Assembly: GCA_010093705.1 (NCBI GenBank) | Contig: MU006096.1 | Location: forward strand, 235,558-299,557 | Direction of reading: 5' to 3' | Length of the DNA: 64,000 nt | Origin: Patellaria atrata CBS 101060 | Lineage: Eukaryota | Part shown: piece after piece, positions 1 to 64,000 of the stretch | Numbering within the stretch: position 1 is the stretch's first letter | How the letters are laid out: each line of letters opens with the position of its first letter | The notes under the pieces: model-generated | The model's database searches: none | The model's input: the letters and a program-made list of their open reading frames with translations, nothing else | What the model was told of the DNA's origin: nothing | Program-made: the position numbers and the translations under genes

Positions 1-3
1 GGG

Positions 4-870
4 ATGACTCGTTCGCTGTCACTCCCAGCAGTCGGTCGATGCAAAGGTTCGCGTCACCATTCAAAACAGGCTCGTAGGAGTTTGAGAGATCCACACTTTT
101 CTATGGGGGGTTCACCTTCCGTAAAACGCCCTGTAAGCTTTGATACGAGTTCTGGATGGGTTCGAGGTGAAACCACGACTGAGATCAGCGGCCCAGCTCC
201 CCCTACTCTTCGTTCAAAGGTCGGCTCCTTGATCAACAAATCACTTGGTAGACCCTCTTCCGGCACGGATATGACCGACGATCGAACTATCACAGTTGAG
301 ACAACGTACACGGTATCAAGGTCCAGCGATCCTTTCCAGTCAGCCAATCCGCTCCAGTCATCAACCTACAGGCATAGTCGAAGCGAAGGCTTCATCAATA
401 GTAGCTATGCTTCGGGTCTGAACGCTTCCCAGCCGGATGACAGGACGGTCGATATCGGGGAACGCTATCCCACTACTGGACTCACGCTACCTTCTGGGTG
501 TGAAATGGGGGAAGTTCAGAGCTGCTTTTCAGAAAATACCTCTGTAGGTCGCCGTCAAGGTCTCTTCCAAAGGACCGTGTCGGAAATAAAAGCTCGGACT
601 TTATCACGAACCCAAACAGCGGTAGGCGCTAGAAACTCGAAACGAGGTGGGCTGAACTCGTTGTCCGGAGATTCTCAGGCTCTCAATACTGGCAGTGTCA
701 ATACGTACGCGGGCACGGTTGGAATGTCTCGTCTTGAGTTTGGAGCGAGAAAGGTTGTTGACAAGATTAAAGGTGCGTGGTTTCGCCTGCGTAACCCGCG
801 TGTCCGCAGGTCTGAACCTGAAGATTGGCTTGCGGACAGTCCTCTGACCCAAGTCTACTCGGGCACTTAA
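4..870 (+). CDS. Ser/Thr/Arg-rich hypothetical protein, probably the 3' part of a gene starting before the window
   Basis: 288-codon open frame from the window edge, ending ...WLADSPLTQVYSGT*; no recognisable domain. Confidence 0.55.
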   Translation: MTRSLSLPAVGRCKGSRHHSKQARRSLRDPHFSMGGSPSVKRPVSFDTSSGWVRGETTTEISGPAPPTLRSKVGSLINKSLGRPSSGTDMTDDRTITVETTYTVSRSSDPFQSANPLQSSTYRHSRSEGFINSSYASGLNASQPDDRTVDIGERYPTTGLTLPSGCEMGEVQSCFSENTSVGRRQGLFQRTVSEIKARTLSRTQTAVGARNSKRGGLNSLSGDSQALNTGSVNTYAGTVGMSRLEFGARKVVDKIKGAWFRLRNPRVRRSEPEDWLADSPLTQVYSGT

Positions 871-1864
871 TGGCTGTTTCCGCTTGTCCTTTGGTACCAG
901 GTGGATTGAGTGATATGGATATTCGAACCTCGCTTCCGTTCACGGCATATTGTAACTCAAATATCTTCGATGTCTTTCTCTCCTTCGTCTTGGTATGCTA
1001 AGACAATCGCTCATCAGTTGTCGGTTTCCCTATCCTGCTTCCTGTTGGAGGCCAATCTTTCTATCCTATGCAACACATGTTTTGCGTTTCTTTATGGAGG
1101 GCATATGGCTACTAGGACAATCTTTTCTCCACGGTTGTTGAACGCTATCTCGCGACGGCTAATGGAGTAAGGTGGTTGATATGTCGCATAGGATAATCAT
1201 TCATGTATTATAATTTCTGGCATAGATGCCACAGCAGAGATAGGGATATATGCTTCATTAGCATAGAGGTAGATGCTTCATTAAGCATAGGAATCAATGC
1301 ACAAGATGATATTGCGCTAAATGATGTGTCTATTTTTTGAGGTCGATGACTTGAATCGATGGCCAGGATGTTTGTTTCCGCTATGACTTGCAGCTCGAAC
1401 TGATGTACATCCATCATAGGATATTTCTCAGAGGACGATGACTAAGTAGTAACCCTAATTCCAAGCTCACATCAAGCAGACGACATTGAGTTAGCCTTCT
1501 AGCACCCAAAGTTGGTGTTCCATTTTGACCCAAACCATTGAGCGCATGGAGATGTGAGAAGTATCATGAAGCCTCTAGCTGTAGCATTTATGACCTTTCC
1601 CTTACTATTTGCCCATATAACCTATACCTCAATCGCAAGGTTGACCTAGGGAACGTGAAAACGGAAGATGGACACAATCAGAGCACGGCTCACTGAGCAA
1701 CACCGTCATCCAGAGCACGAGCATCAGTTCACGAATGAATTCTCGATACAATATCTCGTTGTACCGTACAGTCCAAGAGCTCAACAAAGTGAATACGACA
1801 GGGCCCAATAAGTATCCTAACACCAAGAAACCATTATGACCCTCAGAGTACCCAACCCCTAAAA

Positions 1865-4047
1865 TCAGAACACTGCGCCCCCGATAATGAAGACCCGTTC
1901 CTCCTCCCTGCGGACCCACTGCACGACCCTGTTCGCGGCCTGTGCCAGAGCGGCCCGAGACGTTGTACCAGGCGCGACGGCATAGAGGTCGAATAGGGGG
2001 GTGGTCCATGCGAGAGTGAGGCAGTTGCCTGACGTCGTGTGGTGTATTTTGAGATGGGTGGGGCGCGTGTGGAGGTGGGTGTGTAGGTGGGTATAGAGGG
2101 TTAGGAGGCTTTGAGGAGTTAGCTGGTTTGAAGGTGTCGAAGGAAGTTGAGGAGAGAGAGTGGGAGAGTAGACAATATCGGGACGGGAAAGTCAGAAGGA
2201 TGGAAGAGATTGAAGGTGCATTGTTGGCGGATGAGATGGTGCTACTTACCGTCGGCGAGCTATGGGTGTCGAGAAATATGGATCGAACGAAGGCATCGTG
2301 AATTGGACATTACCGCGCGATTTGTAGAGGAAGTGCCGTAGCGTTGTGCCTGGGATGATGTCAGTGCAAGAGGGACGACCACGCTTTATGGCAGCGGTCA
2401 TAAATGCTAGTGAACCGTTTTTGTCAAGTTGCTAGCACCAGTCAGTGTGATTTTAGGCTCTATGAGGAGGGTACCAATGAGTTGTGGAAGGGGAAAGAGA
2501 TAGACCAGGAAGAAACAATGAGAGAGGCTGAAGTTTGACCTACCTCGACGAGTTCATCCCTCATCTTCTTTAACTCGAAGAATCCGTCTTTGTTGGCGCT
2601 AATGAGTAGAATTGCTACCTCATCCTCACCAGATGATGTTGATGGCCGTTCTCTGACTTGTTCTGAAGTGTTGTTCACGTTCAGAAAGCTAACATACATG
2701 TAGAGATAACCAGTGTTATTGAAACCGGGAAGACATAATGGTATCCAATTCTCCCCGCCGCCAGCTTTCACGCTCCCGGCCTCGAAAAGCATGTTGAAGA
2801 TCAAATGCAAGTCTCCCGGATGTAGAGAATGCTTCTTGGGTCTCACTACGCTGACTAGCTTTCCGCTTGCTACAATCAATCCATATAGTAAGTTTGGGGA
2901 ACGAGTTTTCAACAACGTGTTATTGATAACTTGACGGTGAGACTTTCGAAGCTTCAAACATTCTAACGCTGATAACAGGGTCGAGGGAGAGCCGCGAGTG
3001 AAACCATCTGCAAGTGCTGATAGTAGTATCTCCGTACCTTGGAGTGGTCGTCGGAGGTCTGTTGATGCTCTCGCTTTGAACATGCGTTCTAGGCTTGGTA
3101 GAGTAAGAGTAGAGAGAATTTGCATATAAAGTGACTCAAGCTGAACCCGAAGTTGTTGATCACTTTCATCCAGCTTGCTGATAGCAACGAGATTAAGGGG
3201 CCCCTTGGAAAGGATCGCAAAACGAACGTTACCAGCAGTGAAACCCTTCAAGCTGTCATTGGCTCCTTGGTAGAATGAAATAATTGTTTGTATAATACCA
3301 ATGTAATTGCTGATCAACCTATCATCGCCATGACGGCTATAGATAGGTTTCCCAGCAGATGAGAGGACAAGAAAGTGCTTGAGTTTTGCTTTCCATTGCT
3401 TCACTACTAGTTCTATACATGCGGGAATCAGTAGCTACTCTTGATAATCAAACATCTATCTAACCTTCGTTTGATCCATCGGTCTCTAATTCCGTAAGCT
3501 CATCAAACTCATGCTCGAAAGCTTCTTCGAATTCCGGTCCATTACCGAATATAGAAGCTCCCTGGCTTTGACCTCCTGGGAACTGGGGACCCATGATTTT
3601 CCATGTTTGTATCTCAGAATCCCCCAGGACCTCACCTAAGAGACTCTCTATGTCTCCGTCGGCCTGCATAGTAGGTGCAAAGCTCCTTATACTGGCACTA
3701 TCATCCACCTCACTTCCGCTTCGACTTCTTCCCCGCGCTCGAGTTTGACACGAAGCCGGCGACCCATCTCTGTTTGTTTGAGCATGTAATTCTCCTAATG
3801 ACAATGCTGTAGTTGCTTTAGACTGAAGACCTGGTCTTTTTGCGGAACTTGGAACCCTTAAGCCGCCAGAGGTGGGCGGCCGGTCACCAAGTAAGCCATA
3901 AATCTTAGGACGAGGCGGGAGCGGTGGGGGAGTAGTTTCTCTGGATGGAGCTGCTGGAGTGTCTTTGGCTAATTCAGTGCCTTCTTGAGTAAAGGGAACC
4001 GTGGGTAGTTCAGAAGACGGTGGAGTAGATGGATTCTGGGCGGCCAT
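1865..4047 (-). CDS. MON1: Vacuolar fusion protein Mon1 (Ypt7/Rab7 GEF subunit), multi-exon
   Basis: Longin-1 signature [52 protein letters not shown]; last exon ends ...[18 protein letters not shown] (TGA 1865-1867); GT-AG introns. Confidence 0.92.
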
Positions 4048-4342
4048 GTGGGCGTTTTCAACGTATTCGTCGCGGTTGGACGCTCATATTGCATACATCT
4101 ATCGTTCTCATGAGGGTATACTCATTCCCATGGGAGTTGCTTCAATAAAGTAGTTTGTGGTGGATAAAAGCACAAATGATTACTTCTATGTTGTGTAGGA
4201 AGAGGTGATGCAGGTTCAAGGACGCGTCTTTCGTGTTCTCCCAGACGACAGGCAACACCACGATTACTTCAAATGCATCCAGCATGAGAATGCGCAGGAG
4301 AGCAACTCTACTTACCGTAACCTTTTTTCAATTTGAGAGAGA

Positions 4343-7300
4343 ATGTCTCTTGATCCTTCAAGTTTCCGCTATCAATCCGCATCCCCCACAAGCTCAGGCC
4401 GATCTTCCCCAGTCAACCGCCCGCCTCGACGGCAAATCGAGGACGGTATGTAGGTCTCAACCCGAACCCTGGATCACGTACTATTGCTAATATTTTGATT
4501 ATACAGGAATCTATAAGAAAGATAAGAGTTTCAGGCGATATGCTGCAGGCGTTGAGCGGGCTTTGGCCTTGTTCGATAGCCCCCAACAAGACTGGGCCGA
4601 TTATATATCATTCCTGGGCCGGCTGTTGAAGGTCACTATACCAAGTCATAATCCCTTTAAGCTACTACGGCTCACACGAGCAGGCTATACAAGCGAATCC
4701 TGCAGATATCCCAATCGTACCGCATAAAGAAACGGTTTCCACAAGATTAGCCCAATGCCTCAAGTCCTCTCTCCCCTCCGGGGTCCACCAAAAATCAATT
4801 GAGGTTTATGCGCAGATATTCTCAATACTTGGTGTATGTCAGCTTGTGTTGATCAATATGTGGATAAACTAAAGATATGATAATAGAAAGACAATCTAGC
4901 TCGCGATCTCCCCATCTACTTTCCGGGCTTGTCATCAATACTTTCTTTCGCGAACCTTGCTGTCCGACCCGCGTTTCTGTCCTTGTTTGAGACATTTATA
5001 CTTGAACTTGACCCTCACAGCTTACGTCCGGCGTTAAAGTCAATTGTACTCTGTCTTTTGCCCGGTCTGGAGGAGGAAACCAGCGAAGATTTTGACAGAA
5101 TTCTGCATATCTTGGACAGTGTCAAAAGTGCGGTCAATATTGAAAGACTACCCAATAGGGATACGAAGAGTGAGTCTGGGGACTCTTACTTCTGGCAATG
5201 TTTCTTCTTAGCAACCATTACCAATGCGTCAAGGAGGCAAGGGGCTCTGGCGTACCTCTCGCGCAGACTCCCAAGACTCATTGGGAGTAGTGGACGGCGG
5301 CTTTCCTTATCGTCTGAAAGTAAATCTGATTTTGATGATCTCCCTCCAGCTGCAGAGGCGGCGATATCTCCGGAGCCTGGTTTATTTGTGCGGTGTTTCG
5401 CCGCAGGATTGTCGGATGCCCAGTTACTTGTTCAACGGGGCTTCCTTGACCTATTGGTAACTCATGTACCGTTCGACTCCCCTGTCCTCCAGGTTCGGAT
5501 CAGTGACGAGGATATGGATCTTCTGATTACGTCTGCTGTTGGGGTTGTAACACGTAGGGACATGAGTCTTAACAGAAGGCTCTGGGCCTGGTTCTTAGGA
5601 CCGGAGCCTGCATCTGGCGCTGAAGAAGATTCACAAGCTACTTCCCCCGCTGTCAGCAGCAAAATTGGAACAGGAGATCCATCATCCTATCATCTGTCTT
5701 ATTTTACTAGATATGGCTTCAGACCCTTAACTCGATGTATTAAGGCCATGATATCTCGTCATAACATCAACTCACTAGAACGGGCGAGACCTTTTCGAAT
5801 CTGTCTATCTCTAATGGATCGCTGGGAAGTAGGTGGACTGATTGTTCCCCAGATATTCGTATCTGCAATGGAGAGTGTCTTTGCATATAGCAAGACAGCT
5901 ACAAAAGAGCAATTGTCGGATGTCTTAAAGAGTGCCAACATATTTTTCGATGGCGTTGAAAGCGGGCTCATCTGGGGTAAGCTCTGCGAATTGATAACAT
6001 CTGCATTTTCACCGTCCCCCAAACTGTTAGAGGATCGTCTTTCGAGACTCAATCTGGTGAAATTTATCTTTACACGCTTCAATGTTACCGAAGAGGAGAT
6101 GGTGTTCTACCATATCCCACTCACGGCTCTGCTGATCCTCTTGCAACTGGAAAACCTAAGACCCACGCTCACAGAAAACGAAACGCTTGACGTCCTTTCG
6201 GTCGCCTTCGATATTGTGGATAGCTTGATACAAATAATACCTGATAAGGCTTTTGACGAAGCCGCTTCTAAGCTAGGACCGATATCTAACAAATCAAATC
6301 ATACCGAACAAACCCCTAAAGCATTGATTACAAATATTCGATCATTTTATGAGGACAATCAGGGTAATCTAGACATCTCTGGTCCTCCAATATCTGTCTA
6401 TTCTCTGGGTCAAGCATTTCTGTCCAGTTCTGCCAGACTGTTTGTCAAAGTCCTGAATCGCGAACTTCCTAGCAAAGTTATCGAAACTTGTACGCGGATT
6501 TTTTCTTCAGTTATGCAAAAAGTACCAGACCATAAATACTTGTATGGCCTTGATATAGATTTGTCTATAACTGCTCTTCTCGATACGAGCTCTAACTCCC
6601 CACCTCATGCATCATTTTCAGAGCTATATGCTAGTACGGTAGCTATAACACTAATTCAGTCTCTCGGATACACGCCTCCTCTTATAGACCTCTCGCGGAT
6701 TCCTAGGTTATTCAAATGTTTAGTTAGAGAAATCTGGCGGTTCTTGTCACCTTTTACGCCCAAGTATCATGTCGAAGCTGTCCGATGCTTATGTCAACTC
6801 CATACTAGCAGTCCATCCGACCGACTAGTTGAAGCTTCCATTACTAGTGTTCTCATTTCTGAGAACAACATTAGCGTCGAGAATTGCATGCGTTTCACAG
6901 TTTTATGGAACCACACGATGCACGAGAAAGGTCTTCAGACTGAGAAGGGATCTCGTTATAATTCATCGCGGCGGACGAGCGGTATTCCGATAATTACAAA
7001 TCAAAGGGCGGAAAGTCCCATGTACGACGGCATCCTCACTCGACCGTTATTACTGATGCTCGACACCCTCGCAGAGGAGGGAAGCACGACGTTCGCATTC
7101 GTGAAAACGTGGCTTCAAGAGCTGCCTAGCCTTCCTACTGTATTTGCGATTTTACTTTCGAAGCTTAGGGATGTTCAAATATTGAAGTCTGAAGAGGGGT
7201 CCAATCTAAGAACGACGACACGGGAATCGGGCATGATTATTGATGACCAGAAGAAGTGTCTGTACTACCTCCAGCACCTGCTCAACATCGTTAGATGGTC

Positions 7301-10191
7301 GTCAGGCCATACCTGGTCCATTATAGCCTCAGAAATGACATCCTCACTCAATATGGATAGCGTTACAACCGGCACAGTGAGTCTACAGGTGTTAATAGTG
7401 CAGATATGCATGCGATTGATATCGAACGGTTCTTTCCTTAGGCGCGGTGCGAACGCTGGCCCTCTATTTATCCCTATTCAAAGAGCCGCGTTGTCTGTTT
7501 TGCAAATCATCTTGCAAAACCCGAACTCGTCAGCCCTTAAAGAACTGACACTCGAGATACCCCTCATAGACCGGCTTAATATGTCCTTGAACGAAGCAGA
7601 CAGCACTCTACAAGGCCCCTTATTGGATGCAGCTATAGCTGCGCTAAAGGTCCGGTTCGATAGTGCTCCTATACCCGCGAAGGAACCACATCAGAGGAAG
7701 CCATCTAAAGACCTTGCTTCTCCGACCTTCCGTGCTAACCCATCGTCCGAACAGTGGGAGAAGCCACAGACCGCTCAAACAGCCGCGCCCCCTTCACAAC
7801 TTGTTGAATCTATTCGCGCAGGATTCGCATCGCCGTATGCTAGACTATGTCTCGACAAATGGGTAGACTTCCTTGCGGAAGTCCTTCCCTTGTATGCGGA
7901 TACAATATTCCAAAATCTTCTACCATTAGTAGAATGCTTTTGTGGACAGATCGGTCAGGTTTTCGATCAGTTTGAAATGATCTTCCGAGAATCTATATCT
8001 CCATCAATTGCTCCAGAACCAACACTGATATCGCTTATGAACGGATTAGAACAGATCCTTGCGAGTGCTCACCAACGTCTGTTGATGGAAGAAGCCAAGA
8101 GCATCGCCAATAGATCACCAGAGCAGCCGCAAGGCTTTTTCGGAAATATGGTCTCTGGTGTCTTTTCTGCTGAGACGAACCAATCAAGAAGCACTACCGC
8201 AAACAGTAGGCTAACGGTCATCCTCTGCTTCCAAGATACCGTGCGGATATGTTTTAAGGTATGGTCCTGGGCAAGTTATGGGTCAAGTCAAGGGCAACAA
8301 GATCCTGTTTCTCTGGCTTCCTACGGATACACTTCTATACGTATGCGGAATAGGGCGAGGCGTATGCTAGAGCACCTCTTTGCCGCAGAATCGCTTGAGT
8401 GCTTAGAGACCTTGGCTGTGGTATGGAGAAAATCGTCACCTTCCAGCTCCTCTTCTACCGCAGTATTAGGCCTCTTAAATGTTCTCGACGGCTCTAGGCC
8501 TAAGAATATCATTCCTGCTATATTCGATGCGGTATATAGTCGTACAAACCCTTCCGCTCTGGACGCCGCCCGTACCTCCAGCCTTACTTCCGATCTAGCA
8601 GATACTGATCTTGTAGCTTTTCTAGTTGACTACACTCGCTCTCTAGAAGATGATGCCATGGATGACATCTGGCCTGATTGTCTCGCTTTCCTGCGTGACG
8701 TCCTCACGAATCCACTACCTCATCGCCAGGTCCTTCCGATATTACTGGACTTCACAGCTATGCTGGCTGAGAAGGTAGACAACACAAACTTTGGAGAGCA
8801 GAAGAAGATGCGAAAGGAATTAGGTGTACGTACAGTTATACACTCACATTAAATTAGTTTGCTGACGTTTGGAATAGGATATCTTCATGCGGCTTTTAAC
8901 GGCTACGTTCACTACACGATCTCTAGGTTACCTCCAGGAGACTCCACAATCACACCATGACGAAAAGGGTATCCTTCCGGAATCGAAACAGATGGATGTA
9001 GTCGCCCTTCTTTCCAGGATTGTGCCAAGGTTACAATTAGTCCTTGTCGATAACGACCGTATAGCCAGTGCAGCAGGTACTATATCCAGCAATGTTATTT
9101 CACCAGCAATTCGCGCGAAAACCTTCCCAGAGAACATGTCTCGCCATACTCTAGATCTCATGTACCAGGTCGCCCGCGTAACGCACAGTTCCAAAGTTTG
9201 GAAGAAGGACGTATTGGACGCTTTCAACGACCCTAGATTCTTCTCTACTCCAACATTGCTCGCAAAGGAGCTCTGGCTCCCCATCCTCCAACAATGGACG
9301 CTCAGCGACAAGGAACGCATGCCTGAACTGCTGTCTCGAATTTCCGCTCCGACAACCGCAGGCATCATGTTCGGTGTAGGAGCCACCTCTGCCCGACTCG
9401 AGGCCGACCGTAGGACCCAACTTAACCTCAAACGCATTGCCGTTATCATTCTCGCTGCTGCAGAAGACACATTCACAACTTCTCTCTCGGGCATAGAAGA
9501 AAAACTAGTGGAACTCCTCTCCGCAACACCCATCTCCTCCCCTTCGTCTGCCACTCGCGCCGAAGTCTTCATCCTTCTCCGCGCCTTAGTTCTCAGGACC
9601 TCTCCCATTCATCTCGCCGCGCTCTGGCCCCTCATCACAGCGGAACTACAAGCTGCGATCCGCTCCACGCTCCCGGACGCCAGCGCGGAGATCGCAGAGA
9701 AGTTTGCGAACGCGGCACTGCTCCAGGGCTGCAAGCTCCTCGACGCACTCGTGACACTCGCTCCCGACGACTTCCAGCTCCACGAATGGCTCTTCGTCAC
9801 CGATACCATCGACGCAGTCTACCACCCGCCAGACTGGCGTCCCATCGCCGCCGTCGATGAGGTCGCGGAAGCATTGGGCGAGGCTTTCGTGGAGGAATCC
9901 GGGAACTTGGAGAGTGGAGCGTTCGCCCATGGTGATGCGGGGACCGGGAAGGGTACGTTCATCGGTCCTATATTGGATGGGTTGAGGAACGAGGTGGGCG
10001 ATGTGGCGGATCTGAAGGCGTTGAGTAGGACCGAGTTTGTAGCGAGGGTGTTGAGGCCGTTCTTTGGGAGCTTGAGTATTGGCGCGTTTGAGGCGACGTA
10101 TAAGATGGGTGGCGTGGAAGGGGGTCTCAGGGAGAGAAGGGATGCGGCTGTGCAGGGGTTGTTGGAGGATTTGTTTGATAGGGGTGTATGA
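4343..10191 (+). CDS. DOP1: Dopey family protein (Dop1/DopA), multi-exon
   Basis: Spliced N-terminus DWADYISFLGRLLK and LPSGVHQKSIEVY; RRDMSLNRRLWAWFLG; C-terminal FQLHEWLFVTD; ORFs 4929-8852 and 8887-10191 joined by a short intron. Confidence 0.93.
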
Positions 10192-10558
10192 GGTGCTTTG
10201 CTTGTGCTGTCCTTTCCTTTCATCTCTTCTATTACTAAACTCATATGAGATAGTGGCTAAAAGTGTTTCCATGATATTGATGGTGTGATTTCTACGTCTG
10301 TATGTCCTCTCTATCTAATCGCTCAGAAAAATGATGCTGCATATGGTGTGAGGACCAAGGATATATTGTACCGCGCAGAGTTACTCCCTATAAAAACAAC
10401 CAGAACAATTTCCAAGAAATAAAGTAAAAGTAGAAACATTCACGAACAAATCGTCTAGGTTTAGATGAAGTGCGTCTTAAGTAAATTCCCAACAGGACGC
10501 CGTCACTCGCCTACTCAAAAGGTTGCAGAAATAATTCAGAAACGGGGGTCTTGGCCCT

Positions 10559-12388
10559 TTAATAAGCACCAGCATCCTCTGACTCTTCGAGATGAAAGTT
10601 GCCCGTATGCAATCCATTCAGTACCATTCTACCTTCCTCAGTAAGATCTGGCTTGCCAAGCGGCGTCGTCGCGGCGGTGAAAAACCTTGGTTGCCACTCC
10701 ACACCTTTCTCCTTCCGTTCAGTAGCCTTCTGGCGTTGCCGCTCCTCAAGCTCGGTCTTGAGCTGGGTGGCGAGAGAATACTGTTTGGATAGGATGGCAT
10801 TAGTGACTTGTGACCAGAACTTGCGGGACTCGTTGGGAAGTTGCTCAGATTCGGGGGGGATGAGCTTGGGTACTGGGAACAGAGGTGTTAGATCAGTGAG
10901 GAGAATTTTGTCTTTGGCCTAGGGAACGTCAGTAAGGTTGGTTAAGGTTAGCAGTGTTGTTTGGGGACATACAGAGGCCTTCTTTATGTCTCCTGAGCCG
11001 AGAGTGTAAAAAATCTTTTCCATCCACGAGCCGTCGATGCGGGCTAACACATCCTTGGTTGGGACATCTTTGAGCTTCGTGATGTTGTCATTCTCTGGAT
11101 CGTAAGTAAATACTACGCCCTCGACTCTGTTCTGTGATCTACCCAGCCACCCCTCTTCCATGTACTGCAATATTATTTTTATCCTTGTTTTAGCGCAGGT
11201 AATGAAGCATGTATCAGCAACTGATACGCTTAGTGAGCCTGACTAGGTTAGTATATCGTAGGTTTTCGATTTAGACTCAATGACCTTACCCCTAAGGAGT
11301 CCTCCAAGGTGAGCCGCCGGATGAGTAAGTTGGTATTCCTCATTATCCCGTTTCGTTAATGTGATAAAAATGCCAAGGTTGTGTGCACCGGGTACTACCC
11401 TGATACTCGTTCCCGTGAATTTTGCGCTAAGCTGGTCGAAACCCCGTGCTACAATACCCTTCTCAGGACAGTCCACATAGAACGCAGATACCGGAGGATG
11501 ATGTGATGTTTGTTCTGTGAGATATGACACAACTATTGGTTGCTTTGGTTTACCAGATGAGACAACCTCTTGCTTCTTGGTTGGCATCTTAGGAGCAGGG
11601 TCCGTGGGCTCTATAGGTGGTGCAGTGTCCTCTACCTCCCAGTTACACTGTGAGGATTTAGCTTTGACTTGATGCTTCACGGGAATTGCAACATACTCTG
11701 AAGAACTCCCCAAGTGTCGAGTTGTACGGTTTACAGGGTTTGCCTTTGACATATTTCTGCATGAGATAATCAGTCCGGGCAGTTATATATCATACTACAA
11801 GTACTACGCACGAGATCTTTTGTGAACCAAAACCTCAGAACTTCCAGTATGCGACCTAACGGTTCTTCGGAGTTACCAATGCTATACTGTTCTTAGCCAC
11901 AGATGTCACTCGGGGTTTTTATTGAGATCCACATACGCGATAAACGTCTCCGGTCTGTCCAGGTAGCCCCAATATTCTTAAAAGGGGTCAATATATGTTC
12001 TTTGTAGAAGGGAGACTGAGCCGCCAACGTACCTAGATTTGGTGTAGGTTCGAGCAGCTGGGCAGGCAGCGAGAATCTCACAGAAGCGATATCTGAAACT
12101 CCGATGAACCTACAGCATAGTTGAGGTTAGCATCACGTTATCGTCCTTCCATACGCGTCCCTAGATCTCTAGAATATGACGAATCGGAGTCCCACTGGAG
12201 CGATGGTTACCATACCTACGTAGAATACCAAGGAACGTTTTCAATTTTGATTGTTCGTCCGGGTCTTTCTCGATAGGTGCATCCTTGACTGGCGTTGACG
12301 TCCTCGACGGGTCGGCGGAACTGACCATTACGCTGGCCATGGGACGTCCCTCGGAGGTGCTATCAGCACCTGCTGGGGTGGTAGCCAT
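10559..12388 (-). CDS. Oxysterol-binding protein-related lipid transfer protein, multi-exon
   Basis: OSBP fingerprint EQTSHHPPVSAFY; RFSLPAQLLEP; last exon ends ...GLHTGNFHLEESEDAGAY*. Confidence 0.9.
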
Positions 12389-13003
12389 GGTGGGGTGGCT
12401 ATGAGTAGTTTGAGGAGGAGTTTTGTCGGTTATTGTTTATAGTGAGGATATTTTGAAATTCAGTTTTTGTAGGGTGATACAGTATCTTTTGAGAAGGTAG
12501 ATGGTAGGAGTGAAGTTATGGAGACTGAGCCTCCACTATCTTGAATCATATCTGGAACTGCCCTTAGGTTGTGCCCGGGCTTGATCGCTGACGTATAAAA
12601 AGTAGCACTAAGCTCACTTCTGCTAGTCATGATAAGTCATCTACTTTCAAAACACAGACCGCGCCTTTTCCCGCTAACCAACCGATTCCGCACGACTTTT
12701 AAAACATCATCACGGGGAATGATAGCTTGGACGAGATGCAGCAATGGAACCAGCTTGATTTTCATTGTAACATTATACAAATCATCTAAGCATTATACTC
12801 CTTGTACTAACAATACATGTGATGTTAGTAGTGTCAATTACTCATCCCATTCATGAACTGGTTTTCGAGCCCTCTTTGATAGGAGAAGGATGCACCTCAC
12901 CCGTGTCTTAAGCTACCACCAACGGTATCACCAGATATATCCACAGCAATATCCTACTTGCGCTTGTTGGTTGGGACAATGTGTATGTTCCCTACTTCAA
13001 TCC

Positions 13004-15680
13004 CTACCACTCATCCTCCCAAACACACCATGCTCCTGTAGTAATTGCGCCAGGAATACTGTTGAATAGCTGCACATTGTAATGCTCATCTGTTCCCGAT
13101 GCGGTTCCAGAAAGCCTCTCGAGTACAAGCCATATGTCGTGATGTTGTAACATGGCGGGATCGAGATCAAAATCCATAATGCGCACGCCGTTCTCAGGGT
13201 CAGCGTACTCTCCTTGATTTGATGTGGCCAGGATTCTCTTTCCTGCGCGGCGCCCTAATTGCAATGACATTCGCAATGGGCTTCGAGTCCTAACCTCATC
13301 GTCTTGTACGCTATCATCAAACCAAAGGGGTCTACTAGCATATTTAAATTTCGCAACGAGGTTCGTCCGAACTATTCGCTTAGGTATGATAGGAGCAGCC
13401 ACCCGATTCGCACCCGGACCGATGTGAGCACCTGGGATCTCCATAAGACTACGTCCTGCGCCTTCTCTTGGAATTGGCTCCAAAGTGACTTCGGAGGTGG
13501 CATCAACCATGAGCGAAAATTCGGCTTCTCTGTTCGCCTGGAACGTGTTGCAGATAACGGTATATTTCCCTGCAGGGAGAAATGCATTGAGTTCTGCGTA
13601 AGCACTCCCGTGTCGGTGTTCCCCAGAGTCGGTAATAATATCAATGCGTCTCACGGCGTAGACTCTCTCACCTTTGCCGTGTAGGAGCTTAAAGTGAACG
13701 GGGAGACTGTCTACAGAAGTCTGCAGCAGCAAAGCCATATCTGCCCGTTCCCTCAAGACAAGGCGAAATTGCGGATTCTGGGAATATATCGGGCTATCCG
13801 GATTTCCCCCGGCTGTAGCAGTTGTCGAGGCCCAGGCACCCGTTATACGCGTGCGGAATGGGTATTTTTGGGTCGCATGCGAAAGACTACTTGGTGATTC
13901 GGAAAATGCGCTAAGTGTGAAGTTTCGTGACCTACTCTCGAGGTCTTCCCCAGAGACAACTACGGTGTAGAGAGATGAGCTCGGCGGATTAAATCGCAGC
14001 AGAGTTTGCCCGCAATTGACGTGGGGGACACGCTGCAACGAAGGTTCCCTAAGATAGACGCGGCGCCCTTGAGTATCGAATACATAAAGACTAATGAGTC
14101 CAAAGGTATCCCCTCTAACAGATAAATCAGTTCCGGTAGCCTGATCTCCAGTATGAAAGCAAATGGCATCCTCGAAGTGACAACACAAGAGTAACCACGT
14201 GGCTTCCCCAGCCTTACCAAATATAGAGAACTGGGGGTTATCTACGAAAGCTGTGTTGCTAAAATCCTTTGATACACGCCAGGCGAAATGTATATCTTCC
14301 CGAAATCGAAAGAGGCCAGGGTTCCAGTTAACGTAGAGGGATTCAAAAAGCTGGAATGCTTCGTTCATAGTGACCCAAAAGGTTCCCTGGGGGGCCTTTT
14401 CAACGAGTTGATCTGAATCCTTTGGAGATGATTTGTGGGTATCTGTGAATTCAAGGCTCGAGGGGATTTTTGTGCTGCGCGATGAAGTTCCCGCTGCCCA
14501 CGGGTTTTTGAGAAGAAGGTACTTCTGGTGGTCCGTCTCTTTCATATCTAGAACGGCATAGTCATGTTCACTTTCTAACCCATTTAGCTCTTCTGTATGA
14601 CGGTCCATTTTGCCTGTTCCGATAGTAATCATTACATCCCCATACCGGAAACTATTATAAAGTGACTTCCACACGTCACGCGCATTTGGGTCTCTCCTAC
14701 GGATGAGATTAATTACGTTTCAAGCGAGCATGGAACATAAACTGTTACCATTGAAGGAGTATTTGCTCCGGGATCCAACCGGTCAACACCCAAAGGTCGG
14801 TTGCGGAATTGCTCCCTGGGAAATCATAACCTCCTCGGACTTTCAAGTACGCCTTCTCAAGCAATGCCGGCCATAGTAGGGCCGGGTTATTTCGATCAAT
14901 TACGTGGAGGATCTTGTCCGTTTTAGACACGGGAAGTTTGTCGTCAATTACGACTTTCCGGTAACAACCGTTAAAATTAAGTCGGACAACGTACTTCCCA
15001 TTAAGCGACGTAATGGGGCTCTTTGTATGTTTGTTATGAGGGAAGAAACCTAAGGAAAGGATCTAAAAATTAAGAAGGTCCAACGATAGAAAGTAACTCA
15101 CCTACCCTTGGATGGCCCCTTTCCACGCGAGCACTTTCTGCACAAAGACTTGCCACGACCGAGCAGTCGGACGCCGCGTCTTGGACAAGGTCAGTTGGTA
15201 CCGTCGAATCCATGATGGGGCTCATAACGGTGTCCATGCTAGAGCGCATTGAGGGTGGAGGAAGTGCGTCTGCTGGTCGTTTCCAGCCATCCAAAATCGC
15301 GCACTGTTGATCGGATAGATGCAGTTCATGATGATCACTACAATAGACGGACGTAAGTCAGTATGTCATATAACTGAATGACAGGTAACAAACCAGAAAA
15401 GGTCTTCTCCTTTTTTTAACAAGAAGTCATCGTCACTCGGGACGCTTTTCCAAGGCGGAAATTTACACCCATTCAGTTTTGAACCCTTAAGAAGCAGGAT
15501 TTCCTCCGCCGTCGATAGTAAACGGCTGTTAGAAGGTTCTCGTAATCGCTTGATTTTACCCAAGATTGGTGTTCCCTGACAAATCAATTAGTGAAGCATC
15601 AGTGAGAGGGAACTGTGTAGCTCGACATTGATCTCCTTTTGCAGGTCTCTCATGTGAATTGTATCTGGCGCTGACGCCAT
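13004..15680 (-). CDS. palB: Calpain-like protease PalB/Rim13, multi-exon; 5' end uncertain
   Basis: Catalytic triad motifs QDAASDCSVVASL, EHDYAVL and LLKNPW; ALLEKAYLKVRGGYDFPGSN; C-terminal domain with YSQNPQF. Confidence 0.88.
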
Positions 15681-16492
15681 GGAGTTCTTTGGTAGCGGAT
15701 TTAGAGAATTACAATCTGTCATTGAAGTATTACAGTAGATGGGAGTGCTGGGCTCTTATGCTGAAAGGTTACAATTGTGCGTAGATGCGTTGCAATGTTG
15801 TTATTTCTTTTTCGTTCAGACACAGTTCCATCAAAGACATTCGGGAATAGATTTAGTTCTACGGTACTTTACTTAAGAAGTGTCTCTGGGCTATGCTGAG
15901 CAGGATTGAGCTTCACTTAGATAGTTTACTGAAGGCAAAGATCAGCATTCGGTATGTTGAAAATTCTCTGCGAGTCTTTAGTCTCAGTATCGAGGAGGAC
16001 GGAAGAGTCCTGTTGTAGGTCGAAGTTGAGATTATACTTTCTAGTTCATAAGTACTTGGTGGTGGCACCGGGCGGCTCATTCGGGTCATCTGTGGCGTCT
16101 ATAGCGAATCTAATCTAATCTTAGTATCAAATCCAATCGCTCATAATAAGTTCGCTTCTAGATCATGACGCCGATGTGCCTCGGTCCCCCGGATTCATAT
16201 AGCCATGATCACAACTCCGCTATCGTCTCACCTACAAACTTCCCGTCCTCCTATCAAATCCCACGAGATATCTTTCATATTCTCTGCCTTTGTTTCCAGT
16301 CACGTATTATTGTCTTCTTTAACATCATTCTTTTGCGCTCGAACTAAAACTATTCTTGCTCCCTTGCTTTATCTTCTTTTCGGCCATGCAAAGTTGAAGT
16401 CTTCCAATCAATCCCTCTTTCTCCGTATTCTCCCTGCCCTTACCCCCCTCTTGCTCGCCTAGTGGGGTATTGAAACTCTCAATATAAATTTT

Positions 16493-17676
16493 ATGGCAGG
16501 CCAATCAAAAGAAGCAGCACTACCACCATGGGGCAATGCAGTTGCTGGTGCTGCTGGAGCTGTACTGGCGAATGCCCTAGTATATCCCCTTGACATGTAA
16601 GCTATACAACACGAGTTTAAAGTTCAGGTGTATCAGAAACTCGAGATATACCCCTTGTCTTTCTAGACACAATTACTTATACGCTGTTCCTGTACTGATC
16701 GAAGATAACATAGCGTTAAAACCCGTCTTCAGGTACAGATGAAGCGCGATCCCAACGCCGTAGATTTGAATCCAGCCGACGGACAGCACTACACTTCCAC
16801 AATCGATGCTATATCCAAGATCGTGCAAAATGACGGCGTAAAGGGGCTCTATGCTGGAATGCCTGGCGCACTTATCGGTGTCGCCTCGACGAACTTTGCG
16901 TACTTCTACTGGTACACCGTTGTGCGGACGTTCTATCTGTCATATCAAAAGCTCCCTAAGCCACCGAGCACCACTGTGGAGTTATCACTTGGAGCTGTTG
17001 CTGGTGCTATTGCCCAGCTTTTTACGATCCCAATAGCTGTTGTGACAACGAGGCAACAGACCCAATCTAAGCTGGAGAGGAAAGGTATGCTTGAAACCGC
17101 AAAGGATGTGGTTAATAGCGAAGACGGTTGGACTGGATTATGGAGAGGGATGAAAGCTAGCTTGGTATTGGTCGTGAATCCAGCCATCACATATGGAGCA
17201 TACCAACGATTAAGAGAATATCTGTTCCCTGGAAAGCAGAATCTGAAACCTTGGGAAGCATTCTGTAAGATTTCTATACCCATACGTACTATCGAGGTGA
17301 CTAAAAGACTGTAGTTCTCGGTGCATGTTCAAAAGCCCTAGCGACAATCGCAACCCAGCCTCTCATTGTTGCTAAAGTTGGCCTCCAGTCAAAACCACCA
17401 CCCGCACGTAACGGCAAGCCCTTCAAAACCTTCGTTGAGGTGATGCAGTTCATTGTTGAACACGAAGGTTTGCTTGGGCTATTCAAAGGCATTGGGCCGC
17501 AAATCATGAAAGGACTTCTTGTTCAGGGATTCCTAATGATGACGAAGGAGAGGGTAGAACTCATGTTCATCCTATTATTCCGCTATCTACGTCAATTACG
17601 CGCAGAAAAGCTGCAAAAGCTTGCGGACGTCGCAGCTGCGAAAGCAGCGCAAGCCCGACCCGTTTTGATCAAGTAA
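16493..17676 (+). CDS. ANT1: Peroxisomal adenine nucleotide carrier (mitochondrial carrier family); exons 16493-16596, 16714-17264, 17315-17676
   Basis: Carrier motifs YPLDIVKTRLQ, PIAVVTTRQQ and QPLIVAKVGLQ; STNFAYFYWY; LVLVVNPAITY; canonical introns. Confidence 0.87.
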
Positions 17677-18089
17677 GGGGATGCTGAATACATATTATCT
17701 AAGGAGGCAAAATTTCAATCTTCTTGTATATTCTTACGATTGCTATAGAGCACTTCATGTCAGATGGTGGAGGTGATTTATTGCATTTACACCATTTTTC
17801 AGTTTCAACTGTTTACATATAACAGTAGATAGGGGAGTTCGAATGGCAGGCGATGCGAGAATTGCAAATATCCGCAATTGATCTTATGCGAACCCATAAA
17901 GATGACTATACAACCTAGTAGAAGATCAAATAGGATAGAATCAATCTCAGAAAGTTGTCATGGCCCCCATCGCCAGTGTACTTGTAAACAACGCGCTATT
18001 CGTACAGCATCCTTGTGCATATCTCTCGTTTGTGTGCCCAGTTTCCCCTCGACATTCCAATTGCCGGTAATTCAGCTCAGGGAATCGCT

Positions 18090-18736
18090 CTACTTCTTCT
18101 TCGACGATGCGTCGAACTTCTCCTCCAATGTCCTCACATAATTTTCTATCCTCTGCACTGCAGCTTGTAATGCCTATAATGCACAGTTAGTCCAAGTATG
18201 ATCTCCCCGTACACCTACGCCCCAATAATTCCCCTTTCCACAACCGCCTTCCAGACACAAGTTCCAACACCGACGAATCAGTCAAGGAGAATAGATCGCA
18301 GACTTACGTAGATATCCGTCGTCAACAACTCATTCGACACCTTATACTCGTCCAGGACGTAATAGTACATGCCCGCGCCCGAAGCCACCGAGCCGAGCAA
18401 GAAACCGAAGATACTGCAAAGATCTCACATCAGCCATGACTCTAATCCTCACTCATACTCCCTCCACAAATCCGTTTATCCCATCTCCATACACCTGCAT
18501 CCCCAGTGCCAATTATCCCACGCTCTTGCTTCTTCTCCTCAACAAACAGGCATAAAAACTGATTGCAAAGAGAATCTAACTCACCCTCCCCTAAAAGCAC
18601 CCACGGGTTTCTTCACCGCCACCGGCGCTGCAGCCGCATCTCGCAGTATGCCGCTCGTCTGGAAGCTCCTGGTCTGGCGCGTGAGGGACGGTTGGACGGT
18701 TCGCCGGACGGCGGGAAGCAGGAAGCGGGATGCCAT
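18090..18736 (-). CDS. Small conserved fungal mitochondrial membrane protein, 3 exons
   Basis: Arg-rich presequence MASRFLLPAVRR; KKPVGAFRGG/IFGFLLGSV transmembrane segment; coiled-coil tail ending DASSKKK*. Confidence 0.8.
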
Positions 18737-19150
18737 CGTGCAGAGGTTCTTTCGTGAAGTGGACTGTAGGGTTCGATGGTGTATGGTTCGTGTGTTGTAG
18801 TTGAATTGGACGCGGGTTGAGATGGAGGTTAGGTTGAGGTGTGTTTTGGCGGTGGTGACGGGATCGGCAGCTGCAGCATGGAAGCTCTCCGCACGAGAAG
18901 CTCTGCTGGGTCCGGGATGGAGTGCTTGGCGTCTGTCAGAGGGATTCGACGTCACGTTAGTGGAGGAACTTGGAGGCTCTGGGATGATGGAGATAAAAGG
19001 AGGTAAGTAGCTTTATATCACGAGAGTACGGCTCGCCCGGTACCCTGTCATTATACTCCTATACCACCACCCTTACCCCCCTCCCCCCTCCCCAAAACGT
19101 GCCTCTCATCAGTCATCACTCCCCTCTCCAACCCAGTACCTGACCCTCTC

Positions 19151-19158
19151 CTATATAA
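19151..19158 (+). promoter_or_regulatory. TATA element upstream of putative Pol III unit
   Basis: CTATATAA about 30 nt upstream of the tRNA-like 5' end at 19186. Confidence 0.5.
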
Positions 19159-19185
19159 TCAACAGACAGCAAATACCTTTCTAAT

Positions 19186-19361
19186 TCCTCGATGGTCTAG
19201 TTGGTCCTTTCCTTCTGTCAAAGTCAATTTCGTATTTCCTTCAGTCAATGTTCGAGTCTCGTTAACACCAACCATTAAACCTCGGAAGATAAAAGATAAA
19301 CTGCCTCGGGGCGGGTTTACTTGGCCCTCTTCGGAGGGTGTTCTTTTTGTATTTTTTTTTT
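19186..19361 (+). ncRNA. Putative Pol III ncRNA with tRNA-Asp-like head and structured 3' domain (not a foldable tRNA)
   Basis: A box TGGTCTAGTTGG 19193-19204; B box GTTCGAGTC 19250-19258; hairpins 19297-19319 and C(UUCG)G 19324-19339; T5 at 19344-19348 and T10 at 19352-19361. Confidence 0.55.
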
Positions 19362-19657
19362 GCTGCTATTTAAACCAGTGCGTAGTTAATCTATATAGAG
19401 ATATCTTTATAGTGTTTACTACAAGGTGGATTGCTCATGACCAATTATACCCCTATGCTCCTCCCTACTTCAAGAGTTACTACGAAAACAAATCTAGATT
19501 TGCGGTAGCTGCACACGAAAATAAACCGTATCAAACATTTCTCACTCAATGATAGCTTAGCTATACGAATCGCGGATACAGACTCAAAATCTATTCATGG
19601 ATATATATACTATAAATACGGGTAGGCGTACAGTGGAACGACCTAGAAATACAAGCT

Positions 19658-21121
19658 TCAAGTGACCTTCGAAAACATATTCGACTTCGGATGTGCATGG
19701 TTAGGCGGCCTCGATGCTCCGCAAAGCCCGCAGCGACCGTAATCTCCAGCATTGATGTAGGAACCTCCCTGACATGCCAGGCTCTTACAGCGCCAGTTGT
19801 TCGGCATCTTAGCTGGGTTCAGCACATTTGAACAAGCTGCACATAACACCGTGTCAGGATCGTTGACGAGAGAACATACAGGACATATGTCGTTCGAGAT
19901 GGGAGGTTTAGAGCCTGGGAATTGTGCGGTCTTGTCTTGAGTTATATTGTCATGTGAGGCCATACGTCTGGATTTCGCGGACTTGGTCATGGCTGATCGG
20001 GGACGGGTATGCGAGATGGGCGCATTCGAGGACTTATTCCGACTGAGTCGCCGGGTTGACGCTGGCCTTGATGATTCAGAAGCGTCTGTTGTTTGATCCT
20101 CATCTAAGTCCATTAGTTTCTTGGGTTTCGACTGCAAACTTGGAGGATCTTCATGGTGTATGTAGTTAAACGAATATATCTCATCCATCTCGCGGTGAGC
20201 GTTCGTATCGTCGTCTTCACCCTCGCAGACTTTGACCAAGCCACGTCCTTTCCCGTCAGTCATTCTCTTCCCATCGATATCGATATCCGCTATCTGACTC
20301 GATCCTTCGTCATAGTCCGAGTCCGACTCGCTCTCCGACCGATCTTCCACCTTTACTTCCACTTTTTTCGCTTGGTCAAACCTCGCAAGCGCTGCCGCAG
20401 CCCTCAATTCCCTACCTCTCGCACTTCCAGCCACCCGAGGCTTCCCCTTAGACTTCTTCCCGTTCTCCAGTTTAGCCTTAATCTCTTCATCCGCCCCTAA
20501 AGCTGACCCACCAGCCCCAAACTTCTTCAGGATCCTCCTCTGCTGTCTTTCCGCATAACTCATCTTCTCCTTCTCCGCCTTCCTCTTCCTCTTCCCTCTC
20601 CCGCTCCGATACGTACCTCCACACAGTTGCTTCACCTCCCCTCCCGCAGCCGGCATCGTCTCCGTCTCATACCGTCCACTCAACAGCGACGTACCCCGTC
20701 CCCACATCCCCTCACCTATATACCTCCTCTCCCACAACTCTCTCAGCTCCGCCGCATACGCATCCCTAATCTTCCAAAACGCGCCCGAATGATTCATCTG
20801 CTTGCAATGCGCCAACTCATGCATCATAACCATCTGGACATGTTTAAACGGCAACCAAGCACCACCCGGCGCCTTCAAAACCAATTGGACGACCTCGCCC
20901 GCGTTGAAGTTCCGCCCCACGAACTCTCGGTTTGCGGGGAACTCCTCGAGCGCCATCACTGCGATGTGGTTTCGTTTCATGACGGGGTAGACGATGGCGG
21001 CGACGCGGTTGAGGAAGTCGAGGGCGAGGTCGTGGTCGATGCCTGGGAGCGGTTTGATGAAGTTTATCAGGGCGTTTGGGCGCTGCGTGCGCTCGTTGAT
21101 GCGTTCGAAGCCTAGAGGCAT
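19658..21121 (-). CDS. WLM-domain (Wss1-like) metalloprotease with C-terminal zinc fingers
   Basis: LEEF..N.EFVGRNFNAG; HELAH zinc motif; SHP-like FGAGGSALG; VIM-like RELRAAAALARF; C-terminal CxxC clusters. Confidence 0.9.
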   Translation of the reverse strand: MPLGFERINERTQRPNALINFIKPLPGIDHDLALDFLNRVAAIVYPVMKRNHIAVMALEEFPANREFVGRNFNAGEVVQLVLKAPGGAWLPFKHVQMVMMHELAHCKQMNHSGAFWKIRDAYAAELRELWERRYIGEGMWGRGTSLLSGRYETETMPAAGGEVKQLCGGTYRSGRGKRKRKAEKEKMSYAERQQRRILKKFGAGGSALGADEEIKAKLENGKKSKGKPRVAGSARGRELRAAAALARFDQAKKVEVKVEDRSESESDSDYDEGSSQIADIDIDGKRMTDGKGRGLVKVCEGEDDDTNAHREMDEIYSFNYIHHEDPPSLQSKPKKLMDLDEDQTTDASESSRPASTRRLSRNKSSNAPISHTRPRSAMTKSAKSRRMASHDNITQDKTAQFPGSKPPISNDICPVCSLVNDPDTVLCAACSNVLNPAKMPNNWRCKSLACQGGSYINAGDYGRCGLCGASRPPNHAHPKSNMFSKVT

Positions 21122-21605
21122 TGTGGCGAGTGGTTGGTGGTATTTGAGATCGTGGATATGGTGTTTCTGTGCAGAGCGTGCTTTTCAAGGATATGATAGT
21201 GCTGGAGCTGACCTCATTTCGTAAAGGATCCAAAGTGACTTGTAAGCCACCGTCATCGGTTATCTACATGTTGAATTGAAATAAGTATGGGAATGACCTC
21301 CGCGGGATAAGTGAATGGTGGTTCAAGCGGTGAAACCTCGGGTCTAATTTTAATACTACTCCAAACTTTCTTCCCCTTTTTCTATCCAACTATATATTTA
21401 TATAGTGGACTCCGCAAAAATCATATAGCAAGATGACCAGATATACGTAAACGATAAAAAGCGAAACCCGGACCATGGTTAAAGCTCAGGGTGCTACCCG
21501 AGGCAAAAGCTCTATATTCGCCAGTACGGCGTACATCGGCATCAAGACATCTATCTTCCTACCTAGTCTCTTTTATAGAAACGGGTTTTCTCTTGCCGGG
21601 TGCTA

Positions 21606-21705
21606 NNNNNNNNNNNNNNNNNNNNNNNNNNNNNNNNNNNNNNNNNNNNNNNNNNNNNNNNNNNNNNNNNNNNNNNNNNNNNNNNNNNNNNNNNNNNNNN
21701 NNNNN
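21606..21705. other. Assembly gap (100 N)
   Basis: Run of N followed by an A9 tract. Confidence 1.
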
Positions 21706-21942
21706 AAAAAAAAAGTTTAAAGACAAAGTCTCCTATCCTTTCTTTTGAGTTAAACGCCGCGAGGTAATTCCCAGCCTCGCATCTCAAGGTATCAAACCGT
21801 CCGTAAGTCAGTGCAACCGCCTATGCTCCCCGTCCCCTGAAAAATGCACTACCCCCCTACCCGTGCCAGCCTGTTCTTCATATGTACGTGTACTTACCAA
21901 CGACATCCATCGTGACATTACAATCATCTCTTCGTGAATTTT

Positions 21943-23486
21943 TCATCTGATATCTAGCTGGAAGGGTTTAAACTTTCCTCCTATCGCCCCACACCTTGGA
22001 CAGCGCGCGATACGGCCTCTTGTCTGCTCGCTCACTAAAACGTCAACACAGTCCTGACATAATCCGCATATGCATTCAGTACATGCATAACTTTCTTTAA
22101 GCGCGGATAAGCGGCGACATGCTGCGCAGTATATTTGTACGGCATGGGAATAGTTGGGGGAACTGTCGGCTAGACCCTGTGACGTCATATGGAAGTTATG
22201 TCCGGATTGGGAAGATTCGATGGACGATTCGACGGATGGGAAAGGTTGCATATCTGATGCTTCGGGAGGTGGTGGGGTGAGTGTATTTTGCAAAGGTGAT
22301 GCGGTATATGATTGGAAATGTGAGGCAGCAAAAGGAGGAAGCGAGGCCCTGTTAGCGGGATTCGGGGATAAACCACGAGGTGAGCCGGGAACCTAAATCA
22401 AAATGTAAACATACTGAACTAAAAAAGAGATTAGGGGGCAACTGACGGGTGTCAGGTCTCTACTATCTTCCTCCGTGGCCGATGCAGCTGCATCTATCAG
22501 ATCCTCCCACCTCTTCCCCCACAGAGCTGCGGCATTTTGAGGCTCCGCAGAAAACGCTTTCCGATCGTGGCTTAATCTCTTGACGTGATCTTTTGATTTT
22601 GTGCGTTCATGTTTTGGTTTACGAGCATTTTGAGAGACAGACGATTTGCGGGGTCTTGAAGGTTTTATAGATCGAGGTACAGGGGGAAGAGTAGAAGAAC
22701 GGCCGGGAGGAGACCTGGTCAAGGATGAAGGGAGTAGTTCTCGGGGTCTTGAAGTATTTGGAACTGGGTATTGATCATCAATTCCTAATTGATTATCGAT
22801 AGCAAAGTGAGCTCTCGGACGGCTGTTTTGCGCTTCAGCTTCGGAGTAAGCTTCCTGAGCAGCAATTCCAGTCAGTAGACTTATTTCCGACAGATTACTG
22901 AGGTAATTGACCTGTTCTGAGTCCCATTCCTCCGGTCGATGGTTGTGCAGTTGGGCTAATGCGGCAGCAGCACTAGCCTTGGGCATCAGAGAACCTCGAC
23001 GAAGCTCGTCAGAGGATCGTCCCACATACTCTTCGGTGTAATAGCTATTAATATCGCCACTCGGTCCATACCCTACGGCCCAATCGGTTTCGGAGCTCAT
23101 GCTACCCGGGCCGAGGAAAAGGCCGGACGGAGCTGGTGGTGCTGATGTAGCTGGGGGTTGGGGAGGAGGTTGAGGCCGTTCGGAAGGGGGAGTATTCACC
23201 ATTAGCGCAAAGCTCTCTTCGGTAGCCGGAAGCTTTGCGATATAATGTTCGGGATGTGCTCTACGAATATGCTCCTGCATGGAGCGATATCGCTTCTCCT
23301 AAGGTCCGGAATGAGTCGTCAGCATTGACCTTGGGTGTGTACAGGAATGGTAGGGAAGATGTGGCAACTTACACCAAGACAGCGCTTCCGACAGCTTGTA
23401 CCATCTTGATTTCTCAGAGGACATACAACCTCGTTGTTTGCGTCGGAGACTGAGAAAGAGCTTGTGAGAGAAGAACGTGGCGGCAT
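21943..23486 (-). CDS. Conserved fungal regulator-like protein with N-terminal zinc-finger-like and C-terminal RING-like domains, multi-exon
   Basis: MPPRSSLTSSF..VVCPLRNQDGTSCRKRCLG/EKRYRSMQEHIRRAHPEHY; WEDLIDAAASATE; C-terminal CAAC..CTECICGLCQDC..CPRC. Confidence 0.8.
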
Positions 23487-25415
23487 CCCAAGCTGCATGT
23501 ACCCAGACGAGCTCGAGCGGGAGAAGGGAGGGGTAAAAGACAAGCTTCTGGTAGAAAGCGGGTGCAAGCAGAATGGTCAATTGTAAAATAATCGGAAGCA
23601 TTAAAGTTATGCAGATCGAAGGGCAAGCTTATTGCGACGCAAATCAAGCTTGTCGAGGAGCTGTTTGGGGAGTATGACAAAAGGGAGATGTGTTTGTGGT
23701 GTTGAGTGAGGGGCTGAACTGGGAATTGGGGGTGATGGAAGCGGGGGGATTGGTGGGTGAATGCGATGGCTTTGATTTGATAAAGCTGAGCTTGATAGCT
23801 GCTTTGGGCCACTACAGCGGGACTCGTAACCAATTCTGCAGACCTTTTCCCCCTAGAGCTCACCAAGCTGCGGAACAATGAATGAAGCTTGTAATAGAGA
23901 AAGCTAGATGTGTCAAAACCAGCATTCCAGGGGCACTCCTTGAAGTCTCCAAAAGAGCTCCTGGAACTGGACAGCTGAACAACCAAATGCCACCATCTAC
24001 TCTAAGATGACCCCGGGGGGGAGGGGAAGGGGGAAGGGCAAGGGCAAAAGCGAAACCAACACTGTGGCCATAACGGAGTATGGTTGGCTCAAAGCTGTAA
24101 CAAAGCATTATTACCTTTTGTCTCCCTTTTTAAGGTACCAATTGTAGCTAAAAGGTCCGCCCATCACCGATTCCACTTGCCCATAGTCTGCTGGCGACGT
24201 CCAATACCACATGGAAATACGTTTGGTACTAGCGAGAAGGCAATGTATCAAAGATCTGAAAAGGCCATGGGTACTGTACAAGCTGCTTATCAGTATGAGT
24301 GCATCCTTTAACGGAGTAGTATACGTCGTACTACTCCAAGCAGCACCATACATAGCAGGTCTGAAGAAGCCGTAAGGTGAGGTAGAATGGAAGAAGAGGT
24401 CGTCACACGGACGAGTGTACTCCTCAGTTCCACGACAAGCCGAATTCCGTCAATAGACGTCACGCAAGCTTATCGTTAAGAGGGCCAGAAGGGCCCAGAC
24501 AGGCAAGTTGCCCCCGTTATAGTGCTCTATCTCTTACCTTGGAGTGTAAAGATGATGGCAACTTCGGCAAGTTTCGTTCCCTAACTGATGAACTTTTCGC
24601 CTTGTTTGAGCCGAAGAGAACAGGCCTAGGTGTCTGCTTTCGTTCCTAAAGGCTCTGATCGGCAAATCAGAGGAGATATATATATAACTTTAACGAGTGG
24701 AACGGGCCCCAACGGGCAGTTGACGAGCCTTTTGCCGATGTTGACTCCTTAATAACGAACGAGGACTCATCACTATTACTGAACAGTCTGGAGTATAAGG
24801 TCTTAATGTCTTGATAGGACCTGTACGTCAATGTAGGCTAACCTTGGGATCAGATGGAAAACTATCTTGTAAGCTCGTCTCTTCATCTTAAGGTATGTTC
24901 TATTTACCTTTTTAGCAGGAAGAGACTATTACGGTATACGCTCGTGAAAATTCCTTTGTGTGAATTCAATTTTAGAATTACCGGGGCTGTTCGCCATGTC
25001 TTGCTGCAAATTCAGGGACGCGATATCAAGGGCCGCATCCCCTTTCCAGGCTTCCCAGCCCTTTGGTGTCTTAGGGGTTCCTCGGCACCCTTTTTCTCGC
25101 TCAATCTTGCCGTATGAACCCCCTTGACCCCGAATTTCATGCGCCTAAACTGGTGGCGCTCTGTGGTCTTCATCGACTTTCCTTTTCTCCATCCATTGCA
25201 CCCATTTCACCCTTGACACCCAAGAACAAAGCAACTTTAACCCCCCTCTATCTTGCCCTTTCGCGGCCTCTTAGCGCAAGCTGACGATTAATCATGACTT
25301 ACGGGAGTACAAAAGATAGCCGGAAACATGTTTCGCGGCTCCCCGACGATCTGAACGTCTCTCTTCAACACCCGAAGCGGTTCAATCGAGCATTCAGCTG
25401 TGCTGTTGACAGTTC

Positions 25416-26543
25416 ATGACTGTTCAAGCTCCCACCGATGACCTAAGTATCAATCTTTTAGCCATGTCGCTGACGGTGAAGGCTCTCAATGGGGATACCA
25501 CCTTTCTATTAACCTTCACCCCGCCAGTCGCACCTGTCAGCTCGCCTGGCCTCTTTCCTGGCTCTTTTACCATCCTTATAGACCCTTGGTTGATGGGCAA
25601 AGCAAAGATATTCAGCACCAAGTTCTCCGTTTCCGAGCAAAAAATCACACCCAGCGTATCGTCGCTGGCGGATCTACCAGAGCCCGACCTGATTTTGATC
25701 TCCCAGGATAAGCCAGATCACTGTCACGAAGAAACCTTACGCACATTACCTTCCAATGCACGTACTATTATCGTCGCGACATCTGCAGCAGCTAGAAAAA
25801 TCAAGAGTTGGGGGCATTTCAAATCCTCATCCATACAAGTGTTGCAGAAGTACGACGAAAAGAAAGATGAGAGTGTTTTTACACTCATCTTACCCCCTTT
25901 CTCTCCCAGAGGCTCTCCGGGGGAGGTGACAGTGTGCTTATTACCTGCGAAAAGGGACGTTACCGGTCTGCATAATGCCGTTGGGATTACCTACCGTGCT
26001 CCCTGCAGCGTCCTGTCTGCCGCCCCGGGGTCTTATATTGACCTACCACCTACTCCTCCAGCATCTCCTTTGTCTCCGAGAACGATCTCTGCCACCCCTC
26101 GGACCATCGTACCCTCTCCATTCTACAATAGGGAGAAAACGATGTCGGTCATATACTCTCCTCATGGTGTTTCGTACAACATTATCAAGCCATATGCGTC
26201 GTCGTATTTGGTCAATGAATCTGCATTACCCCTTACTGCTCTCATCCATTCCTTCGACCGTGTTGAAAACCCTTGGTACCTAGGCGGTAACGTCGCCGCG
26301 GGCACTCCTGGCGGAATAGAGATCGCTAAAAGTCTACTTGCAAAATCGTGGATAAGTGCACATGACGCAGATAAGGATAATAGAGGGTTGTCGATAAAAA
26401 GGATTAATATCAAGAAGTATAAAGCGGACCATATAAAGGCCATGTTGACTGCGGAAAACGGTCAGTCTGGGTCTAGTGATAGGGGCCCTAAAACGGAAGT
26501 CATTGATTTGGCCGTCGGAGGGGAGTTCAGGATAACTGTTTAA
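25416..26543 (+). CDS. Metallo-beta-lactamase-fold protein (fungal family of unknown function)
   Basis: LNGDTTFLL, ILIDPWL, degenerate ISQDKPDHCH, WISAHD; intronless 375-aa ORF. Confidence 0.78.
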   Translation: MTVQAPTDDLSINLLAMSLTVKALNGDTTFLLTFTPPVAPVSSPGLFPGSFTILIDPWLMGKAKIFSTKFSVSEQKITPSVSSLADLPEPDLILISQDKPDHCHEETLRTLPSNARTIIVATSAAARKIKSWGHFKSSSIQVLQKYDEKKDESVFTLILPPFSPRGSPGEVTVCLLPAKRDVTGLHNAVGITYRAPCSVLSAAPGSYIDLPPTPPASPLSPRTISATPRTIVPSPFYNREKTMSVIYSPHGVSYNIIKPYASSYLVNESALPLTALIHSFDRVENPWYLGGNVAAGTPGGIEIAKSLLAKSWISAHDADKDNRGLSIKRINIKKYKADHIKAMLTAENGQSGSSDRGPKTEVIDLAVGGEFRITV

Positions 26544-27070
26544 TGAATGATATTGTATGGTTTACAGGCTGTCGGCCGCGGAGGATTTAATTTAAAGATA
26601 CCCATAGGGATAAGGGATAAACTGGTCATGGTGTTAGGCTGGGTTATTAGTCTCAAGGGAGGATGAGTTTTCGGTTCACGAAGATATAGTATTATAGCAA
26701 CTTACTTTGTGCCAATATCAACGGAGAGCACTCCCCACTGGCCTAATTGTACGCACAAATTCTATAGTTGCAACTTTTTTAGTATCAAGAAAGGAAATAT
26801 TTTAACGCGAGAGAGGCCGTGCAAGGAATTACCGTGATATCATCTCTACTTAGAACTATGCACAACCAAACTAAAGTTATTCGATTCCCCTTGGTGAGTT
26901 CTCCTACGAGTATTGACGTCTCAGATATTTCGTGGCCGATGTGATGCGAGATTATGTCACCCATCAAGACTTCCCCGTTTCGTCAAGCTCCAAAAAAGCT
27001 TCCCCGCCTGAGCCTCCCTTCAACTGCTCTCGTCCGTACTTTTTAATACAACGTTCACTACCACAACACA

Positions 27071-28091
27071 ATGCCACCTCGACTCTCCCGAACGATATAC
27101 TATCGCACCAGCTTCCACCCAAGGCCAATTGGGTGGTATACCTACTCAACAGCCTCCAGTTCACCCCTCATACGGGTGAAAAGCATCCCGGCGCCCCACT
27201 GCGGCAGCATCAAGATCCTCTCCCTCAACCGTCCCGAAGCCCGGAACGCCATCTCTAGAGCCCTCCTTTCCTCACTACGCCGCGAGATCGACTCCATCCA
27301 CGCCGAGGGTCCCACGGGCTCAACACGCGCCCTCATCCTCGCCTCCTCGATCGACACCAGTTTCTGCGCCGGCGCGGACCTCAAGGAACGCGCGACCTTC
27401 ACGCCGGAGCAGTGAGTCCCCTCCCCCTCCCCCTCCCCTTCCCCTTCCCCAACCACACATCAGCGAGCGTATATACTTACACCCCCATCCAACTCACTAA
27501 CACCATCCCCAAACCACCAGAACCACAACCTTCCTTACCGACCTCCGCGAAACTCTAACCTCCATCTCCACGCTTCCAATCCCGACCCTAACCGCGCTCT
27601 CCTCCCTCGCCTTCGGCGGCGGCCTCGAGCTAGCCCTAACAACGCACCTACGGATCTTCGCCTCCACCGCCGTCGTTGCGCTCCCGGAGACGCGTCTCGG
27701 CATCCTCCCCGGCGCAGGTGGTACCTTCCGACTGCCGGCGCTGATCGGGCTCGCGCGGGCGCGCGACATGATCCTCACGGGCCGCCGGGTCGGCGGACCC
27801 GAGGCGTATTTCCTGGGTCTCTGCGATAGATTGGTGGAGGTCAAGGAGGAGGAGGTCAAGCGGGAGGGGTTGGCGAGGGAGAGGGTGCTAGAGGAGGCGG
27901 TTAGGGTCGCGAGGGAGATTTGCGAGGGTGCGCCTGTGGCCGTTGCGCAGGCTTTGAGGGCTGTGCAGGGGTGTGCGGATTTTGGACGCTCCGAGGCCGC
28001 GGCGTATGAGGTTGTTGTCGGCACGGAGGATAGGGATGAGGCGTTGAGGGCTTTTAGGGAGAAGAGGAAACCGGTGTTTAAGGGGCGGTAG
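27071..28091 (+). CDS. Mitochondrial enoyl-CoA hydratase/isomerase (methylglutaconyl-CoA hydratase-like), 2 exons
   Basis: LNRPEARNAIS, FCAGADLKER, AFGGGLELAL, PETRLGILPGAGGT, AFREKRKPVFKGR*. Confidence 0.9.
27418..27450 (+). repeat. Imperfect CCCCTC/CCCCTT hexamer microsatellite within an intron
   Basis: About 5 tandem units directly after the GTGAGT donor. Confidence 0.85.
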
Positions 28092-28464
28092 GTGTAGGGC
28101 GTGGTGGAGTGTTGATGTACATATAATGGATTTTCGACGGATGGGTAAATCTTGCTGTATCGATGTCTGGAACTATACCATCAGTAGATCTGGCAGGATA
28201 GGGAACTACGATATCGTTTCACATCTATTATGCTTGATTCTACGATTAGAACAGTACCGAGAGTTCACTCCTACGCATTAGATATTTCGATATCTTACAC
28301 TTCACTTTTGCCCGTACATTTCCCATACGTGCTCGAAAGCCGTCCCATGCAGCCATAAAACGCCACGATGCACCCACCGTTGCCCATCCGTAAACAGTGT
28401 CCAAGTAGCAAGACCCGTACATACACAACCCATCGGAGTCGTCTACCTCAGCCATATGACAGGC

Positions 28465-30402
28465 TCAATACGCATTATACAACCCGCCTCCACTCGCCGC
28501 AGAACCACCATACGCACCAGTCCCGCCATCATCATACCGACCATCCGGCATATCATCAAGACTCCTGTACTGCGCATGACCGCCCCTCTGTCTTCCACGG
28601 TTCTCCCTCCCACCTCTAGGCGCAAACCCGCCTCTTTCCCTTCTACCACCGGCGTTCCCTCCCCTTCCCCCTTGATTCCCATGGCGGTCTCTATTATCAT
28701 GGCCGTGATTCGCGGGGCCACCTCTTCCCCTGGGATGGCCGCTGCCACGGTAGCTGTCGTACCCGCGACCCCCCTGTCGGCCATCGTATCTGTCGCCCCT
28801 GTCCGCGCGGCCCGGCTGTCTGGCGTGGCGGCCGCCGTCGGGGTGGTTGTTGGCGTCCTCTTCGCGGGGATGGAGACGTTTAGGGGGGGGCTGTACGAAA
28901 CGGTGGGGGTCATACTCCTCCTCTATGCGCAGTAGCACCTTCTCCCCGACCGTCGTTTCGAACTCGAACGCCTTGTCCGGCGGCACGGGCTGCCAGTTCT
29001 GGATGCGCTGGGCATCCTGGGGTCTAGCGCCGCCGCGAGTGGCGAGGATAACGATCGGCGGTCGGTTGTCGGAGTGGTATTTCGCGGTCGCGGGGACGGG
29101 CTCGACGCGCGCGGCCCAGAGCTTGTTGTCGAGGACGGATGTGCCGGTGATGCGCCAGGTGAGTTTGGCGCCGAGGCCGCCGACTTTGTCGAGGATGCTT
29201 TGCGGACAGGGACGGGGGACGATGAGAATGCTGTTGGCGAGGTGACGGATGTCGTTTTCGGGGATGTTGTTTGGGATGGTGATGAAGGATCTGAGCTGAT
29301 CCGTTGTCGGTGGGGAAATTAGATAGCCGGTGTAGAAGACGGTGCGGCTGATTTGCATGGGTTTTGCGAGTGCGGCGGAGGAGGTGCCGGATTTGACGAG
29401 CGTGTTGTGCGAGTTGATCATGCTTTGAATTTCGGCGATTTCGGTTGTGGGATCGAGAACGGTGGCTCGTTCTGCGACGTGAATTACTTCTGCTTTGATT
29501 GCTTTCCGTGGTATCGGGGGTTCAGGAGACATAAGTGCTAAGTTGAAGTTCTCGAAGAAGCTTCGGAAACCAGTTACGCTATATCATGTCAGGTCGAAGG
29601 TCTCAGTTAAAGATGCGTGAAGCTTACTGCTTGATTCTGTCCTCATAAACTCTTATCTCTTCAGCTTGACTATATGTGTATACGATATCCTTCAGCAGTT
29701 CCTGCTTAAAAGCCATCGTATTTGCGAATGTCTGACTTGCTGGACCTACAGTCGGTTTTAAACAAACCATATCGAACTCCAGCTTTCTACTCCGGACCAT
29801 ACGTTTGATTAACTCGGCAAACTGGGGTTCCGCTCTTCCCGTCAGAAGTACGTTCAGCGCATCCTTTTGTTCCATAGTAAGATTAACGAGGTCGACCTGT
29901 ATTGAGATGTCAGAAAACAGTTCGTCACAACCACGACGTATATTCATACAATCTGCTCATTCCACCAGCCTTCCCACGCTCTTGGCTCCTCCTTTTCCAC
30001 ACCCTCGCCAGTCGCTGCAAGGATGGTAGCATCGTGCCACCAACCTCCATTAAGGAAGATAGAAGGTGATTGGAGCTGTCCAATGGTAGGGCCATGCCAT
30101 AGTTGTCTATTCGGTAGGGGACTTGCAAAGACTGGTCGATATATGAGTACAGGGCTTCAAGAAGAGAAATTTCTAATTGGACGAGAAGAAATACCTACGC
30201 GTGTTGTCAAAGTCGTATACGTGAATCTCCTTCACGTCTTGCACCGCTATGATATGCTTTAGCATCATGCTGATCGGTTTATGTAAGGAATCTTACGGGG
30301 GAGTTCTTTGTCGTCGCAAGACCATCGCCTCAGTGCGGTAATTGTGTGAATTATTGGTTTGATTGAGCCAGTGGTCTGGCCATTAGGTAGAGACGTTAAC
30401 AT
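28465..30402 (-). CDS. Swiss-Army-knife RNA-repair-like HAD domain protein with RGG-rich C-terminus, multi-exon
   Basis: Spliced HAD motif I HVYDFDN/TLF; VLLTGR; IRVYEDR; C-terminal RGG/RG-rich tail. Confidence 0.85.
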
Positions 30403-30774
30403 CCTAAGAGATCTTGAAAAGATCGAAGGGAATTTGGGACGAAAGAACGGCATACAAATGGTACGGCCGGCACAAAGGATTTAAGGTCATCGACGCTCGA
30501 AGACCATTGTCGATATATGCGGTGAGCTGAGCAGCGATGCGGAAGTGTAAATAGGTGAAGCAAGGCGCAAAATAATTCTTGAGAGCTATCAGATGGGGAT
30601 TCACGATTGAGGTCCGTGCTTCAAAACTGCGCGGTCATATCTAAGCCGAGTTCGCCACTTCTGTTCCCACTCACAGTTTCACACCATCCGCCCTCTTCGG
30701 TATCGCCAAAGGATAACAGAAGAGGTGGAAGATCACACAGAACTTCTGTGAGATACTGGCTTAATTTCAGGCGC

Positions 30775-31620
30775 ATGGATCAAGGCAATCGCGAGGAATC
30801 ACAACCAACAACATCCACAACATCAAGACTGCCATCGCTGGTTACGGAGGGGGAATCCGATAAACAGAAACATATCACACCAGATTGCTGTGTCATCTGT
30901 TTAGAAAATATTTCAGAAAGAGCTATCACTGTTCCCTGTAATCATTGCACCTTCGACTTTATCTGCCTCGCCAGTTGGCTTCAAGAGCGTTCATTATGTC
31001 CATTGTGTAAAACCGAAGTCATCGCTGTTCAGTATGACTGGCGTCCTCCCGATGACTACAAGACCTATGTTGTCAAAACACCTCTATCACAGACCTCATC
31101 AACTCCTACGCGCCTTATCCGGAACTTAAATTCCACCTGTGATTCTCGACGCCGTCCACGAGCTCATGGTGGCAGACGCTTCCACCATGAACCAGCTCCA
31201 ACTCCAGATGTAGCTCTCCTACAGCGCCGTCATGTCTATAGCAACCAGCTATTTTCTCTTCATATTGGGAACAACCGGCTGTCGCGGTTCCAGAATGTTA
31301 CTCCATCGATTTTCGTAACGTCCCCAGAACTCCAGTCTCGTGCTCGGTCCTGGATTAGGCGCGAGTTGAGAGTCTTCAACTACCTCGATCGTAGCACTAG
31401 CAATGCCGAGTTTCTACTGGAGTATATAATTGCTATATTAAAGACAGTAGATCTAAAAGGCGGCCAGGCTGAAGAGATGTTAGCAGAATTTTTCGCGAGA
31501 GAGAATGCAAGATTATTTTTACACGAGCTCAGTGCTTGGTTGAGAAGCCCCTACAGACATATACAAGATTGGGATAGAAATGTCCAATACCGAGAAAATC
31601 TGCCCAACTTTTCCAACTAA
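30775..31620 (+). CDS. RING-type E3 ubiquitin ligase (Topors-like)
   Basis: CVIC..PCNH..FDFIC..W..CPLC RING; SWIRREL; ARLFLHELSAWLRSPY; ATG at 30775. Confidence 0.85.
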   Translation: MDQGNREESQPTTSTTSRLPSLVTEGESDKQKHITPDCCVICLENISERAITVPCNHCTFDFICLASWLQERSLCPLCKTEVIAVQYDWRPPDDYKTYVVKTPLSQTSSTPTRLIRNLNSTCDSRRRPRAHGGRRFHHEPAPTPDVALLQRRHVYSNQLFSLHIGNNRLSRFQNVTPSIFVTSPELQSRARSWIRRELRVFNYLDRSTSNAEFLLEYIIAILKTVDLKGGQAEEMLAEFFARENARLFLHELSAWLRSPYRHIQDWDRNVQYRENLPNFSN

Positions 31621-32366
31621 GGGAAAGACTGGATTCTCCCGCTTTCTCCAGAAATCGGTGTGACCTCAATCAGGAGGCACAGCTTTCCAATCCCTTTCAG
31701 GATGATTTGACTGAAAGGCTTACTGGTGCTGTAAGTACTCATATCACACCGCCATGATTACGGCCTTGAACTATCTTCTTTCCATAATCCGCATTCATCA
31801 ATCACTCGGGCCACGTCACGTCTTACCGTCATTCGCTCCGTAAGATGCATCACTAGTCTATATATCCGGATTAGAACTGCTAGGTTATCAGTGTATACTG
31901 GGCCGAAGATGTCTTGACAAGGGGTTGGCCATTGGCTTGATGTAACGGTCTCTCCACAAGATTGATCACTCTAACGATGGAGAACAAGAAAGCATGCAGT
32001 TGCAACTCTCTGCATAACTGTATGGGAAGATTGAGGGACGTGTTGCGACAAGGTCCAAAATGCCAGCACATGATGTCGCATCAAAAACTTGATTTGCCAG
32101 ATAATCTACAAGCGATTGAGTCGGTGAAGATCTTTGACAAAGGAGGCCGTGGACATTGGCCAACGTGTCATAAAGTATAGGCCAACGTATCTGGACAACT
32201 CTACCCCGTACCCTCTGGTAGATATTTCTATAAAAGGGCGAAGGAACACAGGGGAAACTATTTCTCAGTGAACAAGTCATGAAACGTTTATATTTACAGT
32301 TTCCTACCACCGAGAGTTCGACGTTCATAAACAACGACTTACGGCTAGAAACACGATATCTCTACA

Positions 32367-32564
32367 ATGTGCACTCAGCTCTTTGAGCACTACAAGTGCG
32401 GTAATACGTCCAAGCCTCCCCTTAAACGAAACTATTGGTGTCAACTCGCGCGCCTTCTACGAGTTCCATGTCTAGACAAGGAAGTGAAGGGAGAGAAAAA
32501 GATTATGGACAGGGAGTGTGGTCAATGTCCAGTCTGCCTGGAATGGGTCTACAGAGACAGATAG
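32367..32564 (+). CDS. Small Cys-rich protein (MC-x7-Y-x-CG type)
   Basis: ACAATG start context; upstream TATAAAAG at 32229; 7 Cys including CGQCPVC; no signal peptide. Confidence 0.5.
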   Translation: MCTQLFEHYKCGNTSKPPLKRNYWCQLARLLRVPCLDKEVKGEKKIMDRECGQCPVCLEWVYRDR

Positions 32565-35500
32565 GTTCATCAAGAGTTGAAAATAACCATGAGTTGGTGT
32601 GAGAATGTTTACGAGAACAGGTCTCTTGGTTAGTTGTGATCCATGATCCCGTGAATCGCTATCAACTTGGGTATTTAACCTGTCAATCAATCAATTTATC
32701 ATTCGACAACTCTCCCTCCACTCAACATTACCTGGTTTTATTAGTGGTCTCTTCAGCCCTACCGCCTTCTCTATTACTATCCTAGTGTTACCGTTGAACA
32801 TCTTACCTTCTACTTCATAGCGGTGTGTAACATACTTCTCTGTACGATTTTGTACATATGGTTGTAGTTCCGCCCCTCTGAAGACTGTATCAATGATGAC
32901 TAGTGAAACTTCGTCTGCTGCGATTAGTTGTTTTCGGTTTTCTGTACAGGCGTCTCGGCTCCTTTTAATGGGCATAACCTCATTTTGGTAAATAGTATGC
33001 TAGAATACCTTTTGCGATTCTAAATTGTGACTAACTGTATTGGTACAGGACTTGTTTCGCCGTGTGAGTATATCCCATACGTTTAAATGGCTTTTTCTTC
33101 ATCTCATTCCGCTGTATAATCTAATTTGTATAAAGGTGTGGTCGCTTTTGCCCTACGTTGTTCTCTGCTATCTCACTCCGTTCTAACATCAGCCTGGCCC
33201 CTGACCCCTAAAGCCTCCGTACAGTACCCACCAACTCTAGTGTCTAACCTAAAGCATGTGCAAAGGGAATTACTTTTTAACTTCTACAAGCGTTTTGTAT
33301 CCGCTGATATCATTTTTGTGGCAAATCAGAGCCCAGATGCGGGAGTTCCTAAAGGGTAAGCCGTTAAGGCCACCATTCAGCCCACCACAATGGCCTTACG
33401 CACTGCCAGTGAGCCCCGAGCATGCATTTCGAACGCAAATAAAATTCCATCGATCACTTCAGCTTCCCGAGAACTCTGAAAAGCACTCGTTCTCATGCAT
33501 AAGGATTTGTGGATCTGGAGACCCCAAACCCCGACCATTAAGCTCCTTGTCAAATAATGGCACAACAAGGATAGAAAGGTCCCCTTTTTGAAACTATTTC
33601 TTTCACCAACATCAACTGCTCTCGACACGCAATTACCGCAGAGGTCATCCTTGAACTTGCTCAACTATTGGACCTTGAACGTCGTTGCTCACACTTACCT
33701 AGGGGTACGAGGCATGAACCACTTCACCATCCCAGCGGGTGAACCACCTAGGTGGTTTAAAAGGTTTCGTCCTATCAACCGTTTGTCCGATTCTATTGGT
33801 TGTATGGATCGTTACTGGATCAGTTTGGTGGCGATACTCTCCCCCTTAACACCCTCTCCCCAGCTCTCTATCTGTGCTTAAGTCTCAGTCGTTATATCGG
33901 ACCGATTTTCTTGTCACATCGATAGTTCATGTCTAAGTCTCAGCCAAACCCTCGTCTCCTACTAGCTTAGGAAGACCGATGCTTCTGTTCGCTAGATTGG
34001 TGGTGGAACTTTCAAGATGCCGACCATGTGACGCACTGTGAACAAGCATAAATCCGTTGATGGGATGGGACGGTATCCAGGTAACATTCCCCGGGTGGAT
34101 TTGGATGACCCGTCTCTCTGGGGCGCGGAATGACTGCCACGGTCCGCTCATGACGAAATTCCCAACCAGCACCGTGTCGTTCTAGCACACTGGGTTTTCA
34201 TCGTAAGCATAGAGACGCTCATGTAACGCTTCCAGAGATTCACCTCCGCTCGCCACGACATGCTAGCATAAATACCTGGAAGGCACTGTAGCGAGTCCTG
34301 GATATTCCCTGTATGGAGTGAGAAGGTAACTCCTTCCGTTCACCGTTCTTCACGCTCCAGCGCTTCGTCCCACTTATAGCATGCATCTTTTGAATCTCCA
34401 TTGCAATAATAATGAGGTCAATTCAATAAAGGCCTTAATAACACTGGCTGTCTATGAGAAATAAAGGCTTTAATTCTATCTTTTAAGCCTAATACTCTTT
34501 ATATTCGTTCTATGTGTATAAATATGTTACGAGTCACAATACGCGCATGTCTTTTCTATTATATTAGACACAAGGATACTCGCACTTTTTTCCCGAAGTA
34601 ATAGTAGTTCTTAACCGCCCTTTTCTTGGGAGAGACGTATACCCATCTATCATAAGGTTTATCGTATTCTATTGTCGGCCTGAATAATTGACCGGTTTTC
34701 CCTCGATGAAGAAAACCATGGGTTGACCCTAGGGAGTATGGTCCACATCCCAAATGAGAGAATAGCGAGCGTTGACACCTCATATCGGAAGACAATTGTC
34801 TTGCGGTGTGGAAGGACTGTTATTGTCTACCTGCGTTTTGGTAAAGAGACCATCCATACTTCAGATGACCAACTTTCAAAATTTCAATTATATTGAAAGT
34901 AAATTGTGGGGTTAATGGAAGAATCCTAAGTTAGCATTCGACACCAAGTCCGCATCCTACTCTAACCCAACCTCCACCATTAAGGGAGTTGATACCAGCG
35001 GAACAGCTCCCTTAGTTGGAACTTGTACTTTTACAGCTATAAGTCGATATTAGAATTAGTAAATGTACATCTAATAGCTATCGACTCTGATCTCTGTAGC
35101 GTCCCAGAAGAGCAATACTCCTGAATAGTTATAAACAGTTCGTATCAGAAGCACCATCGAGCGAGCGTCTTCTATGTGCTTAATTTCACTGCGCTGTATC
35201 GCTATAAATACTTCAGTTCTATTTTCATAAACCTTATTTTTATTTGTGATCGTATTAAAACATCAGTAGAGGCTTCTACTTTCTACAGTGTCATCGAATT
35301 ATACGTCTTATATGTGGTATATATTCTACTTTTAGATTCCATAGCATATATCTCAGAACGAAGGATTTGGCACGGGGGCGCAGGAAACTCACCAGCCACT
35401 TACGACAACGAACGGGCCAAACAATGGTTCGAAACTTTTCTGGTTACACAGATCTGATTCCAATGAATTGGAGACACACTATACTTATCATGTTACTGTT

Positions 35501-38138
35501 GTAGTTGTTGCTCCTGAAGGCACAGGTGATTGAGGACTGCACAGCGCATAAGACGTACTATACGGAGTACACATCTGCAGTAGGAAGTATCCTCTCAAAC
35601 TGGCGTTAAAGCATTGGAGCAATCACCCAAATTTAGCCCTATCCCAGAACCACCAAATAACATATCCAGAGATAAAGCTCGTATTGGAAATTTGCCGGTT
35701 ATGGGTAGAAATGCAATCGGCTCTCTTTTAATTAGAAGTTTGTGGTCGGACAGCACCGATCCCATGTCGAAATTAGAAGTCCACATCAATACATTATCAC
35801 TTGAGTTCGTGACCGCTAATCGCGGTCTACTGGGTTTCATGACTCGGCTCGTAAAGGGCTCAGATTCAGGAATGTGGGGTGATAGCGTGGAGTCTGCGTG
35901 GGCTGTTGGGTTCCAGTATCTTGCTTGTACGACAATTAACCTTTCCTACGGTGTGTTTCTGTATTCTTGGGTCGGAGAGGGCACGATCTTGGTGACAGGG
36001 CTGTCGCGGGTCCTTCGTGGCGAAGGGCTGCTAAAGTGGCGACACCAGAAATTTCCGAAAGGGGAAAAAGCTTTGGAGGATCGAAGGATTCTCGCGAATA
36101 ACGGCTTCACAGTTGAGAATTAGAAACGAAAGGGCTGCAGTAGTTGCGACTTAGCTCTGCAGTCGTCCACGTACCCCTTAGCATCACGTTACCACTTCGG
36201 GAGTGTGCAAAGTAGATCGCGGATCAAGGCGATGAAAGATAGCAAGGGGAACGACGTAACCTCGAGAAATCGCGGTGTAGAATCGACTTGGTCCAGCATT
36301 TCACTGCCATCAACAATTTAGCAACTCTGCAACTTTAGAGGTTAGCATGATGGCGTTGCAGTTTTGCAAGGGCTTAAGGAGTACGTTGAAGCTTCCATTG
36401 TCGCTTGGTTGCCCTGAATTTGATGCTCACGTCAGCATCAAACCGAGCTTCCGGCCGATGATTTTTCCCTATCGAGACTCCCTTCAGCCTCGACATCCAT
36501 CCGGCACTATCAAAGCCTCTAGAGCTTCATAACAACCCCACATCTAGAATTACTATGTACTAAGCAGATTTCAAAGCAAAACTTAGCTTCACAACCGTGA
36601 CATACACGCCGTCAATCTCATTCTTGACCGTTCTTCCACTAAGACTGTACTAGATTAGCGATTGACGATCCCTCCTAGAGACCTCCGCCCGCTTCTTCTG
36701 AACAGACGATGGTAATACTATCAACACTCAAGAAGACGGTGACATATCAGGGTAGATCCTGTACAGCAAGTAGCACTAATCACGTATCTAGTATAGCAGA
36801 TATGTACCTGTTCTCCTGTACCTACGATGCACCTCAGCTTCTCAAACATTTCCCCGTTATTCAGGGTACCATTCGCTGGCGGTCACGCCGGTTAGGACTA
36901 AATGCTTCGTGAAGACGGTTTGCAGCCTTTTCCAGCTCGGAACCGCTTTGGATTGGACGAGAGCGGGAAAATAGCCTCACATTTTAGTATCATCCGATAA
37001 CCGTTTTCTTGTTCCAACCTCAAGTTTTGCCCCCAGATGCAACTGTTGGTCGATATAAGTTGCTGGTTATTCTGAGCCGCACAGCCTTGCGAATCCAGCA
37101 TACGCCCTGATTTCTAGTTGGTGTACTGTACCAAAAAGGGACACGGACTGTTGACACTAGAACTTTTCATACTCTCGCAATTGGCGACAAGTCCATCTAT
37201 GCGTTTCATAATTACTCCTGTGTACCAATCAGACGGGTAAACTTCATGGTATCGAATAATGGGTTCGGTAAGCAACACCTTTTGCTAGCCATGGCGGGGG
37301 AAAGCGGCATGGGTTTTCTCATTATTATCCATCACATTCATACCATAGCCTTACCGATTTTGGATAGCACTAAGTCCTCCCCATCGACCTGTAGGGCTCG
37401 AAGATCAACGGCCGGAGTAGTGCATTGACACCCGGCATGAGACTACGAGTGTTGGTTGACTTGGTTCTGCATACCGCGTCGTGCGCATACCGCATGTCAC
37501 TGGTCTAAGCTTCACCTCTAGTCTCAAATGTATTCATCCCGAATAGAGAAGGATTGACACCAGGGCAATGCCCATACCCTTGCTATCACTTCTTCATGGC
37601 CATAGTTCTAAACCCCAGTTATTATAGTTGAACACAGAGGTGAATACCCTACCCTGTTCCGTACCTTGAGCATTTGTTTCAGCTTCTATATTCGTAATTT
37701 CAACAATCAGCTCTCAACCAATCCCATTGAAGATCCTTCTGCCTACAACTATCTAACCGTTCGTTAACTCCGCTCACGTTGGGAGTTGCGTAGGAATTTC
37801 AGCCTTATATATCTGTAAGGTCCACAAAGTCCGTCCCAGGAATATACTTAGCGAATGTCCCCATGAAACAACCTCCTTAGTCATCTCAGATTGTACTGTC
37901 CCTTATAGAAACCTTTCTTACTACATATACACATCCATAATCCTCTGTAACACAAAACCAACATACTTCTGAACCCTCTGCCGTTTACAGTCACCGTATT
38001 TTGACCTTCTGCCATCTCATTGGAGCACTATCGCCTACCTGTCATTTCTTACTCAGAATACCTAAGAGATATAAAGGTAGCCACCCAGCACCTCACTTCT
38101 CAACCGTCCATATGCTTTGCTCAAGCCCATCTTTAATC

Positions 38139-38977
38139 ATGTCTGGTTTTCCATCTCAACCGGACATGAACTTGATAACTGGGGAAGAAAACGACGTCGA
38201 ACAGTTTTTCGGTTCTGGCTCGCACGGTATCCCTACGCATGTTGGCTATTCCACATCATACTCTCAGCATATCCCTCAAAGAACGTCCAGTAACATATCA
38301 TATTATCCCTCGCCACCACAAATCGGCGCATCTGTAGCTCCAAATTACGCTCAACAGGCAGTGTGGACACCAAACTCTTCGACAGGCGTATCATATGCTC
38401 CGTATCCCGCATCGACCACTGCATATGCTCCATTACATTCAACAACACAGGCATATGCGTACTACCCCACTCAAGGATTACAAACACAATCAACCGAAGC
38501 TTATAACGTGGCAGCATCAGCTGCATATCCCGCGACCTCCAGCCAGGAAATATCCTATCCCGAACCATCACGCTCTGTTTCCCCTGGTTCTGCGGATCTC
38601 AGGGCTTATGGGAACCCGAATAAGCAAGGGACCTGGACCTGTGCGTACCCCGGTTGCACGTCTCGAGCAGTTTTCACGCGAGGCTGTGATTTAAGGAAAC
38701 ATCACAAACGGCACACGAAGTCTTTTTTTTGTCAGTATGAGGGTTGCCCGCAATCTACAGGTGGAGGGTTTTCCAGCAAGAAGGATCTTGCAAGACACGA
38801 AGCGAAGCACAATCCAGAGGTCTCCTGTACTTGGGAAGGATGTGATAGAGTGTTTAGTAGAGTTGATAACATGGTAAGTCTCCTTCCTGGGAATGTGCGG
38901 TAGAAAAATTTCTGACACGTCACTCGTAGAGGGATCATGTCAAGAGGATTCACATGAAGGGATCACAATCATCGTGA
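38139..38977 (+). CDS. C2H2 zinc-finger transcription factor (3 fingers); intron 38874-38929
   Basis: CAYPGC..DLRKHHKRH; CQYEGC..DLARHEAKH; CTWEGC..FSRVDNM/RDHVKRIH; TATAAA at ~38070. Confidence 0.9.
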
Positions 38978-41900
38978 TGTGTCGCATCGCGGATCGAGAC
39001 ATCGCTGTATTGAGCTGACGCGTGGCGGCCGGGACGCTGCGGGAAGCGGGCCTCTCCAGGAAGTTTGTCAAGCCTTGTCCGATGCTGCATTTTTATTTGA
39101 GTTCGACCAACTGGTCCAGCTCCGGCCTACTCTTTCATCTTACCTCCGCGTGCTTTTCAATTACCTTTTACGTCCTGAAGACGTACTTCAATCTCTCCTT
39201 CGATACCCTTCTGAGCCGGCCTTGGCATGAATTGGCGACTGTTGCTTTCTGATGGAATTTGCATAGCGTGCGGGAATCTAGGGTCGATGCATTTGCATTA
39301 CTTGTTGGCGTTGTATGTATGGTCCGGGTTTTGTATATTTCAACCGCTTGCACATTTATGGGTTTCCCCATGTACACAACATATTGTACAATTTGTATAA
39401 GAAAAAACAGGGGCTCTTCTCGCTCGACATTTTGTGGTTGGAGTAGAAATATGATGGTCGGTGCGAATTGAGTTGTGACCGGAAGCGAGCTCGAGCTTCT
39501 TCTGACGACAACGATATTTCGACAGTTACTCTCGAGTTTTCTCACTCTTGTAAAATCGTTTTCTGAGATGACTACATTTTCACGCCACAGTCATTCATAA
39601 AGGAAGTTGATTAATCACAAATCATTCTTTTCTGCTGTTTTCAAATCTTGCTGAGCTGAAGCGTTAGTGGGGGGCCTTAACAACAGGGCTTGATTTGGTA
39701 CTGTACTTTGGGCACCTCTCACTCAGCGGGAATTCCGCTCCACAGTCCACACTCTTGTTATTACATAGGGCTTGACTTCACTGCACGTGTAGTAAGAAAC
39801 CGGTCCCTTGTTACTAATATATTATGTACGGTAACTCTTAAAGGTCACAAAGTACTGGTAAGTTCGGGTTTGAGTTCTCATATCATACGGAGTAATTTTT
39901 AAAGTATTTCCCGATTGTTCGACGCGGCGGCGCCTCATATCTTGCTTACCCGAAGATACAGTATGAACACACACAAATGTAGAAAGTAGGCACTTTCTCT
40001 TCTTTCCAAATACTCCTGAACATGTGTATCCAAGGAAGAAAAAGCCTCCTGGTCTGATAGAGATACATTCATTCAGATCAAACATTTGATCCCATGAGCG
40101 CTTCACCCGCCCCTGCATGATCGAGGAGCCGAGGAGCGGGTTGGCCGCTCGTAGACGACGTTACGGACTCTCAACGGGGGCCAAATAATCAGAAGTGTGT
40201 ACGCAGTATCAATAACGTTCGAGTCAGGTGTACGGATCAGAAACCTCGCGCAGCCACGTGGGAAGTCTTAACCTTGAACCTTCGACGCCCTTCTAAATAC
40301 AATCGTGAAGTTCATGGATGTCTAAACAAGGGAATGGACGCCATGATATGAAGCGCCGGGACCACGGCCTCGTGGTCAGCATTTCCCTAGAGATTTTGCA
40401 ACCTGGTTGAACTATGCTTAAATCTCTCGCCGCCGTAAATGCATGGCTTTAAACACCGTACCACACCCCTCCCGGTTCCCGCAATGCTAGACCTCTTCAG
40501 AACTCTTCACGGTCCGTCTGGGGTGCTGCTGCTGTACTTGTAGGTTCTCATTTACTTATTTCATGTCCCTATGTGTTTTGGCGACCGCTGTTGTAGACCG
40601 TACTGTGGCATTCATACATGAGCTTCCTCGAGTACCTTCAATAATAGCGGGACTCGCCTACTCTGCGTTTAGGACCATTTTCTGGAAGTCTTAACTTGCA
40701 AGGTCCGTTATCAACACACCGCTGTTATCACTAGGCCTTCAAAGTGTTTCAACATACATGCTGCAACTTAAAATTCTCCATCCTAGCAATATACCACATG
40801 TACTATGTGGAACTCATGCATATTACAAGCACAGTACCAGGGTGGTAGTACTAAGGTTTAGCCCTAGCCGCACCCAAGCCTCACTTTTCGGCTGGCGGAG
40901 AGGTCCAACCACCGACCAAGCCTCCAACACAGTCTCCATAGTCCATACTGTGTTGCGCGTTAAGTCAATCATTTCGGGGAAAAGTCACGAAAGGTTGAGA
41001 AGTTGTCGGTGGAATCAGTTCCCCGCTGTCGCGTGTGTTGTGAAATGAATGCGTGGCTCGGGATTCTCAACCATCCGAGAGCGAGCCGGAGGGTCACCAT
41101 GTTGGCGGAATTTATATGCAGGAACGCATTTCGCTGCTTTTGCAACCGGGGCGGAAGAATGCTGTTCGGTGCTCGTCCTCATCTCTGGGCGCTGCTCGGT
41201 TTTCTTACAAAGAACTTGCAGTGAACAATTCTGTAATGAATCGATTCCTTCAGGAGTTTGTCTTTGCCGCCCCCACAGACACCAATCGGAACCCGCTCTC
41301 GCGTATCGGAATCATATCCTGATCTAGCCTAGCACTGCGCCCACTTCTCCCTTAGCTTCGGAGTTTGTTGTTGCATCTTACGAGGAGGCGGACGATGAGC
41401 CTGAGGTTGGAGTATCATCAGTGCGGAGTACGGTGACATCAAACACACAACCATTTAATGCATCCGCCCATTCTGCTCCCGCAACAAGCTTTTACATTGG
41501 AATGACAAATTACTCACATAATCATTTAGTTTGTAGCCATTCTAATTGTCGAGGAAAGAGAATTGATAAAGATAACCATCATAATCCCTCAATACCCCTT
41601 CAGTATTTAGAGATAAAGTGAATCTGACTATGAGCCGTAAGGCGAGCTAACTAGTAGCCTTTCTTTGTGACAAATTACGTCTAATAATAGACAAATCATA
41701 TAATCTGTAGCTTTAACTAACTCTTGTAATTTTAAAGTATGCTCGCTTAAACCTGCTAGTTTCAACGGTGGGATTGAACTAATTCTACGCTTCTTCCCAA
41801 GAATTAGTTCTAAGGTTTCGCGTGTCTTCAACGCGTCTCGAGCGTGTTAATTCACCCAATTTTCTTCTCTCTCTAATAATATTTCACACGAGTATCATTA

Positions 41901-42228
41901 GGATGCCTTCCATGGTTATAGGACATGAATAATATCATTCAACTAAAATTCTCAAAACTCTAATATCTACCTTATAGTAGATGTCTACAACTGAACATCG
42001 TGCTCTTACTAAGACGTGTGAGATAAGGTAGACCAGCTGTGGTTAATTGTTTTTCCGTTCCCGACTGAACGACATCATCACTTCAAGCTGTAAACATATC
42101 ACAAAAGATGTGATCTTTCCAGTCTAATTCATTGTTGTAAATCGATAAGCCGCTCTTGTAAAACCCTTGATTGTTTGATTCTCATGCAGTGTACAATTTG
42201 TTAAATAGCGCCAGCATAAAGCATTTTA

Positions 42229-43627
42229 ATGGTCCATAACGTACATCAGCATTGGCGGCGTCTTGTCCCTTCTCAACGGGTCTCCCTAAACTCCCTCTTT
42301 ACTCCAGAGTATAATCGTCTATGGTCTACGTCGCTGTTACGATCGCATATTAGCACTTGTCGTAGCTTTCATAGACAATCAGTCCAGAATGCGCGGGTCG
42401 ATCAGGGCTCCAACCATCAGGCTCATATTCCACATAGAGTAGTTCAGTCAACCCGCATTCGAGATTATGCTCAGCACCAGAAAGTACATAGTCAACCTCC
42501 GTCTGCAAATAGTCTCGGCTCAGGTGAGCACCAGAGGGAGGAAATGCCTAGATACCGGTACCCCTTTGTGCTTCTACAGGTACCTAACGTCCTCCGTCCA
42601 ATACTCTTTACTTTAGGAATTGGTATAGGATCATTCTATCTTGCCGGTTTTCTCAACCGTCGAGAATTTCAAGATTTAAGTCAGAACGCGGGTAGGCCTT
42701 TGACGTCGGTAAATGAAGCTTTTGCAGCGAGGAAGTTACTCGAACAAGCAAATGCTCAGAAGGAAGTCAACTGGCTTCAGAAACACGTTCCGTTATCCCT
42801 AGTAAAACTGTATGCTACGGTAAAAACGAAGTGGCTTAATACGTCAGATGGGCAGCGGGCAGCAGTACTCGTCACTGGGCTCAACCTTACCGTTTTCGTG
42901 GCGTGGCAGGTCCCAAAAGCTGGAGTATCACTTTGGCTTGCGAAGACCTTTTTACACCATCCATTGTCTGGACGTAGCTACACGCTTCTTACATCTGCTT
43001 TCAGTCATAATGTTTGTCTCCCCCTTACCCCACGCATTCCCTGGGCACTAACCCTCTGTCTAGGCCTTCTGGCACGTCGCCCTCAACATGATCGCCCTCC
43101 AAGGCTTCATCCGTGCAACCAGCGACTACCTGGCCACCAAGCAATCAACGAACCCCGTCTGGAGAGCCGATAACCCCGACCGTCACATCCGCGCTGACCC
43201 GAACCCCATATACCGCACTCTAGCCTTCTACGTCACCGCCGCCACTGTCTCGAGTCTCGGCTCGCATCTCGCCAACGCTCTAACCCTCATGAGGAAGGCC
43301 AGCGGTCCCACATTTGCCGCCGCACGAGCTTCTTTACGGCCATCACTAGGTGCTAGTGGTGCGGTTTATGCACTTGCAACGCTTACCGCGCTCTCGTTCC
43401 CGGAGACAAGCGTAAATCTCTTCCTAGTGGTTCCTATACCCATAACGATTGGGATGAGCGGCATAGTCGCTTTAGACGTCGCGGGTGTTCTGTTGCGGTG
43501 GAAGATGTTCGATCATTTTGCGCATTTGGGCGGGGCTGCGTTCGGAGCGGCGTACTTCTATGGGGCACCGAGGTATAGGGAGTGGATCACGAAGAGGAGA
43601 AGGGGGGAAGGGGTGAGATCGAGATGA
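42229..43627 (+). CDS. Rhomboid protease, PARL/Pcp1-like; 2 exons
   Basis: LLTSAFSH..HVALNM; catalytic SLGASGA; DHFAHLGGAAFG; Arg-rich N-terminus. Confidence 0.87.
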
Positions 43628-44631
43628 ATGATGCTCTTCGGTAAATGAAGGATAAATGAAGTCCTATATATTTTAAGGAAGAGCCGGGCAGTTTGAGGAT
43701 TCTCACTGCATCCTCTAAGAGGAACTATAGTCCAAGTAAAACAGGGTTGACTATCGATCCCGTTCAATCCGCTTTCCCTTTATCTTGCTATAAGCACCAA
43801 GGACGCCCGCAACATAGCTCTCATGGATCAAATACTACGTTCAGGGGATTGCTTACCTACGGCCATCGTCAAAGCTACTTGGACGTGCAACATGATAGAA
43901 GCCATGAGGGAGTATCAAGACTCCAACCACATTGTAACCCGGCACTGTACAATATCACCTGTATAGTAGAAAAAAAATATTCCAAGTCCCAACCTATCAT
44001 CCTCTCAGTGCGCAACTTGTAAACTACGATTTACCGGGATACGGGGATACAATGATAGAATATGTGCGCATGCATGAAGTACGCAGGACGCGTGCTCTAT
44101 GGCACCCGGTACACATCCACTCGAAAATATTTGTGCGGAGGAGAAAACCACCGCACTGCGGCACCAGAATAGACGCGCCTCGTGCTTTGGCGCAGACGTA
44201 TAGTTCGGAGACGTTGAAGTGAGTTGCGTTGGGGATTGGTGGGTATCTCGGGACTTGCGGATGTGTATATTAGTGGAGCTTGCAGAGTGCGCGATATTCT
44301 GGATGACTCTGAGATGGAGAATTCTAACGCATGGATGACTGTGACTTGTAAGATACTGGGTCGGGCTGCCAGAGACCGCGGCTTAGGGAACTAATGCATA
44401 AGTAATCTACCTCACGATGAAGAAGGACGACGTCTTCATTCAGTCATGTAACTTCTCATCTAGGGTAGCTTAACACGACTCACGGCACCAATCCTCGCAA
44501 GCCAACCCAAAAATATCACCCTTATGGTGAAGTGAACCCTGATTTGCCGAAGGTTGATAGACAACAGAAACTTATGCACTAAACAGATCAACCACACAGC
44601 CCACGACCAATCCCATTACCTTGAAAATGCA

Positions 44632-45683
44632 CATTCCGATCTTGGAGATATCATTGTCGTGAATGCCTGGACATTCTCCTACAAATCCCACCTCTGCTAG
44701 GACTTTCGGATGGTGCTGACGTAGAGGATCCCTTCACTCTCATCTCATACAGAACATCCCCTCAGCTAACTGCTCCATAACCAAGCGCATTGGCTCTTAA
44801 CCTGTAAACGTGTTACAGGTGGCGAATAGGACTGAAGTAGTGAAAAACCAATTTCCGTCCGGCCTGAGCTCCATCGTTGGGTGGACGAGGAATTTTTGAA
44901 AAGCTCTTTCTGGACTTCTTCGATTCGAGACTCGTTTCCGGGGCAGCTGGGGATGGCGCATCGGCTTCAAAGGGGCGGAGTGCTCAGAGTTGATGACCGA
45001 GTGGTCTAACCACAATGGTGTTGACGGTAGAGGATGACGGCATTGAGTGGACAAGTGGAGAGACTCAAATAATCTTTTCTCGGGGCTGAAATTCAGATAT
45101 CCACATGAAATCCAAGTCAAGATGAGTGATACATTGGTCGGATGTGCCAAGTGGTTATTATCAGATGAGCGACTGCACTCCGGTATCGTCGTCACTTCTG
45201 TCTACAAACATCCGGAGGTCAGAAGACCCATCCTCTAGTCCAAAAGTGCTCGAAGACGTTGTGACTTCCACAGGAGGCAACAGATGTTCTTAGAATCCAG
45301 CGAAGGAAGACTAAGATAATCCTATTATGATGTTGAGAAGCATCGTCGACGAGTTGGACACATCTCTTGCAAATCTACATGACTTACTTGATGATCAACG
45401 GGATAATTGACAACCCACTACGGCCAACTAGCTCTGTTGTGGGTCATACAGACAGCGGTTATTCATCGAGGTATACTCAGAAAGAACAGTGGAACCACGG
45501 CAGCACATAGCATAGTTTCTTTAGAAGATTGACGTCATCATTTCTGAGTTCCTTGGTGGTAGGAGCATCCAGCGACATATTTGCGCTATGTCCAAGAAAG
45601 TTGAGTGCGATTTGCCAAGCGTTCTCGATCGTCTGTTGCTGGGTGTGGAGAAGAGAGCTCTGATTCAGATTTGTCGTAGCCAT
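44632..45683 (-). pseudogene. MAT1-2-1: Fragmented mating-type HMG-box gene relic (MAT1-2-1-like)
   Basis: N-terminal IENAWQIALNFL..DVNLLKKL; CPLNAVILYRQHH 45053-45015; KIPRPPN 44896-44876; ILY-(R)QHHPKVLAE 44729-44692 (1-nt deletion); PGIHDNDISKIG 44670-44635; stops and frameshifts between the pieces. Confidence 0.78.
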
Positions 45684-45717
45684 GATGAAGGAAATGAAGT
45701 CTTAAAGAGTGTAGAGG

Positions 45718-46170
45718 TCATCCTTGCATAGTAGTGTCGCCGTCATCTTGAGGACCTGATGTATGTTGACCGAGTCTGTTCAGCACGCCCTTCAGATACT
45801 CAATTCGCTCAGTCAAGTAAGCAATTTCCTCTTCTTGGTCTTCAACAGTCCGATCGATGCTTGGTAATGCTTTGATCGCTTGTCTGGCTTTCTGAATCTT
45901 GACTTTCAAAGCACCTGCAGCTGTTTGTAGGTTCTGAATTTCAAGAGGCTGTTCGTTCGGATAAGGTTGAAGTAGAGCATCACCAGAAGCACCTGCACCA
46001 CTTGAATTGAGTGAAGGTGAAGAAAGTAGGCGGGAGAGGAGCTGGTGGAGTGGAGGGAGGAAGTCGAAGGTTGACGGGTCTGGTAGTTGTAGAGCTGCTG
46101 TCGGGCCGGTGGAAGTTGAGCTTGCAAACGAGGTATTGGCATGCGGAGCTGGAGACGCGTGACTCGACAT
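45718..46170 (-). CDS. MED9: Mediator subunit 9 (Med9/Cse2)
   Basis: LPDPSTFDFLPPLHQLL..LKVKIQKARQAIKALPSIDRTVEDQEEEI. Confidence 0.82.
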   Translation of the reverse strand: MSSHASPAPHANTSFASSTSTGPTAALQLPDPSTFDFLPPLHQLLSRLLSSPSLNSSGAGASGDALLQPYPNEQPLEIQNLQTAAGALKVKIQKARQAIKALPSIDRTVEDQEEEIAYLTERIEYLKGVLNRLGQHTSGPQDDGDTTMQG

Positions 46171-46683
46171 GCTGGTTTCAATAAATGGTTTGCTTCTAGA
46201 TCGAACGATAATCGAGCTTGCTAAGAGCGAGTGCTCTTCTCCTCCAGAGGACTGAAAACGAGCAGTTTAGGAGCTTTGACGCGTCTATCGAACGCGTTGG
46301 GATACCGTAGTTCTATGACGTTCGAAGGGTAGTGAGATAGGAGAGCTTATAAGTCAGCAGTAATTCACATGAAACGATCATCAATCATCAATCATCAGAT
46401 CGGAAGACAGATTGAGGACAGATGGGATCAAACAACGAGGGTCAGGGTGAGGTTTAGGGTTTCTGTAGTTCTAACCTGGTGTCGCTCCAGGAGCTTGGCT
46501 ACTGTGACGTTGGCGGGGTTCCGGTTCGGGCAACTTTTCTTTTCTCAACGTCCCAACCGGAGATCTTAAGGAGACCTCCTCCCCTTCAATTGCTTCTTTA
46601 TCCCAATATCCCTCACATTTTCATTATCCTAGTCAATCGTAACTCACAATATTGTATTAATTAGAAAAGTCTTCCAAGAAGCT

Positions 46684-48438
46684 ATGGTCAACGTTGAGCA
46701 GAAAACAGTCCTCAGTAAGCCCCCCACCCCACTATAGTCTTATCTGGAAAGTGCTTCTTAAGGATCACAGTATCATGCTAATACGATGTATAGTCGTCAT
46801 TGACGGATGGGGCATTCCGGGTGAGAATTCGCCTAAAGAGGGCGATGCTATTCTCGCCGCAGACACCCCATATATGGATGAGTTCTCCAAAGAAGGATCA
46901 TCAACCGCTCAAGGTTTCACTGAACTCGAAGCTTCCTCTCTAGCTGTTGGCCTTCCCGAAGGACTGATGGGAAACAGTGAAGTAGGCCATCTCAATATCG
47001 GCGCTGGAAGAGTCGTCTGGCAAGATGTTGTAAGAATAGATCAGACGATCAAGAAGGAAGAGCTCCCCAAGATCGAGAATCTTCAAAAGTCCTTCAACAG
47101 AGCAAAGGATGGTAACGGCCGCCTACATCTTCTAGGATTGGTCTCCGATGGCGGCGTACATGCCCACATCAAACACTTGATTGCGCTCCTAAAAGAAGCA
47201 AAGAGGATTGGTGTACCTAAAGTTTTCATCCACTTTTTCGGAGATGGTAGAGATACGGATCCGAAATCCGGGCTCGGCCACATGAAAGACCTCATCGGAA
47301 AGACTGAGGAGATAGGTCTTGGGGAGATCGCAACGGTTGTTGGAAGATATTACATAATGGACCGTGACAAGAGATGGGAGCGTGTTGAAGTTGGTCTAAA
47401 AGGGGTCGTTCTCGGTGAAGGAGAGGACACCGATGATGTCGTGAAGACTATCCAGCAGCGTTACGAACAAGGTGAAACGGATGAGTTTTTGAAACCGATC
47501 ATTGTTGGTGGTGACGAGCGGAGAGTTCAAGGTACAACTACCCCTTTTCCATCCTCCAAGTCAAAAATCAATATTGACCCCTTACAGAGGGTGATACTTT
47601 GTTCTTCTTCAACTACCGATCTGACCGTGTTCGTGAGGTCACTCAACTCCTCGGTGGCTATGACCGAGAGCCTAGACCCGACTTCCCCTATCCCAAAGAC
47701 ATTCATCTGACAACAATGACCCAGTATAATACTAAGTTCCCCTACCCGATTGCCTTCCCACCGCAACACATGGGCAATGTGCTCGCAGAGTGGCTCGCGA
47801 AGCAAGGACTTAAGCAATGCCACGTCGCTGAAACGGAGAAGTATGCACACGTGACCTTCTTTTTTAACGGTGGCGTCGAAAAGCAATTCGACAACGAAGA
47901 CCGAGACATGATTCCCTCTCCCAAGGTAGCCACATACGATAAAAAGCCCACCATGAGCGCCATGGAAGTTGCAGAAAAGCTCTGTGAGAGAATTGAGAGT
48001 GGGAACTTCGAATTCCTGATGAACAACTTCGCACCTCCAGACATGGTTGGCCATACCGGTGTTTACAAAGCTGCTATCGAAGGCTGCGCAGAGACCGATA
48101 GGGCCATCGGCAAGGTCTACGAACAATGCAAGAAGAGTGGCTACGTGTTGTTCGTTACATCTGATCATGGGTGAGTCTTAATTGTAACTTCTCCAACTCT
48201 GTGATGACTAACGAAATTCGAAATTAGCAACGCGGAAGAGATGCTCAACGAAGAAGGTAACCCCAAGACGTCGCATACTACCAACAAAGTTCCATTCATC
48301 ATGGCCAATGCGCCTGGAAACTACAGCTTGAAGAAAACAGACGGTGTCTTAGGCGATGTTGCCCCCACGCTACTAGATGTGATGGGGCTTCCCAAACCGG
48401 AGGAGATGGGAGGTACTAGCTTGTTGGTCAAAGGTTGA
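46684..48438 (+). CDS. 2,3-bisphosphoglycerate-independent phosphoglycerate mutase, 4 exons
   Basis: VIDGWG, GLMGNSEVGH, SDGGVH, DGRD, GRYYIMDRD, NYRSDR, AETEKYAHVTFF, PDMVGH, TSDHG/N. Confidence 0.96.
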
Positions 48439-48485
48439 GATATAGTTTTACGGCATTAGAAAGGAGTTTTGGGTAGAAGTATAGG

Positions 48486-48516
48486 GGTGTGTGGCTGGTG
48501 TGTGGCTGGTGTGTGG
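48486..48516 (+). repeat. 11-bp tandem repeat GGTGTGTGGCT x2.8 downstream of the iPGM stop
   Basis: Directly visible. Confidence 0.8.
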
Positions 48517-49314
48517 GTATGGCGCGGTGCATTGGAGGCGTGCGAACGTGTGACATAGTAGTTGAATTAGTATATCCAGCCTGAACTATACAGAATAGTA
48601 TTGTCTGCTGAGAAGCCGAGTTATCAAGTAGCCATTGCGCGCACGGCCAGTGTCCAGCGACTAAGAAGTATCCTCTAGGACAAAGGAGGGGATACTGCAA
48701 TATTCCCACTACTAAAGCTTTTATTGGAATTAATTACCTTCATGGCCTCCTAATTTCTTTTTCGAACCGCTATCCGAGCTGTTCGTATTCGTGAATTTCT
48801 GTCACCTAAGCTTCATGATAATACTTCGTTCCAGTTCTAGTTGATAGCAGCCGTCGCAACTCAAACCTGTCCTCAACCAAGTATTTATTGTTTTACAACT
48901 TTGAGCAACTTATACCCGTACCAACTAAACTGCTAAGGTGTTCAGTAAGAATCATGATGGACCCGGAAAATCACCCGGTTTACGCTTCCACCCAAAATCC
49001 ACTATGCATTGACCCTTCGTTCCTTTCACGTCATCGTTCAAACCCTATTTTAACATCAGATCCTCTCATCACGATGAAGCGACACTCATGATCTATTTCC
49101 CGAGATTACTTATGATCTATATAGCACAGAAGGCCATATAAGATCAAGAGGCACATTGGGTACAGTAAATGAATATGTTTTTGGCGTTTTAGTTCTAAGC
49201 TAACTGGAAATGATCGCAATACTAATCTTCAACAATAAGAGAACAAATATGGGGTATAGAACACCAGGAATCCCTCAAATACAGAGATGAGATCTAACAC
49301 CTTAGTATATTGAA

Positions 49315-51152
49315 TCAAATAAAGTGTCTCGCAAGTTCTCCCTGTGGCTGCTTTCTCCACCCCAACATGTTCCAAATCGAGTCATTCGTCTAAGAGTAGA
49401 ACAGGGGGTATTGAGCAACATCGACCTTTTCACCACTCTCCTGCTCTTGCTTCATAGGCGCCTGAAGATCATGCATTTGAAAATCCTCAGGTTCTCCTAT
49501 AGATCCACTATATTCCGTGGTTGCATGGACATCTGGTCTCGTCTAAGCGTTACGTAAGACTTTCGCAGTATGAGCGGTACCCCCTCCAGTGGATGCTGGA
49601 TGCTGTACAGGTACTTGTTCGTCCTGTCGCACCCAGGCGTGGCCAGGAAATATTTCGCACATCATACGTTCAATGGACGCGTCCGGAATGAATTCACGGA
49701 TCGGGGGCAAACCGGAGAGTAAAGAGATTTGCAATTCCGGAATGGTTTGTGGAATTGCAATTGGCTGTTGCGCTTGCACGGACTGTATCGGTGGAGCCGC
49801 CTTGGATTTTGCGCTTGTGTAAGCGGCGCCAATAGAGCTTGTAGAAATTGCCATGATGGAGATTGTAGCATCGGCGCTGGATACTCAGGGGGATTGTCCA
49901 TACGGTGATACAACCCTTGGCCGAGATGAAGAGCATTATCGTTAATGAGGGTTTGCATCTGTATTCTCTCTTGAGCTATTGCCGCCTGAAAAGGATATCC
50001 AGGCTGCATCAATGGCTGGATTTGAAAAGCAGGCCGCTGCACTGGTATTACCTGTCGAGTTTGGGGTATATAATGCTGCTGGGCAGGTTCAATCCTGGGG
50101 GTTGTCTGTGCAAAACCATGGTATGACTGAGGCATTGCCCAGACTGGGACTATTTGCGAACCCGTCCATACCCTTCTCGCCTCAACAACCTTTCCAAGAA
50201 ACTGCATGATATGTGGCCGACTACTTGGCTGTTGTACCAAACATAATTGCATGAGATTGTCTAAAGTAACACTGTACGTGGCTCTCCTTGATTCTCCTCG
50301 AACTGGTTCAGAGTACTCGCTAATTTTAAGAATCCACATAGTGGCTCTTGTACTATTCCGGACGGCCCAACGAGTTCCCACAGCCCGCATGTATTCGGCG
50401 GCATCGTAGGGCGTTACTTTCAATGCTAGGAAGTCTACCACGGCACCTAGCGCCCATAGGTCCGCTGATGTAGATGATTTAGGGAACTCTGGGGCTTGCC
50501 AGAATGGGGTCCCAACTCTCGAATCGTGTACGTCTTCTTGGTAGCCATGTCGGCCCGACAATCCTGCAATGCCCAAATCGGTGAGCTTAACCTGTGGGAA
50601 CGGTGAGGTAGAATCTCTCTTCAGTAAAATGTTCGCCGGTTTAATGTCACGGTGGACTATGGATACCCAGCTCCCATGGCCATAATTTTCAGTTCCATGT
50701 CCGGTCGCAAGGAAAGCAAGAGCAAGCGATACCGATTTTAGGACATGCCAAGTAAGTCCCTCCGGGAATTCGACACTGAAATTCTCATGAGACTTCTTAA
50801 GGTCTCGGAGATCTCCTATGTCGCAGTGCTCTAAGACCATGGAAGCAGCTGCAGGATGGGGCTGTTGCGGCTGCCAACCAAGCATGTGCATTACATGGCG
50901 ACAGCGCGCAGTTAGTTTAAGCATGCGCACTTCATGTGGGAGGATTTAGGAATTTGGCGTGTATTTGATCGTTTTAACGGCTACAGTGTCATTAGTATGA
51001 ATATTTCGGTATAAGTTTACAGGTCCCTCGGCGCCACGACCAAGGACACGGCTCGTCTCCATCACATAGTCTGTCGCTAAAGAGCCAACCGTCTGGATGA
51101 AAGTTGGTGGAAGGATATGTGGATCGTAAGTCTTTCGATCATATAGAGACAT
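49315..51152 (-). pseudogene. NIMA/NEK-like Ser/Thr kinase interrupted by an in-frame TAA (pseudogene or recoding-dependent gene)
   Basis: GRGAEG, VAVK, then TAA 50946-50948, then in frame HEVRML, HRDIKPAN, DLG, WQAPE, DLWALG; P/Q-rich tail with an apparent frameshift and further TAGs. Confidence 0.8.
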
Positions 51153-52075
51153 TTTTCGTAGATAATGTTTTGATTTTCAAATATGAAGGAGTGCTGTTTT
51201 GAATACGATAGATATCAGGAGGTGGTATGGAACGAGTTCGAATGACCAAAGTAAGAATGCGTTTTGCTCTGGGTTCGAAGAATGTTAGACTGTGGAGGGA
51301 GAGTTTTGGAAATTAAAGTAAGAACGAGATTTATTTGTAATTCCGCAGATATGAGAGTTTTGCAGAGTTATGGCGACTCTTGAAGAGCGTGGAAATGGTG
51401 TTGATGTGCTTTGTGGACAGATTATGTAAGTACCCACTGGAAGTTAAACAATGTGATCAAGTGATGAGGATAGGGGTGAGGCGCAAGCGTGGATGTAAAC
51501 AATATAGATGCACCTGACCCACTATGGTGACTGCTATCTATCAACCTCCTGCATGAAGCATTAACATGCTAGAGCAAATTCTTGACTTATGTCACAAAAT
51601 TGCCTACTATTATGATCAGCTATGTCTAATGACACTGCTAATCAGGTGGTTCATGGGGGCAAAATACCGCTGGTTACAGATCCCATGTGGAGTTGATAAC
51701 TGACGTGAGGAGCATTGTCTCCAGCACCCGGTGAAATTCAAGCTGCAGATTATTAAGCAAGGAAATAGTGACAAATTTGAGATGTGAACTGATTAGGTGA
51801 CTATTTTTTGAGATAATAATAATCTATTTCAACCTAACTGGTCTCATAGCGGCGCCTTCGAAATATTCGTAACAATCCCATTAGTGTTTTTTGTTAACAA
51901 GAGGAATTGAGAGATATCTCTCCAAGAACACCAAACATACATTGCGAAATTTCATTTACTTGCTATTTTAGTACTCTGAAGCTCCTCCCGGGACCAGTTC
52001 TAGTTTGCAGAGCAGGTATTTGCATCCCTAGGGGTATCTCCGTACCCATATATATCCGAGGAACCATGGGACTAA

Positions 52076-53112
52076 CTAGCTCGTGAATCCCACTTGTCCA
52101 ATTAATGATTTGGTACGCGCATGAAAGTTACCTTCTACAGGAGGTTGTATGCTTCCTTGCATAGAAAGAGGGTATTGGGCACCTGTTATCAAGGGAGGCG
52201 CTTGAAGTCCAGGTGCCAGTGGACGAGGTGATTGACGAGGTACTTGCTGTTGGGCAGAGAGAGGCGCGTAGGTCGGACTCGTAATCCCTGAGAAACCTTC
52301 TCATCTAGGTAGTGATGGTGCAAAAATGATTTGAGGTCGAGCTGTTATATAAGGGGTATGATGTTGCGGTGGAGGGAAGGATGGCTGATCCTGGATCTGA
52401 TGAGGAAAGATTGGATTCGGTGTGGAGAGCATGGTTTCAGGGCGACACTATTTGAATCTCTTATGACCGAAGTTACTCTTTGGTAGACTTAGAGGGGTAG
52501 ACTTAATTTGCAAATTCGCGGAGGGGGAGACGAAGTTTTGATATTGGGACTCATAGAGTCCTTTGGATTGAAAGTCCTGCAAAGTATAGTTCTGCCCTTG
52601 AAGGTTGATTTGGCCAGTTTGTTGAGGACCAAGACAAGGTTGGTATGATGTATGTGCGGGGAGGTGACTAAAGGGAGGAATTTGGGTTTGCTGTTGAATA
52701 GAGAGTTGCATGGGCTGTTCGCGGAACTGCTGGGTGGGATACTGGGTGGGTTCTGGTTGCTGACCTGTCAAGGCTGTATTCCGATTACTTGTTCTAGTTG
52801 TTCGATGAAGATGAGCAAGAATTAGCATTTATACGTGGGAGAAGATACGAACGTGGTTATATTAATAATATTAAGATGATGGTCAGAGGCTTTCCCTATT
52901 TTTTCGCAATCACCACAGACATCATGATCGGGACACGATTCGCAATGCCATCTGATCCCTTTTAGGGGCATGGTATTGCACTCGTTACACCTCACACCTT
53001 GGTGAACATCTAGGGTTGCATGTTGCGACTGCCAAAACATAGTATTCATGGTGTTATTGCCGAATCCCACCACATCCATGGAGTTCATGTACCCGGGTAT
53101 ATATGCCGCCAT
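52076..53112 (-). CDS. ZZ-type zinc-finger protein with P/Q-rich tail; first stop at 52448-52450 but coding-like sequence continues to 52076
   Basis: HQGVRCNEC..GIRWHCESCPDHDVCGDC..H; phase-2 intron GTTCGT..GCTAAT..TAG joins ORFs 52822-53187 and 52448-52828. Confidence 0.65.
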
Positions 53113-54014
53113 ATTTGAATGGTGAGGGGCCTGTGAGAGACTCACAGATGATGACGATACGGAAAAAAAAGGGACAGAACGTAACACACGTTACTTTTCG
53201 CAACTGCTATGGTAAAGGAAGGAAGGGGGAAGAGGTTAAAGATGTAAGTCGACTGATATATCATCGTATGGCTCTGTAGGAAAAGGAATTCGTAGGATCT
53301 AATAGGTGGTTGGATGATCGAAACCCAGAAAGGACTTAACGTAAAGTAGGAAAGAAGAGAGGAAGGTTCAGCCAGCGGACAACCAAGCTTTTACACTCAT
53401 ACCATCGGTTCGTTCAGCCCTCGTACAATTGAGGTGCTCCCGCCCGTACTTGGGATTGAAAGGGTTGGAAAAAGACATTGCTGTAGACCCTAAGGTTATA
53501 GCAGGATTTCGGCAAAAGCTATATATCAGAAAATTCGGTCTGAAAGACTTCTGAAGCGCCTTTTCGTTCAGCCTCAGCTGCCTATTCTTAGACAGTTGGG
53601 ACTAGGAGAAGACCCGAGGTGACGTTGGAGGTTGTAGAGGAATTATTGAACAAACAGGACAAACATAGCCTGCCCGTCTGAATAATTGCGGGATAGCGGG
53701 GGATCTAGCTTCAGCTGCCTTGTGCCCTCATAGAGGCCTGGCCCCATCGCAATGAACTTACAACCCTCGATTATTCATATAATTCTTGTAAGCCGCTCTG
53801 ATCTTCTTTTGAGTACTGGTTCCAAAGCGATCCTCTTCTCCCTTCAGTCGGACTTCGTTCCTCATAGTCCCCACTTGCGCAGCTCACTTCTGTGTACAGA
53901 ACAAGCCACCAGACTTCATTACAGCCTTGCCGTACACCAAGAGGAATATTTGAAGCAGTTACCGATTTTACGTTCCTACACAGCAATACAATATCGACAC
54001 CGGTGTCAAACGCA

Positions 54015-55388
54015 ATGGCGAGTCGAAATGGCCAGCAGGGAGCGGCCCCTCAAGCGCAAGTACAGCCATGCCGCTATAAGACGGGAAAGACACTTGGAGC
54101 TGGTTCATATTCCGTAGTAAAGGAATGCGTACATATTGATACTGGGCGATACTACGCAGCCAAGGTGATCAATAAACGGCTAATGGCGGGCAGGGAGCAC
54201 ATGGTAAGCTTCTATCACTTTCGAGCGTTGATCGCGGTTTGCACTAAAGTTAGTTATAAAGGTACGAAATGAGATCGCAGTTCTGAAAAGAGTCTCGATG
54301 GGTCATCGAAATATCCTGACGTTGGTGGATTATTTTGAAACAATGAATAACTGTACGTAGAACTGTCGTTATCTGACAGCCTTCACTTACATGTCCCGCA
54401 GTATATCTCGTCACAGACCTCGCGCTCGGAGGTGAATTGTTCGACAGAATCTGTAGAAAAGGCAGTTACTATGAAAGTGATGCTGTGGATCTTATTCGGG
54501 CTACTCTATCAGCTGTAGCATACCTCCATGATCATGGGATTGTCCACCGTGACCTTAAGCCAGAGAATCTGCTCTTCAGAACCCCGGAAGACAACGCGGA
54601 CCTTCTGATCGCCGATTTTGGATTGTCGAGAATTATGGATGAGGAACAATTCCATGTCCTGACCACAACTTGCGGCACTCCAGGTTATATGGCCCCTGAA
54701 ATTTTTAAGAAGTCGGGTCATGGGAAACCAGTGTGCGTATCAATGTCCAATGAACCCACCCATTAATTAATAAGCTTTTAGTGATCTTTGGGCTATTGGA
54801 GTTATAACTTATTTCCTCCTATGTGGATATACACCCTTTGATCGCGACTCAAATCTTGAAGAGATGCAAGCTATCCTTGTCGCCGATTACTCATTTACGC
54901 CTCTTGAATACTGGCGTGGAGTCTCTCAAACAGCCAGGGAATTTATCAAACGCTGTCTGACAATCGATCCTCACCAGCGTATCACTGCACATGAAGCATT
55001 GTCACACCCTTGGATTGCCGATACTGCTCCGATTCAAGATGGAGAGGATCTACTCCCCGTTGTCAAGAAGAATTTTAATGCGAGAAAGACACTTCATGCT
55101 GCTATCGATACTATCCGGGCTATCAATCAACTTAGAGCCGGTGGGGGTGCAGCGATGATGGATGGAGCTTTAAGCAAAGATCCTGGCCGGGCGATGGGTG
55201 CTGGACTAATAGGAGCGGCGCAACAAGCAAGAGGCATTAGGAACAATGTCCCCCAGCCGGAAGAAGAAGGATCGGACCCGATGGAGATCGACAGCCGTGG
55301 AAATGCCCGAGGTCAAACGGAAGAGATGATTCATGAACAAGAGCGACGGATTCGGCAGACCCAAGAGCAGTTATGGAGTCAAAGATGA
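54015..55388 (+). CDS. cmkB: Calcium/calmodulin-dependent protein kinase, CmkB-like; 4 exons
   Basis: VQPCRYKTGKTLGAGSYSVVKEC, GGELFDRI, HRDLKPEN, DFGLS, TTTCGTPGYMAPE, CaM-binding FNARKTLHAAIDTIRAINQL. Confidence 0.92.
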
Positions 55389-56615
55389 CCTTAGAAATAT
55401 TGATATACCCTTTCTGTTATTTGCTTATATTTGTGGCAAGGGTAGGTCTGGTTATTTATTGGATGTGTTTGTGGATCTAATCGGACAAGTCTTCTTTTAT
55501 TGCTTATGTTAATGGCCATTTTTTTTATTCCACAGTTGTCTTCGGTCCTCCAACATTACGATCTCCAAGATTATCGGGTATACAAAGGTGGAACACTCCG
55601 GGGGCTCAATTATGTCTCATTTGTTTAAGTTTCTTAAGCCATACTCAAACCACTTCTCTCACACTTCAAAAATTCCTGAATATCCCTTGTCTAAATTGGA
55701 GAATTGGTCTCTGCCATTCTTTACCTTGCATCCAATCATCTTCAATAGTGAGCTTTAAAGATGGAAACTACTGTACCTACCCCACGGGTTCATTCCAGTT
55801 AGCCGCCCCGGTGCAAGATTAAATTCGCTGCGACTTCCCACACTAGGTTTTTTGGATAACTCTTACCCCTGGTAGGGGACGACCCGATCATCCTGATCAT
55901 GGATGTCGGTATGCCGCCACATATATGTTTGCAGATTTGTAAGCCTTAGATGGCGGCTGGTTAGGGAATCAAACTCCACGGAGTTTGTACCCTGCGGTAA
56001 AGACAATGAATTCAACCTTTCAATTAATGAATCGGTTCCCTATCGTGACGATCGTCCCTCCTGGACACCCTTTTTCATACTGTCTCCGACACCAGCACAC
56101 AGGAATTTGGGGATAGTACAGGGGCGCTTAACCGTACACATAGCCTAACCGTGTAAGCTCGCTTGATGAACGCTCATTCTTGAATGTCCTTTAGACGCTA
56201 CTTCAGATAAATTACGTGAGGATATGGAAGATTCGTAAGAGGGGGCCCATTCGAACGTTTAGACCATGTCACCTTTCGGTACTCCCAACTTAACAGCCTG
56301 CCAGTAGATGTTTAGTAAGTTTATGGAGGTGAAAGGTTACCAATCATTATGAGGAAAGAAATGAATTCTTTAATCTTATGTATTGTCTATATGTAGTTCC
56401 TATCAGCACTACTGAAGACTAGGATGTATTAAGAATGAATACAATGCTGGCAAACCAAAGCCCACCACCCATATAAGATAAATTAACAATGTAGAAAACC
56501 AGAACCTACACCGTCATATTTCCAATATGATCGCGCTACCAAAGGGATGTGATATAACAAGGAAATTATCGTAAGAGATCAAAGTTTCGAGACGACCACG
56601 GAAGTGACAATCGGT

Positions 56616-57673
56616 CTATGTTACTTGCGTATGTAGAGAAGGTATGGAGTAGGATGAACCCCAATACACATCTTCAACATACATGTTACACCACGTATGC
56701 CCATTTCCCGTAGGCCTTGCTCCATTACCGAATATGCATGAAGATCTACGTCCAAGACCGTATATCATATCGATGAAACCATAGTAAACGGTCCAAGTCG
56801 TCAATCATTGAGTTTGGGATGGTCTTTCAATGCGGTACGTGTCGAACGTTTCAGAAACAACTCTTGTTGTTGTGTAAGGCATCCGGTCTTATTGTTGCGA
56901 TCTATCACCTCCCAGTACACATATATTTCCTTCAAGTCCGGCAATTGGGTAACTATCTCCTTGAGGTATTCCATTTTGGCAAGCAGTTCCTCACAGCGGC
57001 CATCTTTACCCTTTGCTACGGTTTCTTTCTGATCATGAGTCGCTTTGCCGCTTATTGCGAAGTTGAAGGCACATCTAAGTGCAGTTGCAAACACTTTTGG
57101 TACTTTGAACGCCAGAGGGGATAACTCTATCGTCCTCGGAATGAAAATCTGAAGCCCTGCGCCGCTGTGTCGAAGGTTGAGATAACAACTGAGAAAGTGT
57201 TGGTTCACCAGAGCGACACAATGTCGCGTCTTGATTGAAATTGACCTTAAGCACCACGGGCAGGATCTTTCTGAACCATCTTCTATACAGCTTGGTCCTC
57301 GGTGCTTCGTCAAGTGATCCATGTATTCGATTTGGTTGATGGGTTTAAGCGAATCATCAGAGACTACATGTAGCAGTACTTCATAGAGGAGTTCATTTGG
57401 GAGTCGCATCAGATGGCACTTGCCGTCTGAGCGAGGCATTTCCGCGAGTGTGCGTCCACTGCGAATAACCGATGTTGGGAAGTATGGTGATGAGTCGAGA
57501 GATGGTTGATATGAGTGTCCAAACATCTTCCAGGAAAGGTCTGTGGCTTCGTATATCCTTTCTGGGGCCAAATCTCCCAATGGATGGTGCTAAGGTTGAT
57601 CAATGAGTTGTGTAGGAGTAGAAGGTGGTATAGAAGTAGAATGTGGTGTAGGAGTAGAGGGTTATATGAGCAT
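56616..57673 (-). pseudogene. F-box-like protein, paralog 1, damaged
   Basis: LMRLPNELLYEVL; VALVNQHF; QLPDLKEIYVYW; in-frame ATG 57673 followed by TAA and TAG; probable frameshift near 56803. Confidence 0.6.
57610..57658. repeat. 18-bp imperfect tandem repeat x2.7 (reads PSTPTP-like on the minus strand)
   Basis: GTGTAGGAGTAGAAGGTG / GTATAGAAGTAGAATGTG / GTGTAGGAGTAGA. Confidence 0.8.
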
Positions 57674-58036
57674 TAAGAAAGGTAACTTAGTCACTTCCGG
57701 GCTTTTTAAATTGCGAAGATGAGGGTACACGTGCATATAGCAGGATGGTCAAATACTCAATTGTTACTGTACTGGGGTTGATCGACCCGATTCGAGTTAA
57801 GAATTGACATTTTGCCAAGGTCAAGGCAACACTACGTCTTTGCTACATTAGTTTAATATTCTATTAAATGGTAAAATTCATAAACCTATGTACGATAAGA
57901 CAAGACAATGTTTTCGGATGACGCTTCATATTGGTAATTTTAGTATCCTCAACTAATATATTGCGTACCTTCGAACAACCCTAATGTACAATGTTCCACT
58001 AATGACTTTGTCAAGATATCTAGCTCCCTTTAGTAA

Positions 58037-58966
58037 TCAGGGCTGCGGCGTAGTGTGGCTATAACGATCCAACTCTGATCCTCGACCGGAGTCAATTTGG
58101 TATCTCATTGGAGCCCAGAGCCTTCCTTGCTTCTTGAATGCGTAGACCATGGCAAGATTGTTTCTGAAGGTCTTAGCGATAGCGATGATCATCGAGTACA
58201 GCTGCGTTGGGGGGTTGTTGCAAACTCTTCGTCTTGCACTATATATCAAAGGGTGGGCCAGTTCACGGTCTGATACCTCTTCAAGGGTATTAATATGCCA
58301 GTTGACCCTGAGCTGCTTCAAGTTCGGAAGCTGATGTGACAAGTTCAGAACGTTAGTCATTTTGTTGTTAACATCCTGTTCCCAGTCTCGGGGACGGTGT
58401 GCAGTCCATAATCCTTCCATATGCAGGTCAAAAGTGTATGTATACGCTCTCATGTGTTCTGGTGGAATAGTCCAAACCGGGGCCTCCCTGTAAGTTGCAC
58501 TAACCCTGTGCGGAACGATGATTCGAATATGCACCTCCTTTTCTATGTGGTGCGAGTAGGCGCTGCTGAATCGCTTATTCACTAAAGCGACCAGGCGAGT
58601 CTCTGATGCAAGCATCAACTTCGGCTCACGGTTCTGAGCATTCATAAGTGGTTTATACTCGTCTGGGATAACCGGAAGTTGTGCCTCGCACACGACTTGT
58701 CCCATTATACGATCCAGGAGTTCGTTTGGTAGCTTGTCAAAAAGACATGTCCCATTAGCGGGAGGAACTTCCGAAATGTTATGCCTTTGGGGTGTTCCCT
58801 CTTGACCCAGAGCAGAGGGTCCATGGAATAGAACTCGAGGTGGGTTGGCATGTTGATCTTGAGACATGTCTTCGACGTTCAGCTCGCAAAGCTCAAGGTA
58901 AGTAGTAGCTCGTGTAATGACTTTTGTGTTTTTCTGCATACAAGGTGTAAATGAGGAGAGAAACAT
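58037..58966 (-). CDS. F-box-like protein, paralog 2, intact
   Basis: FDKLPNELLDRIM; VALVNKRF; QLPNLKQLRVNW; uninterrupted 309-aa ORF. Confidence 0.75.
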   Translation of the reverse strand: MFLSSFTPCMQKNTKVITRATTYLELCELNVEDMSQDQHANPPRVLFHGPSALGQEGTPQRHNISEVPPANGTCLFDKLPNELLDRIMGQVVCEAQLPVIPDEYKPLMNAQNREPKLMLASETRLVALVNKRFSSAYSHHIEKEVHIRIIVPHRVSATYREAPVWTIPPEHMRAYTYTFDLHMEGLWTAHRPRDWEQDVNNKMTNVLNLSHQLPNLKQLRVNWHINTLEEVSDRELAHPLIYSARRRVCNNPPTQLYSMIIAIAKTFRNNLAMVYAFKKQGRLWAPMRYQIDSGRGSELDRYSHTTPQP

Positions 58967-59240
58967 GTTTATGGTAATCCAAATTTATATTTAAATCAGA
59001 AGGAGTGTTGTCCATCTAAAATTCTTGTGCTTGGTGAATACTGAAGTTTGGAATAAAGTTAAGGGTAATGTTAACATAGGAATTAGAGAAAGGGAAGAAG
59101 TGTATTGTGCTAACACGATCTGCCGCCAGACAGAAAATTCACTGTACATTATGTGGGATATAGAGAACCTTATATAAGCCCTCTAGTACCGCGACCTTGA
59201 ACTTCAAGCCACTGAGAAAGAGTCAAAATTTAAAAACAAT

Positions 59241-60041
59241 ATGGCAGAGAACAATCTTCAAATGATAGCTGGTTTCATGAGCCTCCTAACCGAGCTTCGG
59301 GTGATGGTTTTCGAGTACGCTATATGCGATACTGGTATAGCGAAGACGAAAGACGGAGAACTGTACTCAACGTATCCCAAAGGGTCTCTGAATCTACCTA
59401 GGAGTGATGCCTCCGAGTATAAATGGCAGCCAAGATCCCACGGGCATGATTCTGGTCAACAAGGAGCTCAGCCAGAACTATATCTGGTCTGCGTACAGGT
59501 TCGCAATGCCAAAGTTACGCATTGGATGGTTCCGAGGTAGTTCCTTCACGATGGGCCCGGATCGAGTGGTAGGGGGATTGACATCCTGCCATCTGAATTT
59601 AGGCATCCATACCTCTACATTATCTTCCGTGGGGATTAACCGGGACAGTGTGGAGACTATATCGAGATGATGTGAACTCAACTTCTCGCTTGTATTGGAA
59701 GGTTGCCCAGTATCTAACAACTCCACATCACGATCACTGCTGCAAGGGCTCCTTGCTTCGACACTTTAGCGCTTAGCTCGTACACGTACGATTATTCGTT
59801 ATGGCCACGGATAGAGACCGCTCTTTCATCCGCGAAGAACATCAAACACGTGCATATCGTGTATAGAACGAAATGGGACGATAAATTTGAGATGAGAACT
59901 GTGACGAAGAGGACGTACGAGTGGTCAGAAGTAGAGGAGTCCGGCAAATGTACCAAGAGACCTGTTCTGAGGCGTAGGATTGTCGACGGGTTGTTTCGAA
60001 ATCATGGGGTAGTTCCGAGCGGGAGCGAAAATAAGCAATGA
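59241..60041 (+). pseudogene. F-box-like protein, paralog 3, frameshifted
   Basis: TATATAA ~59171; FMSLLTELRVMVFEYA; MILVNKEL in another frame; KNIKHVHIVY further downstream; internal stops. Confidence 0.6.
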
Positions 60042-60468
60042 TCCAGTACTATCGCTGGCTCTGGAATGTCGACGATGGCAGATCGAAAGGTTGCGGAAAT
60101 CTCCAAAGCTGAAGTGGAGTATCTCTGGGCCTGTCATGCCATTCCTCGCTCTCTCTCTGAAGCTCGTCTCTCCGATGCTTCTGTAAAAGGAGCAGAAACG
60201 TGCGAAATGCCTAACTGAATGTAGGACTTGATCTTACAGACAGTGGAGCTCTGCAGTTCACCAGGAGGCTAATAATTTTTCCACCAGCATATAACAGCCA
60301 AAGAAGGCCAACCGCAACGGGGAAGATTACCTATGAATCCTCTCTTGTATAGAATCATGGAAACCTCCATAATAGTTGATAGAATTGGTTTTCGATTGAA
60401 TGCCCACATTTTTGGTTAAAGTAACATCCCTTAAACTCCTCTGTGAAATAAATATCTCTTCTGTTCCC

Positions 60469-60933
60469 TTAAGCGCCATTCAGCAGCTTCTCCGCTGCAC
60501 CAATGACCCCCGTATCCACATCTTTGACAACTCCACACCTCACACTCACGCTCCTCCACATGCCTCCGACCGGTCTGATTTCCGGCATAAACACCGCCGT
60601 ATTTTGATACCATGGACCCTCCTCTTCCTGTTCCGGCCCACCACAATTGGAGACGCTGTACAAGCGCGCCTCGCATCTATCGTCTTTGTTCGCGACGAAG
60701 ATCCCGCATTCTGCGGTGGCGGGGAGTGTGTAGCAGACGGGCTTAGTATGCTGAATTCCGGGTGGGGAGAGCGAGAGCGGCGGAAGGGACGGACCGTGAC
60801 AGGATTTTGAGCCTGCGGTGCCAGTGTGGAGGGGGGCAATTATGGGAAGGGGGGAAGGAAGGGATTTGGGGGATGAGAGAGTGAAGTGGGAGAATGCCAG
60901 GAGGAGAACGAGAGGTTGGATGTTCAGACGCAT
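60469..60933 (-). CDS. Small secreted Cys-rich protein (154 aa, 6 Cys)
   Basis: Signal-like MRLNIQPLVLLLAFSHFTLS; 6 Cys; intronless. Confidence 0.72.
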   Translation of the reverse strand: MRLNIQPLVLLLAFSHFTLSSPKSLPSPLPIIAPLHTGTAGSKSCHGPSLPPLSLSPPGIQHTKPVCYTLPATAECGIFVANKDDRCEARLYSVSNCGGPEQEEEGPWYQNTAVFMPEIRPVGGMWRSVSVRCGVVKDVDTGVIGAAEKLLNGA

Positions 60934-61597
60934 TGAATAGGAACCTGCTGACTTGTAGTTGAGATAAATAGAAATTGAAAAGGAGTAGCTCAAGTATCTT
61001 GATGATGGTGATGGTAATGATAATGATGTCTTTTGTTTTCGACTCCGAATGGAAATTCGCGACGTTATGAAGATGCAGGATGCTCTTACTGTACCTTTCT
61101 ACTTGGTACTTACCAAGCAGGTCGTCTATAATCATGTCGATCACTGAATGTATCAAGTTTTGCATTATGGACGACTGAAGCTGGGGGGCGTTTCGAAATC
61201 TCTCTGGGGATGTCGTTGTATGAAAGGGCCTTTATCTTATCATCATCTTATCGATAAGACCTCACATCTTGATTACCTTATAGAGAATGACTTACCTACC
61301 GTTGCCGAGAAATGCGTGACATTGCCGACGTCAAATTCTCATAAAGCTAGTATGATTGGTGTGAACCTTCTGGAGTATCTCCGCCATACATCAATTCGAA
61401 AATGCCGTTTCAGGGACCATCTTACTGACCCCTGGCCGGTCCATACGTCATGACGTTACGATGATTATGGATTGACATAACCCAGTGCTTCCGTACAAAG
61501 GATGTTTATGATCCATAAATACCCACGAGTATGTCCGGCTAAGATTATTTAATTCACTGCTTAGTGTATAGCAATCTCAGAAAGAAACGCTTATATT

Positions 61598-62918
61598 ATG
61601 CCTTCAGCAATTGTGACAGGGGCTACTGGTAAGCTAAATCGGTATGGAAACTTACAGGAATAACAAGCTCACCCTTTTCTAGGCATACTTGGTCGCCAAA
61701 TCGTTCATGAGCTTGGAAAAAGGCCGCAACAATGGCCCACTGTCCACGCGCTCTCTCGTAGCAAGAAGGAAGAATGTCCACAAAATGTAGTCCATAACCA
61801 TATCGATCTAACAGCTTCGGCCGACAACATGGCCAAGGACCTTCAAAACCTGGAAGGGGACTATGTCTTCTTCGCCGCATACCTACAGAAGGAAACCGAG
61901 CAGGAGAATTGGGATGTCAACGGTATGGGCTTCTGATCTACTGGCAATACGTTCATGAGAGCTAACAAGACTCCTAGGCGACATGCTCGAAAATTTTCTC
62001 ACCGCTCTCCAGAAAAATGGAAGTCTCAAGAAAGTAAAGCGCGTCATCCTTATTACGGGTTGTAAACAATACGGCGTCCACCTTGGTGCTGCAAAGAACC
62101 CCATGGTTGAATCAGATCCCTGGCTTACGGGCGCCGACCGTCCACCAAACTTCTATTACCGTCAACAAGATATCCTCAAGCAATTCCAGGGTAAGGAGGG
62201 TACAGGGAGCTGGGACTGGGTAGTAACATATCCGAATGATGTTATCGGGTATGCAGAGGGCAACTTCATGAATTTGGCGACTAGCGTGGGATTGTATGCT
62301 GCAGTGTCGAAGGAGCTTGGAAATGAGCTTGTCTGGCCAGGTAGCGAAGAATTCTATACGAAGTTCGATAGTTTCACATCTGCTAAACTACACGCACAAT
62401 TTGTCGTCTGGGCCGCGCTGGAACCACGTGCGGGCAACCAAGCCTTCAACGTCGTGAACGGGGATGCTGAGAGCTGGCAGAACCTGTGGCCGAAAATGGC
62501 AGAGAGATATGGTCTCCAGGTACCTTCAGATCAGCTCACTAGAGACACACCAGATAAGAGCGTAATGGACTTGGCGGAGCGACCACCGATTCAAGATCTG
62601 GAGGACCACCTAGGCATTAAGGGAAAGATTCCAAAGAGTAAAGTTGAGCAGCGAATCGATCTCATGAAGTGGAGTCAGAAGCCTGAAGTCAAAGACGGTT
62701 GGCAGAAGCTTGCATATAAAGAGGGTCTACAAGAAGACGCCTTCGAAAAGGCGACATGGGGCTTCTTAGGCTTTGTCTTGGGGAGGAACTATGATCTAGT
62801 GGTTAGTATGAGCAAAGCGAGAAGATTGGGTTGGACGGGTTATGCGGATACCTGGGACTCGTTGAGCGATGTGTTTGATGAGTTAGAGAAGGCGAAGATA
62901 CTGCCAAAGCGGACATAG
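61598..62918 (+). CDS. Atypical SDR, PRISE/progesterone-5beta-reductase-like; 3 exons
   Basis: AIVTGATG/ILG, TGCKQYG, PNFYYRQQD, NQAFNVVNGD, SMSKARRLGW. Confidence 0.9.
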
Positions 62919-64000
62919 CTTCTGGCGGAAAAATAATTTTTGTACAAAAGATAGTGGGTTATGAGAAACATGAATTCATAATTGGATGTATTTAAGAGGG
63001 TATCACTTTGAAACTTTAGCAGAATCAAAGCTATGTAAGTACTTAATGTGGATGACTTCGTGAACGATATAGTTCGACAGTGTTGGCACATAGTATGCAA
63101 TGTACTTTGTACAATTCCTCGTGCAACAGATCTCCGACTTAGCCGTACTAACCGTCGAAGCTTCCGGAAAAGAAGATTTTCACAGTGCGTTAGGATATGT
63201 ACATCAAGCTTACAGCAACTGGAAACCACCTGTACTAATATAGTAGGCGGTAACCTATCCTCAACCATCGGGGCGACCTCGTAGAGTATCAAAGTTTGAG
63301 CTGATGGTCGATCAAAGCAATCCATGATAGAAAAGTCTGCGCAAAGGGTTCGACATTTTGAGGTGTGTGTTCGCCATCACTTCATCGCCGCTTAAACTCC
63401 GACTGCCCCTTCGCTCCTCTAGAAGGCAGTGTGGCCCATCTTCTTCTGTGCGGTATCACTAAGGATATCCTCTCATAGGTACAAATATCTCAAACCACAG
63501 CGATTACGCGGTAGTATCACCCAATAAACTCGCTGAGCAAAATATGAAGGTAAATTGTTCCAACATGCGATAAGGTTATTTGAGATACGAGAAAACGTCT
63601 TATGTAGCATATAGCGTTATTGCTGGTAAACCTTAGCTGGTGAAACAATGGAAATGTGATTTTGAAGGCCGCAGCATTGCATGACTCGAACCCATTGACC
63701 AAGCGGACAACCAGTTCAGTGAGTGGACGAACGACGCACTAATACTCAAAGTAATTATGAGAAGGTTCCTTGGAAATGCTCAGCGCAGTAAAGTAACCGC
63801 GTGGCGTGGATGGATACCATTCAAAGTATGAAGCGACCGAATCCGAACTCGCTCCTAACCTTGGAAAAGACGACCAGTTCTGATGGTCCATGACCGCTTC
63901 TGATCTCTTCGCGACGCAGTTGTTAGTATCCGAAACCGAACCAAAGAGATATCCCTTTGTTACTGGATGAGCATGTACTTTCCTCCTATGTATGTTCTGC

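Follow-up and report, generated by a model that had tools for sequence, protein, structure and literature searches.

Two loci of Saccharomyces cerevisiae, ZOD1 and iYGR033C, are relics of tRNA genes that are occupied by TFIIIC, TFIIIB, and Pol III (PMC5356446). The available part of that source describes both as single loci, describes ZOD1 as weakly transcribed, and gives the function of the RNAs as unknown. The low-copy AfuSINE2 elements of Aspergillus fumigatus are 140 to 493 bp in length; their A and B boxes are degenerate, they form no cloverleaf and end in oligo-T, and 5/8 elements are transcribed according to the portion of PMC5063351 available to us. In RPR1 and SNR52, the A and B boxes belong to the transcribed 5' leader. 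This leader, whose sequence does not permit a tRNA to be drawn, precedes RNase P RNA or a C/D snoRNA, respectively (PMC2566860 and PMC5356446, both available in part). The Yarrowia tRNA-5S and tRNA-Trp-RUF70 units and the Neurospora tRNA-Ala-milR-4 unit combine a tRNA-type promoter with a promoter-less downstream RNA and a T-tract end; in the available parts of PMC2566860 and PMC3547838, the tRNA that leads them is intact and functional, and cleavage by RNase Z behind this tRNA frees the second RNA.

Here, we describe a Pol III-type unit located on the plus strand at ca. 19151-19361 of a 64-kb window, i.e., the whole stretch of 64,000 nucleotides that was analyzed, from contig MU006096.1 of Patellaria atrata CBS 101060. 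The unit lies in the spacer between two minus-strand genes. Among described elements, the nearest appear to be ZOD1 and iYGR033C of yeast, together with AfuSINE2, which is low in copy number. Compared by description, the unit resembles the two yeast loci in its apparent origin from a tRNA gene, in encoding no tRNA, and in having kept the promoter elements. It differs from them in belonging to another fungal class, in having a TATA upstream, and in containing an internal duplication of 27 nt; moreover, occupancy and transcription have been shown for the yeast loci and would be predictions for the Patellaria unit. The features shared with AfuSINE2 are the A and B boxes, a head that does not fold, a tRNA-unrelated extension running to an oligo-T, and a Pezizomycotina host; in contrast to the perfect boxes of the unit, for which no target-site duplication was found, the part of PMC5063351 available to us reports degenerate boxes and target-site duplications of 4 to 14 bp. 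The likeness to RPR1 and SNR52 extends to the boxes, to a head that cannot be drawn as a tRNA, and to comparable lengths, but the tail of the unit, unlike the RNAs behind those leaders, matches no family. The putative arrangement of promoter, downstream RNA, and T tract is likewise that of the Yarrowia and Neurospora dicistronic units, from which the Patellaria unit differs by the lack of a tRNA fold.

Sequence features of the unit

The consensus sequences of the boxes are TRGYnnAnnnG for the A box and GWTCRAnnC for the B box (PMC2566860, available in part). The available text of PMC5356446 gives a range of 31 to 93 nt for a working gap between the A and B boxes and locates the usual Pol III start 10 to 12 nt 5' of the mature tRNA end. 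The features of the unit are as follows.

19152-19158, plus strand: TATATAA, candidate TFIIIB/TBP site, 28 to 34 nt before pseudo-tRNA position 1
19186-19192, plus strand: TCCTCGA, occupying the place of the 5' strand of a tRNA acceptor stem
19193-19204, plus strand: A box TGGTCTAGTTGG, directly 3' of TCCTCGA, at tRNA positions 8 to 19
19215-19221, plus strand: CTGTCAA, anticodon-like heptamer read in the sequence
19249-19259, plus strand: B box TGTTCGAGTCT, whose core GTTCGAGTC at 19250-19258 matches GWTCRAnnC
19260-19343, plus strand: tRNA-unrelated tail of ca. 85 nt with two small predicted hairpins
19301-19314, plus strand: hairpin CUGCC-UCGG-GGCGG (predicted fold)
19324-19339, plus strand: hairpin GCCCUC-UUCG-GAGGGU (predicted fold)
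19344-19348 and 19352-19361, plus strand: T5 and T10, separated by GTA, candidate Pol III terminator and fail-safe

All the motifs listed in an initial annotation of this DNA were found, with the positions of the T tracts right within a base or two, and its statement that the promoter and terminator signals are intact was borne out for the TATA, the A box, the B box, T5, and T10, as read in the sequence. The A box TGGTCTAGTTGG is a perfect match to TRGYNNARNNGG, and both this box and the B-box core GTTCGAGTC match the published TRGYnnAnnnG and GWTCRAnnC. In the 11-mer TGTTCGAGTCT, the two outer positions deviate from GGTTCGANNCC. With the T of TCCTCGA taken as position 1, the A box has its first base at position 8, which is the register of a tRNA gene. 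The gap between the A and B boxes is 45 nt and falls within the quoted range of 31 to 93 nt. The unit thus combines the boxes, the box gap, and the downstream oligo-T of a type-2 Pol III gene. The 10- to 12-nt rule predicts a start at ca. 19174-19176, some 20 to 30 nt 3' of the TATA. The likeness to a tRNA ends abruptly after the A box and on either side of the B-box core. No acceptor 3' strand complementary to TCCTCGA was detected 3' of the B box (ARAGORN and the Rfam tRNA model), and no T-stem pairing was found around the B box. Two of the signals could also be read otherwise, since TATATAA at 19152-19158 could equally be part of a Pol II promoter that drives the left-hand gene from the opposite strand, and the A-rich minus-strand equivalent of the T5/T10 region could be part of the 3'-end region of the right-hand gene.

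Comparison with chance expectation

The strict pattern, an A box followed by N25-70 and a B-box core, was searched on both strands of the window. The 64 kb contained one occurrence; the related fungal loci (511,077 bp) contained two, both inside a protein-coding region. Simulation of 300 windows by a first-order Markov model, with T5 required within 150 nt and TATA[AT]A 20 to 60 nt upstream, yielded means of 0.067 A-plus-B pairs and 0.003 such pairs with T5 per window (n = 300); the full composite including TATA was present in 0/300 simulated windows. A relaxed pattern was also used, allowing up to 1 mismatch in the A box and up to 2 mismatches in the 11-nt B box, with TATA[AT]A 15 to 60 nt upstream. 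In the 511,077 bp of related loci, this pattern retrieved 106 A-plus-B pairs, including 6 with T5 and 0 with both T5 and TATA. The window contained 6 relaxed pairs, among which only the unit at 19151-19361 had a perfect A box, only this unit had the upstream TATA[AT]A, and only this unit combined T5 and TATA. We therefore judged the unit to be of tRNA/Pol III origin rather than a product of chance, because the composite was found neither in the 300 simulated windows nor in the 511 kb of fungal DNA. As a pattern of letters, the type-2 Pol III architecture at 19151-19361 is real and statistically unusual.

Loss of the tRNA fold and internal duplication

ARAGORN detected 0 tRNA genes in the 64-kb window, and the Rfam tRNA model gave no match to the unit at an E value of ≤10, either in 18900-19600 (701 bases) or in 19175-19290 (116 bases). 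The cloverleaf stems therefore no longer pair, as had been claimed from inspection. The head (fold z score of +1.32) lacks the cloverleaf of a functional nuclear tRNA gene.

A direct repeat of 17 nt fills the space between the boxes (19208-19251, plus strand). Its two copies, TTTCCTTCTGTCAAAGT at 19208-19224 and TTTCCTTCAGTCAATGT at 19235-19251, are identical at 15/17 positions (88%) and have a spacing of 27. This level of identity was equaled by 1/200 shuffles, indicating that the inter-box region was remodeled by a local duplication of 27 nt. With a single copy of the repeat, the gap between the boxes would be 18 nt, which is under the known working range. This significant duplication points to free remodeling of the region. 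The putative Asp-likeness of the head (TCCTCGA and CTGTCAA) corresponds to what we take to be the appearance of fungal tRNA-Asp. CTGTCAA, the sole Asp-specific feature, is located in the first copy of the repeat, and its interpretation as a remnant of an anticodon loop is doubtful because the heptamer belongs to the 17-nt direct repeat. The Asp signature of the head thus appears weak. A literature search with words of the A box of the unit retrieved no relevant papers.

Folding and family of the putative RNA

Folding energies were compared with those of dinucleotide-shuffled sequences (n = 200 for each segment), with the following results.

Whole 159 nt: z +1.25, 181/200 shuffles fold as well
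Head: z +1.32, 185/200 shuffles fold as well
87-nt tail: z -0.88, 35/200 shuffles fold as well
Best 65-nt piece: z -1.67, 13/200 shuffles fold as well
Last 47 nt, including both hairpins: z -1.33, 21/200 shuffles fold as well

This comparison did not bear out the initial report of "~85 nt of foldable sequence," since the tail (z of -0.88) is within the range of the shuffles and even the best 65-nt piece reaches only a z of -1.67; the head fares worse than its shuffles. The tail hairpins are predicted on paper, and in the folding model they bear no mark of selection.

No Rfam family was detected in the window at the gathering score. At an E value of ≤10, the sole match in 18900-19600 was the bacterial small RNA model suhB, which aligned with the terminal hairpin and the T tract; at 16.2 bits versus a gathering score of 41, and with an E value of 1.3, this match was attributed to chance. 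The view that the unit belongs to no known Rfam family consequently held beyond this chance match. The absence of C/D and H/ACA motifs was also upheld by a search for boxes in the putative transcript (19175-19349): a C/D snoRNA was rejected because neither RTGATGA (≤1 mismatch) nor CTGA was present, and an H/ACA snoRNA was rejected because no ACA was present near the 3' end. No recognizable mature RNA, as found downstream of RPR1- and SNR52-type leaders, follows the head of the unit. A precursor of the Neurospora milR-4 type is not apparent either, as there is no tRNA fold and the tail hairpin of ca. 60 nt is matched by 13/200 shuffles. The initial interpretation thus divides into two parts. 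The Pol III-type unit is a reasonable reading, with a TATA at ca. -30, boxes at a functional gap, a double oligo-T, and a head unable to fold as a tRNA. The structured functional noncoding RNA of ca. 160 nt, or milRNA precursor, is unsupported, as no fold signal above the shuffles, Rfam family beyond one chance match, snoRNA boxes, or counterpart in the 11 syntenic spacers was found.

A plus-strand stop-to-stop frame of 181 codons (19007-19552) spans the whole spacer, including the unit. It was rejected as a coding exon, as it contains no ATG/GTG/TTG open reading frame (ORF) of ≥80 amino acids. About one frame of this length is expected per window by chance (arithmetic), aided by the C/T-rich composition. 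Pfam searches with the unit-spanning frames P0121 (19160-19366) and P0122 (minus frame) gave no match.

Neighboring genes and synteny

The window is gene-dense Pezizomycotina DNA; a scan of 21 large ORFs revealed none that belongs to a transposon. The unit is flanked by the following genes.

18278-18736, minus strand: left-hand small gene, ATG at 18736-18734, at least two exons
19658-21121, minus strand: right-hand gene, WLM-domain (Wss1-like) metalloprotease, Pfam PF08325, E value of 5.9e-25

The closest homologues of the WLM protein are ca. 51 to 61% identical and belong to Dothideomycetes and lichen-forming Pezizomycotina. The product of the left-hand gene begins with MASRFLLPAV, a presequence-like N terminus, and has no Pfam family. 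The promoter of the left-hand gene must fall between ca. 18740 and the Pol III-type unit. Directly 5' of TATATAA, the plus strand displays a C/T-rich tract (19060-19150) in which C runs are broken by T and A. Tracts of this kind typify Pol II promoters in fungi, so that the spacer may also contain elements of a Pol II promoter.

An alignment of 40 WLM proteins led to a synteny set of 80 loci from metagenome contigs (L001 to L080; 511,077 bp). The left-hand gene was found beside the WLM gene, in the orientation seen in the window, in 11/80 loci. On the gene content of these loci, the left-hand and WLM genes form a microsynteny that is conserved across distant Pezizomycotina. The left-hand gene has a conserved hydrophobic second exon and a WLM neighbor in at least 11 loci (L015, L011, L069, L018, and others), and a mitochondrial-carrier gene is found near the pair in some loci.

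The spacer from the WLM stop codon to the ATG of the left-hand gene is 921 bp in the window versus 329 to 520 bp in 10/11 syntenic loci and 1,207 bp in the remaining one. The 1,207-bp spacer (L001, 5422-6630) has a GC content of 36% and several T and A runs; it contains neither an A/B-box unit nor an Rfam match. Even with the relaxed pattern, no A/B pair was detected in the 11 syntenic spacers, save for a degenerate match on the opposite strand in L001. Syntenic orthologs, which had been proposed as a check on the unit, were therefore not found in these 11 spacers, which come from distant relatives (45 to 57% identity of the WLM protein). A blastn search with the unit against all 80 WLM-anchored loci retrieved only chance matches (best E value of 1.1), and Rfam searches of 18/80 loci (L004 and the loci with a good alignment of the left-hand gene) retrieved nothing. 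ARAGORN detected no tRNA genes in the 511,077 bp around the WLM orthologues of the 80 loci; tRNA genes are sparse in neighborhoods of this type, with none in the 80 loci and none in the 64-kb window. On this comparison with distant relatives, the unit is lineage-specific at the WLM-adjacent site. Its absence from such relatives says little on conservation within the genus.

Copies and flanking repeats

No second copy of the unit was found in the 64-kb window. As a proxy for copies elsewhere, P0122 (68 amino acids, minus frame across the unit) was compared with 1.84 billion protein representatives. The sole match, a repeat protein of 7,573 amino acids, was discarded as an artifact arising from many weak repeats (BLASTP E value of 0.55 per repeat). 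A search for flanking repeats of the target-site type gave a best flank alignment whose score was reached by 27/500 shuffles, and the best word shared beside the ends of the unit was a 7-mer equaled by 87/500 shuffles. The long flanking repeat formed by ATTATACTCCTAT and ATTATACCCCTAT, at 19050 and 19444 with a spacing of 394, would imply an element extending from 125 nt 5' of the A box to beyond the terminator; it was rejected since 27/500 shuffles score as well. The unit also differs from a typical SINE in its end, which is a T tract and not an A-rich, simple-repeat, or LINE-derived tail, and in the lack of target-site duplications.

Interpretation

Our best reading, to which we give even chances, regards the unit as a relic, specific to its lineage, of either a tRNA gene or a tRNA-derived element; a complete type-2 Pol III promoter and a terminator would have been kept and the tRNA body lost. 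The boxes and the position-8 register are present, and the tRNA fold is lost. The relic is probably still Pol III competent, in the manner of ZOD1, iYGR033C, or AfuSINE2, and an in situ relic of a tRNA gene on which the Pol III machinery still assembles appears to be the reading that needs least. The pattern of sequence retention within the unit argues in the opposite direction, since neutral decay should not leave a 12-nt A box and a 9-nt B-box core perfect amid scrambled surroundings. The sparing of these 21 box positions, with the rest scrambled, implies some past or present selection on the promoter, and the pattern suggests a selected promoter such as that of a SINE master copy or of a leader-type gene. 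Similarly, the TATA at ca. -30, the double terminator, and the C(UUCG)G hairpin just before it look "kept," which speaks against a relic.

Three other explanations were weighed against the relic. We consider it rather unlikely that the unit is one copy of a family of tRNA-derived SINEs or SINE-like retroposons. Intact A and B boxes, no cloverleaf, and a tRNA-unrelated body are the usual build of a SINE, low-copy elements of this kind ending in oligo-T are described for A. fumigatus in the available part of PMC5063351, and the spacer is ca. 400 to 590 bp longer than in 10/11 relatives, as if after an insertion. However, the 64 kb contain a single copy, the flanking repeats are not significant (27/500 shuffles, and 87/500 for the 7-mer), the tail is neither A-rich nor a simple repeat, and the TATA at ca. 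-30 would not accompany a retrocopy, as it is not in the transcribed part; moreover, the window is gene-dense, and none of 21 large ORFs scanned is of transposon type. In our estimation, a Pol III gene of the leader type, similar to RPR1 or SNR52, is quite unlikely. The decayed tRNA head would then be a transcribed promoter, and the ca. 85-nt tail (19260-19343) would be set free to form a new small RNA, such as a hairpin or milRNA precursor. This would agree with the comparable size of the RPR1 leader (84 nt) and with the 70-nt RNA of unknown function found behind tRNA-Trp genes in Yarrowia, both from the accessible portion of PMC2566860, as well as with the Neurospora milRNAs, which are mostly Pol III products with T-cluster ends in the accessible portion of PMC3547838; the tail of the unit itself ends in a stable UUCG hairpin followed by an oligo-T. 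Yet this tail has no Rfam family beyond a chance match to a terminator hairpin, no C, D, or 3' ACA boxes, and a fold within the range of the shuffles, and it has no counterpart in the 11 syntenic spacers (the best E value of blastn over 511 kb was 1.1). Nor is there an evident route to cut the tail from the head. A gene of the leader type would be expected to yield an RNA that is recognizable or at any rate conserved, and no support for one was obtained. The Neurospora milR-4 route requires cleavage by RNase Z behind an intact tRNA (PMC3547838, available in part) and, as described, does not apply to the unit because no intact tRNA is present. The more particular proposal of an SNR52/RPR1-like gene of Pezizomycotina, in which the decayed head would act as the Pol III promoter for a lineage-specific hairpin RNA of ca. 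85 nt and the 27-nt duplication would set the working gap between the A and B boxes, is in our view decidedly improbable.

We also regard as distinctly unlikely a chance co-occurrence of motifs in ordinary Pol II regulatory DNA, in which the TATA and its surroundings would be assigned to the promoter of the left-hand gene and the T tracts (A tracts on the minus strand) to the region of the WLM 3' end. Such an assignment would account for the location of the unit exactly between the 3' end of one gene and the promoter of the next, TATATAA is a TATA box on either strand, and the tRNA covariance model detects nothing in the unit. In addition, the scan in which the unit was noticed spanned very many windows, so that rare composites were bound to appear. 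Against this stand the low expectation per window (0.067 A-plus-B pairs, 0.003 with T5, and 0/300 simulated windows with TATA), the absence of the composite from 511 kb of real fungal DNA, and the exact start of the A box at position 8, after a 7-nt pseudo-acceptor strand.

Proposed mechanism

The mechanism that we propose for the tRNA-gene relic combines two kinds of information: the motifs, their spacing, and the missing tRNA fold and known RNA features are taken from the DNA, whereas factor binding, start, stop, and product are extrapolated from type-2 Pol III promoters. TFIIIC would bind both boxes (B at 19250-19258 and A at 19193-19204), which are 45 nt apart and separated by a space reshaped by what appears to be a 27-nt local duplication, and TFIIIB would then be placed over TATATAA (19152-19158). 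Pol III would start at ca. 19175-19185 and stop at T5 (19344-19348) or at T10, three bases further on. The predicted product is an RNA of ca. 165 to 185 nt with an unstructured head, two small 3' hairpins, and an oligo-U tail. RNase P and RNase Z would find nothing to cut in the head, because the acceptor and T stems are absent. The transcript is expected to be weak, unprocessed or quickly degraded, and devoid of a trans-acting role. A function, if any, would more likely be exerted at the DNA level, by a Pol III complex bound between two Pol II genes.

Significance

The weight of this observation is small at present, as it concerns one unconserved locus known from its sequence. If transcribed, the unit would be a Pezizomycotina example of an orphan Pol III unit derived from a tRNA relic; the described cases that we found come from budding yeast (ZOD1 and iYGR033C) and Aspergillus (SINE-like elements). 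Being natural and compact, the Pol III promoters of such loci can be put to practical use in expressing guide RNAs. The loci are also TFIIIC-bound landmarks able to influence adjacent Pol II genes, and they constitute raw material for new Pol III genes.

What the first reader, a model, noticed from the sequence alone, without database searches (positions are those of the whole stretch)
44632..45683. Cryptic MAT1-2-1 mating-type relic away from canonical MAT-flanking genes
Seen (minus strand): an ATG exon MATTN..IENAWQIALNFL..DVNLLKKL followed by CTATGT, which looks like a mutated GTATGT donor. Further on lie the HMG pieces KIPRPPN, ILY(R)QHHPKVLAE and PGIHDNDISKIG, broken by stops, a 1-nt deletion and intervening DNA. 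Established (from recall): MAT1-2-1 has an N-terminal WQDALRHL-type motif and an HMG box like KVPRPPNAFILYRQHHHP..P...NNDIS, and usually lies near APN2/SLA2. Neither gene was recognised here; the neighbours are MED9 (stop ~35 bp upstream) and a rhomboid gene. Inference: an ectopic decayed copy recording a change of breeding system or dispersed MAT fragments, as described for Cercospora-type fungi.
Basis: partly seen in the sequence, partly recalled or inferred. Interest (0 to 1): 0.8.

Follow-up and report, generated by a model that had tools for sequence, protein, structure and literature searches.

The report
Scattered mating-gene pieces behind stop codons
The broken mating-type gene is real, and it is one of about ten such scraps in this fungus that together spell out its working mating-type genes roughly once over and mostly sit directly behind the stop codons of unrelated genes, an unexplained pattern that extends a known puzzle.

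Summary
The relic is real: five pieces (89% identical over 445 aligned bases) of this genome's own intact MAT1-2-1, which lies on contig C7 beside an intact MAT1-1-1. The isolate carries both mating types, so nothing was lost. The relic cannot encode an HMG box. It is one of 10 clusters, on 7 contigs, holding pieces of four MAT-cassette genes: MAT1-2-1, MAT1-1-1, a homeodomain-like gene and COX13. Pieces cover 81-93% of three genes almost exactly once (P 0.0004-0.002 each). 29 of 30 matches near a host gene are sense to it, and 7 of 10 clusters begin within 70 nt of that gene's stop codon (1.2 expected); here 2 nt after MED9. APN2, NVJ2-like and window genes show no such pieces. One intron is precisely missing; another cluster keeps one. 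Dispersed MAT fragments are known from Cercospora; I found no report of the stop-codon placement, but could not read the original papers. The scan noted one similar case in a lichen fungus (unchecked). Best reading: one cassette duplicate, partly RNA-templated, cut repeatedly and rejoined at gene 3' ends, now decaying. A role as sense RNA remains open.

The parts
45718..46170 (-). MED9, host gene; full length, stop codon at 45720-45718
   Evidence: PF07544 E 1e-16; C-terminus ends in register with homologues P0122 and P0123
45529..45715 (-). Piece 1: 32 nt upstream of the relic ATG (45683) plus most of MAT1-2-1 exon 1; begins 2 nt after the MED9 stop
   Evidence: 160 of 187 nt (85.6%) identical to the C7 gene, E 4e-59; the relic ATG aligns with residue 1 of homologues such as P0099, where the C7 gene has ATA and starts 4 codons earlier
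45279..45528 (.). Filler 1 (250 nt), replaces 87 nt of the mRNA and intron 1
   Evidence: no match elsewhere in the genome; no similarity to the cassette clearly above shuffles, best p 0.049 among 18 tests
45245..45278 (-). Piece 2: 34 nt of exon 2
   Evidence: 97%, E 3e-11
44986..45244 (.). Filler 2 (259 nt), bounded by a 7-nt direct repeat, contains the duplicate piece
   Evidence: pieces 2 and 3 overlap by 7 nt on the source gene
45015..45055 (-). Out-of-order duplicate of the HMG-box start (41 nt)
   Evidence: 88%, E 1e-9
44877..44985 (-). Piece 3: exon 2 up to the first HMG-box residues
   Evidence: 87%, E 1e-34
44730..44876 (.). Filler 3 (147 nt), replaces 7 nt of the HMG box
44638..44729 (-). 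Piece 4: first half of the HMG box with 1-nt and 3-nt deletions and 18 inserted nt; runs 8 nt across the intron-2 junction without the intron
   Evidence: E 8e-12 against the spliced gene; 7 of 8 nt match past the junction, chance 4e-4
42220..43627 (+). Rhomboid gene, convergent neighbour; its stop is about 1,010 nt from the relic's end (start coordinate is the open-frame start)
   Evidence: PF01694 on P0132; frames

Best explanation
The window relic is a non-coding share of one duplicate of the MAT cassette that has been divided among the 3' ends of unrelated genes. SHOWN: the source genes are the genome's own MAT1-2-1, MAT1-1-1, the homeodomain-like gene and COX13; 10 clusters on 7 contigs; near single coverage; sense orientation; start at the host stop codon; consecutive pieces often overlap by 7-21 nt, both across a filler within a cluster and between clusters on different contigs. 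INFERRED: (1) one duplicate arose, at least partly through RNA (one precise intron loss, no intron or promoter DNA recognisable in 9 of 10 clusters, genes that face opposite ways on C7 all face the same way in mixed clusters); (2) it was cut again and again by staggered breaks, which duplicate a few bases at both ends; ends were rejoined either over filler DNA (partly a foldback element) or to a break just behind another gene; (3) only joins that left the host protein whole and put the piece in sense in the host transcript survived, since antisense MAT or COX13 RNA would invite silencing; (4) the pieces now drift as host 3' untranslated or intergenic DNA.
For: Tiling: 865 of 1070, 918 of 1067 and 501 of 540 nt covered, doubly covered 30, 11 and 14 nt against 220, 243 and 138 when blocks are placed at random, P 0.0018, 0.0011, 0.0004. 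Stop adjacency: 7 of 10 clusters within 70 nt (1.2 expected, P 5e-6), 4 of 10 within 6 nt (0.12 expected); 0 of 10 have their far end within 70 nt of the next gene. Orientation 29 of 30 matches, the exception a 22-nt pyrimidine-rich match upstream of the host stop. Overlaps. pN/pS 0.50, pS 0.19, as expected for neutral copies of constrained genes; no CpA bias. Controls without dispersed coding pieces: APN2 region, NVJ2-like gene, window 2000-21500.
Against: Only 1 of 7 exon junctions is clearly crossed in spliced form, and the C13 copy of the homeodomain-like gene keeps an intron, so a purely RNA origin is not shown. No poly(A) tract in 6 of 6 flanks printed. Selection alone predicts joins spread over the 3' UTR, not piled at 0-6 nt. 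COX13 pieces carry fewer private changes (20) than the C7 COX13 pseudogene (39; p 0.018), so they are younger than it, came from the working gene, or are constrained. 2 clusters lie 265 and 692 nt from a stop and 1 has no host. Rearrangement is untested: MED9 has other downstream neighbours in the 2 fungal loci found, which are distant relatives. The null models are post hoc and far-side gene ends come from open frames, not annotation.
Confidence: 0.55

Rival explanations
1. The pieces work, or worked, as RNA: housekeeping transcripts carry the MAT-cassette exons once over, in sense, as decoys or licensing targets that shield MAT and COX13 mRNAs from small RNAs raised against unpaired idiomorph DNA, or as repair templates.
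For: One idea accounts for sense orientation, position inside the likely 3' UTR, exon and UTR content, single coverage, and the inclusion of COX13 (which has a second copy inside the cassette) but not APN2 or the NVJ2-like gene. Such fragments are described as expressed in Pseudocercospora and Cercospora (PMC13041039, passage).
Against: Pieces are 71-97% identical to their sources and are interrupted by fillers; they keep ancestral states that the C7 genes lost, so they are not kept in step; hosts share no obvious function; targets in essential genes would be costly.
Confidence: 0.15
2. Each piece is an independent capture of MAT or COX13 cDNA, by reverse-transcriptase template switching between mRNAs followed by recombination into the host gene.
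For: Gives same-sense chimeras, exon-only content and junctions in 3' UTRs; precise loss of intron 2. Cercospora fragments were read as RNA-derived (bioRxiv 2020.04.14.040725, Discussion).
Against: Independent captures should overlap far more than seen and cross exon junctions; COX13 pieces stop 0-6 nt from junctions instead; short end overlaps between different contigs.
Confidence: 0.15
3. Stop-codon readthrough or former in-frame fusions gave host proteins MAT- or COX13-derived tails, which selected the junction position.
For: 5 of 7 stop-adjacent clusters are in frame and open behind the host stop (14-85 residues; P 0.045, post hoc); 7 of 9 host stops are TGA.
Against: The window cluster and C8:908k are out of frame; only MED9 has a TGA-C context; pN/pS 0.50.
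Confidence: 0.07
4. The site is a former MAT locus or a lost idiomorph recording a change of breeding system.
For: The MAT cassette has been separated from APN2/COX13/SLA2, so the locus did move or break.
Against: Only the 5' half of one gene is here, none of the flanking genes, and the other parts lie in other clusters.
Confidence: 0.05
5. A cryptic functional MAT1-2-1 restored by splicing or editing.
For: An ATG in the ancestral position.
Against: 87 and 7 nt of the mRNA and everything after 8 nt of exon 3 are absent; frameshifts.
Confidence: 0.01

Closest known systems
Dispersed MAT1-1-1 / MAT1-2-1 exon fragments of Cercospora beticola (Bolton et al. 2014; seen only as described in PMC7368123 and bioRxiv 2020.04.14.040725)
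   Same: Fragments of both MAT genes at many unlinked sites beside an intact MAT locus; they largely rebuild the genes; mostly without introns; MAT1-1-1 and MAT1-2-1 pieces joined in one cluster.
   Different: Described there as at 'ostensibly random loci' in a heterothallic Mycosphaerellaceae species. Here both idiomorphs are intact, the fungus matches proteins named Patellaria atrata, the set includes COX13 and a homeodomain-like gene, and placement is non-random (sense, at stop codons). Concerted evolution could not be tested.
Expressed short MAT-related fragments in Pseudocercospora and Cercospora (Aylward et al. 2022, seen only as cited in PMC13041039)
   Same: Numerous short fragments outside MAT1, origin and function called unknown.
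   Different: Expression not testable here; position behind host stop codons would explain expression, but I could not see whether that paper reports it.
Idiomorph-captured COX13 of Coccidioides (as described in bioRxiv 2020.04.14.040725)
   Same: A COX13 copy lies inside the MAT cassette on C7.
   Different: Here that copy looks decayed, the intact gene stays with APN2 on C34, and further pieces are scattered.
Processed pseudogenes
   Same: One precise intron loss; UTR and exon content.
   Different: No single contiguous copy, no poly(A), one related copy keeps an intron.

Membership tests
MAT1-2-1 (source gene on C7) | HMG box with MAT1-2-1 proteins as named relatives | tested here: met
   PF00505 E 3e-17; hits named MAT1-2-1 include P0073, P0099, P0104, P0106, P0109; no tree was built
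MAT1-2-1 (source gene on C7) | MAT1-2-1 N-terminal region and intact frame in a MAT locus | tested here: met
   329 aa after removing two GT-AG introns; N-terminus matches P0073, E 3e-7 in a 120-protein set; 3.1 kb from an alpha-box gene, PF04769 E 2e-26
MAT1-2-1 (window relic) | Descent from MAT1-2-1 rather than another HMG gene | tested here: met
   only C7 matches in the genome; 103 against 25 bits among 8 HMG loci
MAT1-2-1 (window relic) | Complete HMG box in an open frame | tested here: not met
   second half absent, frameshifts; no Pfam match for 4 of 4 relic frames given
Cercospora-type dispersed MAT fragments | Fragments of both MAT genes at several unlinked loci, intact MAT elsewhere | tested here: met
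Cercospora-type dispersed MAT fragments | Fragments rebuild most of the exons | tested here: met
   81%, 86% (and 93% for COX13) of the spans tested
Cercospora-type dispersed MAT fragments | No introns | tested here: inconclusive
   no intron DNA recognised for MAT1-1-1, MAT1-2-1 or COX13 pieces; one junction spliced; intron 1 unresolved; C13 copy of the accessory gene keeps an intron
Cercospora-type dispersed MAT fragments | Present in isolates of either single mating type | not testable with these tools
   one genome, carrying both idiomorphs
Cercospora-type dispersed MAT fragments | Concerted evolution with the species' own MAT genes | not testable with these tools
   no related genome held; retained ancestral states argue against recent homogenisation
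Cercospora-type dispersed MAT fragments | Expressed | not testable with these tools
   no RNA holder listed
Processed pseudogene | Poly(A) tail and one contiguous copy between target-site repeats | tested here: not met

The most novel reading that the evidence does not exclude
Filamentous ascomycetes have a strand-aware process, or a selective pressure, that writes the exons of the mating-type cassette once over into the 3' ends of housekeeping transcripts, directly behind stop codons, where they act as sense decoys, licensing RNAs or repair templates for genes that lack a pairing partner in meiosis. This would explain the expressed MAT fragments of Cercospora and Pseudocercospora and predicts the same placement there.
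Probability: 0.15. Interest if true: 0.9.

Novelty: new variant of a known kind. Interest (0 to 1): 0.66.

Why it matters
Dispersed MAT fragments are an open question: their origin and function are called unknown (PMC13041039). This genome turns the question into testable rules: single coverage, sense orientation, start at a host stop codon, 7-21-nt end overlaps, and restriction to four cassette genes including COX13. Checking these rules on Cercospora genomes is a short computation that separates random retroposition from a targeted process. It also extends the phenomenon beyond Mycosphaerellaceae to a fungus carrying both idiomorphs. Practically, such pieces can mislead MAT typing by PCR or BLAST, and they preserve ancestral states that the working genes have lost.

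Tried and rejected
Expression: no RNA holder listed; the two runs behaved as DNA contigs without joints. Origin of the window fillers: no match in the genome, none to the cassette above shuffles, no credible Rfam match (1 hit, E 0.47). RIP as the cause of decay: transitions 205, transversions 103, but no CpA/TpG preference and no direction bias. Repeats that could drive mating-type switching in C7:17001-27000: only short, likely chance repeats. Synteny of MED9 and rhomboid: of 80 metagenome loci kept for the neighbouring phosphoglycerate mutase I examined the 2 that looked fungal (74% and 65% identity); both keep PGM-MED9, neither has rhomboid next or a convincing MAT piece; locus-tag comparison gave no shared genomes. 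The RPL21-side control was swamped by an AT-rich repeat (40 of 158 candidates scored) and is uninformative. An alignment of exon 1 with whole homologues misplaced the short rows and was not used. Rows dropped before counts: the C7 COX13 pseudogene, one 22-nt antisense low-complexity match, transposon hits to the cassette's middle, and pieces with E above 1e-5 for the mutation spectrum. Papers not held: Bolton 2014, Aylward 2022, Arzanlou 2010. Searches (listings and abstract starts) showed no report of stop-codon placement or of this species' MAT locus.

Full report
Observation. The window is G000:C8:235558-299557 in a 28.7-Mb assembly. Two DNA runs of one sample cover the stretch without differences.

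The source gene. An HMG-box search and an alpha-box search both point to C7. There, RPL21 is followed by an intact two-intron MAT1-2-1 (329 aa, minus strand), a small gene facing away from it, a decayed COX13, an intact MAT1-1-1 (324 aa) and an NVJ2-like PH-domain gene (the NVJ2 label is mine from PF15413 plus PF10296). The C7 protein's best hit is named Patellaria atrata and several further hits are named MAT1-2-1. APN2, an intact COX13 and SLA2 lie within about 9 kb on C34, with a Zn2Cys6 gene between APN2 and SLA2 and no MAT gene found. These are the usual MAT flanks (bioRxiv 2020.04.14.040725, passages). So the isolate carries both idiomorphs, and the cassette has parted from its usual flanks.

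Anatomy of the relic. Five pieces match the C7 gene: 396 of 445 aligned bases. Four are in gene order and one is an out-of-order duplicate of the HMG start. Fillers of 250, 259 and 147 nt separate them and match nothing else. 87 nt and 7 nt of the mRNA are missing, there are 1-nt and 3-nt deletions, and the copy stops 8 nt into exon 3, so no HMG box can be made. The last piece runs across intron 2 in spliced form (7 of 8 nt, chance 4e-4). At intron 1 a spliced junction and a mutated donor both fit a few bases and neither is significant. The relic's ATG matches residue 1 of homologues, where the C7 gene has lost it. Homology begins 2 nt after the stop of a full-length MED9.

It is one of ten clusters. 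Searching the genome with the cassette finds further pieces at C3:341.1-342.0k, C16:609.9-613.3k, C8:908.6-909.2k, C11:542.6-543.0k, C20:82.9-83.0k, C9:383.1-383.4k, C2:580.9k, C13:512.1k and C13:551.7-552.1k. They come from four genes only. APN2 with its neighbour, the NVJ2-like gene, and 19.5 kb of this window gave no dispersed coding pieces; the RPL21 side could not be tested. The search scores only the best candidates, so ten is a lower bound.

Three rules. (1) Single coverage: 81%, 86% and 93% of the tested spans of MAT1-2-1, MAT1-1-1 and COX13 are covered, with 30, 11 and 14 nt covered by two blocks against 220, 243 and 138 at random (P 0.0018, 0.0011, 0.0004). (2) Sense: 29 of 30 matches around the nine clusters with a host run with the host gene, including MAT1-2-1 pieces that follow MAT1-1-1 pieces at C3 and C16 although the two genes face apart on C7. 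(3) Stop-codon start: gaps of 2 (MED9), 33 (syntaxin-6 type), 69 (DUF3807), 39 (no family), 0 (RRB1-like WD40), 0 (Tom37/GST), 6 (helicase-Sec63, MER3-like), 265 (SET) and 692 nt (2EXR, weak); the C13:551.7k copy has no host (RRB1 and MER3 are my labels). 7 of 10 within 70 nt against 1.2 expected; none has its far end that near the next gene. Most intervals are convergent, where either strand is sense to one gene, so the informative point is this asymmetry. The null is post hoc and far-side ends come from open frames. In addition, consecutive pieces overlap by 7, 15, 16 and 16 nt across fillers and by 21, 9, 11 and 14 nt between contigs; the other between-cluster joins are gaps of 9-118 nt.

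Evolution. pS 0.19 and pN/pS 0.50 fit neutral copies of constrained genes; no RIP context bias. COX13 pieces are closer to the working C34 gene than the C7 pseudogene is (private changes 20, 9 and 39 over 291 sites). Fillers at C16 and C13 include remains of a foldback-like element whose full copy is at C4:1443k. 5 of 7 stop-adjacent clusters are in frame behind the host stop (P 0.045), a weak hint; the window is not one of them.

Mechanism. Single coverage argues for one copy divided up rather than many captures. Short end overlaps inside and between clusters argue for staggered breaks, repaired over filler or onto another chromosome end. Uniform sense and the absence of recognisable intron or promoter DNA argue for an RNA step or for selection against antisense transcripts. 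I put 0.55 on this account with the pieces now neutral. It does not explain well why joins pile up at 0-6 nt from the stop, which is why a function as sense RNA (0.15) and independent cDNA chimeras (0.15) stay open. Against an RNA origin: only 1 of 7 junctions is crossed, the C13 copy keeps an intron, and no poly(A) was seen.

What is known. Cercospora beticola has MAT1-1-1 and MAT1-2-1 exon fragments at 'ostensibly random loci' that largely rebuild a fused gene (PMC7368123, passages); they lack introns and were read as RNA-derived, and none were found in the Phyllosticta species examined (bioRxiv 2020.04.14.040725, Discussion part 1 of 2); Pseudocercospora and Cercospora fragments are expressed and unexplained (PMC13041039, passages). 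PMC7513301 (passages) added nothing. The original papers and any supplements were not available, so the stop-codon rule may already be in them.

Verdict. Observation confirmed; interpretation partly right. A new variant of Cercospora-type dispersed MAT fragments with a non-random, testable architecture. Interest 0.66.

Noticed in passing
window 19110-19371: tRNA-like A and B boxes, hairpin and T run, with three similar copies on C9 and C1; ARAGORN calls no tRNA in the window.
   Followed up: partly
window 42220-43627: Among proteins of 329 aa or longer, all 43 named non-self hits of the rhomboid are Basidiomycota or Mucoromycota (taxa judged from recall). May be patchy retention or an effect of the length filter.
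   Followed up: no
L015:2439-3260 (C7:19.4-20.3k): Homeodomain-like gene head-to-head with MAT1-2-1 (no Pfam hit). It has a stop where the C13:512k piece has a sense codon, and the C11 piece continues the frame, so the C7 gene looks shortened.
   Followed up: partly
L015:4128-4714 (C7:21.1-21.7k): Decayed COX13 copy between the two idiomorphs, 80-95% identical per exon to the intact C34 gene.
   Followed up: yes
L069 and L081 (C34:39-49k): COX13-APN2-Zn2Cys6-SLA2 without any MAT gene, next to an AT-rich block of 17-27% GC.
   Followed up: yes
L172:900-1700 (C4:1443.2-1444.0k): Palindromic foldback-like element with internal 12-nt subrepeats; remains at C17:286.6k, C16 and C13.
   Followed up: partly
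L071:1200-4960 and L065:3800-5300: Many short local duplications in the intervals downstream of the C2 and C20 clusters.
   Followed up: no
L086 and L087; window 45718-48200: The head-to-head PGM-MED9 pair is kept in both fungal metagenome loci examined.
   Followed up: partly
window 21606-21705: A run of 100 N.
   Followed up: no
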